Source of the DNA: Trypanosoma brucei
Taxonomy: Eukaryota
Reading direction: 5' to 3'
Assembly: GCA_000002445.1 (NCBI GenBank)
Contig: AL929603.2
Span: forward strand, 512,001-576,000
DNA: 64,000 nt
Shown: one piece after another, positions 1-64,000 of the stretch
Layout of the letters: every line of letters starts with the position of its first letter
Numbering within the stretch: the stretch's first letter is position 1
The notes under the pieces: model-generated
Told to the model about the DNA's origin: nothing
The model's database searches: none
What the model saw: the letters and a program-made list of their open reading frames with translations, nothing else
Made by a program: the position numbers and the translations under genes

Positions 1-840
1 AGAAATGGAATTGCGAATGGGGAGGACTAACATTCCACTGCGATCCATCCGGTGTTTCTTTCGTGGAGAAGTGGTGGTGGGAAACGAACAGCACAAAAAG
101 AAAAGAGAAAAAGGAAAGGAAAGGAAAGGAAAACATAAGGGGGAGGCTTATCCCTTTTTTAATTTTTTTTTTTTAGTTTTGGTGTTTGGTTCCTTTGCTT
201 CTTCTCCTTCTTTGTTTCGTTCTCCTTCTTAGCTTTCAAATATTACATATTTCACTTGTATTTGCAATGATTTTGTTTCTTTATTTCGCCCACGTGACTT
301 TGTTCCCGTTTGCTTTTTTCCTTTGGGAGTTGGTTTGTTTGTTTGTTTTTCCCCGCGCTGCTGCGAATAAATTGTCCATTCCTCCGCTCCTTCACCCGAA
401 TTCAGTCAATTATGATGTTTTGATTTTTATTTTTTGATTGTCGTTAATTTGTTGTTGCTCTTATTTTCTTATCGTCTTTTTTTTTGTTGTTATTATTGGT
501 TTGTTCATTCGTTTGTTTGCTGGCGTAATGGAGGTGAGACAACAGTTACAGATTTTTCCCCCTCTTAATTTAGCATTCCGAAGTAAAATGTTTATAATGT
601 TACTTATAGTTAATGCTCAGATATTATTATTATTATTATTGTCAGTATTTTGTATGTATTTTGTGTGACTATTGTTTTGTTGGTGTTGGTGCTCCCCTTT
701 TATTGGTTGGTTATGAACGATATTCTTTCCATATTCAATGGAAAATCGTTAGGTTCCCTTTAAATTTATTTATTATTATTATTACATGGTATGTCTTGTT
801 TTAATATATTCTTTTTTTTTATTTCCTTTTGTCTTTTCGT

Positions 841-870
841 GTGTGTGTGTGTGTGTTTGTGTCTGTTTGT
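841..870 (+). repeat. (GT)n microsatellite
   Basis: 'gtgtgtgtgtgtgtgtttgtgtctgtttgt'. A nearby (GA)n/(GGGA)n purine run lies at ~960-1010. Confidence 0.8.
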
Positions 871-2038
871 ATTTAAATTAATATAATTGACGACACGGGT
901 GGGAGGAGGACTTATAGAAGGAAGCAGGGGGTTTTTCAGATTTGTGTTTATGGTGGCAGCTTGGGGGAAAAAAGAGAGAGGGAGGGAGGGAGAGAGAGAG
1001 AGAGAGAAGGAATAAGAAAAAAAAAATTTAATTTTAAAAAAGAAAAGAAAAGGGGTCGTACAATTTATTAGTCAGGGAATGGATGTGCAGGGAAACAAGA
1101 TGTAATAAAGGTCAAGGAAAATTAAAAAAGGAAAAGAAAAAATAAATGATTGTTCAATGATTGTTGGCGTCCTTATTATCATCATCACGTATTTCTTTTT
1201 TCCCTTTACTTCTCCTTCACCGATTTTGTTGATTTATGTATTCATTCCCATATTAACCCACGACAATATTGTGAAAGAACCAGTGATAATGCGGTATTAT
1301 GCATAGTAAAATCCCGACAAAAGGAAAGTGAGGAAAAAAAAGGAAGCAGAAAATTAAAGTAACGATTGAAATGACGTTTTTGGAATGGAAAGGAAGAGAA
1401 GGAAAGAGAAAAAAATATGAGCAAGATGGAAAAAAGCGAGGTTGGGGGAGGGAAAAAAAGGAAGAAAAAGTGAAATAAAATAAAATAAAATGGGAAACTG
1501 GCACAGTTTGTTTAGTAGGGTGTGAAGAAATGAATGTGCATGCCTCTCTCACTTTGCGTGCGTATATGCTTTTTTTTTCCTGTTTAGCGTCAATGGCTCA
1601 AGGTATGTAGAAGATCCTCAGCAGTGGTTCAGTCAGGTAAAGTAAAACAAAAAAAAAAAATAGAGGACAGTACAGGGAATCACGAATAAGAAAAAAAAAC
1701 TAGCAAGTATAGTTGACATCAAATATGTTTTGTTAGTTGCTTCCGATTTACCATTGTCATCATTATCATCTTGTTCTATATCGGAGTCTCCTCATTTTTT
1801 GCGGGGTGCCATCGCATTACGTTCATTCTTCCACATATTTCACTGCACACACGTACACTGCATCCGCTGCCTTCAAGAGAGAGGGGAAAAGAGGGAGAGC
1901 ACCAAAGTGCCTTGGACGGGAAGCGAAAATAAGTAATAAGGAACATTAATAATCATAATAACAATAACGATAAAAGTTAGACGACGAAGAACAAAAAAAA
2001 AAGAAATAAAAAACACAAAAAGATAACAGAAACAGGAG

Positions 2039-4015
2039 ATGATAGTACTTCCCACTTTTGATTTCCCGCAGCTGGAGGATGGTCACGAACCACTGACATT
2101 ACGGCAACAGCAGCAGCAGCCACCTCGTGGGGAACTGGTTAATTTGGTCCACGTGTTACCGTTTGGTCTTGCGATACAGCAACGGGCCCTCCTCACCGCT
2201 CGGCTCCTAATGGAAGAGCGACAAAAACCATCACGACGGCACGAGGACCCGAATGCTGCGGGTGCCTCCGATGGTGAAGACGACAGTGAGGGCGATGGTG
2301 ATGGCAGTGGCGAATATGGAAGAGGAGGAGGGGGAAGCTTTCAGCAACAGCAATCGTACGCATCGCGACGCAAGAAGTTTGTGAAACTGACAGAAGAGGA
2401 TTTGCAGGTTGACTGGTATGAGATACTTGGCTTAGAGCAGAGCGGAGGTGCGACCGATGAACAAATTCGCACCGCCTACCGACGACGTTGCCTTGAAACA
2501 CATCCAGACAAGCAGAAAGATCGATCAGATGCGGCCTTCAAGAAGGTGCAGCGTGCCCTTGACATCCTCGGTGACCCCGAAACGCGATTGACATACGATT
2601 CCTCACGCCCTTTCGATGACACAATACCGGCAGAAACTCTACCAACAGGAGCCGACTTCTACGCAATATTTGGTCCTGTATTCGAACGCAACAAAAGGTG
2701 GAGCACGGACCCTAGTCTCCCTTCTATTGGGAATGACAAAACAAGTTTGGAGGAAGTTAATAGGTTTTATGACCGCTGGGTGCGTTTTCAGAGCTGGCGC
2801 GACTTCTCACACATGGTAGAGCTTGATGAAATTGATGATAGCATGTGCCGCGAAGAAAAACGGTATTATATGCGTGAAAATGAGCGGCAACTTAACTGTT
2901 TACGCCGTGAGGAGCAACAGCGGTTGCGTACGTTAGTTGAGCGAGCCCGCAAAAATGATCCGCGGCTACGGCGCAAGCGTGAGGAGGACGAGGCGAAAAG
3001 GCAACGCGAGCAGAAGGAACGGGAGGACCGACGACGTCAAGCGCGTGAGGAGGGGGAGCGGCGGCGTGCAGAGGAAATGGAGCGCGAGCGTCAGAAACGG
3101 GAGGAGGAGAAGCGGAAGATAACAGACACAAAGAATGCCATTCGTCAGGCAAAAGATGATCTGATTGTCTTCCTGGAGGAGCACGGCCTTCTAGACGAGA
3201 CGGCAACGAACAAACTTTTGCGACATGCAGTGCGGCGGCCTAACATAGGGTGGATATTTTCGAAAATTAACACTGCCGAGGAGGCTGCGGGTGTTGTCTC
3301 TGAGGTGAAAAACAAGGATACGACACGCCGCGCGACGAGCACAAAAAGCGGTACGTCCAGCAACGTGGCCTCTCGCACTACCGACGAAAGTGAAGAAGAT
3401 ACTGAAGTTGAAGCCGTCATTTGCTTTAACGAACTAGTTGAGGAAAAGGAGCGCCAAATCGGTCTGACCCGGTATGGTGAAGCTGTCAAAGCCAGGCCCG
3501 AACCCAAACCACAGGAGGCAAAAAAGAAGACCGTTCCTGAATCAGTGAACAAACACGCAAAGGAGTGGGATGAGGAGGACTTGACGCGCCTGCAAAAGGC
3601 GACGGCCAAGTTTCCCCCGGGTACAGTGGAACGCTGGAGTAAAATCGCTGAGCAGTTGCGCGGTAAGTTTACCGAGGAAGAGGCAATGCAGAAGGTGAAT
3701 GAAATAACTGCGGGTCTCCATCGCAGTGGCGGTCAAACGGGAGTCGCCTCCGCCAAGCAACCGACGAGTGCAGTTGAGGGAAACGGTGCAACCGCAGCAG
3801 CGGCGCCATCAGCAGGAGGGGCCAACTCTCAGGTCGCTTCCGTGGAGGATTGGACGGTGAAGCAACAAAAGATGCTGGAGTTGGGTTTACGGGATTTAAA
3901 GGATTACAAGGAAAAGGATAAGTTTCAGAAGATTGCGGCGATGGTTGATGGAAAAAATGCCAGGGAATGCTTCGAGCGGTTTAAGTATCTCTGTGCTATG
4001 AATAAGCGCAAGTAG
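2039..4015 (+). CDS. Zuotin / DnaJC2-like ribosome-associated J-protein (J domain + zuotin homology domain + two C-terminal SANT/Myb-like repeats)
   Basis: Long ORF of 658 aa. J domain 'DWYEILGLEQSGGATDEQIRTAYRRRCLETHPDKQ' with the HPD motif. Zuotin homology domain 'EVNRFYDRWVRFQSWRDFS...LVERARKNDPRLRRKREEDE' aligns with yeast Zuo1 'EVEEFYNFWHRFDSWRTF...LVERAVSEDPRIK'. Charged Arg/Glu-rich helix follows. Two SANT-like repeats near the C-terminus ('WDEEDLTRLQKATAKFPPGTVERWSKIAEQL', 'WTVKQQKMLELGLRDLKDYKEKDKFQKIAAMV'). Confidence 0.85.
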   Translation: MIVLPTFDFPQLEDGHEPLTLRQQQQQPPRGELVNLVHVLPFGLAIQQRALLTARLLMEERQKPSRRHEDPNAAGASDGEDDSEGDGDGSGEYGRGGGGSFQQQQSYASRRKKFVKLTEEDLQVDWYEILGLEQSGGATDEQIRTAYRRRCLETHPDKQKDRSDAAFKKVQRALDILGDPETRLTYDSSRPFDDTIPAETLPTGADFYAIFGPVFERNKRWSTDPSLPSIGNDKTSLEEVNRFYDRWVRFQSWRDFSHMVELDEIDDSMCREEKRYYMRENERQLNCLRREEQQRLRTLVERARKNDPRLRRKREEDEAKRQREQKEREDRRRQAREEGERRRAEEMERERQKREEEKRKITDTKNAIRQAKDDLIVFLEEHGLLDETATNKLLRHAVRRPNIGWIFSKINTAEEAAGVVSEVKNKDTTRRATSTKSGTSSNVASRTTDESEEDTEVEAVICFNELVEEKERQIGLTRYGEAVKARPEPKPQEAKKKTVPESVNKHAKEWDEEDLTRLQKATAKFPPGTVERWSKIAEQLRGKFTEEEAMQKVNEITAGLHRSGGQTGVASAKQPTSAVEGNGATAAAAPSAGGANSQVASVEDWTVKQQKMLELGLRDLKDYKEKDKFQKIAAMVDGKNARECFERFKYLCAMNKRK

Positions 4016-4244
4016 CAATTTTTTTTTTCGCTATTTTTTTTTTTTACTCGCCTCCCTATAAAACATACATGGTCACGGTGCACGATACTCTTTCTCACCT
4101 TAAAAGTAAGTGTACGTGAGGTTAACAGTGGTATCGGCGCGCTGGGCGTCGCCACCGGGCATGCGGTTGCAGCACCCCTTCCAAAGTAAATATCGTACAG
4201 TCACAAAGCTGGAAGTTCAAACTCCGGATTTTCTTCTTTTTTTG

Positions 4245-4400
4245 GGTGTGTGTGTGTGTGTGGTGTTGCGGTTTTCTTCGACAGAACTGCACGATTTGAT
4301 TCTGTGTTGCCGTCTGTCCCAAGCCCTACACAATTGCAAAAAAAAAAAAGCTTTCCCACCTTTCTTGCCATTCACTCAACACACACACACACACACAACA
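4245..4400 (+). repeat. Inverted microsatellite pair (GT)9 ... (CA)9 separated by ~120 nt in the zuotin-YIF1 intergenic region
   Basis: 'gtgtgtgtgtgtgtgtgg' at ~4245-4262 and 'cacacacacacacacaaca' at ~4380-4398. (GT)n and (AC)n are reverse complements, so the RNA could form a long-range stem. Confidence 0.7.
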
Positions 4401-4569
4401 AACAAACAGCTCCTGTCACGCGTTTTTGTCCATTGGGAAAATAGGGTTGGGAGCAAACTGGAGGTTGTAAAGGAGAAGGGAGGGAAAAAGGAAACAAGGG
4501 GGCGGCGACGTGCTCCCAGAAAAAATAAATAAATAAAATAGGTAACAGTAACGTGGTTACAATTCGTGT

Positions 4570-5472
4570 ATGGACTCCTTTGGAAACCAGAAACATCCGA
4601 TGAGGCAACAACAACAACAACAGTCGCCTGGGTACCCTGACCAATCTTCATGGGGAGGAACGCAACAGAATGCGATGCTAGAGATCGGGATGCAATACGG
4701 GCAGAATGTCCTTCAAGAAAAAAGTCAAGGTTTTATGAGCTACATATCCGTCGTCACGGGATTCCGCCGTTATTTTCGTGTAGATAACCAGTACGTCAAA
4801 CGCAAGCTCACTATGTTGCTATTCCCTTTTCTATTCAGCATGAAAAAAACAGAGGGTTATAGCAACAACGACTATGAGGAAAGGCGGTATCCTTCAGGAT
4901 TTGGGGGCGATTCGCCTCCTCCGATGCAAGGCGGCAGTTGGTCACCGACATCAACACAAAGCACGGAACAGGTGCCTCCACCAACTGAAGACGTACATGC
5001 ATTTGACTTATATGTGCCACTGATGGGTGCTATAACGTACGTAATCCTTTCTGGTTTCCTCTATGGACTACATCACAACAGCGTGCCGAATGAACAACTT
5101 GTAGGGCCCGCTTGGTCGCTGCTATTTTGGCTTCAAGTGGAAGTTTTCATTCTGAAGCTCGTGTGTCACCTTCTTCGCACCACACCGGCATCAACCATAC
5201 TCGAGCTCACCGCACTATGTTCCTACAAATACATCACGATTTGCCTTGCTGTGTTGCTGAGAGAGGTTTTGCGTTTGGAAGGTGAAACTGTGTATACTTG
5301 GGCAATACTTTTATATGTTGTGCTTGCCAATGCCACATTTGCCGCCAAAACTTTGATGCGCTCGCACCAACGAGAGCAACGCGTTCCGTACAACGCAAAG
5401 GTTTTTGCATATGTTACTGCACTTCTGCAGGCACCCATGACTCTTTGGCTCGCGATACGGCCCTTTCAGTAG
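4570..5472 (+). CDS. YIF1-like (Yip1-interacting factor) Golgi/ER transport membrane protein
   Basis: 300-aa ORF. The Gln-rich N-terminus is followed by the YIF1 signature 'GMQYG...YFRVDNQYVKRKLTMLLFPFL' (cf. human YIF1 'YFAVDTMYVGRKLGLLFFPYL'). Also 'FDLYVPLMGAITYVI' (cf. 'PDLYIPAMAFITYVL') and 'SYKYITI' (cf. 'GYKYVGM'). Multiple C-terminal hydrophobic helices. Confidence 0.8.
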   Translation: MDSFGNQKHPMRQQQQQQSPGYPDQSSWGGTQQNAMLEIGMQYGQNVLQEKSQGFMSYISVVTGFRRYFRVDNQYVKRKLTMLLFPFLFSMKKTEGYSNNDYEERRYPSGFGGDSPPPMQGGSWSPTSTQSTEQVPPPTEDVHAFDLYVPLMGAITYVILSGFLYGLHHNSVPNEQLVGPAWSLLFWLQVEVFILKLVCHLLRTTPASTILELTALCSYKYITICLAVLLREVLRLEGETVYTWAILLYVVLANATFAAKTLMRSHQREQRVPYNAKVFAYVTALLQAPMTLWLAIRPFQ

Positions 5473-5753
5473 GCACGTGCGACTGATAGTTACGTTCCCA
5501 TTCATGTGTGTTGTGCGTGCCAATTGATATTCCACATATGGAGGAACTGCAAGGAAGTTGGTTTGTCCCTTGCGCTGTTCCACACGCAGCTTTCATTAGT
5601 GTTATTGGTGTTGCAATTGTTGTTGTTGTTGTTGTTGTTTTTTTATACAGTTGGTTTACCTGACACTTCCTTCCTCGACCTGAAACCTATCGCGGTGCCT
5701 TCTTTTGTGTTTTGTGTGTTTCCGCCGTATTCTTCAACCGGTACCTGTGCATA

Positions 5754-6431
5754 ATGGCCACCGAAGCGGAGAAGGCGCAGGTAGGAACGCATCCCATCCA
5801 AGAAACAAATAAATTAATTAGTAGTTCGAACGTAATGAATAATGAGCGACCGGCGGCGTGGAACTTGAAGGGCCGCAGCGCAGTTGCCGCCTTCGATCCC
5901 GTTACACGCCACCGTATCCTCCAGTCCCAAACAATGGCCGCTTGCTTTCATCGTCCGCTAATGGCAACGATGGAGGACCTCATTTCCGTGTCGTACGTCG
6001 GCGGATTGAGTGGTCCACTGCGCAAACCTGAACCGTTTATTTGCCTTATTGCGAGGGTGCTGCAAATAACGCCAAACACCGCTATTGTGATGGCAATGCT
6101 TCGGCAGGACGTGCATAAATATTTGCGCGTTGCGGCACTCTTCATCATTAGGCTTATTGGAAATGGCACCGCGATGCGTGAGGCTCTTAGGATAGGATGG
6201 AATGACTACAGGAAAATACGCGTCTATGGAAGCAAAGATGATTGTACATGTGAAACTAAAAGCCAAGATGGTGAAAAAGCGGATACGAATGAAGTGGAGG
6301 GGGAGGCGCTGGTGGCGGCGCCAATTCACGCAATCATGTGCGTAGATGAAATCACGGATCGTTTGTTCAACACCGGGCGAGAGGGTTACAGCAGCACATG
6401 GTTAGGAGTTAACTTTTCTCCGCTCCTGTGA
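5754..6431 (+). CDS. PRP38: PRP38-family pre-mRNA splicing factor
   Basis: 'KPEPFICLIARVLQITPNTAIVMAMLRQDVHKYLRVAALFIIRLIGNGTAMREALRIGWNDYRKIR' aligns closely with human PRP38A 'KPTPFLCLTLKMLQIQPEKDIIVEFIKNEDFKYVRMLGALYMRLTGTAIDCYKYLEPLYNDYRKIK'. 'MCVDEITDRLF' matches 'MHVDEFIDELL'. The start is placed at the in-frame Met 'MATEAEK' (5754) rather than the upstream ATG at 5712. Confidence 0.8.
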   Translation: MATEAEKAQVGTHPIQETNKLISSSNVMNNERPAAWNLKGRSAVAAFDPVTRHRILQSQTMAACFHRPLMATMEDLISVSYVGGLSGPLRKPEPFICLIARVLQITPNTAIVMAMLRQDVHKYLRVAALFIIRLIGNGTAMREALRIGWNDYRKIRVYGSKDDCTCETKSQDGEKADTNEVEGEALVAAPIHAIMCVDEITDRLFNTGREGYSSTWLGVNFSPLL

Positions 6432-8147
6432 AGCACCCTGTCGCCGCGTACAGTTGGGGATGCGATGGGTGCAATATGGAAGGAAAATTAACTGTGACGG
6501 GTGCGACGTCACCGGAATAGGGGGCATTTCTCCTGCAGAATCAGTCCCCGGAACGTAACCCCGTCCCCGTGCTCTCGATGTTTCTCCTCTCTTTCTTTTT
6601 TTTAAACTCGTGCGTGCAAGGAAATGAGAAAGGAGTAGGAAGTTCTCCCTTCGGTTTGTTTCCACATCCCAGGATTCCGTTCAGATATTTTCACGGTACC
6701 GGTGCCGGGATCTGCGCCCGTGTTTTGCGATAGGAGTTCGACGCGGATGTGGTGGTAAACAGACATTGAGGAAAGGGAAGCCTTCAACACAAATGGAAAG
6801 CGCTGACGGAAGGAATCACACGAAGCAGGAATGAGGAGACGGTTCGACACATCGGCCGGATGCGCAACGTAAGTAATAGGGATTTGGGGTTCCTAAAACC
6901 GACGAATAAATTTAAAGACGCCCAGTCTTCCAGCACCCGCTACACATTCCATGCGAATGTTTTGCGTCGTCTGGAGAGTCCGCGAGCAACAGGCTCCAAC
7001 GGCGGTTTACCTTCGATGGGGTGGCTGGCGCCACATCTCCTCATTCGTACGGGAGCGACTTATGTGTTGCCCTCCTGAGGAAATAACTGGAAGGGAGAAG
7101 CGGAGCGGCTCAACCCAATACTGGAAAGTTCACACAGGAAGCCGTTGGAGCGCAAGCACGTATGGTGGTATCACCACCTGAGTTTCGTGCTTTGGAGGGA
7201 AATTAAACAAACCCTAACTCATAAATGCCTCCGCCCGAGTGCTTCCTCTCCTCTTTGAATCACCCATCATCCGCATATGGTGGATGCGGGGATTTATTGT
7301 CATTATTATCGTTGGCGTTACTTGCGAGCAGCGGCCGCATTCGACTACTGGTCCCTCTCCTTTTTTAGTTAGCGGAAAGGGACGGTCGCAGGAGGGGAAG
7401 CGTTTAAAGTAATTTACAAATGTGAAGGTGGAGAATTCAGCACCGTGTCGCCGCGTGGTCCGCAATTCCCTTTCAGCAAGCACACGTGGGAGCCGGGGTT
7501 CCGTGAAGGTCTTCCAGACCACCCAACACCACGACTGGAGGAAAAGGCCCGCATTATGCCTTCATTTTCATATTTAAGGGCGAGGAATTTAAGAACAAAA
7601 ACAGATAAGAAAAACGAAAGACATGGCGCGGCACATTTGCAGCAACCGTGCGCGTACTCAGATTTATGGTGAGGTGGACTGTTCTAGATGTCAGTGGCAG
7701 CAAAGAAAAACAACTAGACCAGTAACAACCGCTAGCCGCATGGCGGAACGCGACGGCCGGCACCCACACATAACGGTGTCCGCAGCTAAGCGCACGTCAT
7801 TACTTACCGTGTAATGCAAATATCAACCCGGCAATCGTGAAGGAAGTTAACTAACCCATCCCTCCTTCAGGTGGCAAGACGACCCCGGTTTCCATTTGCA
7901 ATTCACTTAAGCCTCTGTCCCGGTTCCATTCAACATCCCCGCCAAATGCCAGCTCCAGTCAGTTAGCATCCTGCTTCCCCAACACGTAAAAAATAAATAC
8001 GGGATTGGTCCCGATGCTTCGTTTTCCCCTCTCCTCCACATCTTTGAATTATCGACGGGTTTAAGCGGCCCGTTTCTTCAGCACCGTAACACAATTAGCC
8101 GAGACTGCTCTCACCCCCATCCGAAGCAGCGATACAAACAGAACACA

Positions 8148-8290
8148 ATGTACCACAACAAATACCAACACAAAATGTTCACAAATCACAGCACTCGTTA
8201 CCCACAATTCCGCGTACGAAAGCACACAGAGGAAAAATTGTACACTATTTCACACGGAGGCAGTGGGTGTCACAAATATCCAATCATCGC
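8148..8290 (+). repeat. Dispersed direct repeat copy A (~130-140 bp), partner at 12293-12410
   Basis: 'atgtaccacaacaaataccaacacaaaatgttcacaaatcacagcactcgttacccacaattccgcg...cggaggcagtgggtgtcacaaatatc' vs 'atgtcacaacaaatatcaacacgaaatattcactaatcacaacactcgttacccacaattccatat...cggaagcagtgtgtgtcacaaatgta'. Roughly 80% identity, same orientation, 4145 bp apart. The two copies bracket the minus-strand VSG-related gene. Confidence 0.85.
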
Positions 8291-9079
8291 TGAAAACAAA
8301 CATAAGCACGACAACGAATGTGAAGGAAATCCCAACCACATACACGTGTACCCAGGACTAAACACCATCAGGCTGGCACTTTGGATTGGAAGTCGAATCT
8401 ACGCAAAAGATAGTGTTCACCAAGAACCTTGCACAATTCCTCCTAGAACTTGAGAAACCCCTCATTCCCTTCCAACATGTACTTTCTTCATTCTGGAGGA
8501 ACACTCCACTCAAGGAGAGACTACATACAATGTTGCCTTCCGTATAAGTGGAAATTGTAACCCCTCGCCCCTGTACATTTGGATCGTAAAAAGGTATGTA
8601 GAAGTCTTGGGACCCCAAATACGGTATTACAGCCATAGCGAATGTTTGACAATTAAATTGTCAGTAACCCGCACTTGCCCCTTACAACTAGTTCCAACCT
8701 AACCTATACAAGTCATTAATAAGACAAATATAGTATTATCTGACACAGATAGTAACAAGCTAATAGCACACTCACAACAGAGCATAATATACAAAAAGAG
8801 TTACATAAAGTTTCTAGCTCCCTTGAGATGTCATGGCATCACCAGAGAGCTCTCCAAACAAACCACCGCTATCTTGATAACGGCACTCAGCATTGCTGGC
8901 AGTTACTGCTAAACAAAAAAAATGATACAACATTCATTATTCATCTTAACAAAACAAATTCATATGATATTACTTATACACTCACATATTTAAGAATTAA
9001 ACAATATGCACACGTGTACATGCACAAACCATTAAAAAAACAAGATGCTACGCAACAATGTTGGTAACGTAACAATAAA

Positions 9080-10462
9080 CTAAAACATACAAAAAAGGGA
9101 AAGAATTAATAGCATAACAACACCAGTTTTCACATCTATATAATAGAAACAATCATTATTTACCCCAGTATCATAACCTTCACTGTCACTTTCACCTTGA
9201 GCTCGGTTACTTTTCCATAGCCCAGCATCACCACCAAGTTTCACCTCAAGAAATATTTCCTCTGCCTCATGTTGGTATTCTTCCAATTCGTGAAGATGAC
9301 TGTCAGACTCTTTGGCATACTTTGCCATTTCTTGTAGTTGCTCGGTGGCGTTAGTAAGATGGTTGTACCAAGGAATCCCACCATTTTCAAGTGTGTGATT
9401 GTAACTGACACATGTGAATCCAGCAGTGTAACCCAGGCACGTGCTATTCTCGTTATGGTCTGTTCTCACGTAGCCAAGAATACCCTTTACCTGATGGCCA
9501 TTCTGTCCCAAATTCACTAATGCATCAAACTGAGCTAATGCACTCTTTAAGGTTTTCACATTAGATGCAACATTTTTGTATGCACAAGCCTTACTAATCA
9601 CATCCCAAGCCTCAGTATGGTTGTATTTTATTTTCTTAGGGTCGCACTTGCTGTTATCACCTTTACAAGAATCAGCCATCATAGTCCAACTACCATTTTC
9701 AGGTCTCCTTATTTCATCCTTGCAAGGACAGTTATATCCATTATATATATTGTCATCACTACTGTCTTCGACATCTGAATCATGGTGATGTGTCCCTCTC
9801 TCTTCTTTCTTAACAATGTCGATAGCCTCCCCAACACATAGGCAGAAGAAGTCATTAATTAGTGTCTTTCCAACTAGCTTGTCTCCAAAAGAACCGCAGC
9901 TCGTGGCTGCATTGTAGACACTATTGAACAGCAGTGATTTGTTTCCTCTCATGGCTTCCTCCAGAGTTTTATTCTCATTTCTTGCCACATCCACAGCGTC
10001 GCCATACACAGCTCTCAACATATTTTCCTCAGCAGAACGACTTGCATTTAGCGATCTTGTCCTATTCACTTCTATTTCTTCCTTAAGTTTTTTAGCCTTC
10101 TCAAATAGTTTCTTCATCTCCTGATATGCTGTCGTGCTGTTAGATGAATTGCTCGAGCCCTTATTGCCAGCAACAGTTTCTGCCTCACTGACCATTTCCT
10201 CCAACTTCTTCAGAATCTCTCCTTCCTTCTCACGATTCTTAAAGGAGGGTTGTGGGGCCTCTGCTTGCGTGATTCGGTAAATCCTGCACAGTGTCTCGAA
10301 TTCACCAACGTTGTGGTGCTTTTCTTCTTGATGGACATTATCCCTGATCGCCCTCCAATCAATCAACTCGGGGGTCCACTTGAAAGACCACATATCACCC
10401 TGAGAGGAAGGAGATAAGACAGCCGCAAGCAACGCAATGGCAAACACTGTTTCGCGCCTCAT
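9080..10462 (-). CDS. VSG-related / VSG-like GPI-anchored surface glycoprotein (lone antisense gene)
   Basis: Minus-strand ORF. Start placed at 'MRRETVFAIALLAAVLSPSSQG' (signal-peptide-like). The in-frame upstream extension 'MSLNNNND...' is rejected. The protein has a long helical/coiled N-terminal region and many N-glycosylation sequons (NSS, NST, NRT, NAS, NKT, NHT, NGS, NAT...). It is Cys-rich in the middle and C-terminal parts ('FFCLCVGEA', 'YNCPCKDE', 'DSCKGDNSKCD') and ends in a hydrophobic GPI-signal-like tail 'GVVMLLILSLFCMF'. Size (~460 aa) and architecture are typical of trypanosome VSG/VSG-related proteins. Exact family not resolved. Confidence 0.6.
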   Translation of the reverse strand: MRRETVFAIALLAAVLSPSSQGDMWSFKWTPELIDWRAIRDNVHQEEKHHNVGEFETLCRIYRITQAEAPQPSFKNREKEGEILKKLEEMVSEAETVAGNKGSSNSSNSTTAYQEMKKLFEKAKKLKEEIEVNRTRSLNASRSAEENMLRAVYGDAVDVARNENKTLEEAMRGNKSLLFNSVYNAATSCGSFGDKLVGKTLINDFFCLCVGEAIDIVKKEERGTHHHDSDVEDSSDDNIYNGYNCPCKDEIRRPENGSWTMMADSCKGDNSKCDPKKIKYNHTEAWDVISKACAYKNVASNVKTLKSALAQFDALVNLGQNGHQVKGILGYVRTDHNENSTCLGYTAGFTCVSYNHTLENGGIPWYNHLTNATEQLQEMAKYAKESDSHLHELEEYQHEAEEIFLEVKLGGDAGLWKSNRAQGESDSEGYDTGVNNDCFYYIDVKTGVVMLLILSLFCMF

Positions 10463-12292
10463 CGTGATTTTGCCTCTACATTCATTAGTCAAAGAGAGGG
10501 ACAAAAGCTTATCATTACAGTCATTATTGTTATTGAGAGACACACCCAGTAAACAAATACATCAATATATCGAAGTTAATAAGTGCCTGGGACAAACCAG
10601 CTGCTGCAGCATCCAACAAAGGGGGAAACACACACCAATACACATATTTACATGGGTTCACCCTCCTAAGCTGCATATTAACATTAAACACCCTCACAGC
10701 TGTTTTCCCATTGATTATCTTACTCTTACATATATCTGCATACAATAAATCCACTTTCTTAAACACCATGCTAGATCCTCCACTTTCCCAAGTGGACTGT
10801 GCTCCAGCCTTTTTGATTTCCTCAACAAGCTTATCTATTCTCCTATCGAGCACCTGTACATTTATGTTAAAATTATCCAAATCCTCCATTGGCTTTATTA
10901 ACTTCGGCTGCTACCTTATTGCTTTATTCGCTAGCACATTGCGTACTTAATCCGGACACATGTGTTACCTTTATCCAATGAACACCACTTTGCCGTTAAG
11001 CTTTATTTAGCATATCATCCTTTCTTCATGCATGTGCTGACACAACACTCTTCGTTGCCCTCTCTGCGTGCATGCACAGCTCCTTGCCTTCCATTTTCTT
11101 AAATCACACACTCTTAAAGGTAACAGTTAAATTTTCAAAACGCTTTCATTAGACACTTGTTTTTATTGAAACGTTTCATAATACTGTGATATGATGGAAT
11201 ATTATGTTAGTTGCCAACACACAAAACAGTCCCAGAACAACAAGTGACCTTCCCCATCAGCATCCTCATTTATATTATTTGCGACATAAAAATAATCACC
11301 ATCCTCTCAGTTAACTCTTGCCATCCTCACACCATATGCAAAGAGCATTAACACACTCCACCACCCCAGAGGAAAAATAATGGAGGGGCAGCCTTATTTA
11401 TCATCACTCACGATTAAAATAACTCAAAACAGAAACACTCCAACGAAAGAAATTATAACCTACGACAAACATGTAAGCACACACATGCAAAGATATGTAT
11501 GTTTATCACTATTGTGGGGAGGAGGAGTTATTTATATGAATGCACTTCCTCATAGTAATACAACTAGTACTATTCACACTGCCAATAAGATTCGTGTCGA
11601 GTTGCAGTTAGGCAACATTTCTGTTTACTTCGCTAAAGCATGAAAGGGTGTAAAAAATATATCTGACATCAGCTGGAGGTAAACGGAAGACGATTATTCA
11701 GTAGCATCGAAAAACAATGATGAGAGAAGTGAAGATGTCATGCACTTCATTGACAGAAAGAAAACATTTACATTTCACTAAACAATTAAAGTCATTTACA
11801 GAGCCACTCATAAATAAATTATCCCGTGGAATGGGGCACCTGCTTATGCTTCCACTGACACAATCCCATAATGGACGATATTCGCCATATTGGGATACGG
11901 ACTTACCTATTTAATATCACCCCATACCGTGATAACTGTCTCCATAATAGCCGTGTAGTACGTATTTGCTTTCACAAGAGCATTATATCATATATTGCTT
12001 ACTTCCCTGACACATTCATTATCTTCAGCGAATAATACACCAGCCTTAGCTACAAGATATCCCATTACACTCCAATAAGATATATGTTATCCCTGTCAGT
12101 CACTTTCACTCTGACATCAAACATACAGGATGCTATTGTGTATACTTCCCCATTAACAAACAAGTCCTGCTCCTCACCCCTAACGTAAAGTTCTCTTCAG
12201 TTTATTCAAAAGTTAACTAACACAACATACAAACATAATTAGCTTATATTTTGGGAAATCATATACTGATCCGCTGATACATGCTGCAACAC

Positions 12293-12410
12293 AACATGTC
12301 ACAACAAATATCAACACGAAATATTCACTAATCACAACACTCGTTACCCACAATTCCATATTCTAAAACACATACACTACTTTAAACGGAAGCAGTGTGT
12401 GTCACAAATG
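12293..12410 (+). repeat. Dispersed direct repeat copy B (partner of 8148-8290)
   Basis: See copy A. It contains the shared core 'cactcgttacccacaattcc' and 'cagtg[gt]gtgtcacaaat'. Confidence 0.85.
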
Positions 12411-15400
12411 TATAATCTTAGTAGCAAAAAATGTTTTATGCAGTATAACACTGAATAACATAACCAACACTGCTACAAGGGATGTTAAACCCATTAGGAT
12501 ATGCTACTGCTTTTTCGTCCTTAAAACATTATTACCTATCATATATCCATCATCCACACTTCCCTTGCGTTTCCTTGCGCTCTCGCTGAAACGTTTACAG
12601 AGAATCAGGCTCTGGGATAACAATTCTTTCAATCTACTTTGATGCCCAGTAAAGGAAACAAAGATCAGCTCTACATCACCGTACTGTTTGGTAATACTCT
12701 CCTATCCGTTTCTAACCAAACTAGTTGCTGATAAGCTAGGGCACTATGTCACTGCACATTAGGGTGACAACACCATCCCTATGGTAGGTAACGAAACCTC
12801 CAGTAGTTCCCACTATGAAGGATCCAGCCCCTCCATTTGCAACATCTTCCGTACCCATGATCCAGCTTTCCATATTGTTATTGGCTGTGAATTCAACCAG
12901 TTAGTTGTATAATTATTTGTGTAACCAATATACCGTCATTTGGCATATCTTCAGTGAAGGACATACTACAGCTCATTGGAGACTCCACCGTGTCGTTCTA
13001 ATGGCCATTTACTCCACCACTCACAGATTCATTTCCCTCTTCTGAATAGACAGCTTTCTCCTTCACAAGACAACAACCATTTGCCTTAACATCTGTTTGT
13101 TCAAACACCATTACCAGATCCTTCAACACTTGTCCAATTGACAATGATGCATTCACAACATGATTAGACACTCTTACTTCGTTTAAATAACTTGCATCTA
13201 TTACCTGTCCAGGTTCATCTGTATTCTCCACTATCTTCCTCAACCCCTGCATTATTGTTTTCCCTTCCCTCCCCTTTATACCATTCTGACGTCACCACTC
13301 CTAAAATCCATTCAACATTCCCGTCGCCTCCGATTGTTATTTTCAAAAACACTAGCACTCACAACACTTAAGGAATAGCTGAGGTTACATAACCCCATGG
13401 TGATGCAGGCCACCCCAACTCACCGCCAGAGCCTGGTGCCGTACTCAGGTAAGAAAAGAAAAGCGACCGCAGCCTACTCCACTAGGATGAAGTTCAGACG
13501 GAAAGTCCAAGGCATCAATTCACAGTGGGGCACACACCAGATCCGTTACAGAACGGGAATTATTCCCAGAAACAACCTGTGTACGTGCAAGAAAAGAAAA
13601 GAGGCACATTTCGCTTCCTCTCTCTAGGGAGTTGTGGCCTCATTATAAATGTTTTTCGTAAACTCTTTTCATAACTTTAACTGGACTGTCGGGCACACTC
13701 TACGGAAGAGTGGTGTAGCGTTTTTATTTTAATATAACTTTTTTTTATGTTTTATGCATGCTTGCCATGAGAACAAATCTCAAATCGCAGGTAAGCGTAT
13801 TCACACCGAAGATAGGGATGTTCTCGCACCGTTGGCAGAGCTATTGTCACGACGTGCATCAGCCAATGTGGCGAAATGACCCTGAGGAGTGGCATGTCCT
13901 GCGCGGTGGGCATGGAAGAGCACGGTGTTACGAATGATAAATAATGAACCTTATTCTCCGCCGGAGAGCGTCCAGGGGAGAAGCGCTCTTTTGTTAGAAA
14001 ACGAGTCCCTGCCACTTGTGTATGCGACGCTCGTGGTATTCGCCAGTCATTGGAAAGGGGGAAAGTATCGTTTACACAATATTGCCGTAATGGTAGTCCC
14101 CCCCCCAAAAGTTTCAAGTCTTTGAATCGATCTTTCTTCTGTATCGATGCAGATGGTTACGTTGGCATAAGCGTCACGGTATTGTTCGCATCGTTGGGGA
14201 ATCGGGCTATGCGTTGGTGAGGGCGAGAGGACAACGGGAAGCAATGAACCGGAAACAGTTTGGATGTACAGACACGGTGCGGCGCCTCGTCCCTCTCCCC
14301 CTCTGATGTGTTGAGCGGCCGTTGCTCTTTTCGTGCAGCTGAGGGATTCGAGAGGCGGCGCCCCCCGGTCCAGTTCCCGACTCCCTTGTGGCGGGAAAAT
14401 TGCTGTCGCTTCTAATGGAAGTGCCCTTGATGTTGGAGGTGTTACAGCTGCCATTTCACGACCGGCGGGTATCCGTGCCGTGAGGCTGAAGGCGCATTCG
14501 GGGGGTTGTCCGGCGGTTGTTCGCCGCGGCGGTTCCGTCAGTGGCCACACTTCGCCTTTTACTTTAATACTTTAGTGGGGTTGTTGTGCTTTAATTATTT
14601 ATTTTATTTTCTTAAATGGTCCAATGTTGTCGGCTTGCGGAAGGGGTGGGCGTGTATTCTTTGTCGCCGGTCCTCTTCCTCCTTTTTTTCCTGCTGGGTA
14701 CGGGGCGCATTTGTTATGTGTTTTCGGTCTGGGGCGTTATCTATTTTTTTTTCGGTTCGAGCCGCGCAAATTTACATTCAAACCAGTAAAATACATGGGG
14801 TTGGGTCGGATCAATGTGGTAGAGAATTTTACACGAACGCGTCCGCTGTATGCATAGACGGGAAGAGGTGCATGGGGACATCCGTTTCTGTTGGATAAGT
14901 GGGTGCATCTGTGTATTTGTTTCTTTTGTTCCCCAACGGCGTCACCATTGAAATGTGTTTTTTCTTTGCTTTCAGAGGTGCAGTGGAGTATTTTGCCAAT
15001 ATTTGGTCGCGGCGCGTTTCTATCCGCTGTTAAGGCCAACTTCACGCGGTGTCTGTGTATTCGGTGAAGGTAAGCGCGGACATTGCCACCTGCTGGAATG
15101 AGGACCGTTTTATAGCATTAGTAGCGGCAACACTCTCCTGACATTGTGCTTCCTCACTACTTATTGGGATTTTTTTTTTTGGTGGCATACTTTCGGTGTA
15201 ATTGTTTTGAACGGTTGGGGTGCAATATCCGAAAGTGCTACCGATTGCGGCAGGCGCGGCTTATCTTTGAACATTTGTGTATAGTTGTTTTTTTTTTTTT
15301 CACGGTAGGTGTTAGCATTAAATGTCACTTTTGAGATATTTTTGATGTTTTTTTTTTTCTTAAATCCTAGCCGCTACTCGATTTCACAGCGGTCTACGTT

Positions 15401-18400
15401 ACAATTGGGTATTTTCGTTTAATTGCACCGAATCCGGACGGTATTAACTATAGAAACCACAGTGATGTTCTTCTATTCTCTATTTACGGCTGTCTCGTTG
15501 CAATTCCTGTTTGCTGTGTCGGTATGGCGATTAGTTCCCCCTTTTTTTTTGAATGTATGCAACATGTATATTTATAACCGTGTTGTTTGCAAGTTTTTTG
15601 TTAGGTAGGGCTGTTGGAAGAGTTAATGTTTACGGTATCCCTCTTCCAAAGCAATTGGCGAAGTTACTGACATGCCGAAGGATTAGCTCCCACTTTATTA
15701 TTTCGGCAACTTCCAGGGGGGAAGGGAGAAAACTAACCCTAGTCATATGAATCTCTTACGACAGCGGGTTGGCCGAACGGTCAATTTTCGCCGTCGGAGT
15801 CTTGAAGTATAATTTTCGTTCGATATGGATTAGATGTTGTAACTTCCTAATAATTTTGCGGTCATTTCTCGGTGTAGCAACAGATTTACGCGCCGCACCG
15901 GGATTACGTGCGTTTCCAAGGTCTTTAACATTTAAAGCATTGTCAACAACTGCTGTCGGATTTTTTTTTAAATGTGGAATTAGAAATTATTAAATAGCGT
16001 TTTGGTTACTCACAATAAGTAATTCTATGCCAACACGAAGTGACTTGGCTGGGCGCATTGCATATTTCGAATATGGAGTAATGAATATCTTTTTTATCGT
16101 TATGTTGGGATAAATACGAAAAATATTACGCTTGTTGTTTCTGTTCTACTTTGAAGTTATTGCATCATGTACGATGCAATAACGGAAGTTCTTCCAATAA
16201 TTTGGACAATGAAGCCCCGCACGCTTAATTTGTTTATATAAAGTGTGTTGTTGCTGATTCTTTTTGGAGTTTGTCTCTCTGTTCTTTTTTGTTTTTTTTT
16301 AAATATAAGTACCTGGGGGGAATGCGGAGCGAGAAAACGGATGTTGGAACTGTCGATTTAGCTTTCCTATTATTATTTCTGGCTAGGGACTCCAATGGTG
16401 GAATTAAGTTACTTCTAAATCATTTTTTTTCCAAAGGAAAGTAGTTACTCAGTATTGTAAAAGGTTTCGTCCGTTGTAGGTTTGTATTATCATGAAACAG
16501 GTAGTTGTAACGTATATACCATTCTTTTTTACTTTTATGCCATGCAAATTAATAATAGTAATAAGTGATGACCTGTAGCTTGATTTAAGCCGTGTTACTC
16601 GCAATTGTTTTTATTACTCTTTGAACTGTTGGCATGATCGTTACATTTTTTGAATTTTTGCGAAGAATGTACCCCTCGTGAGCTATTACTCTCTTGATAT
16701 GAATATTCAGTTGATTGAGTTGACTTCTTTCTTTGACTGTTTTTTTTTTTTAATCAGGGTTAATGCTCTTTCATTTTATTGATATCAGAACATGTGTATT
16801 ATATTGGTAAACTTTGTATCGATGCAAAAACTATCTTTTTTTTTTTTACCGTCAGAGGTTTGAATTTGCGTTTTACCCCATTTGAGGAGCATGCACAAGT
16901 TTTTGTTTTTTGTCTTTAGCTTTTGCTTGTGCAACTGTAAGCACTTGTTTATTATTATTATTATCTTATACTTAATTTCCTATGGTACAGTGACGTTATG
17001 ATCATTATATATATATATATATATACTTCTTATTGAATTGTAATGTAACGACCACATTTTCAGAGAGGCCGTGAAAAGAATACTCTAACCTTGCTTTCCT
17101 TTTTATATTAAATAAAACATGAAGTAGTTATTTCATAACTTTACTGACGCCCATAATAAGTTGTCTGTTTCTATTTCTTCTAAAGGGGGGAGGCACGTGG
17201 TCAGGTCGAAGGCGCATCCCCAATGTTATTTTCTTCATCTCCATGGGCAATGTCAATTAACGGTGCTTTCAATACCATTCCTTTTAATGATTTCCTTTAA
17301 TATATCAAATATTTTAAATGAGTCCTGCACCTTCGTTGTCGGATTTATACCGAACTGGGCACTGTGGTAAAGCTGGTTGAAAAAAAGATAGCGAAAACAA
17401 CAAAAACGGTCTTTGTTTTTTGCTGTTGATTTCACTCAGGACATGAAAACAATAAATTTGAGTATCTTAACTGTTAAATTGGTACATACATTGGTGAATC
17501 AAATGCGTTGTGGTGGTGATAACTGATTTAAAATATCGCACTCAATTTTTTTGATACGTTAGTTCTATCTGAGTGATTTGGATGTATTTCCTTTGACGAT
17601 ACGCTTGCTTTTCTAAAGAAACGTTATCACTAATGTTGTTGTTCCCTTCTTTATTGTATAGCTTGTTGCCAGTAGACACTTACTTTATTGGTTCTGCTTC
17701 ATGATATCTTCAAGCTAAAAATTTGTTGTAAACCTTGTTTCGTTGCATTCAATTTTGATCGGTTTCTTTCTCTTATCGGTTATGTTTTATTATAATTGTT
17801 TTGTCATCAGTATTTGTGTGAAGCAGGCACCAGTCTTCCTTCTCTGGAGAACTTTAAAGGCGGAGGAATTTTTTACCTCTCCCATAAAGTTGAACTTTAG
17901 CCTTTTCCATTATCTTTTTAAAAAATCTGACTAAATATCTTTGTGGGATAAGAAACTAGCAGTGCCTCATAGCATTGACATCCCGGTCACTCTTCTCTGC
18001 CCAGCACATGGTATTGTTAAAGAACACATGTATATGTTGCTGTTGTTTGTTTTTATATAAGCTTTTAAGTAACATCACAGATATTTTGGTTTATGAAGTT
18101 CACTCCTTTCGTCATCAATTGCTTGGAGTATGTGTGGTCTGCAACTGATTTTTTTTTGCCGTTTATTTGTTTTGTCCTTTCTTTTTTAAAAAGTGTCCCA
18201 CCAAAGGGCATGCCAATAATCTACCCTTCGTGGTCGCACGTCTTTCTTTTTTTTTTTTTGACATCCAATCTCATTTCCTCCATTACAGTGCCGTTGTAAG
18301 ATATGTTTTTTTTTTTAATTCTTTCGGACGGGGATTAATGACCAAAAGTACCAAAAAGGAGAGACGGAGGCGAGAAAAGAAAATGTGGCCGTTTTACCTA

Positions 18401-19582
18401 AATGTTAGTCTCTTCCCTTGTCTTCTCTTCCACAGCCTTTGAAGTTTTCAACCATCGTAGGTACTTTTTTATTCTTTTTTTTATTCGGTTAGAAATTTTT
18501 TTTATTGCTGTCAAGATCTTTTGTTTTAGTAATGTTTGTCCTCTTTTATTCTTGTGTAATTATGTAAACGCCCTTTTGTCTTGGGCTTGAGACTTTTTAT
18601 TCCATGACTGTTTATGGGAACTCGTGTGTTATACATTTGTTAGAGGCCCCTTTTCCGTGCTTTCTCTTTTTTGGGGGGAGGGGAGTTTGCGAAAGGGATT
18701 ACCAAGTTGCACCCCCAAAATTATTAATAATAATAATATACATTTGTTCTTAATGCGTATCAATAGCAAATAAATACCAGGGATTTGTCTTTTAGAAGCT
18801 CTCACCGCATCGCGCAGGAGACAAGTTCAGAAAAGTAGTAGCATTCTCTTATAGGCTTGTTCTTAACTTTGAAATATTTTATTTACTTTCCATTTGCTCT
18901 CTCTCTCTGTGAATGGGTTTGCTGCCTCACAAATTTTCAATACTCATTATGTATATCGTTTCTTTTCCCAACGCTTTCACACATTTGACATTGGGTAGGA
19001 TAAGTCAGTGACTTATCCGTTTTGTTTTCAATTAGACGTGGTGAAGTGAATTGAAGTGTGTCCCGTTGCTATGTAGGGGTGTTTGAAACACAGTGTAGGT
19101 GGGGAAGTAGTTGGTTAACTTTTCTCATGTGTGCACTTGTGTCGTGTGATAGGTAATTGCTTTCCTTTTTATTCATTTCCTAAAAAAACACTATGTGCCC
19201 TCCATACCCTGCGGAAAGATTAGTTGTGCTCTGATAAAGGGATGTGTTTTATATGTTCATGTGATGAGATTAAGTTATTCTGGCGCTGCGACGGATGGTA
19301 TGGCACTTTGTGATTTAAATGTACTTTCAGGAAGCTGTATTGTGCTATCGGTGGGTTTTGTGTGGTAATGCGCGCACTCGTTGTTTTAGCAGGCTTCGCT
19401 GCTGCTTTAGTTGTTGTGTGTTTGTTATCAGCGATTTATTTTTCCGATCCCTTATGCAGTGAATTGCATCGGTCCCTATATATACGTCCCCCCTTTTTTC
19501 ACACTGGTACACGGAGGATAGGGTTATTTGAGAATAAGCGAATCCAAGCATATCTCTTATCCTTAAGCATCAGGGGCAAGAT

Positions 19583-22500
19583 ATGTCGGAGTTCGAACTT
19601 ATGAGTGAACTGAGTGAAAGCGCAGCAAAGGGTGCGCTCAGCGAACAGGCAGAAGATGGTCATCGTACCTACTCTCCTGGGCCTGAAGAGGAAGAAAACC
19701 CTGATGCAGCAGGGCGTGAAGGCGCGGCAAAAGATGGATTGGATGCTCATGCTGAAGAGGCCTCCCCAGCGCCATCACCTGCAGGTGAATCGGATGAAAA
19801 GGCCAGCAAATCTGAGCATGAAAGTGAGGCAAAGGAAGGGTCGGATGGCCGTGCTGAAGAGGCCTCCCCAGCGCCATCACCTGCAGGTGAATCGGATGAA
19901 AAGGCCAGCAAATCTGAGCATGAAAGTGAAGTGAAGGAAGGGTCGGATGGCCGTGCTGAAGAGGCCTCCCCAGCGCCATCACCTGCAGGTGAATCGGATG
20001 AAAAGGCCAGCAAATCTGAGCATGAAAGTGAAGTGAAGGAAGGGTCGGATGGCCGTGCTGAGGAAGCTTCCCCAGCGCCATCACCTGCAGGTGAATCGGA
20101 TGAAAAGGCCAGCAAATCTGAGCATGAAAGTGAAGTGAAGGAAGGGTCGGATGGCCGTGCTGAAGAGGCCTCCCCAGCGCCATCACCTGCAGGTGAATCG
20201 GATGAAAAGGCCAGCAAATCTGAGCATGAAAGTGAAGTGAAGGAAGGGTCGGATGACCGTGCTGAGGAAGCTTCCCCAGCGCCATCACCTGCAGGTGAAT
20301 CGGATGAAAAGGCCAGCAAATCTGAGCATGAGAGTGAGGCAAAGGAAGGGTCGGATGGCCGTGCTGAGGAAGCTTCCCCAGCGCCATCACCTGCAGGTGA
20401 ATCGGATGAAAAGGCCAGCAAATCTGAGCGGGAAAGCGGGACCGCTGACGGGTCAAGCGGTCGTCCTGAAGAAGTTTCCCATGCGTTTTCACCTAATAGG
20501 GAATTGGAGGACAAGGCCAATAAATCGGGAGGCGAGAGTGTGACCAAGGGCTCGGATGGCCGCCCCGAAGATATTTCTCATCCGTTTTCACCTAATAGGG
20601 AATTGGAAGAAAAAGCCAATAAATCGGAAGGCGAGAGTGTAACCAAAGATGGATCGGATGGTCATGCTGAAGAAACGTCTCCAGTGCAGTCACCTGAAGG
20701 AGAGGTAGGCGAAAGGTCTGCCGGGGCAGGATCTGATCATGAGAAACAGAAAGGCGAATCATGTTTCGATGACCGTGACACTGGCAATGATCAAGCTGTT
20801 GACCGCAATGCTCACGATGCAGCGCCCCATTTGGACGACAAACACACCAATGGGGCCGCTGCAGATGCTACCGATGCACCACGCCACACTCAAGAGGTCA
20901 ACGACCTGTTCAAGCCTCGAATGACACCTTACAAACAGCCTGACCGTTGGGATCCCATTGAAACCTATCTGGGAGAGGATGTCAGTGATGAGTTGGAGAT
21001 CACCACGGCACGTAAGCCCGTTTTCACCGATGAGGAGAAAGCTGACGTGCCAACCTTTAAGAATGGCGAACCAGACTATGAGGGTGAGTACCTTTCATGT
21101 TTCGATGAGCCTAATCTGCTGTACCGTATTTACAATCGTGAGGAGAAGACGTGGGCCTTCTACAACGACACATACAGCTATGAGATGCATGTACGATTCA
21201 CCTTTGCTAAACTCTCAAAACTTCAGGCACTGGGGAACACGAAGATGTACACTCAAGAGACAGGTGAGCATATTGCGGAAGTCATTGTATATCCTCGGGA
21301 GACCGAGATGTTCGTCAAGGGAAATGCTAATGGCTTTACAAGCAAGCTTCGAGCAGTCCCTCTAACGGAGGAGTACTACGCCCGGCGGCAAGAATTGGCA
21401 AACAACAAGATTCAAGAAGAAATCGCTCGCGTCAAAAGTATCGTTGGCGATGTAACAGATTCGGAGCAGGTTCTCAAGGCCTGTGTTGAAAATGGCATCC
21501 CTTTTGTTGACCTTGAGTTTCCACCATGTCAAGACTCTTTGGCGACCGGTGCAAAAAAGCCGTTCAAACGCCTTCCATGGGTTCGTCCTTCGCAATGCCT
21601 CCCCGATTACATGGCTGATCAGGTGCGCCTCTTCCGAGGACCAATTCGACCTGGCCAGGTGGACCAAGGAGAACTGGGTGACAGTTGGGTCATGTGCTCT
21701 ATAGCGGTGCTGACGGAGCGACCAGACAAGGTCGTCAACATGTTTCGTCACCCAACTGACCCAGAATTGGGTAAGAAGGAGCGTTCTGTGGGCGGTTACC
21801 GCGTATCTCTCAACAAGAATGGGCAATGGCGCAGCGTGATTGTGGATGACTATCTTCCCATGTCTGGTGGCAGGCTAAAATATGCAAAAAGCAGATACGA
21901 CCTCGCGGAAATATGGCCATGCATTCTGGAGAAAGCCTTCGCCAAGCTGCATAATAGTTATGCCAATATCTGCTCCGGTGATCCTCTCCACGCCCTCCAA
22001 GATATGACTGGTTTCCCGACCTCCAGGTTTGACGACGCCTTTGCCAACGCTCCCTTGTCTGGGAAGGACGATCTGTTCCAGGACTGGGTGAGGTATGTGA
22101 AGGCACAGTACCAGATTATCTTAAGCACACCTGGAAAGAATCCAAGAGACAAAGCTTCCGGCGAATGCCACACAGCAAGGCGGTACACAAGCGTGGGTCT
22201 CCTTACAGGTCATGCGTATGTGGTTCTCGATGCAGCATTCTTCCCCGAGTATGAGTTACGTTTGGTAAAGCTGCGTAATGCCTGGGGTCGTGGGTCGGAG
22301 TGGAACGGCGACTGGTCTGACGGCGACGAAAAGTGGGAACGGTATCCAGATGTGGCGGTGAAGTGCGGTTACAGCAATGGTGAGAGCGATGGCACGTTCT
22401 GGATGGCGTGGGATGCATGCTTGCGCTACTTTAACGGCGGGGGCGTGTGCTTCACGAGGAACTCAATCAACGATTACCGTGTACCCTCCACGTTTGTAAA

Positions 22501-44100: not shown

Positions 44101-46473
44101 GGTTCTAACGGTGGTGGTGAAGAGGATATCCTCCCAGGTCTGGTAAGTGGTACGCGCTCGCTGATTTGTGACATTTACTTTCCCAAAGGGTGCCCACTGG
44201 AGTCGTGTCCATCAAAATGTGACAATGACCGCGCCATGGAAGTCGGTTGCCCCATTGTTTTTCTTGCACGCCTGGTGTGCTGGACAGGGGCTGCAACACA
44301 TGATCCGTGTCCTTATGTCTCCTCTCGTGCGGAGGAGGCACTCAGTTGTTTACCACCACTTAGCGCGGGCGGCTTCTTCACGCAGCCAACAACCCCGAGG
44401 GAGTCAGGTGCGGTAGAAAAATCGACAAAAGTGCCCAGTGACGCCAAAAGTAGGAGGTTTTTATCGATGCTTCGTAGCTCTGTAATTCGGGTTCTAAAAC
44501 GGGGAATGCGAGGGACAGGCAATCGTTCTGACGGTGCTGCATCACGAGGCAAGGCAGCCGGTGTGGAACGCGATCGTCGACTTAGTAATGAAAGTGGTGG
44601 CGTCGCGGACGTTCAGACTCTCGCGTGCGACGCTGTTTTACCACGCAGGATCGTTTCCACTGGTAGTGGTGCAGCTGTCGCATCCTTTGTTTTCACTCTT
44701 CTGGGTTTCCTGGACGAGCTGTTGCTAGTACCAATGGACGATGATGATCCACGAAATACCTTTAACCTTAGGAGGGACTTCTGCATGAGAGAGTACGTGC
44801 ACAAGGTGAGAAATGAATTGCGGCTGTCAGCGCCCCCCGCTGGTTATAGTGGTGATAGCTGTAACCTACCTGCGGTGCCATCCCCACCTCTCCCGACCTG
44901 GTCCCCACCAGTCTCTCACGTCGAGGGTGTAAAACCATTAGTTGACGAGGAAAGGGAACCGAGCGCCATGTTATCTCCCACTGGGAGCCAACTCCCCCTG
45001 ATCAACCTTTCGATAACTTCCGACACGAGCCTTGGGGCGTCGGCTTGGTCACACCCGGTCAGCAACGTTTCATTTGAGCATGACGGGCTTATCGGCGTGA
45101 TGGCATTCCACATGGCGGAACGGCATCTCGTAACGGGAACCTCTCATGGTACGGTGCAGGTTTGGTCGTGGAGCGCGGAAGAGCATCTCACCGCCATGGC
45201 TGGCCGTTCCTCTACTGCCCTGAGCGCGGCGTGCTCATTAACGGCGGCAACAGCGTCGGCAAGCACATCACCGGCCACATCAGTCGGTGTGGGTTCCACC
45301 TCTGTTCATGTGAAAGCGACGTGCCGGTGGATTTCAGATATTTGTGCCCCGGCGGTAACGTCGTGGGTTGATCCCGTTGCATTTGCCAGGACTACAACGC
45401 TGTATAATCAACAGCAGCAATCGGGTCCGCGAAAAAAGATGACCTCTGGGATCATTGCCAAGTCGTCGCACGGGTGGGTGGGGCTTCCGTGGAACATCCA
45501 TTCGGCCTGGCAGTGTCCTGAGGAAGATAGCCCGGTTATTTCCGAGCACTGTGCTACGAATTCTATCAAGTCGGTTACTGGATTACATTTTGTAGATGCC
45601 GCCTATCGCACGTTGTTGTGCGTAGTGGGTTCCTCGGGGTCGGTGCAGCTCTTCATGGACTACGCTGGTGGGACTGCAGTGAAGCGTGTCACCTCATTTG
45701 CGACTGCGGCATGCGGGGGGAGATGTGGCGGGGGTCGCATGCCTTGTCTTTCCTCCTATCATGTACCAGCGACTTTATTGCATGTAAGTGGGCCTGATGG
45801 GTTGATTGACTCATGGGATTTGGTGTGTGAGCACAAGGTTTTGGAGGGCATTGGTAGCCAACAGTCATCCTTTATTATGCCCTCTGTTATAACACCAAGC
45901 TCCACTGATGATTCAACCGTAGCTGTTGGCGCCGGTTCGGTTTACTTATTTGATCTGCGAAAACCCGCTCGGGCCACTTGTATTTTCCCTAGCAGCGCAG
46001 AGTCGGAGGATGACGCGGCAAAGCCGCCTGTAGGTGGTGCAGAAAATTCGAAGGGCACGTGCCTCCATATAAGTTTCCCTTATTGCTATCCCCATGTTAT
46101 TGTGACGGGATATGGTGGCGCGAAGGGGGTTGTAACGCTTTGGGATAAGCGGTTTCCCCGCGACCCTCTTCGGCAGGTGGTGGTGGCGGAGCCGGTTGCC
46201 CCCGCTTCATCGGCTTTACGCAATCCCGTGTGTCGAATGGATGTGCAGCCGTATCATCAAACCCTCTCAACCGTATCAGCGACTGCAGATGCGATTTTCA
46301 TTAGTGATGTTATGGAAGAGTCTGCAGTGAATGGACAGGCGAGGGCCTCGTACACGCGAGTGAAGGAACTCCCTGGTGCGGTGGCTTTTCATCCCATACT
46401 TCCGATTTGTGCTGTAGCGACTGGAGGGCCGCCGCGTATTTACGGTCGTAGCACGACATGTGTGTATGATTAG
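41182..46473 (+). CDS. RAPTOR: Raptor (regulatory-associated protein of TOR; TORC1 subunit) homologue
   Basis: 1763-aa ORF. N-terminal caspase-like RNC domain: 'KVIFHYGGYGVPRPQSGLIYLM' (human '[23 protein letters not shown]'), 'LVVVADCPNASELLRNF' (human 'IFVYDCSNAGLIVKSF'), 'SDILTSCLMTPLQMALLWFMVEN' (human 'DLFTSCLTTPIKIALRWFCMQ'), 'LFREDVVVAPLFRGFLLAERII' (human '[22 protein letters not shown]'). C-terminal WD40-like repeats ('GTSHGTVQVWSW', 'KGVVTLWDKR'). An alternative start at Met17 ('MNFWTV', 41230) is possible. Confidence 0.85.
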   Translation: MPCCLLPSRRFEPLRSMNFWTVPSVDDIPPNVSSGTDLEPRTAVEVEAVERRRWLRLVQEAWLRRGRRVPLSEREPPAGGIAAEAAVVPAATTAVVVSININPLLWGEEGDGNQEENSIQALDAPYVFGWRSLGLLPGDSFNILGELGKQLERRYQALSKRSLMVKHCHNTEVSRLHRGLMQCRERAGGRGKVIFHYGGYGVPRPQSGLIYLMEPSGSAVKCRTRTLFEKVGLPLVVVADCPNASELLRNFLRCQSSPKPEHNTGSDAEGDTSFAQGPPDADRPTLRVPHEGTAGVSSFDAGSEETCATSSVLSDFFFLGATFSGELPQHPKLPSDILTSCLMTPLQMALLWFMVENDSLTDIHPLLPFLIPGALDDKKTPLGQLHWATMAIMECIAWSSLPYKTFVHLFREDVVVAPLFRGFLLAERIITALGGEVCVYPPLPHMGNHPQWDSLDCIIGRTFVSLKRAVQPAPPTSLTTLEFREWLDWNVTKWRCEQRSMSLPSLGNRPVTVPDFLEEELRCLMAVAERVTEQSLFHCGGIAWHQCRRPGHIGPHRTGPRKVSIYRGMGEEAAVDPLLACSTGSNDLSGCGCSGGAFMRPFPSVAGLPMLLQGLLVVAHRDEAMKVLCRFIDAGLSAAAACAKVGIFDMALARFWSRSDLQHLLPSMLFVYAKACYADPSLAGLAWAQRSAVTTSCLKALERPFSLPSDPPAGPGLWQCKELGYWLESEGQRVLSSAILSMTSFSFDQDRKYLLESGALNLCSELLRDASVRVPLLQRGSAEVYINQSRGSRVQHHFVATTDAYAARLTTSITSLLALFVALTWKASALEPGAARPINAGTEGALTNGSGGEQKLGLEELASPLKTLHLLSWASSSIIRGAALKAISVTMSSSCTDEATSLRCIHIIVECANVLVAPREGNMSNRIDLVDIVFLSIRWLVRYLSAHMPMETVRASVQCASEKIYRASEAGEGGSNGGGEEDILPGLVSGTRSLICDIYFPKGCPLESCPSKCDNDRAMEVGCPIVFLARLVCWTGAATHDPCPYVSSRAEEALSCLPPLSAGGFFTQPTTPRESGAVEKSTKVPSDAKSRRFLSMLRSSVIRVLKRGMRGTGNRSDGAASRGKAAGVERDRRLSNESGGVADVQTLACDAVLPRRIVSTGSGAAVASFVFTLLGFLDELLLVPMDDDDPRNTFNLRRDFCMREYVHKVRNELRLSAPPAGYSGDSCNLPAVPSPPLPTWSPPVSHVEGVKPLVDEEREPSAMLSPTGSQLPLINLSITSDTSLGASAWSHPVSNVSFEHDGLIGVMAFHMAERHLVTGTSHGTVQVWSWSAEEHLTAMAGRSSTALSAACSLTAATASASTSPATSVGVGSTSVHVKATCRWISDICAPAVTSWVDPVAFARTTTLYNQQQQSGPRKKMTSGIIAKSSHGWVGLPWNIHSAWQCPEEDSPVISEHCATNSIKSVTGLHFVDAAYRTLLCVVGSSGSVQLFMDYAGGTAVKRVTSFATAACGGRCGGGRMPCLSSYHVPATLLHVSGPDGLIDSWDLVCEHKVLEGIGSQQSSFIMPSVITPSSTDDSTVAVGAGSVYLFDLRKPARATCIFPSSAESEDDAAKPPVGGAENSKGTCLHISFPYCYPHVIVTGYGGAKGVVTLWDKRFPRDPLRQVVVAEPVAPASSALRNPVCRMDVQPYHQTLSTVSATADAIFISDVMEESAVNGQARASYTRVKELPGAVAFHPILPICAVATGGPPRIYGRSTTCVYD

Positions 46474-48148
46474 CAAGGAAAAGGAAAAGAAAAGAGGAAT
46501 ATAAAACGTTGGTTCCTCGGTGTGTCACGCTACTCGGAGGGGGGGGGGTTATGTGGAGGGAAGTGGGGAGACTGTTTGTCGTTATTTGTTACTAGTGTTA
46601 TTAGTGTTTTTCCTCTCTTGAGAAGTTTTGTTCTTTTGGCTTGGTTTTGCAATTTTTTGTTTTCGGTATTGCGAGACTCCCCCATATCACTTTATATGAA
46701 CGAAGAGACGATCAAAAAAAGAAAAAAAAGAGGAAAGGCAGAGGTACATCATTTTACCTCTATTTTTTGTTTTGTTTTGTATCCCATGCTGCTGCGGTTG
46801 TCTTGTGTATACCTTCCGTTAGTTTCTACTGAAAGGTGATTCCCATGAAGGACAGGGGGGGGAGGGGAATTGCCCATTCATTTTGACACACGTCGCTCAA
46901 ATCGAAGGTTTACCGCCGCACCATGGCGTGTTTAACGTCTCTCCCCACACCCACCTAATCAAGTTCCTCTCACTGCTTTTTATCTCTCATCACATGTCTC
47001 TTTTCATTTTTTTTGTACTTTATTATTATTATTAATATTATTAGTAGTTTTATTTCTCCCTCATTACCCTTGTGCTACGTCTGGTTTATATCCGTGTCGG
47101 TGTCACTGTTTGTTTCAACTTCTTTTTTTTTTCTGTTGTTGTTGTTTTGTCGTTGTTGTTGTTTCGCTGGAGGCGTGGTGTATCTCTGTCTTGTTTCTGT
47201 TTTTCCTTTTGGTTTCTCTGCGAAAATTTATCGTGCCGATGTGCTCTCTGGTCCACTTTTCCTCACTTTTTTTTTCTGTTTGCTATTGTTATTGTTGCCT
47301 ATTCGGTTTGCATCCGCATTATTCTACTCTTCTTTCCTCTCCAAACACACGCGCGCACACACATTAATAATAATGTGCAGTACACATATGTATGTATATA
47401 TGAATATGAACTTTTCAGTTTTCCCTTGGCTCTTCTTTTTTTCTTCTTCTTTTTCCTTCCTTTCCTCGCACACAGGTGAGTTTTGTTATTTGCGTTCATA
47501 TATTGTTTATTTGTACATGTGTTGGAAACTCTGAGGCAGTAAAAGGTGGAAAAAAAAGCCTTTCTTTTTAAAAGAAAAAAAGGCACGTATACATATATTT
47601 ATTTGTTCACACCTATGCGTTTGTATCTACAGGGGAGAGAGAAAGAAAGAAAGAAAAACGCGGAGAGAATAGTATATGAAATAAAAATAAATGAGGGGCG
47701 ACATGTTTCCGGTGGCTGCGTGTCGGCTCTTCCACTTCGACTCTGTTTTGTTTTGTTTTGTTGTTTTCATCTTCATTTTTGGTCCCTTCGCTCGGTTTTT
47801 CATGCCAGTTTCCTCACGTTATATTATGTTTCCTCTCCATTGCCTTTCATGAACCTCGAGGCGGAGAAATAGCTCCACTTCCGGCCACAATTCTTGGCCA
47901 CTTGGGGAAGGGGGGGATTTTATCTATACAATTTGTTTCTTTTTTTCCACTTTTTTCCTTCATTTATTTACAAAATGTGTAAGCATTTTTTGATCTCCTT
48001 CTCTTACTTCATAAGTTTTCTCCACGGTAAAGTAACGAACGGAAAGGAAAAGAAGAAAAAAAAACGACGGAATAGGAAGAGAAAGAAGAAGAAGAGGGGA
48101 CAGTTACCGACACCGTTTGGTCGAAACAATTAGCGGGGAGGAGAGTCC

Positions 48149-49120
48149 TTGGAAACGTTACTGATGGGTAGTCCTGCTGCGCCATACAATAGTGCCGTAT
48201 GCGCTGTGCAAAAACTGATTAACAAGTTGGAGGATGAAATGCATGAGGCCGTCACTAAAGTACTTGTTGAAAATAACATCAAACTGAACGAGCACTACAG
48301 CGCCCGGCACGAGGTGATCACAAATGCCATTAAAAACGGTAAACTTCCGACCACATTTTGGGCAGACGCCATCATTGCCGTCCTTCGAGATGCGCATGTT
48401 GAAGAGGATCGGGATGGCAGCCGCGCCGCGGGAAATGATGCTGAAGATGATGATGATGATGGAAATCAACTGGGCACTTTTGATGAGGCGCTGCTTCGGA
48501 AACACCTGAAGGATATGATGGTGACATACAAGGAGACGGGTTCTCGTTTGTCCTTAACATTTTCACCCAACCCATTTTTCGAAGAGACAGAGCTTTGGAT
48601 TGAAGAAAACCAATTGAATAACGAGGGCTCCAAAAACAATGATGATGATAATAATAATAATAATAATGATAGTGATGGCGGTGGTGGTGGCGATTTCTAT
48701 AAAACGTATGAGGTGTCGGATATTACGTGGAAGCCGGACCATGGCCCAAACTTCGATGATAATGACGGTGATGGTGGTGGTGGCGAGAAACGATCCGGCT
48801 CGAAGCGGGGCCGCTCAAATATGGATCCCACAAGACATGGGTGGAGTTTCCTCAACATGTTCAGTAAAATTCCACCTCATCCATTAGATGATTATTATGA
48901 TGATGATTTTTATGATGATAATGATGATGATGATGATGATGATGATAAGAAGTGGATTGAGGAAGCCATAGATATATGGGAAGAGGATATGGACGAGCGG
49001 GAGCAATTGTTTCGATTTCTGGTTCGAGAGGTCTGGTCGGATCCACTCGAGGCAGCGGCTGAGAAAGGAAGCGACAATGGAGCCGGAACATCACCCGAAA
49101 AGCCAAACAAACACGAATGA
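48149..49120 (+). CDS. Nucleosome assembly protein (NAP/SET family) histone chaperone with extended acidic tracts
   Basis: 323-aa ORF. NAP-domain features: 'KLINKLEDEMHEAVTKVL', 'LPTTFWADAIIAVLRDA', 'HLKDMMVTYKETGSRLSLTFSPNPFFEETELW', 'YKTYEVSDITWKPDHGPNF', 'HGWSFLNMFS'. Acidic low-complexity insertions ('DDDNNNNNNDSDGGGGGD', 'DDNDDDDDDDDKKW'). Confidence 0.75.
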   Translation: METLLMGSPAAPYNSAVCAVQKLINKLEDEMHEAVTKVLVENNIKLNEHYSARHEVITNAIKNGKLPTTFWADAIIAVLRDAHVEEDRDGSRAAGNDAEDDDDDGNQLGTFDEALLRKHLKDMMVTYKETGSRLSLTFSPNPFFEETELWIEENQLNNEGSKNNDDDNNNNNNDSDGGGGGDFYKTYEVSDITWKPDHGPNFDDNDGDGGGGEKRSGSKRGRSNMDPTRHGWSFLNMFSKIPPHPLDDYYDDDFYDDNDDDDDDDDKKWIEEAIDIWEEDMDEREQLFRFLVREVWSDPLEAAAEKGSDNGAGTSPEKPNKHE

Positions 49121-50243
49121 GGTCATACAATGGGAAATATAGCGGGGGGGAGAGATAAGGAGTGCCTGGGCGTTAGAAGCATAGACACATACGCACACAA
49201 CATAAATATAAATAAATATATATTAGTATATTTACGTATATTTATGTATATGTGTCTGGAGGTTGTCCTGTTTTTTGTTTTTGTTTTCATTTTTCTTAAG
49301 GTGGGAAAGGGATGATGGGGAAATAGAATATTAGCATTCAAATATTTCTCCATCATCCCTTTCTCTCTCTTCTGGTTTCTTGTCTTCCTTCCCCTGCCCA
49401 TTTGTTGCGGGGTGGGGCGGGTTTAAGTACATTATTTGGGTCGTTGGTGTGGTTAATTCCGCGTTGGAGGCCATGCCTTAGGTGCCGTGATGTGGTGTAG
49501 CAGTGGAAAGCGAAACTTCATTCTGTTTGTTTTCGTTTTTTTTTTTTCTTCTTCTTCTTCTTCTTTCCACACACCTTGCAAGTGGAATAACTTCGATGGA
49601 TGGATGCAGTTGACGAAAATTAATATGACGAATTTGTTCGCAGTGTTTTATGCGCCACTGCCGTATGGTGCATTTATGAGAGGACTCTTCTGATTGATAA
49701 TTTTTTTTTAAAAAAAGAAAAAGAAAAAGAAGAAAAAACGAGATGGAAAAAAGAAGGATGGATGGGAATTTTTTAAAAAAAAAACAAAACAAAACAAAAC
49801 AGGGACGCAGCACGCCTGCCTGGTCCCGTCTTTGTGTTTCACTTTTTCCCTTCCTTTTCTTCGTCTTATTTCCAAATCGAACTCTTCTTTTTTTTTTTCT
49901 TTTCATTTTACCGCCCGTGTATGGTTCCACCTGCTGCACGTATAATCACACCTCAATTTGTTAACCACCCTCAATTATTTAGTTTCTGTGCCTTTACTTT
50001 TAATCTCTTCATTATTTGTTGCTTCTCTTCTCGTCCCTTTTCACTGTATGACCATGCTTGAATTACTTGCAACTTACACAATACAAATTTCACACATTTA
50101 AATATGGAAGGTGGAAAAAAAAAAGAAAAAGAAACAAATAATAAACACTACGTTAAGGGCGAACGAATTTGAGGAAGAAGAAGGAGGAGGAGATTTACAC
50201 AAACAAGACAGCAAAATAAAGAAAAAGAAATAAGAAAATAAAA

Positions 50244-50615
50244 ATGGGTTGTGGTGGCTCAAAGACTTCTACGGTTGAGTTTATTAATGGACAGCCGACT
50301 GTTCAGGGCGATGAAATTGTAAAGGGTTTTAATGAAGGAAATGGTCTCCTCTTCCGAATTGTTAAAACACGCGCTGGTCGCTGGGCGTATTATAACGATA
50401 CGTTGGATTATGACATGCATGTGAAAGTTACCTTTAGCGAGGACTGCAGAATTAAGGCACTTGGACAAACGAGACTTGAGAAATTGGAAAGCGGTGAAAG
50501 TGTGGCAACTGTTGTGGTAAAACCATGCGCAACAGAATTATTTATTGAAGGACATGTGAATGGATATAAGGCAAAAATGGATGCCATTCCCATTACTGAT
50601 GGAGACAGGCAATAG
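50244..50615 (+). CDS. Small kinetoplastid calpain-related protein (SKCRP), N-terminal MGCGGS dual-acylation motif; paralogue A
   Basis: 123-aa ORF 'MGCGGSKTSTVEFINGQPTVQGDEIVKGFNEGNGLLFRIVKTRAGRWAYYNDTLDYDMHVKVTF...VVVKPCATELFIEGHVNGYKAKMDAIPITDGDRQ' is domain I(K) only. 'MGCGGS' is identical to the start of the CAP5.5-type calpain N-terminus. Confidence 0.82.
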   Translation: MGCGGSKTSTVEFINGQPTVQGDEIVKGFNEGNGLLFRIVKTRAGRWAYYNDTLDYDMHVKVTFSEDCRIKALGQTRLEKLESGESVATVVVKPCATELFIEGHVNGYKAKMDAIPITDGDRQ

Positions 50616-51157
50616 TAGGGTTGGATGATGTAATGGGGATATATATATATATATATATATTTAAATATATATCAATTTTATGTTTTTTCTTTAAAACAAA
50701 AAAAAAAGAAAGGAAATCTCCTTTATCTCCTCCTCCCTTTTTTTTTACACAATTTTATTATTATTATTATTATTGTTGTTGTTGTTAACTCTATTTATTT
50801 ATTGTGTCGATGTTTTCATTTTTCAAAATGGTGTGTTGTATAGGAGTGGTACGAATAACGAGCGAGACGAAGATAATAAGCATCCATTGATGTTAGTGAT
50901 GTTACCTGTTATTATTATTTTTATTATTGTGACGTTCAGTGGGATAAATGCTTTTGTTTTGTTTATCGAGTTTCATTTTTTGTTGTTGTTCTTGTTATTG
51001 GTGTTCATTTGTTTTTATGGTTGTTTTATTTAATTATTATTTTTATTAATATTATTTTGATCTTCGTGATTTTATTTTATTTTTTTTTTCTCCCTCTTTC
51101 TTTTTACCCTTCCACCGTATATTGAAAAAGCGCATGTTGTTATAATTATTATAATAA

Positions 51158-51189
<32 letters not shown>

Positions 51190-51270
51190 CCGTTGACTTT
51201 TTGTTGTATTTTTCATGTGGCCGCGTAGGGAAGTAAAAAATAAAGAAAGAAGACACGGAGAGAAAACACT

Positions 51271-51301
<31 letters not shown>

Positions 51302-52976
51302 AACAATCAATAAAACTTCTAAAATACAAGCAAAAAAAGGAGGGGGAAAAAATAATAATAATAATAATAAATATATAAATAAATAACAAATGAACAACAG
51401 CTTTTCAGTGGTCGCCTCAGCTAACCAAACATTACCACCGTTGTTGCGAGTAGAGAAGTGTATGAAATAAATGAATACACGGATGAATTATTTTACCTTT
51501 TCTACACTTTTTATATTTGTTTTTTGTTCGTTTGTTTGTTTCCAAAAAAAAAAAGAAGTAAAGAAAGATGGCGATGAATGAATGAATGAAAATGAAGCGT
51601 TCAGTAAAAAAACGGAGAGAAGATAAGAAAATGAAATGAAATGATAGAGAGAAAGAGAAAGAGAGAAAGGAAAAAAGAAAGGAAGGAAGGAGGAGAAAAG
51701 AAAATGTGTGTGAGTGTTTGTGTGTTTTCTTTTTTTGTTTTTTCGTTAGCGCTGTTATTTTGTTATGTTCATTTCCTTTTTATGATTCCACACTTGACCA
51801 TCCTCCTCCTCTGTTGTTGTTGTTGTTTTTTCCCCCTTTTTTTTCTTTTTTTTCTTGGGGAAGCAATTAATGTTGTTTTGTTTGTTTTTGCGCACTTTAT
51901 TATCATTATTATTATTATTATTATTATTTCCCGCATGTGATGTGAAACCAACAAAAATATCACAAAGGCGGGGAGAAAACAACAACAACAAATGAAAGCA
52001 CAAAATAAAAAAAATAAAAAAAAGAGTGTTTGGGACCCCATTAGAAGGATGAAAGAAAAGGAGAGTGAATGAATAAAATCAGAATATAGACATAGAAATG
52101 AGGAGAAAAAGGGGCTAAATAAGACGCATGTATGTGTGGAGGAAGGGAGGGAGAGAGAGAAATATATATATATATATATATAACAAAAATGGCGGAACGA
52201 TTCTTTAAAAAAAAAAAGACAAGAAAAAGTTTAAACGGTGGGTTTACACGCACACGAGCATGCAAAAAAAAAAAGTTTCTTATTTATTATTTTTTATTTC
52301 TTTTTTTTTTCTCTTTTTTTTTTTTAATCATTTGTTGTGTTTCACCGTGGTTCGCCTGGTTTTTATCTTCTTTGTTACATTTATTATTTTATCGTGTCAC
52401 ACCCCTCGTCCTGTTATTTCCATAATTGCCTTTTCAAAAGATGAAATTCCCAACCTTTTTATTTTAATTTCATGTTTCTTTTCTTTTCTGACTCTTTTCT
52501 CTTTCCGTATCTTATTCTATTTTTGTTTTTGTTTTGCGAAATAACGAAAATACATCGCAAAATAAAATAAATAAATATTAACACAATCTGGTAAACTCAG
52601 GGATTATTTTAGTCACTACAGTTACCACCACAACAACAACAACAAAGAACTATTACGATAAATATTTGTTAACAAAGGGGGAAATATAGTAATAAATATT
52701 ATTATTATCATTATTATTATTACTCTCGTTAGTGCTAGCAAAAGAAATATATATATTTGCCTTATTTGCACAAAAGAAGTCACACGCAAATATTCACTAG
52801 CGCAAGCAAACATAAGTTAAAATAAAGAAAGAAAAAAGGGAACACATTCATATAAAGATAAACTACAAAAACACAGCAGAGAAAGGAAGAAAAGTAGGAT
52901 AGAAAGGGAAGGGGAAAAAGTAATTCCAAAAGAGTAAGAAAATAAATAAAAAGAAAAAAGAAAAAAGAAAATAAAA

Positions 52977-53366
52977 ATGGGTTGCGGTGGCTCAACGACT
53001 TCCGTCACATTCATCAACGGCCGGCCGACTGTTCAGGGCGATGAAATTGCGAAGGGTTTTAATGAAGGAAATGGTCTCCTCTTCCGAATTGTTAACTCAA
53101 GCACTGGTCGCTGGGCGTATTATAACGATACGTTGGATTATGACATGCATGTGAAAGTTACCTTTAGCGAGGACTGCAAAATTAAGGCACTTGGAAAGGC
53201 AAAGTTGGAGCGTTTGAGCTCTGGTGAAAGTGTGGTGACTGTTGTGGTAAAACCATGCGCAACAGAATTATTTATTGAAGGCACTGTGAATGGATATAAG
53301 GCAAAAATGGATGCCATTCCCATTACTGATGGAGACAGGCGCCGCAGGGGATCTGGCAGGAAATAA
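52977..53366 (+). CDS. Small kinetoplastid calpain-related protein (SKCRP), MGCGGS motif; paralogue B with basic C-terminal extension
   Basis: 129-aa ORF, about 90% identical to the 50244 ORF. Long internal stretches are nucleotide-identical (e.g. 'ccgactgttcagggcgatgaaattg', 'ggttttaatgaaggaaatggtctcctcttccgaattgtta', 'ggtcgctgggcgtattataacgatacgttggattatgacatgcatgtgaaagttacctttagcgaggactgca'). It ends '...DGDRRRRGSGRK' versus '...DGDRQ' in paralogue A. Confidence 0.82.
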   Translation: MGCGGSTTSVTFINGRPTVQGDEIAKGFNEGNGLLFRIVNSSTGRWAYYNDTLDYDMHVKVTFSEDCKIKALGKAKLERLSSGESVVTVVVKPCATELFIEGTVNGYKAKMDAIPITDGDRRRRGSGRK

Positions 53367-54783
53367 GGAAATTGCAAGAAATATGCAAGAAAAGAAAAGA
53401 AAAGAAAAGAAAATGCACACAAACACAAAGCACACAAAGAGGTAAATGAGAATGAGAATGAGAGTAGAGGAAGTCAAATATTTGTTTTTTTTTATTTATT
53501 TCGTTTGCATTCTTTCTTAGAAGAGTGAGTTGTTTTCTCTCTTTTCTTTTTATGATTGTTGTCTTGACAGATGTTATGGCCGTGTTATTAAGCATATTAA
53601 AGAAAAGGAAGAGAGGAGAGGAGAGGAAAAGAGGGAGAGAGAAAAGAGGGAATACAGGAGAGGGTAAGGGGAATGGAAGAGAAGGGAATACAAATGAAAA
53701 ATAAAAAAAAAGAAGGGGGGGGGAAAAAATACAAGACGTTCAACATGAAATAAAATAAAATGAAAGGTAAATAAAAGCAATTTATGGGGCGACACGGCGC
53801 TGTTTCCGCCCATCTTCCCCACCCCCATCCCTCACATTTTTTTTTCTTGTATTGATTCATCCTGTTTTTTATTGTTACTATTTATTCATGCTGTTTTGTT
53901 TTTTTTTTTTTGTACTTATGAGTTGAGAAGGAGAGAAACAACAACGAATACCAAAAATAAATAAATAAAAAATATACTTGCACGTATGCATGCATGCATC
54001 TTTATTTTGTTTTTGTTTTTGTTTTTGTTGTTGTTGTTGTTGTGTTTCGTATATATGTATATATATATATATGTCTGTATCTCTATCTCTATCTCTCTCT
54101 CTCATTTTCACTCCATATCATTCTTCAATTATGTCAAGTCATGTCTCATCATGTCTTGTCTCTTCCCCATTTTATTTTTCTCTTTTTTCGGTCTTGTATT
54201 CGACCGCAATTTGTTTGTTTGTTTGTTTTGGCACCTTCTTTTTTCTTTTTTTTTCTTTTTTTCTTTTGAATTCTGTTAACCATTCAAAAGAAGGAGTTTT
54301 TTTTTCTTCTTTGGAAGAAGGAGAAGGAGAAGGAAAGAAAAGAAAAGAAAAGGAAGAAAAAAAAAAGAAGGATCAAAAAGAGATCAGACATGTACACAGT
54401 GGGACGTGGGGGAAAGGAATATTAGGCACGCATTAATGCATGAATTGAATAAATTATTCAATCATTATTTCATATCAGTGCATAAGAAAGTTAAAAGAGA
54501 AAAAGAAGGGGAGGAGATGGAAAAAGAAAAAAAGAAAAAAGAAAAAAATAAGAGGTGTGATGAATATGAAATGAAAAAGAATGAAATAAAACGAATATGT
54601 GCGCACGAGGCAATTTATTAGGGGGAAAAAGAAACAGAGAGAGGGGGGAATAGGGCCGAGGGGACGGAATTTTAAGCGCTTGCTGAAAGGTTTCAGTCGC
54701 AAAAGTCTAATGATATATTAAATGGGTGAAGGGAAAGGAAGGGAAGCCCCCCCCCCAAAAAAAAAAAAAAGAAAGAAATGTCT

Positions 54784-54814
<31 letters not shown>

Positions 54815-56622
54815 GATGTATGTTAATATGTTTAAACTACAAAAAAGAAAAAAAAATGTACTCACATGAGAGGCAGGGGGGTTGTGGGGAAGTGCCTTTT
54901 GTTTACCTTTTTTTTTTAATTTTTTTTTCATTTTATTGCTACCGCCTTGATATTTACGAATATCTCTCAAGGCGCGTGCATCACTGCGCTGGATGGGAAC
55001 TGAGGAGGAAAAAAAAAAAGAAGAAAGGAAAGGAAAGGCCACGTACAAAAAGGTGTTGTTGTGTACTTGAAATGACTGAAGAGGAGGATATGCGTGGATG
55101 TAGCAGAAAAAAAAAATAAAAAGGAATTGCGACACGTGTATACAGAAATAATTTTTAATATTTCAATGAAATAAGGCAAATGTGCAATTTTCCTTTTTCT
55201 TTTTTTGATGCTCGCCCCAACTCACGTGATTTTGGAAGTATTTTTATTGTTGTTGTTATTGTTGAGTGCGTCACACCGCGGTACTTTCTCTCACAATTCC
55301 CTACCTTACCTTTTTGTCGTGTTTTCCTCAACACAATACATTTTTTTTCTTTTTTTTCCCCCTACAAAAGTGCCTCGTTTCTTATATTATAACCGTCAGA
55401 CGGAGTCATGTATGAGCATATATTTATGCATTTATTTATATACTTGCCTACATATATATATATATATATCATTATGTATTTGTTTTTTACTTTTATTATT
55501 TATTTATTATATTGATATTTATACATTTTGATATATTTGGATGTGCGTCTGTGGGAAAGTGGGGGCAGGTGGTAATGTTGTGGGATCATTTATATTATAT
55601 TATGTTATATGTTGTATCACTTTTTTGTCTGTTTGTTGTATCGTTTAGGTGTGCTTGGTTGTTGTTGTTTGTATTTGTTAAATATATATTATTCTTCACT
55701 TCCCCTTGCCTTTCACCTCCTTCTCATCCTCCCCCCCTTTTTTTTTTGTTTTTTAGTTTTTTGTTTTTTTGTATTTGTTTTACTTTTCTTCCATCTTTGC
55801 CTGCCCGCTCCCTTTGCCATGGTACAGCGCCTACATCGACAAATTATTATCATCAATAATGTTGTTATAATGTACTAAGTTAAATATACCGCAGCTACAC
55901 CGATCTGCGTGCCCACACTTGTGTAAGCCCGCGCATGTACATGAATGATTGGGGTGAATAAATGAATAAGTAAGTTTATTTATTTTTATCTTATTTGTTT
56001 TCCTTTTTTTTTGTGTGTGTGTGTAGGGAATCGTATCAGCGTTTTCTCTTTTCTTTTCTCGAGGTACAACCCTGAGAAAAGAATAGCAAAATCCCTAACG
56101 GCTACGCGCTGCGTGCCATAATGAACCGGACTTCTTTTTTTTTTCTCTCTTCTTCCTCTTCTGTCATTACACAACATGAGATATTTGTATCACCCCCCCC
56201 CTCCTTAAACCCCATGATGTGATTCCCCTCTTCCCCGACTACATCCCATCGTGCCACCCCTTGATATTTCTTTTTTGTCCATTTATTGAAAATATATATA
56301 TATATATATATATATACATATTCGTATACGGATTTTTTTTTTATGTTCCTCTTCTCCTTTCTTCTCTTCTCTTCTCTTCCTTTTTCTTTCCTTTTTTTTG
56401 TTTCGTTTTTTTTTTTGCGTTCTGAGCATCATTTTGATCATAATCTGTGCGGTGTCTTTTACTGTCCTGTTATCCATTATCATTTGTTTTGTCACTCTTT
56501 CTTTTACTTTTCTCCACCATTGAAGCGAATACCTCTTAGCCCATAGCTGCGGTGGTACCGGCTGCCAACTCATACATTTCATCGTTATATTTAAATTTCA
56601 ACTCGCACTCGCATCAGTTGTT

Positions 56623-57507
56623 TTGTTTTGTTTTTCTTCTCTTCTTCTCATGCGTTGCTGCAGCACGGCGCTTCGCACGGGTCGGAGGGGCCCTGGTGGG
56701 TGGACGGAGCCGCGACTTCAACAAGCCACCAGTACCGATTTTATGCGTGACTCCACCGGCACTGGTGGTGACAATAATAATAATAATAATAATGATGGCG
56801 GAAAGGGGCCGTCCTCGGCTCTCAAGCGGCATTTTAACGTCAACGATTTCTCTATGATTGAGCGGCAACAAATGACACTCACGAAACTGATGCGCATCAC
56901 GATGGATGCAACTTTTAAACCGAAAGATCCCGACAGCAGGACATATGGCGGAGACGGTGCCACGCAGAGAGCGGCACTTCGGGAAGAGCTCAAAACAATG
57001 GACAGTCGAATTGTCCCCTTCGCTCACGAGGAAATATTAAACGACTACCTTAAAAACATAGTGGAGCTCTCCGGTCCCTCGGGTCAGCGATATGATAGAG
57101 AAATGTTGCGAGGCAGACTCGTTGGCCTCCTTTTCTTCACCGAAACGGATCGATCACTGGCATTCATGAGGTTGTTGCGGGAGTTCCATCAGCGGCACAG
57201 ACGTGACTTTGTAGTTGTCGCCATATCTCTCGGTGGAAAGGAGATGATGGATATCACTCGACAACATGGTTTCTACCACTGCAGCCATCGTGACGGGGCC
57301 ACATGGGTTCAGCGTGATACAGGTTTAATGGTGCGCCCATGGACACCACTTCCAAGGCTTATTGTCGTCAATGGTACAAGTGGTGAGGAAATCACTTCTA
57401 GCGGTGTTACAGCTGTAAAGGCGCATCCAAACACATGTTTTGAAAAGTGGAAAAATGGGGAGGAGGGATGTGATTGGTGGGATTACATCAAAACGTTCTA
57501 TATGTGA
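56623..57507 (+). CDS. Tryparedoxin-like (thioredoxin-fold) protein lacking the WCPPC active site; possible N-terminal organellar presequence
   Basis: C-terminal ~150 aa align with tryparedoxin: 'LRGRLVGLLFFTETDRSLAFMRLLREFHQRHRRDFVVVAISLGG' (TXN '[47 protein letters not shown]'), 'LPRLIVVNGTSGEEITSSG' (TXN 'IPTLITINADTGAIIGTQ'). The CPPC dithiol is replaced by TDRS. The N-terminus 'MFCFSSLLLMRCCSTALRTGRRGPGG' is Arg/hydroxyl-rich with no acidic residues, which is presequence-like. The true start may be an internal Met (e.g. 56650). Confidence 0.55.
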   Translation: MFCFSSLLLMRCCSTALRTGRRGPGGWTEPRLQQATSTDFMRDSTGTGGDNNNNNNNDGGKGPSSALKRHFNVNDFSMIERQQMTLTKLMRITMDATFKPKDPDSRTYGGDGATQRAALREELKTMDSRIVPFAHEEILNDYLKNIVELSGPSGQRYDREMLRGRLVGLLFFTETDRSLAFMRLLREFHQRHRRDFVVVAISLGGKEMMDITRQHGFYHCSHRDGATWVQRDTGLMVRPWTPLPRLIVVNGTSGEEITSSGVTAVKAHPNTCFEKWKNGEEGCDWWDYIKTFYM

Positions 57508-58481
57508 GTTGTCAAATGAAGAGGGAATGCGTGGCTGGGAAACGGGGATGCAATATATATATATATATACGCGAGTCTTTTTACCATTATCTGTACGCAT
57601 TGGTATTGGTTTGCCCTCGACGTTATTTTACGTAAATTCACTCAGGAATAAAATAAGGCATTGCAGTTCACGGGCCAACATTCCACTAGTGTTTATAATA
57701 TCGTTCTTTTTTATATCAGTGTAACGATTGCTCACACTTATTTAGGATCAAATTTCACTTACTTTCAAATTTGTGTTGTAACAATATAGAAAGGAAAAGC
57801 AAGTCATTCAAGCATGATAAGGAACCTTCAGCAGCGCCACTGCGTTAACTTCCACTCAACATAATAAAATAATAAAGATATTTGAATTTAAAATAAACTT
57901 ACCTTTCAAAAATCGCAGAAAAACACTTGAACGGAACGAAAAAATAAAAAAAACATGCCATCACCATATCAACAACATCAACAGCAAAAATAAAATCAAC
58001 TAAAACCTTATTTAAGGACGGAAAATAGATATCTATTATTAAACAAAATAAAAAAATCTATCAACATATAACTTGAAAAATAAAACAATAACTATAATAG
58101 AACAATCACAAATATTATTGAATCTCTCCCTCTCCATATATATACATATATATATATATATACCTTCGCACCATGTGTAGGTTTTCATTTACGTTCTTTC
58201 TTTCTTTCTTTTGTGAATTTGTTTTCTGTCTCAAATGTTTTTAATTCGCTTGGGACCTATGTTTTTCTTGTTTTTTTGCTCACCCTTTGTGTAGGAGGCA
58301 TCCTGTCACGTCTGTGGTTGCGTGTATGCCTTCCTTCCCCTTATTCGCTTCTTCCTGTCGTGTCACACCTCTTTCTCTCTCTCCCTTTCCGCCTTTTCTT
58401 TCAATCTTGTTTTCTCGACCAGTCCTACTAGAGGAGAAAGAATAGTAACCCTTTCATCAAAGAAAATAGTTCAAACGAATT

Positions 58482-59810
58482 ATGCGCGAAATCGTCTGCG
58501 TTCAGGCTGGCCAATGCGGCAACCAGATCGGCTCAAAGTTCTGGGAGGTGATCAGTGACGAGCACGGTGTGGACCCCACAGGTACCTACCAGGGTGACTC
58601 TGACCTGCAGCTGGAGCGCATCAATGTGTACTTTGATGAGGCAACGGGAGGTCGCTATGTGCCCCGCTCCGTGCTGATTGATCTGGAGCCAGGTACAATG
58701 GACTCCGTACGTGCTGGCCCCTATGGTCAGATCTTCCGCCCCGACAACTTCATCTTTGGACAGTCTGGCGCCGGCAACAACTGGGCAAAGGGCCACTACA
58801 CGGAGGGTGCGGAACTGATCGACTCTGTGCTCGATGTGTGCTGCAAGGAGGCGGAGAGCTGTGACTGCCTCCAGGGCTTCCAGATCTGCCACTCCCTTGG
58901 TGGTGGTACTGGCTCCGGCATGGGTACGCTGCTCATCTCGAAGCTTCGCGAGCAGTACCCTGACCGTATCATGATGACTTTCTCCATCATCCCATCCCCC
59001 AAGGTGTCCGACACTGTCGTCGAGCCGTACAATACGACTCTCTCCGTGCACCAACTTGTGGAAAACTCCGATGAGTCGATGTGCATTGACAACGAGGCAC
59101 TGTACGATATTTGCTTCCGCACCCTGAAACTGACAACACCAACGTTCGGTGACCTGAACCACTTGGTGTCTGCTGTTGTGTCCGGCGTCACCTGCTGCCT
59201 GCGCTTCCCTGGTCAGTTGAACTCTGACCTCCGTAAGTTGGCTGTGAACCTTGTCCCATTCCCGCGTCTGCACTTCTTCATGATGGGCTTCGCCCCGCTG
59301 ACCAGCCGCGGCTCGCAGCAGTACCGCGGTCTCTCCGTGCCCGAGCTAACGCAGCAGATGTTCGATGCGAAAAACATGATGCAAGCTGCAGATCCTCGTC
59401 ACGGCCGCTACCTGACAGCGTCTGCACTCTTCCGCGGCCGCATGTCGACGAAGGAGGTTGATGAGCAGATGCTGAACGTGCAGAACAAGAACTCGTCCTA
59501 CTTCATTGAGTGGATCCCGAACAACATCAAGTCCTCTGTTTGCGATATCCCACCCAAGGGACTCAAGATGGCTGTCACCTTCATTGGCAACAACACCTGC
59601 ATCCAGGAGATGTTCCGCCGTGTGGGAGAGCAGTTCACCCTCATGTTCCGTCGCAAGGCGTTCTTGCACTGGTACACTGGCGAGGGTATGGACGAGATGG
59701 AATTCACGGAGGCAGAGTCCAACATGAACGATCTCGTGTCTGAGTACCAGCAGTACCAGGATGCCACGATTGAGGAGGAGGGCGAGTTCGACGAGGAGGA
59801 GCAATACTAG
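58482..59810 (+). CDS. TUBB: Beta-tubulin (copy 1 in window; first gene of the tubulin array)
   Basis: 442 aa, '[17 protein letters not shown]...[12 protein letters not shown]...[12 protein letters not shown]'. Canonical beta-tubulin. Identical in amino-acid sequence to the copy at 62124. Confidence 0.98.
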
Positions 59811-60441
59811 ACGCGGACGGGGCATTTCCCGTTCGTCATTAGCAGTAGGTAATGAAGATGTTTGTTTCTCGTCCCCTTTCTCCTTCGTCCTTCTGTCATT
59901 TTGTTCTTTTGTGTTTATGTTTTGTTGTTTTTTTCTTTAATTTTTTTTTTCTTCCACGTTTGTGTACATCCGCGCGCCACTCTATTCAGAGAGCCACGGA
60001 TAGTAGAGGAGGTGGGAAGGGTATATGAGGGACACGCGTACCATGATGTGGGATGTATTGGGGTCCCTGTCTGTCCTTACGTGACTATGTATGAACCGTC
60101 ACGTGTAAGATGAGCTAGTGAGATCAACAGTACAACTCATCAACACGCCTTCTTCTCGTTAAATGTACACAATCTTGATCCTCCACCTTTATGGGTCCCA
60201 TTGTTTGCCTCTTCCGCTGTGTGGAGTGCGCCTACACGCACTTCTCACTTCGTAAGTGGTGGTGGCGTAAGTATTCCCTAATGTTGACTCTATGTTCTCC
60301 TCTCCTCACCCCCTCGCGGTGCTGATTTCTGACAGATCTTCAAACACTAGTTTAAGCAAAGGACTATTCATCCGTTTATATTAGCAACAGTAGGTACTAG
60401 CACCACTAACAACAACAACAAAGCACTTCTATTTATTTATC

Positions 60442-61797
60442 ATGCGTGAGGCTATCTGCATCCACATTGGTCAGGCTGGTTGCCAGGTTGGTAACGCCTG
60501 CTGGGAATTGTTCTGCCTGGAACACGGCATTCAACCCGATGGTGCGATGCCCTCTGACAAGACGATTGGCGTTGAGGATGATGCGTTCAACACCTTCTTC
60601 TCTGAGACTGGTGCTGGCAAGCACGTTCCCCGCGCGGTGTTCTTGGACCTGGAGCCAACAGTGGTGGATGAAGTGCGCACTGGCACGTACCGCCAGCTGT
60701 TCCACCCCGAGCAGCTGATCTCCGGCAAGGAGGATGCGGCCAACAACTACGCTCGTGGCCACTACACCATTGGTAAGGAGATCGTCGACCTCTGCCTGGA
60801 CCGCATCCGCAAGCTCGCTGACAACTGCACTGGTCTTCAGGGCTTCCTCGTGTATCACGCCGTCGGCGGTGGCACTGGTTCTGGCCTGGGTGCGCTGCTC
60901 TTGGAGCGCCTCTCCGTGGACTATGGCAAGAAGTCCAAGCTCGGCTACACGGTGTATCCATCACCGCAGGTGTCGACGGCTGTCGTGGAGCCCTACAACT
61001 CTGTGCTCTCGACACACTCACTTCTGGAGCACACCGATGTTGCTGCGATGCTTGACAATGAAGCAATTTATGATTTGACTCGCCGCAACCTCGATATTGA
61101 GCGCCCCACGTACACCAACCTGAACCGCCTCATCGGTCAGGTGGTTTCCTCGCTGACAGCGTCCCTCCGCTTCGACGGTGCATTGAACGTGGATCTGACA
61201 GAGTTCCAGACAAACCTTGTGCCGTACCCACGTATCCACTTCGTGCTGACAAGCTATGCACCAGTCATCTCCGCAGAGAAGGCCTACCACGAGCAACTCT
61301 CTGTCTCTGAGATCTCGAACGCTGTGTTTGAGCCCGCCTCCATGATGACAAAGTGCGACCCCCGCCACGGCAAGTACATGGCGTGCTGCCTCATGTACCG
61401 TGGTGACGTTGTGCCAAAGGATGTGAATGCTGCCGTCGCGACCATCAAGACGAAGCGCACGATTCAGTTCGTGGACTGGTCTCCCACAGGCTTCAAGTGC
61501 GGTATCAACTACCAGCCACCCACGGTGGTGCCAGGTGGTGACCTTGCCAAGGTGCAGCGCGCGGTATGCATGATCGCCAACTCCACGGCCATCGCAGAGG
61601 TGTTCGCTCGTATTGACCACAAATTCGATCTCATGTACAGCAAGCGCGCCTTCGTGCACTGGTACGTCGGTGAGGGTATGGAAGAGGGTGAGTTCTCCGA
61701 GGCCCGTGAAGACCTTGCAGCACTTGAGAAGGACTACGAAGAGGTTGGTGCCGAGTCCGCGGATATGGACGGTGAGGAGGATGTGGAGGAGTACTAG
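60442..61797 (+). CDS. TUBA: Alpha-tubulin
   Basis: 451 aa, '[30 protein letters not shown]...[12 protein letters not shown]...DGEEDVEEY'. Canonical alpha-tubulin with C-terminal Tyr. Confidence 0.98.
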
Positions 61798-61984
61798 AAA
61801 GTGTGACAACGTCGCACCATGTGTAGGTTTTCATTTACGTTCTTTCTTTCTTTTGTGAATTTGTTTTCTGTCTCAAATGTTTTTAATTCGCTTGGGACCT
61901 ATGTTTTTCTTGTTTTTTTGCTCACCCTTTGTGTAGGAGGCATCCTGTCACGTCTGTGGTTGCGTGTATGCCTTCCTTCCCCTT

Positions 61985-62073
61985 ATTCGCTTCTTCCTGT
62001 CGTGTCACACCTCTTTCTCTCTCTCCCTTTCCGCCTTTTCTTTCAATCTTGTTTTCTCGACCAGCCCTACTAG
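61985..62073 (+). promoter_or_regulatory. Polypyrimidine tract + AG in the alpha->beta tubulin intergenic region (candidate beta-tubulin SL acceptor; equivalent copy at 58343-58431)
   Basis: 'ttcttcctgtcgtgtcacacctctttctctctctccctttccgccttttctttcaatcttgttttctcgaccagccctactag' precedes the beta ATG (62124) by ~50 nt. This is a classic kinetoplastid trans-splice signal architecture. Confidence 0.55.
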
Positions 62074-62123
62074 AGGAGAAAGAATAGTAACCCTTTCATC
62101 AAAGAAAATAGTTCAAACGAATT

Positions 62124-63452
62124 ATGCGCGAAATCGTCTGCGTTCAGGCTGGCCAATGCGGCAACCAGATCGGCTCAAAGTTCTGGGAGGTGATCAGTGA
62201 CGAGCACGGTGTGGACCCCACAGGTACCTACCAGGGTGACTCTGACCTGCAGCTGGAGCGCATCAATGTGTACTTTGATGAGGCAACGGGAGGTCGCTAT
62301 GTGCCCCGCTCCGTGCTGATTGATCTGGAGCCAGGTACAATGGACTCCGTACGTGCTGGCCCCTATGGTCAGATCTTCCGCCCCGACAACTTCATCTTTG
62401 GACAGTCTGGCGCCGGCAACAACTGGGCAAAGGGCCACTACACGGAGGGTGCGGAACTGATCGACTCTGTGCTCGATGTGTGCTGCAAGGAGGCGGAGAG
62501 CTGTGACTGCCTCCAGGGCTTCCAGATCTGCCACTCCCTTGGTGGTGGTACTGGCTCCGGCATGGGTACGCTGCTCATCTCGAAGCTTCGCGAGCAGTAC
62601 CCTGACCGTATCATGATGACTTTCTCCATCATCCCATCCCCCAAGGTGTCCGACACTGTCGTCGAGCCGTACAATACGACTCTCTCCGTGCACCAACTTG
62701 TGGAAAACTCCGATGAGTCGATGTGCATTGACAACGAGGCACTGTACGATATTTGCTTCCGCACCCTGAAACTGACAACACCAACGTTCGGTGACCTGAA
62801 CCACTTGGTGTCTGCTGTTGTGTCCGGCGTCACCTGCTGCCTGCGCTTCCCTGGTCAGTTGAACTCTGACCTCCGTAAGTTGGCTGTGAACCTTGTCCCA
62901 TTCCCGCGTCTGCACTTCTTCATGATGGGCTTCGCCCCGCTGACCAGCCGCGGCTCGCAGCAGTACCGCGGTCTCTCCGTGCCCGAGCTAACGCAGCAGA
63001 TGTTCGATGCGAAAAACATGATGCAAGCTGCAGATCCTCGTCACGGCCGCTACCTGACAGCGTCTGCACTCTTCCGCGGCCGCATGTCGACGAAGGAGGT
63101 TGATGAGCAGATGCTGAACGTGCAGAACAAGAACTCGTCCTACTTCATTGAGTGGATCCCGAACAACATCAAGTCCTCTGTTTGTGATATCCCACCCAAG
63201 GGACTCAAGATGGCTGTCACCTTCATTGGCAACAACACCTGCATCCAGGAGATGTTCCGCCGTGTGGGAGAGCAGTTCACCCTCATGTTCCGTCGCAAGG
63301 CGTTCTTGCACTGGTACACTGGCGAGGGTATGGACGAGATGGAATTCACGGAGGCAGAGTCCAACATGAACGATCTCGTGTCTGAGTACCAGCAGTACCA
63401 GGATGCCACGATTGAGGAGGAGGGCGAGTTCGACGAGGAGGAGCAATACTAG
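62124..63452 (+). CDS. TUBB: Beta-tubulin (copy 2)
   Basis: Protein identical to the 58482 copy. Nucleotide-identical over all segments compared. Confidence 0.98.
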
Positions 63453-64000
63453 ACGCGGACGGGGCATTTCCCGTTCGTCATTAGCAGTAGGTAATGAAGA
63501 TGTTTGTTTCTCGTCCCCTTTCTCCTTCGTCCTTCTGTCATTTTGTTCTTTTGTGTTTATGTTTTGTTGTTTTTTTCTTTAATTTTTTTTTTCTTCCACG
63601 TTTGTGTACATCCGCGCGCCACTCTATTCAGAGAGCCACGGATAGTAGAGGAGGTGGGAAGGGTATATGAGGGACACGCGTACCATGATGTGGGATGTAT
63701 TGGGGTCCCTGTCTGTCCTTACGTGACTATGTATGAACCGTCACGTGTAAGATGAGCTAGTGAGATCAACAGTACAACTCATCAACACGCCTTCTTCTCG
63801 TTAAATGTACACAATCTTGATCCTCCACCTTTATGGGTCCCATTGTTTGCCTCTTCCGCTGTGTGGAGTGCGCCTACACGCACTTCTCACTTCGTAAGTG
63901 GTGGTGGCGTAAGTATTGCCTAATGTTGACTCTATGTTCTCCTCTCCTCACCCCCTCGCGGTGCTGATTTCTGACAGATCTTCAAACACTAGTTTAAGCA

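Follow-up and report, generated by a model that had tools for sequence, protein, structure and literature searches.

In the bloodstream VSG expression site (BES) the gene order is ESAG2-11-1 (Hertz-Fowler et al. 2008, PMC2567434), and the ESAG2 protein has been located on the cell-body membrane. ESAG2 and ESAG11 are also known from chromosome-internal clusters; for Tb11.01.6210-6250, Tb927.1.4880-4900 and Tb927.1.5100-5180, which lie at convergent strand switches and show 20- to 600-fold higher expression in bloodstream forms, transcription by RNA polymerase I (Pol I) has been considered (Veitch et al. 2010, PMC2837033). RNA polymerase II (Pol II) units of one gene or of very short length at divergent switches have been tabulated as well, and in that table (Kolev et al. 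2010, Table S14) Tb927.1.2040 alone makes up a minus-strand "Divergent" putative Pol II transcription unit. Here we report that the island around this gene is very probably a chromosome-internal, decayed relic of the distal ESAG2-ESAG11-ESAG1 segment of an expression site, inverted, with ESAG2 as its sole surviving gene and as a one-gene Pol II unit. Earlier annotation and publications already cover the gene, the pseudogenes beside it and the one-gene unit; what is added here is a divergence hot-spot, a synteny break, a RIME polymorphism and the anatomy of the non-coding remainder.

The window (the whole 64-kb stretch analysed, from whose first nucleotide positions are counted unless given as chr) corresponds to T. 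b. brucei TREU927 chromosome 1, 512,001-576,000, as established by exact protein matches and by coordinates that agree with published tables. A first-pass annotation had described a gene-poor island with a single convincing minus-strand ORF among plus-strand neighbours, and this picture holds: an ORF scan of 6432-19582 returned only one long ORF, on the minus strand at 9080-10543 with its ATG at 10462, and the flanking genes run on the plus strand throughout, on the PRP38 side and the calpain side alike. Composition also agrees with that description, the plus strand being A/C-rich over the gene (about 7.5-13.8 kb) and G/T-rich, mainly T, farther right (about 13.9-19.5 kb); the G+T skew changes sign at 7.2-7.6 kb (about 7.4) and at 13.6-13.9 kb (about 13.8). 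Between 6 and 19.5 kb, tandem repeats are absent save for a TA run and a weak 21-mer, and there are no 70-bp repeats. The locus comprises:

Upstream flank, plus strand: zuotin/DnaJ, YIF1 and PRP38.
6621-7226, plus strand: Tb927.1.2000, hypothetical, last processed transcript of the upstream plus unit (spliced-leader, SL, and poly(A) sites).
7226-7593, no strand: convergent strand-switch point and putative termination zone (poly(A) sites, G+T skew).
7593-8703, minus strand: Tb1.NT.44, non-coding processed transcript downstream of ESAG2, including repeat B.
8142-8299, minus strand: direct repeat copy B, ESAG11 3'UTR-like, remnant of a second, mostly deleted ESAG11.
8263-8800, minus strand: segment homologous to the ESAG1/70-bp-repeat spacer of a BES-like subtelomeric locus (blastn, tblastx).
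8917-8987, minus strand: ESAG2/ESAG11 intergenic spacer and first ESAG11 codons, a stub (blastn to L003 11518-11591, 77%).
9080-10462, minus strand: intact ESAG2, Tb927.1.2040 (Pfam VSG_B, ESAG2 homologues, SL and poly(A) sites, dN/dS).
10593-10964, minus strand: remains of a second, divergent ESAG2-like gene, C-terminal third only (tblastn).
11850-12193, minus strand: ESAG1 pseudogene, N-terminal half, frameshifted (tblastn).
12288-12431, minus strand: direct repeat copy A, 3'UTR of the ESAG11 pseudogene.
12459-13392, minus strand: ESAG11 pseudogene, frameshifted, 5'-truncated at about codon 36-39 (tblastn).
13395-13419, plus strand: possible 5' terminus of an ancient ingi/RIME-type retroposon (21/25 to RIME positions 1-25).
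13420-15550, no strand: divergent strand-switch region, 48-52% G+C, shared start region (skew flip, Bdf3, SL sites).
15593-18323, plus strand: Tb1.NT.26, non-coding processed transcript, first of the calpain-tubulin plus unit.
19583-23023, plus strand: Tb927.1.2100, calpain-like cysteine peptidase (Pfam Peptidase_C2 3e-57, DUF1935).
Downstream flank, plus strand: three calpain-like genes, others, and the tubulin array.

The product of the minus-strand ORF (460 aa, identical to CAJ16269.1) carries Pfam domain VSG_B (PF13206; E 3.1e-25, 89.6 bits, cut-off 25), and every one of its 15 protein matches is named ESAG2, ESAG or GRESAG2. Identity to homologues named ESAG2 is 63-91%, with 63-78% to other ESAG2s, and the full-length ones cover 97-100% of the query. 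By domain and homology the gene is an ESAG2 whose VSG domain is of the b type, hence VSG-derived, which makes more exact its earlier description as VSG-like. For the putatively secreted, N-glycosylated, Cys-rich character noted at first pass, inspection shows 11 N-x-S/T sequons, 13 Cys, a hydrophobic N-terminus (mean hydropathy 2.0, residues 5-19) and a hydrophobic C-terminal tail (2.3, last 17 residues), and the product is probably a GPI-anchored, VSG-derived surface glycoprotein. Its mRNA spans 10475-8807, the 5'UTR being 13 nt and the 3'UTR 273 nt long (sites of Kolev et al. 2010; the published SL sites were re-checked against the window sequence). It is listed as "up" alongside bloodstream markers (Nilsson 2010, Table S2), has few SL reads (13) in procyclic forms, and is robustly stage-regulated in two data sets.

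Unlike a canonical VSG, the gene has no 70-bp repeats upstream (6-19.5 kb) and lies in the chromosome core, not in a subtelomeric or telomeric array. ESAGs in the strict sense lie in the telomeric bloodstream expression site; Tb927.1.2040 is found in core chromosome 1, amid housekeeping genes, in a locus syntenic in DAL972 and T. equiperdum, and its core location and housekeeping flanks mark it as a chromosome-internal (GRESAG2-type) copy.

Read along the minus strand, 8.1-13.4 kb holds an ESAG11 pseudogene, an ESAG1 pseudogene, an ESAG2-like relic, the intact ESAG2, an ESAG11 stub and a second ESAG11 3'UTR, and this block has nucleotide and protein matches to both comparison loci, a BES-like subtelomeric locus (L003) and a chromosome 11 ESAG cluster (L002). 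Both Tb927.1.2060 and Tb927.1.2070, annotated as fragments, fall within the ESAG11 pseudogene, which tblastn recovers as four pieces spread over three frames (E 1e-67); in procyclic forms the ESAG11 fragments have no detectable transcript. Residues 13-145 of the L003 ESAG1, a query confirmed as ESAG1 by Pfam (9e-116), match the ESAG1 pseudogene in two frames (tblastn E 8e-18), and residues 360-487 of P0018 match the ESAG2-like relic (tblastn 36%, E 2e-13). Nucleotide homology to the region upstream of the L003 ESAG2 reaches 11468, and at the other end of the block 8592-8270 matches L003 15723-16051 (blastn 76%, E 3e-59), a match that tblastx lengthens to 8800; 11.47-11.85 kb and 8.80-8.92 kb had no match among the sequences retrieved. 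The RIME-like stretch at 13395-13419, weak alone, is the best such match in the window (about 5.8 sd above shuffles) and adjoins the ESAG11 truncation point. Two short minus-strand ORFs previously read as VSG-like both exist: 10530-10889 is Tb927.1.2050 (annotated "unlikely"), within the relic of the ESAG2-like C-terminus, but 12998-13252 is exactly the ESAG11 fragment Tb927.1.2070, ISG-like rather than VSG-like.

Both strand switches proposed by the first-pass annotation are supported. The convergent one, placed near 6.4-9 kb, falls at about 7.2-7.6 kb by skew and by SL and poly(A) sites, the last published plus-strand poly(A) site being at 7226 and the last minus-strand one at 7593. Tb1.NT.44 (SL site chr 520703, poly(A) 519593; Kolev et al. 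2010) has a confirmed AG acceptor and a longest ATG ORF of 92 aa. On the opposite side, the Tb927.1.2000 transcript (SL site chr 518621, preceded by AG in the window sequence; poly(A) 519226; Kolev et al. 2010 supplements) marks the reach of plus-strand transcription.

The divergent switch, placed near 13-15 kb, lies between 13.4 and 15.5 kb by skew, Bdf3 and SL sites. Opposite-strand processed transcripts diverge from a common gap (minus SL site 10475, first plus-strand SL sites 15552-15605; Kolev et al. 2010), strand composition flips there, and no ORF in 13420-15550 has a family match. One Bdf3 CUT&RUN site lies at chr 526654-527054 (window 14654-15054) and a second at 9726-10126 (PMC9241505, Table S4), the latter falling within the ESAG2 coding sequence and not ahead of the gene. 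To the right, Tb1.NT.26 (SL site chr 527593, 63 reads; poly(A) chr 530311-530323; Kolev et al. 2010), with a longest ATG ORF of 68 aa, occupies much of the "gene-poor" spacer, and Tb927.1.2100 (SL site 19515, 1328 reads; Kolev et al. 2010 supplements) is the first protein-coding gene of the downstream plus unit. The main idea of a VSG-related gene as a tiny antisense unit is correct, though not new, being already contained in Table S14 of Kolev et al.

Based on that published "putative" assignment and on the chromatin reader, we infer that Pol II fires both ways from a single start region (about 13.4-15.5 kb). Rightward, a long arm would pass through the non-coding transcript and on to the calpain-tubulin genes; leftward, a short arm would extend for about 6-7 kb, give one trans-spliced, polyadenylated ESAG2 mRNA and one non-coding transcript, and stop on meeting the PRP38 unit at about 7.2-7.6 kb. 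Bloodstream enrichment of the ESAG2 mRNA would be set post-transcriptionally, probably by the expression-site-derived 3'UTR. Polymerase identity, exact start sites, termination at the convergence and the role of the 3'UTR are putative elements of this model.

Synteny is broken at the island, which separates the PRP38 gene block from the calpain block; in T. cruzi and Leishmania a common gene directly follows PRP38, and it is absent both from this locus and from T. vivax. Across three genomes of the T. brucei group, identity is 87-96% in the ESAG block versus about 99% in the flanks, and the start region shows a RIME insertion polymorphism. TREU927, DAL972 and T. equiperdum all retain an undisrupted ORF (dN/dS 0.21, dS 0.17), and on these comparisons the gene is under purifying selection, while the mosaic pattern of divergence suggests ectopic gene conversion. 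We propose only tentatively that the locus is no passive fossil and still actively exchanges sequence with other ESAG2 copies: ectopic conversion would repeatedly overwrite the central and 3' portions of the gene, along with the adjacent pseudogenes, to give strain-specific mosaics, and selection would keep the ORF and a locus-specific 5' end. If so, this would be a hypervariable surface-protein gene that lies in the core genome and is expressed by Pol II, and its position wholly inside start-site chromatin might favour recombination.

The same data could be viewed as those of a dead relic, with ESAG2 drifting to a pseudogene and its RNA a functionless by-product of the calpain unit's bidirectional start region. 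All else around ESAG2 in the block is already pseudogenes, procyclic read counts are low, and the block diverges 5-10 times faster than the flanks; we nevertheless consider this improbable, given an ORF preserved in three genomes despite that dS, the low dN/dS, correct trans-splicing 13 nt ahead of the ATG, polyadenylation, and the robust stage regulation.

Slightly more improbable still is that the block is a small Pol I unit, as in expression sites and procyclin loci. The idea has precedent in the bloodstream-specific ESAG2/ESAG11 clusters (PMC2837033), with which this locus shares gene content, an adjoining convergent switch and bloodstream-enriched mRNA. Against it stand the putative Pol II, divergent-type classification of Kolev et al. 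(2010) and the presence on the block of Bdf3, which marks regions of Pol II initiation; neither the chromosome 11 cluster nor the BES-like locus shares any sequence upstream of the block, beyond 13393, and Veitch et al., whose co-regulated clusters do not include this locus, saw no Pol I promoter homology at their own loci (PMC2837033).

The direct repeats of about 80% identity reported on either side of the gene, some 4.1 kb apart, are real: copies A and B (start-to-start 4146/4132 nt) are 76-82% identical in gapless pieces with a 14-nt indel, and their local alignment scores 70 (shuffles 10.6 +/- 1.6, 0/1000 as high), with no third copy within the window. Repeat A begins 28 nt past the end of ESAG11 homology and scores 30 against the L003 ESAG11 3'UTR (shuffles 11.4 +/- 1.7); repeat B scores 28 (shuffles 10.8 +/- 1.5, 0/1000). 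As judged by alignment, the "bracketing" repeats are two ESAG11 3'UTRs from two partial ESAG2-11-1 clusters in head-to-tail arrangement on the minus strand, tied to the expression-site cassette and not an unrelated dispersed element; a tandem-cluster history is our putative reconstruction. That they bound a 4.1-kb cassette, inserted or tandemly duplicated with its VSG-like gene, is scarcely credible: two 150-nt repeats do flank the gene at that distance and degenerate related material, including ORFs, does lie upstream, but each repeat lies inside an ESAG11 copy rather than at a cassette end, expression-site-derived sequence runs about 1 kb past repeat A to 13392, a second ESAG2 of the same type was not found, and comparison of 8.1-12.3 kb with 12.3-16.4 kb for the proposed residual duplication gave nothing in common beyond the repeat (12.4-16.4 kb).

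Viewed as an inverted, decayed expression-site segment, the block resembles the bloodstream VSG expression site (PMC2567434) in its genes, their order and orientation, in having ESAG11 as a pseudogene, as in most expression sites, and in spacers and UTRs homologous to the BES-like subtelomeric locus. It differs in being chromosome-internal, 520 kb into the core, in lacking 70-bp repeats, VSG and telomere and probably an expression-site promoter region (no match upstream of 13393 to the comparison loci), in probably being read by Pol II, and in that ESAG2 alone is intact. With the chromosome-internal clusters of Veitch et al. (PMC2837033) it shares ESAG2 and ESAG11 (and ESAG1) content, a place beside a convergent switch, lack of synteny to other kinetoplastids and bloodstream-enriched mRNA; unlike them, it is far more decayed, with one gene left, and makes up the whole of a divergent switch's short arm. 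Likewise VSG-derived, bloodstream-biased and placed beside a strand switch are the VSG-related (VR) genes and the b-type VSG derivatives of Fam1 (Jackson et al. 2013, PMC3605285), and a signal peptide with a GPI-type tail would be a further common feature; by sequence, however, Tb927.1.2040 belongs to the ESAG2 lineage (63-91% to ESAG2s), not to VR or Fam1. From the one-gene or very short Pol II units that Kolev et al. (2010, Table S14) list at divergent switches there is no difference, Tb927.1.2040 being itself an entry.

The only long ORF between the end of PRP38 (6431) and the start of the calpain-like gene (19583) lies on the minus strand (9080-10543; 460 aa from the first ATG at 10462), and the genes flanking this island (6432-19582) are on the plus strand without exception. 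The encoded protein is hydrophobic at its N-terminus and in its C-terminal tail and contains 11 sequons and 13 Cys; it matches Pfam VSG_B (3e-25), and each of its 15 relatives in the database bears the name ESAG2, ESAG or GRESAG2. The first-pass annotation had called the gene VSG-like and described an island of biased composition with a single minus-strand ORF, direct repeats and plus-strand flanks; both descriptions hold, the exact name of the gene being ESAG2 (Tb927.1.2040). VSGs of the b-type are regarded as the source of ESAG2 (PMC3605285), and in bloodstream forms the expression-site ESAG2 protein has been located on the cell-body membrane (PMC4587319). Tb927.1.2040 shares 91% identity with its syntenic counterpart in T. 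b. gambiense; other copies, among them those of expression sites, are 63-78% identical. An ESAG2 by sequence, the gene lies outside an expression site and thus ranks as a chromosome-internal copy. The lack of 70-bp repeats sets it apart from canonical VSGs. We consider it very probable that the gene is an ESAG2 forming a one-gene transcription unit, and are less sure of the polymerase.

Window positions are chromosome positions minus 512,000 (published ESAG2, chr1:521080-522462), a conversion checked by the AG acceptor dinucleotides that exactly precede published spliced leader (SL) sites in the window sequence. ESAG2, YIF1 and zuotin are each identical in protein sequence to an entry for chromosome 1 of T. 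b. brucei TREU927.

Reference annotation of the island and its right-hand neighbor
9080-10462, minus: Tb927.1.2040, ESAG2
10530-10889, minus: Tb927.1.2050, "hypothetical, unlikely"
12736-12873, minus: Tb927.1.2060, ESAG11 fragment
12998-13252, minus: Tb927.1.2070, ESAG11 fragment
from 19583, plus: Tb927.1.2100, calpain-like

The 5' part of Tb927.1.2100 contains a 102-nt tandem repeat (19750-20436, plus strand, 6.7 copies, 96% matches) encoding an acidic 34-residue repeat. Two more calpain-like genes, a Raptor-like gene, a NAP gene and a thioredoxin-like gene occupy 24-57.5 kb, and beta/alpha/beta tubulin genes (442, 451 and 442 aa; 58482-63452, plus strand) open the tubulin array of chromosome 1.

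For the expression site (ES)-derived block within the island we used two ESAG2-bearing T. b. gambiense loci, so that the paralogue loci compared are those of DAL972, in place of the TREU927 copies. One (L003) is a subtelomere resembling a bloodstream expression site, with ESAG2, ESAG11, ESAG1, a RIME piece and 70-bp-type repeats; the other (L002) is an internal cluster on chromosome 11 with the order PAG-PAG-ESAG2-ESAG2-ESAG11-ESAG1.

Components of the ES-derived block other than ESAG2
13392-12459, minus: ESAG11 pseudogene, residues 39-367 in three frames (E 1e-67)
12431-12288, minus: repeat A, 3'UTR of the ESAG11 pseudogene
12193-11850, minus: ESAG1 pseudogene (E 8e-18)
10964-10593, minus: C-terminal third of a divergent ESAG2-like gene (E 2e-13)
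8987-8917, minus: ESAG2/ESAG11 spacer and first ESAG11 codons, by comparison with L003
8800-8263, minus: ~0.5 kb homologous to the L003 spacer beyond ESAG1
8299-8142, minus: repeat B, a second ESAG11 3'UTR

In expression sites the order ESAG2, ESAG11, ESAG1 is conserved and ESAG11 is usually a pseudogene (PMC2567434); set beside this order, the anatomy of the block is best read as two partial ESAG2-11-1 clusters in tandem. The upstream ESAG2-like relic sits within 1 kb homologous to DNA upstream of ESAG2 in L003, and was detected only with a divergent chromosome 11 ESAG2 as query; when the intact ESAG2 of the window was the query, tblastn gave no second copy. A helicase-gene match at 8270-8592 was dropped, the true match being L003 spacer DNA.

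Comparison across subspecies, as proposed in the first-pass annotation, found a collinear island that includes both repeats in T. b. gambiense DAL972 and in T. equiperdum OVI, and the island is therefore older than the split of these genomes. Nucleotide identity among TREU927, DAL972 and T. equiperdum is 98-100% in the flanking genes and 87-96% at 8-13.5 kb, making the ES-derived block a sharp divergence hot-spot; at the protein level, orthologues are 91.5-93.9% identical for ESAG2 and 99.5-100% for YIF1 and zuotin. Strain groupings within the block are mosaic: TREU927 goes with T. equiperdum at 12-13 kb, DAL972 with T. equiperdum at 11-11.5 kb, and at 10.5-11 kb each of the three differs. Some tracts of the block also occur in paralogues. 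The first 350 nt of ESAG2 are 97-99% identical between orthologues and only 56-82% identical to paralogues, while the 3' third of the TREU927 gene scores 0.92-0.95 against the chromosome 11 paralogue and 0.89-0.97 against its own orthologue. These patterns point to ectopic gene conversion in places where paralogues resemble each other closely enough, with a marginal runs test for conversion tracts (number of runs, P 0.066; longest run, P 0.008); old allelic haplotypes may instead account for the mosaic. T. equiperdum also lacks ~150 nt (window 13535-13685) just upstream of the ESAG11 pseudogene that TREU927 and DAL972 have kept.

The gene directly past PRP38, on the same strand, is conserved between T. 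cruzi and L. donovani (35% aa identity, 2e-18), and is absent from T. brucei and from T. vivax; the island thus lies at a synteny break. A search of the window for the genes after PRP38 in T. cruzi and Leishmania found no trace of them. In T. vivax, T. cruzi and L. donovani, the DNA up to 10 kb from PRP38 contains no calpain, ESAG2 or ESAG11 gene, and tblastx of the island against these PRP38 loci gave noise only. In T. vivax, PRP38 is followed by 10 kb without called genes, the distal part being G+C-rich (~0.6); ORFs past PRP38 in this species have no Pfam match. Flanking the ES-derived block are two patches of 48-52% G+C (6432-8141 and 13420-15000), without a long ORF and 98-99% conserved in DAL972. 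Neither Pfam nor protein searches gave a match for them, and other trypanosomatid loci showed no similarity. A concatenated-ORF protein search of the patches also found nothing, a weak test in that DAL972 hypothetical ORFs were not recovered either.

At window 14601 (site 14590-14601; 5360-5868 in the DAL972 locus, 15344-15836 on the reverse strand in the T. equiperdum locus), both DAL972 and T. equiperdum have a 0.5-kb RIME with a 12-nt target duplication, TTTAATTATTTA; in TREU927 the site is empty. The T. equiperdum insertion is accompanied by loss of ~209 nt (window 14602-14809), overlapping a published Bdf3 site. Where ESAG11 homology stops (13393), plus-strand positions 13395-13419 agree with the beginning of RIME/ingi (nt 1-25) at 21 of 25 positions, a match not significant by BLAST alone. 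This hints, on thin evidence, that ESAG11 was truncated by an old retroposon, of which this would be the worn 5' end.

The plus strand is A/C-rich over ~7.5-13.8 kb and G/T-rich over 13.9-19.5 kb, the sign of the G+T skew flipping at 7.2-7.6 kb and 13.6-13.9 kb. In the transcript map of Kolev et al. (2010, PMC2936537), ESAG2 has its SL site at 10475 (13 reads, 13-nt 5'UTR) and poly(A) at 8807, followed on the minus strand by the non-coding transcript Tb1.NT.44 (8703 to 7593). The last plus-strand transcript of the left unit, Tb927.1.2000, runs from 6621 to 7226; to the right, plus-strand non-coding Tb1.NT.26 has SL sites at 15552, 15593 and 15605 and poly(A) at 18311-18323, and the calpain gene an SL site at 19515. 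The units thus converge between 7226 and 7593, and their divergence falls in the interval from the ESAG11 pseudogene (13.4 kb) to 15.55 kb, so that the two strand switches of the first-pass annotation are borne out by skew and mapped sites alike. Its tiny antisense transcription unit was likewise correct, and already in print: Table S14 of the same study has "Tb927.1.2040 to Tb927.1.2040, minus strand, Divergent" among its putative Pol II units, between Tb927.1.990-2000 (plus) and Tb927.1.2100-2770 (plus). Scans of the whole window for tRNA genes and Rfam families found none, and neither switch is marked by an RNA gene. Trans-spliced and polyadenylated, Tb1.NT.26 (15593-18323, plus) covers much of the "gene-poor" spacer; its longest ATG ORF has 68 aa, and it is probably a non-coding RNA heading the calpain-tubulin unit.

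We propose that Pol II would start in both directions at 13.4-15.5 kb, and that the leftward arm, of 6-7 kb, would yield ESAG2 mRNA and one non-coding RNA before terminating against the PRP38 unit. That the ES-derived block is instead a Pol I unit, as Veitch et al. speculated for sister clusters, is a less likely reading that lacks support: no sequence upstream of the block is shared with L002 or L003, Bdf3, a reader of start-site chromatin, is present at the locus (called sites 14654-15054 and 9726-10126; PMC9241505 Table S4), and the published assignment is Pol II.

Under Pol II transcription, stage control of ESAG2 would be post-transcriptional. Tb927.1.2040 appears in a list of 442 transcripts with robust regulation between the bloodstream and procyclic stages (PMC2916883 Table S2). 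Its mark, "up", is shared by PGKC and other ESAGs, and PEPCK and ATP synthase beta have the opposite one; from these marker genes we read "up" as bloodstream. The ESAG11 fragments give no detectable transcript in procyclics, and Tb927.1.2070 has been reported as decreased in a drug-resistant, procyclic-like line. Regulation and correct processing of the ESAG2 mRNA, together with purifying selection on the gene (dS 0.17, dN/dS 0.21; ORF unbroken in all three genomes), argue against a relic without function.

The direct repeats (8142-8299 and 12288-12431) are 76-82% identical and 4146/4132 nt apart, with a 14-nt indel between them (alignment score 70; shuffles 10.6 +/- 1.6). Both align to the first 150-175 nt past the ESAG11 stop codon in L003, with scores of 28-30 that none of 1000 shuffles reached (~11 +/- 1.6), and a 14-nt stretch of L003 is kept by copy B and lost from copy A; they are therefore two ESAG11 3'UTRs. 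They do flank the gene, as first described, but a bounded cassette of ~4.1 kb with the repeats as its ends is contradicted by ES homology running 1 kb past copy A; 12.4-16.4 kb shows no similarity to 8.1-12.3 kb apart from the repeat itself.

The significance of the locus is slight beyond bookkeeping, and it can be viewed as a clean textbook case of three phenomena already known: strand-switch regions and synteny breaks as lodging places for surface-protein genes specific to T. brucei, the copying of expression-site material into the chromosome core, and a one-gene, putatively Pol II unit in an organism with 100-gene units. The origin of the repeats and the unannotated ESAG1 and ESAG2-like relics, which could tidy annotation, are new but minor, as are the RIME polymorphism and the divergence hot-spot, the last suggesting that the locus, being small, would be handy for work on exchange between ESAG copies of the core and those of expression sites. 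Everything central is already known: the locus is of the same kind as the internal ESAG2/ESAG11 clusters that Veitch et al. described at strand switches, and is itself listed in the unit table of Kolev et al.

What the first reader, a model, noticed from the sequence alone, without database searches (positions are those of the whole stretch)
19751..20700. Acidic phospho-type 34-aa tandem repeat (7 perfect + degenerate copies) fused to the N-terminus of a calpain-like protein
The repeat AEEASPAPSPAGESDEKASKSEHESE(A/V)KEGSDGR is strongly acidic. It contains SP motifs (proline-directed phosphorylation-type) and the copies are nearly nucleotide-identical. This indicates recent expansion or ongoing homogenisation. 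The copy number is probably polymorphic between strains and could be collapsed in assemblies. Degenerate older units (RPEEVSHAFSPNRELE[DE]KANKS...) follow, so the array has grown from the 5' side. Repeat domains on trypanosome cytoskeletal proteins (MARPs, CAP-type) often mediate microtubule binding or are immunodominant antigens.
Basis: partly seen in the sequence, partly recalled or inferred. Interest (0 to 1): 0.5.

Follow-up and report, generated by a model that had tools for sequence, protein, structure and literature searches.

The report
Acidic phospho-repeat tail of trypanosome CALP1.1
The repeat is real: it is the disordered, very acidic, phosphorylated N-terminal tail of the already annotated Trypanosoma brucei calpain-like protein CALP1.1 (Tb927.1.2100), its copy number differs between strains, and it is an ordinary though uncharacterised feature.

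Summary
The window is T. brucei TREU927 chromosome 1. The ORF at 19583-23023(+) is identical to XP_001218910.1, which is Tb927.1.2100 or CALP1.1. It has DUF1935 and calpain CysPc domains, and the catalytic Cys is replaced by Ser.

The 102-nt/34-aa array starts exactly at 19751. Units 1-6 are 92-100% identical and only units 2 and 3 are nucleotide-identical. Unit 7 diverges in its last third. Degenerate units lie on both sides (aa 23-56 and aa 295-395), so the "grown from the 5' side" reading is not supported.

T. b. gambiense DAL972 and a T. b. equiperdum assembly carry 5 units instead of 7. A T. equiperdum OVI contig breaks inside the array.

Unit variants are mostly synonymous (11 versus 6, p about 1e-3). 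Inter-unit dS (0.09-0.32) far exceeds inter-strain dS (about 0.01). The array is therefore old, recombining and under purifying selection.

Published phosphoproteomes report phosphorylation of both SP serines, one acidic-context serine and the TSP site of unit 10.

The tail lies well on the disordered side of the charge-hydropathy boundary. Each core unit is a high-scoring PEST motif.

T. congolense and T. vivax orthologues carry unrelated 33- and 32-aa acidic repeats at the same position.

Microtubule binding is unlikely and antigenicity is untested. Interest is low to moderate.

The parts
19583..23023 (+). CDS of CALP1.1 (Tb927.1.2100), 1146 aa, including the stop codon.
   Evidence: ORF. 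It is identical to P0014 (XP_001218910.1 / CAJ16288.1).
19649..19750 (+). Degenerate unit 0 (aa 23-56, AEDGHRTYSPGPEEEENPDAAGREGAAKDGLDAH), in register with the array.
   Evidence: Alignment to the core unit gives z = 3.7, reached by 9 of 2000 shuffles. The evidence is moderate.
19751..20362 (+). Core units 1-6 (aa 57-260), 102 nt / 34 aa each: AEEASPAPSPAGESDEKASKSEHESE(A/V)KEGSD(G/D)R.
   Evidence: Pairwise differences are 0-8 nt.
20363..20464 (+). Unit 7 (aa 261-294). Its first two thirds match the core, and its 3' third has diverged (…SERESGTADGSSGR). It is orthologous to the last unit of DAL972 and T. b. equiperdum, with 2 nt differences.
20465..20665 (+). Degenerate units 8 (33 aa) and 9 (34 aa): PE(E/D)(V/I)SH(A/P)FSPNRELE(D/E)KANKS…
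   Evidence: TRF reports a 99-nt period with 88% matches. Alignment to the core gives z = 8.4 and 9.7 for protein and z = 11 for DNA.
20666..20767 (+). Degenerate unit 10 (aa 362-395, AEETSPVQSPEGEVGERSAGAGSDHEKQKGESCF). It carries the phosphosites T365 and S366.
   Evidence: Alignment to the core gives z = 5.9. The phosphosites are in PMC4621835 Table 1.
20768..20992 (+). Non-repetitive acidic linker (aa 396-470). Conservation among orthologues begins at Q437.
   Evidence: Composition and invariant columns.
21056..21364 (+). DUF1935, the kinetoplastid calpain domain I(K) (aa 492-594).
   Evidence: Pfam E = 1.4e-34.
21503..22450 (+). Calpain CysPc domain (aa 641-956). Ser701 sits at the catalytic Cys position (GELGDSW). 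The GHAY histidine and the RNAWG asparagine are retained.
   Evidence: Pfam E = 3.4e-57. PDB calpain alignments are and the orthologue alignment.
22451..23020 (+). Beta-rich C-terminal region (aa 957-1146), conserved among orthologues. It is probably the calpain domain III-like module.
   Evidence: Predicted strands and conservation. The domain name rests on my knowledge of kinetoplastid CALP architecture and was not tested.

Best explanation
The feature is the N-terminal extension of T. brucei CALP1.1 (Tb927.1.2100). CALP1.1 is a calpain-like pseudo-protease with Ser in place of the catalytic Cys.

The extension is an intrinsically disordered polyacidic tail built from about 11 units of 33-34 aa. 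Six or seven of these form a near-identical core.

The array changes copy number and shuffles variants through unequal recombination or gene conversion between units. This is shown by the 7 versus 5 units between strains and by the mosaic unit haplotypes. The peptide sequence is nevertheless held by purifying selection.

Each core unit supplies a PEST-type segment (AEEASPAPSPAGESDE) with two proline-directed serines, plus serines in acidic context. These sites are phosphorylated in vivo and change strongly during developmental commitment.

Inferred mechanism: the tail is a multi-site phospho-regulated disordered module. It tunes the turnover, solubility or partner access of the folded DUF1935-CysPc-domain III body, and its dose is set by unit number. 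It does not act as a structural or microtubule-binding repeat.

Shown here: identity, anatomy, polymorphism, the selection signal, and composition typical of disorder. Taken from published data: the phosphorylation. Inferred only: the regulatory or turnover role.
For: Identity:
- The ORF equals P0014 / XP_001218910.1.
- Pfam DUF1935 and Peptidase_C2 match.
- GDSW replaces the calpain GDCW motif in T. brucei, and S, V, A or N occupy that position in all the orthologues.

Anatomy and polymorphism:
- The four-gamete test is positive between the 5' and 3' ends of the units.

Selection:
- There are 11 synonymous versus 6 nonsynonymous variant states among 14 core units of 3 strains, binomial p = 4e-4 to 2e-3.
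- S9-P10 of the unit is invariant in all 11 units, including the degenerate ones.
- Inter-unit dS is 0.09-0.32, against inter-strain dS of about 0.01.

Disorder:
- The tail lies far on the disordered side of the charge-hydropathy boundary (margin -0.13 to -0.15). The folded domains fall on the folded side.
- No secondary structure is predicted in aa 1-455.

Phosphorylation:
- S65.
- S81, S95, T365 and S366 rise by log2 +2.6 to +4.25 while the protein changes by only +0.36.

PEST:
- Each core unit scores +22.6 against a threshold of +5.

Conservation:
- All 11 orthologues (12 proteins counting TREU927 itself) carry an acidic N-terminal extension with pI 4.0-5.2 and no sequence conservation before Q437.
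- The paralogues CALP1.2 and CALP1.3 in the same window lack such an extension.
Against: - No experiment links the repeat to turnover, localisation or binding.
- PEST scores are high for almost any acidic, S/P-rich disordered segment. The T. cruzi orthologue has no PEST motif above threshold.
- [ST]P sites are abundant only in T. brucei (20, against 0-2 in orthologues). Proline-directed phosphorylation therefore cannot be the conserved function of the extension.
- The AlphaFold model is poor everywhere (mean pLDDT 41) and is low even in the calpain domain. It cannot confirm disorder on its own.
- The selection test rests on only 17 variant states, and these are not fully independent.
Confidence: 0.6

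Rival explanations
1. Neutral low-complexity expansion. The array is replication or recombination slippage in a tolerant disordered linker. It has no function of its own, and its phosphorylation is opportunistic.
For: - The repeat sequence is not conserved outside Trypanozoon.
- Copy number varies freely between strains.
- Orthologues manage with extensions of 98-324 aa of unrelated sequence.
- RNAi of the released peptidases, including this one, gave no growth phenotype in an earlier screen, as quoted in PMC9184580.
Against: - There is an excess of synonymous over nonsynonymous variants between units.
- The SP motif is invariant in all 11 units.
- The units are much older than the strain split yet keep the same peptide.
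- An acidic extension is conserved in every orthologue.
- Phosphosite occupancy is regulated independently of protein level.
Confidence: 0.2
2. B-cell antigen or immune decoy. The tandem repeat of a released protein acts mainly as an immunodominant epitope array. It could then be useful for diagnosis, like the GM6 repeat.
For: [quoted passage not shown]
- Tandem-repeat proteins of trypanosomatids are frequently antigenic. This is general knowledge, and H49 is an example.
Against: - No serological data were found.
- The gene is also highly expressed in insect stages, namely early procyclic and pre-metacyclic forms.
- Purifying selection on the unit is the opposite of immune-driven diversification.
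Confidence: 0.12
3. Cytoskeletal or microtubule-binding repeat, as in MARP or CAP-type proteins.
For: - Some kinetoplastid calpain-like proteins are cytoskeleton-associated, for example CAP5.5 and the H49/GM6 proteins.
- PMC4621835 refers to Tb927.1.2100 as 'cytoskeleton-associated'.
Against: - Each unit has net charge -6, no aromatic residues and, at most, one valine as its only aliphatic residue. Phosphorylation adds further negative charge. Microtubule surfaces are acidic, so direct binding is electrostatically unfavourable. This step is inference.
- PMC5617996 describes CALP1.1 as a soluble flagellar protein. However, the source it cites does not mention calpain in its text.
- The period and position differ from the 68-aa H49/GM6 repeat.
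Confidence: 0.04
4. Low-affinity, high-capacity Ca2+-binding polyacidic domain. It would stand in for the penta-EF-hand domain that kinetoplastid calpain-like proteins lack.
For: - The tail is 27-29% D+E.
- No EF-hand or other Ca2+-binding Pfam domain was found in the protein.
- An acidic extension is conserved across orthologues.
Against: This is pure analogy. No carboxylate motif is conserved, and nothing was tested here.
Confidence: 0.06

Closest known systems
Tb927.1.2100 / CALP1.1 of T. brucei TREU927 (XP_001218910.1) and its alleles in T. b. gambiense DAL972 (XP_011771380.1) and T. b. equiperdum (RHW74183.1)
   Same: The TREU927 protein is identical to the window ORF. The other alleles have the same architecture and the same unit.
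   Different: The other alleles have 5 rather than 7 core-type units, and their unit variants differ. The T. equiperdum OVI model (700 aa) is truncated by a contig break inside the array.
CALP1.1 orthologues of T. congolense IL3000 and T. vivax
   Same: The folded body is the same, at 63-68% identity. Both carry an acidic N-terminal extension with a tandem repeat of nearly the same period at the same position. T. congolense has 33 aa x 3.5 copies, 97% identical at DNA level. T. vivax has 32 aa x 2.4 copies.
   Different: There is no detectable similarity of protein or DNA sequence between the units (z between -1.1 and 1.6). They have almost no [ST]P motifs (1-2 against 20).
H49 (T. cruzi) and ClpGM6 (T. 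brucei, Tb927.11.1090) calpain-like repeat proteins of the flagellum attachment zone
   Same: They are calpain-like proteins with degenerate catalytic motifs. They carry blocks of near-identical tandem repeats flanked by degenerate units. Phosphorylation of both Tb927.11.1090 and Tb927.1.2100 changes during differentiation.
   Different: Their unit is 68 aa and sits centrally between calpain domains, in group-4 CALPs. They are cytoskeletal FAZ proteins and known antigens. Here the unit is 34 aa, it is N-terminal, and the protein has the group-1 DUF1935 architecture. Sequence similarity to the 68-aa unit was not tested.
CALP1.2 and CALP1.3, the tandem paralogues in the same window (24256-26325 and 28718-30916)
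   Same: They share the DUF1935 + Peptidase_C2 architecture.
   Different: They have no acidic repeat extension. CALP1.3 starts MGCGAS, a dual-acylation motif, and is a flagellar-tip protein. CALP1.1 starts MSEFEL and has no acylation motif.
PEST regions (Rogers-Wells-Rechsteiner) and multisite phospho-regulated disordered tails
   Same: Each unit has a K/R/H-bounded stretch rich in P, E/D and S/T, with a PESTfind-type score of +22.6. The serines in it are phosphorylated.
   Different: No measurement of turnover was available. Tandem amplification of one PEST unit seven times is not typical of such regions.

Membership tests
Calpain family (Pfam PF00648 / MEROPS C2) | CysPc papain-like core domain | tested here: met
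   Peptidase_C2 matches with E = 3.4e-57 across the full profile. Calpain-3, -9 and -1 structures match with E down to 2e-38.
Calpain family (active protease) | Catalytic Cys in the LGDCW motif, together with the His and Asn of the triad | tested here: not met
   The motif reads GELGDSW, with Ser701 at the Cys position. All the orthologues have S, V, A or N there. The His (GHAY, H877) and Asn (RNAWG, N899) are present. The wild-type motif is taken from general knowledge. The best PDB hit is an entry that also reads GDSW at this position; from memory it is a Cys-to-Ser calpain-3 construct, not checked here.
Classical calpain | C-terminal penta-EF-hand Ca2+-binding domain | tested here: not met
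   No EF-hand family appeared in the Pfam scan at E <= 0.01.
Kinetoplastid CALP group 1 (Ersfeld et al. 2005 classification, as summarised in PMC4181241) | Kinetoplastid-specific domain I(K) (DUF1935) followed by domains II and III | tested here: met
   DUF1935 matches with E = 1.4e-34 upstream of Peptidase_C2.
Kinetoplastid CALP group 1 | N-terminal dual acylation motif (MGC...), which is optional in the group | tested here: not met
   CALP1.1 begins MSEFEL, whereas CALP1.3 begins MGCGAS.
H49/GM6-type calpain repeat proteins | 68-aa unit located centrally between calpain domains, with FAZ localisation | tested here: not met
   Here the unit is 34 aa and lies N-terminal to DUF1935. Localisation is not testable with these tools.
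MARP/CAP-type microtubule-binding repeats | Direct binding of the repeat to microtubules | not testable with these tools
   Only the charge argument is available: net -6 per unit, plus phosphorylation.
PEST motif | At least 12 residues between K/R/H that contain P, D/E and S/T, with a PESTfind score above +5 | tested here: met
   My own re-implementation of the published scoring gives +22.6 for each of 7 units, +18.5 for unit 0 and +16.4 for unit 10.
PEST motif | Confers rapid or conditional degradation | not testable with these tools
   No turnover data could be consulted.
Intrinsically disordered region | Low mean hydropathy and high net charge (Uversky boundary), with no predicted structure | tested here: met
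   The charge-hydropathy margin is -0.15, while the folded domains used as a control give positive margins. AlphaFold shows no secondary structure in aa 1-455, but the model is poor overall.
Immunodominant tandem-repeat antigens of trypanosomatids | Recognition by sera from infected hosts | not testable with these tools
   The only related evidence is that the protein is in the released proteome of bloodstream forms.

The most novel reading that the evidence does not exclude
The three Salivarian lineages, T. brucei, T. congolense and T. vivax, carry acidic tandem repeats of 34, 33 and 32 aa at the same place in CALP1.1, with no residual sequence similarity. This could mean that the Salivarian ancestor already had an array of about 33 aa. 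On that reading, concerted evolution has replaced the sequence completely, while selection kept the period, position and charge. Such a tail would be a periodic polyanionic, and in T. brucei multi-phospho, 'rheostat' whose unit number tunes CALP1.1 function during life-cycle transitions.
Probability: 0.12. Interest if true: 0.5.

Novelty: already known. Interest (0 to 1): 0.22.

Why it matters
The gene is a named reference-genome gene, and the phosphosites in its repeat are already in public data sets. The main result is therefore a clarification of what the finding is.

Some practical points follow:
- The array is a ready-made length-polymorphic marker, with 5 versus 7 units between T. brucei subspecies and strains.
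- It is a documented trap for short-read assemblies and gene models. The truncated T. equiperdum model is an example.
- Phosphopeptides from the repeat map to several units, so published site numbers such as S61, S65 and S95 are ambiguous.

If the purifying-selection signal holds in population data, the tail would be a tractable case for asking what a copy-number-variable, multi-site-phosphorylated disordered tail does on a dead calpain. The large kinetoplastid calpain-like family still lacks defined functions.

Tried and rejected
1. A word-indexed protein search with the N-terminal extension returned nothing, not even the protein itself. It is therefore uninformative, probably because of low complexity. 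It is not evidence of absence.

2. A full HMMER scan of 1.84 billion representatives with aa 1-433 gave 8 weak hits, E from 6.5e-9 to 2.8e-4. All are unrelated tandem-repeat proteins, including helical repeats of about 34-35 aa (probably TPR/PPR-type) and other periodic proteins, matched through periodicity. I rejected them as homologues.

3. I tested homology of the T. brucei unit to the T. congolense and T. vivax units at protein and DNA level, allowing circular permutation. Scores did not exceed those of shuffles. The shared 'RPEE' start is not significant.

4. AlphaFold2 on the full protein with a 12-sequence alignment gave mean pLDDT 41, low even in the calpain domain. It is not usable as evidence of disorder beyond the absence of secondary structure. 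I did not run a fold search because the model is too poor.

5. An exact look-up of the window ORF in the assembly index found no record, although the identical protein is in the clustered collection.

6. I tried to verify the localisation statement that CALP1.1 is a soluble flagellar protein enriched at the tip (PMC5617996). The text of the source it cites does not mention calpain, and the held TrypTag supplements do not list the gene. Localisation stays unverified.

7. The Liu et al. 2010 paper is not held. Supplements of PMC4621835 and PMC2716717 are not held either.

8. The antisense ORFs of 284 and 266 aa inside the array were rejected as genes. They exist only because the repeated unit has no stop codon in those frames.
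Full report
**Observation**

Tandem Repeats Finder reports a 102-nt period at 19750-20436, with 6.7 copies and 96% matches. It is followed by a 99-nt period at 20468-20646, with 1.8 copies and 88% matches. A 53-nt core of the unit occurs seven times in the window and nowhere else, against none expected in shuffles.

The array is in frame within a 1146-aa ORF at 19583-23023(+).

Downstream of the repeat the ORF has Pfam DUF1935 (aa 492-594, E = 1.4e-34) and Peptidase_C2 (aa 641-956, E = 3.4e-57).

**Identity**

The ORF is residue-for-residue identical to P0014 (XP_001218910.1 / CAJ16288.1) from a 1,064,672-bp record. This is Tb927.1.2100, named calpain-like protein 1.1 (CALP1.1) in the literature.

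The surroundings fit T. brucei chromosome 1. They include:
- two further DUF1935 + Peptidase_C2 paralogues, at 24256-26325 and 28718-30916;
- small DUF1935-only acylated proteins;
- a raptor-like gene;
- the beta/alpha-tubulin array from 58482 onward.

The calpain catalytic-Cys position reads GELGDSW (Ser701). Every orthologue retrieved has S, V, A or N there, while the GHAY histidine and RNAWG asparagine are kept. The protein belongs to the calpain fold family but fails the catalytic-triad test, so it is a pseudo-protease. It has no EF-hand domain. Unlike CALP1.3 (MGCGAS), it has no N-terminal acylation motif: it starts MSEFEL.

**Anatomy of the array**

| Unit | aa | nt | Description |
|---|---|---|---|
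| 0 | 23-56 | 19649-19750 | Weaker, in-register degenerate unit; z = 3.7, 9 of 2000 shuffles |
| 1-6 | 57-260 | 19751-20362 | Core; pairwise differences 0-8 of 102 nt |
| 7 | 261-294 | 20363-20464 | Core-like for two thirds, then diverged; 16-21 differences |
| 8 | 295-327 | 20465-20563 | 33 aa, own subtype (PEEVSHAFSPNRELE...); z = 8.4 versus core |
| 9 | 328-361 | 20564-20665 | 34 aa, same subtype as unit 8; z = 9.7 versus core |
| 10 | 362-395 | 20666-20767 | AEETSPVQSPEGE...; again closer to the core; z = 5.9 |

Only units 2 and 3 are nucleotide-identical, so '7 perfect' overstates the identity. Degenerate units flank the core on both sides. The copies that are extra in TREU927 are internal: units 2, 3 and 5 differ from one another by 0-1 nt. 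This is the usual picture of a tandemly recombining array whose edges escape homogenisation. It is not growth from the 5' side.

**Polymorphism and assembly behaviour**

T. b. gambiense DAL972 (P0001, locus L001) and a T. b. equiperdum assembly (P0013, L002) encode 1078-aa proteins. Each has five units of the core type instead of seven, and the rest of the gene is collinear.

Individual units can be matched across strains. TREU927 unit 6 is identical to T. b. equiperdum unit 4. TREU927 unit 4 differs from DAL972 unit 2 by 1 nt. The terminal diverged unit differs by 2 nt between strains.

The T. equiperdum OVI contig ends precisely at the start of the last unit. Its annotated 700-aa protein is therefore an artefact of truncation.

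I cannot exclude that some five-unit assemblies are collapsed. However, their unit variants differ from each other and from TREU927, which argues against simple collapse.

**Evolutionary signal**

Among the 14 core units of the three strains, 17 columns vary. Eleven variant states are synonymous and six are nonsynonymous. Only 24-29% of possible mutations are synonymous, so the binomial p is 4e-4 to 2e-3.

Four-gamete violations between the 5' columns (6-12) and the 3' columns (78-95) show recombination or gene conversion within units.

Pairwise dS between TREU927 units is 0.09-0.32. The single-copy parts of the same gene differ between strains by dS of about 0.01. Most units are therefore much older than the split of the T. 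brucei subspecies, yet they encode almost the same peptide. This corrects the 'recent expansion' reading. Only part of the TREU927 array is recent.

Across all 11 units, degenerate ones included, E2, S9, P10, E13 and G30 are invariant.

One pattern has no firm explanation. Columns 16-62 of the unit, which encode PAPSPAGESDEKASK, are invariant in all 14 core units even at third codon positions. The probability is 1.6e-4 over all positions and 1.3e-3 over third positions.

**Physical nature**

The core has pI 4.35, 29% D+E, 21% S+T, 9% P, no aromatic residues, and four valines as its only aliphatic residues. The whole 470-aa extension has net charge -75.

On the charge-hydropathy plot the extension lies 0.13-0.15 below the order/disorder boundary. 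DUF1935 and the CysPc domain fall on the folded side.

The AlphaFold2 model shows no secondary structure before residue 455. The model is poor throughout (mean pLDDT 41) and adds little.

**Phosphorylation (published data)**

The supplement of PMC6907760 lists Tb927.1.2100 S65, in the window KDGLDAHAEEASPAPS*PAGESDEK. Localisation probability is 1 and PEP is 2.5e-79.

PMC4621835 lists four sites:
- S81 (HES*EAKE);
- S95 (EEAS*PAPSP);
- T365 and S366 (EET*S*PVQSP).

These rise by log2 +2.6 to +4.25 on commitment to differentiation, while the protein changes by only +0.36.

Both SP serines of the unit are therefore phosphorylated in vivo, and so is a serine in acidic context. Because the peptides recur in several units, the residue numbers are nominal.

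**PEST character**

Each core unit contains the K/R/H-bounded stretch AEEASPAPSPAGESDE. My re-implementation of PESTfind scores it +22.6 against a threshold of +5. Units 0 and 10 score +18.5 and +16.4.

**Comparison with relatives**

All retrieved orthologues have an acidic N-terminal extension of about 100-430 aa, with pI 4.0-5.2. These are from T. congolense, T. vivax, T. theileri, T. melophagium, T. conorhini and T. cruzi, plus four environmental or unnamed sequences. No column is conserved before Q437.

T. congolense has a 99-nt / 33-aa repeat of 3.5 copies at 97% DNA identity. T. vivax has a 32-aa repeat of 2.4 copies. The non-Salivarian species lack comparable arrays.

The T. brucei, T. 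congolense and T. vivax units show no similarity beyond composition, with z between -1.1 and 1.6. [ST]P motifs number 20 in T. brucei and 0-2 in the other species.

A scan of 1.84 billion representative proteins found only spurious repeat-versus-repeat matches.

The 34-aa unit is therefore specific to Trypanozoon. The conserved property is a disordered polyacidic extension. The dense proline-directed phosphorylation is an addition in T. brucei.

**Literature context**

Reports on CALP1.1 are scattered:
- It is more abundant in early than in late procyclic forms.
- Its transcript is high in pre-metacyclic cells.
- A review says it is up-regulated in bloodstream forms.
- It was found in the procyclic lipid-raft proteome.
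- It was among 12 peptidases in the released proteome of bloodstream forms.

A statement that it is a soluble flagellar protein enriched at the tip could not be verified from its cited source. No paper in the searchable library describes or tests the repeat itself.

**Interpretation**

The best-supported reading is a copy-number-variable, intrinsically disordered, polyacidic, multi-site-phosphorylated tail on a catalytically dead calpain-like protein. It is maintained by selection on the peptide. It most plausibly acts as a regulatory, PEST-like or solubilising module rather than as a structural repeat.

The identity and anatomy are essentially certain. The mechanism is inferred, and I give the composite explanation 0.6.

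The main rival is neutral low-complexity expansion (0.2). It is weakened by the excess of synonymous variants, the invariant SP motif and the regulated phosphorylation.

An antigenic role (0.12) and Ca2+ buffering (0.06) are untested and could coexist with the main reading.

Microtubule binding (0.04) is disfavoured by charge.

**Verdict**

It belongs to a gene that is already annotated and named, and it is a known kind of feature. Interest is low to moderate.

The additions from this analysis are the two-sided degenerate architecture, the evidence for an old array under constraint, the direct strain polymorphism, the assembly break, the PEST character, and the unrelated repeats of equal period in the Salivarian orthologues.

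Noticed in passing
window 19751-20362 (columns 16-62 of each 102-nt unit): A 47-nt block encoding PAPSPAGESDEKASK, which holds the S9-P10 phosphosite, is invariant in all 14 core units of three strains, even at third codon positions. Both flanks of the unit carry many synonymous variants. Random placement gives p = 1.6e-4 over all positions and 1.3e-3 over third positions. Possible causes are a preferred crossover or gene-conversion tract, or nucleotide-level constraint. It remains unexplained.
   Followed up: partly
L004 3046-3388 (T. congolense IL3000) and P0005 aa 29-104 (T. vivax): The CALP1.1 orthologues carry acidic tandem repeats of 33 aa (99 nt x 3.5, 97% identical) and 32 aa (x 2.4) at the same N-terminal position. 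They show no sequence similarity to the 34-aa T. brucei unit. The near-equal period in three Salivarian lineages may reflect an ancestral array or may be coincidence.
   Followed up: partly
L003 1-562 (T. equiperdum OVI, CZPT02001916.1): The contig ends exactly at the start of the last repeat unit. The annotated 700-aa 'calpain-like cysteine peptidase' (SCU72837.1 / XP_067083294.1) is therefore an N-terminally truncated model caused by an assembly break in the array.
   Followed up: yes
window 19638-20492 (-) and 19747-20547 (-): Long antisense ORFs of 284 and 266 aa lie entirely within the repeat. They exist because the repeated unit has no stop codon in those frames, and their translations are themselves periodic. 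They are artefacts and not genes.
   Followed up: yes
window 24256-26325 (+) and 28718-30916 (+): Two tandem paralogues with DUF1935 + Peptidase_C2, CALP1.2 and CALP1.3, lack the acidic repeat. The second starts MGCGAS, a dual-acylation motif, and corresponds to the published flagellar-tip protein Tb927.1.2120.
   Followed up: partly
window 34235-34657 (+) and 36865-37257 (+): Two small ORFs of 140 and 130 aa start MGLFLSK and MGCIQST. They resemble the DUF1935 region (…FNGLL(Y/F)RL…FYN(D/N)S…) and are probably small acylated kinetoplastid calpain-related proteins. I did not scan them against Pfam.
   Followed up: no
window 9080-10543 (-): A 487-aa ORF on the opposite strand matches the trypanosomal VSG_B domain (E = 3.9e-25). 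It is a VSG-related sequence at a chromosome-internal position upstream of the calpain cluster.
   Followed up: no
window 58482-63452 (+): Alternating beta-tubulin (442 aa) and alpha-tubulin (451 aa) genes mark the start of the tubulin tandem array at the right end of the window.
   Followed up: no
window 41182-46473 (+): A 1763-aa ORF matches the Raptor N-terminal caspase-like domain (E = 4.8e-13). The 351-aa antisense ORF at 40428-41483 overlapping its start is low-complexity and probably spurious.
   Followed up: no

What the first reader, a model, noticed from the sequence alone, without database searches (positions are those of the whole stretch)
50244..53366. SKCRP paralogue pair 2.7 kb apart with a homogenised core but divergent 5' codons, C-terminal tail and flanks (gene conversion signature)
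The two ORFs share long runs of nucleotide identity in their central two-thirds. Differences cluster in codons 7-16 (KTSTVEFINGQ vs TTSVTFINGR) and at the 3' end, where DGDRQ* contrasts with DGDRRRRGSGRK*, a poly-Arg tail. The 5' and 3' flanks are only loosely similar purine- and pyrimidine-rich sequence. That pattern is what partial gene conversion over the CDS core produces. The basic tail on copy B could alter localisation or partner binding. Because UTRs control mRNA abundance in trypanosomes, the divergent UTRs could give the two copies different stage regulation.
Basis: seen in the sequence. Interest (0 to 1): 0.5.

Follow-up and report, generated by a model that had tools for sequence, protein, structure and literature searches.

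The report
Tandem SMP1 genes homogenised by gene conversion
Two neighbouring Trypanosoma brucei genes for small lipid-anchored membrane proteins (SKCRP1.6 and SKCRP1.7, also called TbSMP1-1 and TbSMP1-2) are an ancient duplicate pair whose coding cores keep being copied onto each other while their ends and untranslated flanks stay different, which is a clear but ordinary case of concerted evolution in trypanosomes.

Summary
ORF A (50244-50615, 123 aa) and ORF B (52977-53366, 129 aa) are 88% identical over -26 to +367 relative to the ATG, and their flanks do not align. They are Tb927.1.2230 (SKCRP1.6, TbSMP1-1) and Tb927.1.2260 (SKCRP1.7, TbSMP1-2). Each is a DUF1935-only protein with an MGC dual-acylation motif, orthologous to Leishmania SMP-1 (PDB 2FE0).

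The gene-conversion reading is supported by comparative data:
- **Synteny.** The same NAP - SMP x2 - Thioredoxin_8 arrangement occurs in T. b. gambiense, T. vivax, T. cruzi, T. theileri and Phytomonas. T. congolense has two genes with adjacent accessions.
- **Grouping.** In all five Trypanosoma species the two copies group by species (bootstrap 93-100).
- **Boundaries.** In the four species with DNA, homology stops at the CDS edges. In T. vivax the CDS is 99.7% identical and the flanks are unalignable.
- **Positional orthology.** T. brucei B and T. congolense copy 2 share the N-terminal variant and the polybasic tail.

Three main islands (A codons 7-17, 41-44, 75-83) have saturated silent divergence (pS 0.80) against 0.06 in the blocks between them. 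The basic tail is ancestral to copy 2, not new. Copy A is reported as procyclic-upregulated. The genes and the process are both known, so interest is modest.

The parts
50244..50615 (+). Copy A CDS: SKCRP1.6 / TbSMP1-1 (Tb927.1.2230), 123 aa, MGCGGS acylation motif plus DUF1935 domain, short acidic tail ...DGDRQ*
   Evidence: ORF. Pfam DUF1935 E=1.4e-38. PDB 2fe0 SMP-1 E=6.8e-49. Protein identical to TREU927 entry P0019. Names from bioRxiv 10.1101/2020.05.07.083568 and PMC4969678.
52977..53366 (+). Copy B CDS: SKCRP1.7 / TbSMP1-2 (Tb927.1.2260), 129 aa, same motif and domain, polybasic tail RRRRGSGRK*
   Evidence: ORF. Pfam DUF1935 E=1.2e-37. 100% identical to P0002. C9ZIF6 is named SKCRP1.7 in PMC4969678.
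50218..50610 (+). Homology (conversion) tract on copy A: from 26 nt upstream of the ATG to codon 123
   Evidence: blastn 88.4% over 397 columns.
52950..53340 (+). Homology (conversion) tract on copy B
   Evidence: blastn.
50262..50294 (+). Island 1 in A (codons 7-17; in B 52995-53024). Unconverted N-terminal segment just after the acylation motif, with a 1-codon indel. Its state is shared by position with T. congolense copy 1 / copy 2.
   Evidence: The model shows no secondary structure before residue 24 and pLDDT below 50 only for residues 1-8.
50364..50375 (+). Island 2 in A (codons 41-44 KTRA; in B 53094-53105 NSST), at the end of a strand and the following hairpin turn
50466..50492 (+). 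Island 3 in A (codons 75-83 QTRLEKLES; in B 53196-53222 KAKLERLSS). Includes multi-step silent changes (CTT/TTG Leu, AGC/TCT Ser).
53340..53366 (+). Polybasic tail of B (codons 122-129 plus stop), outside the homology tract. The counterpart in A is 50610-50615 (Q123 plus stop).
50616..52976 (+). A-B intergenic region (inferred: A 3'UTR, polyadenylation / trans-splicing signals, B 5'UTR). Unrelated to the other flanks. Contains the annotated 'unlikely' ORFs Tb927.1.2240 and Tb927.1.2250, whose expression tags follow A.
   Evidence: PMC2837033.
48149..49120 (+). Upstream syntenic anchor: NAP-domain gene
   Evidence: synteny.
56623..57507 (+). Downstream syntenic anchor: Thioredoxin_8-domain gene, followed by the tubulin array from 58482
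   Evidence: synteny.

Best explanation
A and B are the two members of an ancient tandem pair of SMP-1-type genes. These encode DUF1935-only beta-sandwich proteins with an N-terminal Gly2 myristoylation / Cys3 palmitoylation motif, which attach to the inner face of the plasma or flagellar membrane. The pair predates the Trypanosoma radiation.

Recurrent non-reciprocal homologous recombination (gene conversion) between the two direct repeats, 2.7 kb apart, keeps overwriting the coding core. As a result the copies track the species rather than their positional orthologues.

Tracts stop where homology stops: about 26 nt upstream of the ATG and at the start of the C-terminal tail. In T. brucei they also stop at three short internal islands. 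I infer that these islands are too mismatched to be included in heteroduplex, or are protected by selection, or both.

The outcome is two isoforms with a near-identical fold but:
- different sequence just after the acylation motif;
- different tail charge (A net -1, B net +4);
- completely different UTRs, which allow independent post-transcriptional control (A is procyclic-enriched).

Shown here: the sequence mosaic, synteny, species-wise clustering, CDS-limited homology and positional signatures at the ends. Inferred: the recombination mechanism, what sets the tract boundaries, and the functional meaning of the isoform-specific parts.
For: 1. Family identity: Pfam DUF1935, PDB SMP-1 2fe0 at E=6.8e-49, and a confident all-beta model with mean pLDDT 87.6.
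2. Conserved NAP - DUF1935 x2 - Thioredoxin_8 arrangement in T. b. gambiense, T. vivax, T. cruzi, T. theileri and Phytomonas. T. congolense has two genes with adjacent accessions.
3. dS is 0-0.25 within species and saturated between species. In the NJ tree every pair is monophyletic by species, bootstrap 93-100.
4. Paralogue homology is limited to the CDS in every species with DNA: T. vivax -4..+385 at 99.7%, T. theileri -97..+383, T. cruzi -176..+390, T. brucei -26..+367. Flanks are unalignable.
5. Four-taxon site patterns for T. brucei and T. congolense: 11 species-grouping sites, all in alignment columns 57-121. E/T at column 12, the N-terminal indel and the RRR.RGS.R tail group B with T. 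congolense copy 2.
6. Tail charge is position-specific in four species: copy 1 is -1, -2, +1, -2 and copy 2 is +4, +4, +7, +2.
7. Mosaic: dispersion p<5e-5. pS is 0.80 in islands and 0.062 in blocks, while the same blocks have pS 0.72-0.85 between species. Silent differences co-cluster with replacements, OR 19, p=6e-4.
8. Hints of ongoing exchange. In T. cruzi, one G/A polymorphism is shared in phase by both paralogues on two contigs of one assembly, presumed haplotypes. In T. equiperdum OVI, copy A carries the B state GGC ACT at codons 103-104 in an otherwise A-type gene.
Against: - No T. congolense DNA was available, so the four-taxon test is at protein level only. It has no informative species-grouping sites in the first 56 residues.
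- Strict positional-orthology support rests on few characters: one substitution, one indel region, and the tail motif and charge.
- The island definition used for the pS contrast is post hoc. The permutation and Fisher tests are not.
- The T. equiperdum micro-tract could be a polishing artefact, because that contig ends 480 nt after the gene.
- The T. cruzi shared polymorphism is a single site.
- Mechanism and selection on the islands are inferred, not measured.
Confidence: 0.85

Rival explanations
1. Independent, recent tandem duplications in each Trypanosoma lineage. The copies are young everywhere, so no conversion is needed.
For: Within-species copies are far more alike than positional orthologues. 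Copy number does vary in the family, for example the Angomonas array of about 10 genes.
Against: - The same two-gene arrangement lies between the same anchors in six taxa.
- Homology ends at the CDS edges even where the CDSs are 99.7% identical, as in T. vivax. A fresh duplication would also copy the flanks.
- N-terminal and tail states are shared by position between T. brucei and T. congolense, and tail charge is position-specific in four species.
- The T. brucei islands have saturated silent divergence.
Confidence: 0.05
2. No conversion. The blocks are identical because of very strong purifying selection, including on silent sites through codon usage or RNA structure, and the islands are simply unconstrained loops.
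For: The islands map to the segment before the first strand, to turns and strand ends, and to the tail of the model. The blocks contain most of the invariant family residues.
Against: The same blocks have pS 0.72-0.85 between species, so silent sites there are free to change. Silent differences between A and B co-cluster with replacements, as expected for segments of different age and not for variable protein constraint.
Confidence: 0.03
3. The internal islands (A codons 41-44 and 75-83) are not old unconverted relics. They are newer patches, introduced by ectopic conversion from another donor or by local diversifying selection on a recently homogenised gene.
For: T. congolense gives no positional signal for these two islands, because both its copies are alike there. 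Both islands lie mostly in loops and turns, spanning only a short strand (residues 77-80) in between. In T. cruzi the paralogue dN/dS is about 1.
Against: - No plausible donor exists. The other five DUF1935 sequences in the window are only 32-46% identical, and protein searches returned no other close T. brucei relative.
- The islands carry multi-step silent changes (AGC/TCT Ser, CTT/TTG Leu). Selection on the protein does not produce these.
Confidence: 0.07
4. One copy is an assembly duplicate or a chimera.
For: One T. b. equiperdum assembly (L007) lacks the B gene and part of the intergenic region.
Against: A and B differ at 41 of 363 aligned CDS sites and have unrelated flanks. Both are present with the same differences in T. 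b. gambiense DAL972. Both have separate database entries, and B (SKCRP1.7) was identified by proteomics (PMC4969678).
Confidence: 0.01

Closest known systems
Leishmania major SMP-1 (small myristoylated protein 1, PDB 2FE0) and the SMP / SKCRP (group 3 calpain-related, DUF1935-only) family
   Same: A aligns end to end with SMP-1 at E=6.8e-49, including the MGC acylation motif. Each protein consists of a single DUF1935 domain, and the model is all-beta. The genes are published as TbSMP1-1 and TbSMP1-2, and TbSMP1-1 depends on G2 for membrane association (bioRxiv 10.1101/2020.05.07.083568).
   Different: TbSMP1-1-GFP is reported at the cell periphery rather than exclusively in the flagellum, as for Leishmania SMP-1 and T. 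cruzi SMP1-1 (PMC9949143). The T. brucei pair differs in tail charge. Nothing has been published, in what I could search, on localisation or function of B.
Concerted evolution of tandem gene arrays in T. brucei (Jackson 2007, PMC1855330)
   Same: Intraspecific duplicates cluster by species, gene conversion is the homogenising force, and sequence mosaics occur within arrays.
   Different: That survey links unalignable UTRs with copies that escape concerted evolution and keep orthology across species. Here the UTRs are completely unrelated, yet the CDS core is still homogenised in every Trypanosoma species examined. The chr1 SKCRP pair was not found in the paper's text or its four held supplementary files, which list only a chr7 calpain-like pair, array 58a.
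Stage-specific paralogue pairs in the same superfamily (CAP5.5 / CAP5.5V)
   Same: They are calpain-related paralogues with life-cycle-specific mRNA levels. SKCRP1.6 is procyclic-enriched, like CAP5.5 (PMC4181241, citing Liu et al. 2010).
   Different: CAP5.5 and CAP5.5V are on different chromosomes and are full-length calpain-like proteins. I know of no evidence that they evolve in concert.

Membership tests
SKCRP / SMP family (DUF1935-only kinetoplastid proteins) | Consists only of the kinetoplastid N-terminal calpain-related domain (DUF1935), with no Peptidase_C2 domain | tested here: met
   Pfam: one DUF1935 hit covering residues 13-116 (A) and 12-115 (B), and nothing else. For contrast, the 1146-aa gene at 19583 has DUF1935 plus Peptidase_C2.
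SKCRP / SMP family (DUF1935-only kinetoplastid proteins) | N-terminal dual-acylation motif (Met-Gly-Cys, MGXXXS/T) | tested here: met
   Both start MGCGGS. M1, G2, C3 and S6 are invariant in 16 homologues. Acylation itself cannot be tested here. G2A delocalises TbSMP1-1 (bioRxiv 10.1101/2020.05.07.083568).
SKCRP / SMP family (DUF1935-only kinetoplastid proteins) | Sequence and fold relationship to the solved SMP-1 structure | tested here: met
   phmmer vs PDB: 2fe0_A at E=6.8e-49 over the full length. AF2 model has 9 strands, pLDDT 87.6. I ran no structural superposition.
Concerted evolution by gene conversion | Paralogues within a species are more similar than positional orthologues between species | tested here: met
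   dS 0-0.25 within species vs saturated between. Species-wise clades with bootstrap 93-100 in five species.
Concerted evolution by gene conversion | The duplication is older than the speciation events (so this is not repeated recent duplication) | tested here: met
   Conserved two-copy synteny. Position-specific N-terminal and tail states in T. brucei and T. congolense. Position-specific tail charge in four species. CDS-limited homology.
Concerted evolution by gene conversion | Mosaic of segments with discordant divergence (significant clustering of differences) | tested here: met
   Permutation p<5e-5. pS 0.80 vs 0.062. Fisher p=6e-4 for co-clustering of silent and replacement differences.
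Concerted evolution by gene conversion | Directly observed transfer events or shared paralogous polymorphism within populations | tested here: inconclusive
   One in-phase shared G/A polymorphism in T. cruzi. One 5-nt B-type patch in copy A of T. equiperdum OVI. The first is a single site and the second may be an assembly artefact.
Concerted evolution by gene conversion | Dependence on the homologous recombination machinery (RAD51, mismatch repair limits) | not testable with these tools
   Needs genetics.

The most novel reading that the evidence does not exclude
The parts that escape homogenisation are held by selection, and they define two functionally distinct SMP1 isoforms conserved by gene position across the Trypanosoma species sampled. 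These parts are the segment immediately after the acylation motif, two surface loops and the tail. Copy 1 has a neutral or acidic tail. Copy 2 has a polybasic tail that would add electrostatic membrane binding or change membrane-domain targeting. The fold-forming core is kept identical by conversion, possibly because the two proteins act as interchangeable or hetero-oligomerising subunits. On this reading the locus would be a compact natural example of selection drawing sharp boundaries around conversion tracts, down to about 12-33 nt.
Probability: 0.3. Interest if true: 0.45.

Novelty: new member of a known kind. Interest (0 to 1): 0.3.

Why it matters
The practical value is local.

- **Orthology assignment.** Orthology and naming of SMP1-1 and SMP1-2 across trypanosomes cannot be read from whole-gene trees. 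Only the N-terminal segment, the tail and gene position carry that signal.
- **Read and peptide mapping.** RNA-seq reads and proteomic peptides from the core are ambiguous between the two genes. Only UTR, island and tail sequences discriminate them.
- **A testable hypothesis.** The position-conserved tail charge difference predicts that swapping tails should change membrane distribution.

As evolutionary biology it adds a clean, multi-species example of CDS-limited conversion with unrelated UTRs. This is partly at odds with the generalisation that divergent flanks release trypanosome duplicates from concerted evolution. It does not reveal a new kind of element or mechanism.

Tried and rejected
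- **T. congolense DNA.** An exact-protein look-up for the T. congolense gene (P0003) found no contig, so the four-taxon test could only be done on proteins. A look-up for the window A protein also returned nothing, probably because my reference included the stop codon. The protein equals TREU927 entry P0019.
- **Cross-species flank comparison.** I looked for positional orthology in the UTRs of T. brucei against T. vivax, T. cruzi and T. theileri. Only poly-T and TA low-complexity matches came up. This was a dead end.
- **Extra DUF1935 relics.** I searched the NAP-to-tubulin interval with the additional T. cruzi and T. theileri paralogues as queries. There were no hits besides A and B.
- **Donor for the islands.** The other five DUF1935 sequences in the window are 32-46% identical and cannot be donors.
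- **Jackson 2007 text and supplements.** No entry for this pair.
- **Papers not held.** Tull et al. 2004 (PMC524726) is not in the library. Ersfeld et al. 2005 and Liu et al. 2010 were not read directly and are cited only through reviews.
- **Tools not run.** I did not run the promoter/terminator scan or the RNA-family tools. Bacterial-type signals are irrelevant to polycistronic trypanosome transcription.
Full report
**What is in the sequence.**
The window carries two ATG-initiated ORFs on the + strand. A is 50244-50615 (123 aa) and B is 52977-53366 (129 aa). Their starts are 2733 nt apart.
- BLASTP gives 86% identity.
- blastn gives one alignment, 50218-50610 against 52950-53340, at 88.4% identity.
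- A global alignment with 300 nt of flank shows identity falling to background (0.24-0.5) immediately outside that interval.
- With 1 kb of flank, nothing else aligns except simple repeats.

**Identity of the genes and the locus.**
Both proteins consist of one Pfam DUF1935 domain (E about 1e-38). A aligns over its whole length with Leishmania major small myristoylated protein 1 (PDB 2fe0, E=6.8e-49). An AlphaFold model built from 16 homologues is a confident all-beta domain (pLDDT 87.6).

Database relatives identify the organism as Trypanosoma brucei.
- B is 100% identical to a T. b. gambiense protein that is also recorded on a 1,064,672-bp contig.
- A equals the TREU927 protein.

Gene order in the window is Raptor-like (41182), NAP (48149), A, B, Thioredoxin_8 (56623), then the tubulin array (58482 onward). 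Five further DUF1935 hits lie upstream, at 21038, 24418, 28949, 34277 and 36865.

Published names are as follows.
- Tb927.1.2230 is TbSMP1-1 and Tb927.1.2260 is TbSMP1-2 (bioRxiv 10.1101/2020.05.07.083568).
- Tb927.1.2160 is SKCRP1-5 (PMC7952579).
- UniProt C9ZIF6 is SKCRP1.7 (PMC4969678). It is the accession next to C9ZIF5, which is copy A in T. b. gambiense.
- I therefore take A to be SKCRP1.6 and B to be SKCRP1.7.

**The differences are clustered, and the core is a mosaic.**
Over 363 aligned CDS sites there are 41 differences.
- In permutations that keep the number of differences per codon position, the dispersion in 15-nt bins is 2.90 against 0.85 expected (p<5e-5).
- The longest identical run is 75 nt against 35 expected (p=0.0015).

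It also shows two dense internal islands, A codons 41-44 (KTRA/NSST) and 75-83 (QTRLEKLES/KAKLERLSS). Isolated differences occur at A codons 3, 26, 69, 88 and 103-104.

Silent divergence is 0.80 per synonymous site in the three islands and 0.062 in the remaining 98 codons. The islands were delimited after looking at the data, so I added a test that does not depend on that choice. Among codons encoding the same amino acid in both copies, silent differences lie overwhelmingly within two codons of a replacement: 9 of 38 against 1 of 63, OR 19, p=6e-4.

The islands also contain multi-step silent changes (AGC/TCT Ser, CTT/TTG Leu). Selection on the protein cannot create these, so the islands look old and the blocks look young.

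**Comparative evidence that the pair is ancient but homogenised.**
Exact-protein look-ups returned syntenic loci.
- **T. b. gambiense:** NAP, a 123-aa and a 129-aa DUF1935 gene, Thioredoxin_8, tubulin.
- **T. vivax:** Raptor, NAP, 129-aa and 130-aa DUF1935 genes, Thioredoxin_8, tubulin.
- **T. cruzi:** NAP, a 209-aa DUF1935 gene, then 131-aa and 133-aa DUF1935 genes, Thioredoxin_8.
- **T. theileri:** a 217-aa DUF1935 gene, then 149-aa and 131-aa DUF1935 genes, Thioredoxin_8.
- **Phytomonas:** NAP, 121-aa and 139-aa DUF1935 genes, Thioredoxin_8.
- **T. congolense:** two genes with adjacent accession numbers that fall in one 90%-identity cluster.

Synonymous divergence between species is saturated, whereas within species it is:

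| Species | dS between the two copies |
|---|---|
| T. vivax | 0 |
| T. cruzi | 0.13 |
| T. theileri | 0.15 |
| T. brucei | 0.25 |

In a neighbour-joining tree, each species' two copies form a clade with 93-100% bootstrap.

In every species with DNA, nucleotide homology between the copies is confined to the CDS and a short upstream stretch:

| Species | Homology relative to the ATG | Identity |
|---|---|---|
| T. vivax | -4 to +385 | 99.7% |
| T. theileri | -97 to +383 | 96.7% |
| T. cruzi | -176 to +390 | 92.2% |
| T. brucei | -26 to +367 | 88.4% |

A duplication recent enough to give 99.7% identity would have carried its flanks with it. CDS-limited identity next to unalignable flanks is the classic mark of conversion. 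The 5' boundary differs between lineages, while the 3' boundary always falls where the tails begin.

**The ends keep positional orthology.**
I aligned the four T. brucei and T. congolense proteins.
- Eleven sites group the copies by species. All lie in alignment columns 57-121.
- No site groups A with copy 2.
- Glu/Thr at column 12, the N-terminal deletion (one residue in B, three in T. congolense copy 2) and the tail group by position. The tails are RRRRGSGRK in B and RRRKRGSRR in T. congolense copy 2, against RQ and KRAE in the copy-1 genes.

Tail net charge is position-specific in four species. Copy 1 is -1, -2, +1, -2 and copy 2 is +4, +4, +7, +2 for T. brucei, T. congolense, T. cruzi and T. 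theileri respectively. In T. vivax, conversion has run almost to the stop codon and both tails are basic.

The polybasic tail is therefore the conserved state of copy 2 and not an innovation of T. brucei B. This positional evidence rests on few characters, and I could not obtain T. congolense DNA.

**Hints that exchange is ongoing.**
- In T. cruzi, two contigs of one assembly (presumably the two haplotypes) differ at position 87 of copy 1 (G/A) and at the homologous position 84 of copy 2. The same alleles occur in the same phase. Copy 2 has only that one difference, so coincidence seems unlikely, but it is a single site.
- In T. equiperdum OVI, copy A is A-type throughout except codons 103-104. 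These read GGC ACT as in B, instead of GGA CAT: three changes within 5 nt. This would be a micro-conversion bounded by A-specific sites at codons 88 and 123. Because the contig ends 480 nt downstream, a polishing artefact cannot be excluded.

**Mechanism.**
The best reading is recurrent gene conversion between direct repeats 2.7 kb apart. Tracts end where homology ends. This is inference from pattern.

From general knowledge of T. brucei recombination, and not tested here, I would expect two things. Mismatch repair should reject heteroduplex across densely mismatched stretches, which would make the islands and the tail self-reinforcing barriers. Selection against loss of isoform-specific residues may add to this.

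On the model, the islands fall in the N-terminal segment before the first strand, the 42-45 hairpin turn, the 73-85 loop-strand-loop, and the tail. This placement is compatible with surface or functional differences. It is equally compatible with simple tolerance of change.

**Function and regulation.**
Published work places SMP-1 on the inner face of the flagellar membrane in Leishmania and SMP1-1 in the flagellum of T. cruzi (PMC9949143). TbSMP1-1-GFP is at the cell periphery in a Gly2-dependent way and binds Unc119.

Digital expression profiling found Tb927.1.2230 4.1-fold higher in procyclic forms. The two annotated 'unlikely' ORFs downstream of it, Tb927.1.2240 and Tb927.1.2250, were 7.9- and 4.0-fold higher (PMC2837033). 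I take these ORFs to lie in the A 3'UTR. A review citing Liu et al. 2010 lists SKCRP1.6 as procyclic-enriched (PMC4181241).

**Rivals.**
- **Independent duplication in each lineage.** Contradicted by synteny, CDS-limited homology and the positional end signatures.
- **Purifying selection without conversion.** Contradicted by saturated silent divergence of the same blocks between species.
- **Ectopic origin of the internal islands.** Cannot be fully excluded, but no donor exists in the window or among close database relatives.
- **Assembly duplication.** Excluded by the independent T. b. gambiense assembly.

**Novelty and score.**
The genes, their family and the process are all known. Jackson (2007, PMC1855330) documented concerted evolution through gene conversion across T. 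brucei tandem arrays.

I did not find this pair in that paper's text or its four held supplementary files. It also runs somewhat against the paper's observation that copies with unalignable UTRs tend to escape homogenisation.

I could not read Ersfeld et al. 2005, which may already comment on the similarity of SKCRP1.6 and SKCRP1.7.

I rate this as a new, well-resolved member of a known kind, with interest 0.3.

Noticed in passing
L007 (T. b. equiperdum IVM-t1 chr1) vs window 50648-53531: This chromosome-level assembly lacks the equivalent of A's 3' flank, the whole B gene and about 165 nt beyond it. Copy A is intact with its own tail, so this is not a simple A/B crossover product. It is either a real 2.9-kb deletion or an assembly collapse.
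   Followed up: partly
L006 5001-5372 (T. equiperdum OVI copy A), equivalent to window 50550-50555: Codons 103-104 read GGC ACT, the B state, in an otherwise A-type gene. This is a candidate micro-conversion of 5 to about 100 nt, or a polishing artefact, since the contig ends 480 nt after the stop.
   Followed up: partly
L003 5996-6391 and 8001-8402 vs L004 (T. cruzi, two contigs of one assembly): A G/A polymorphism at copy 1 position 87 is mirrored, in phase, at the homologous position 84 of copy 2. This shared paralogous polymorphism suggests recent conversion.
   Followed up: partly
L003 8001-8402 (T. cruzi copy 2); P0005 (T. conorhini): Both tails end in ...CCS (GGCCS, SNCCS). This could be an extra C-terminal cysteine lipidation site and is absent from the T. 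brucei proteins.
   Followed up: no
L005 5476-5925 (T. theileri copy 1): This copy carries an Asn-rich tail (NNNNTNNNENNNNENNNNN) after an otherwise near-identical domain.
   Followed up: no
window 50262-50294 vs 52995-53024: All six purely silent differences in the N-terminal island are T- or A-ending codons in A and C-ending codons in B. This is a local GC3 shift of unknown cause.
   Followed up: no
L008 (Angomonas deanei) 1678-11486: The same locus, upstream of Thioredoxin_8, is expanded to about 10 DUF1935 genes. Three of them are 100% identical copies, two more are 98% identical to each other, and the rest are 39-62% identical to one another.
   Followed up: partly
L010 7700-8065 and 9001-9420 (Phytomonas sp. 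Hart1): The syntenic pair is only 66% identical in protein, yet a central 252-nt stretch is 77.8% identical in DNA. This may reflect older or partial conversion.
   Followed up: no
L003 5048-5677 and 10506-10916; L005 4057-4710 and 11745-12155: T. cruzi and T. theileri have two extra DUF1935 genes at this locus: one of 209/217 aa before the pair and one of 136 aa after Thioredoxin_8. Neither has a detectable relic in the T. brucei window, and none is called in the T. vivax locus.
   Followed up: partly
window 19583-37257: Five more DUF1935-bearing genes lie upstream. Three are large ORFs (19583-23023, 24256-26325, 28718-30916). I scanned only the first, which has DUF1935 plus Peptidase_C2. Two are small DUF1935-only genes (34235-34657 and 36865-37257). 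By order these would be CALP1.1-1.3 and SKCRP1.4-1.5. They are only 32-46% identical to A and B.
   Followed up: partly
window 50640-50661 and 51270-51296: (TA)n microsatellites sit about 25 nt after A's stop codon and again about 650 nt downstream. The A-B spacing differs by 246 nt between T. b. brucei and T. b. gambiense (2733 vs 2487 nt).
   Followed up: no
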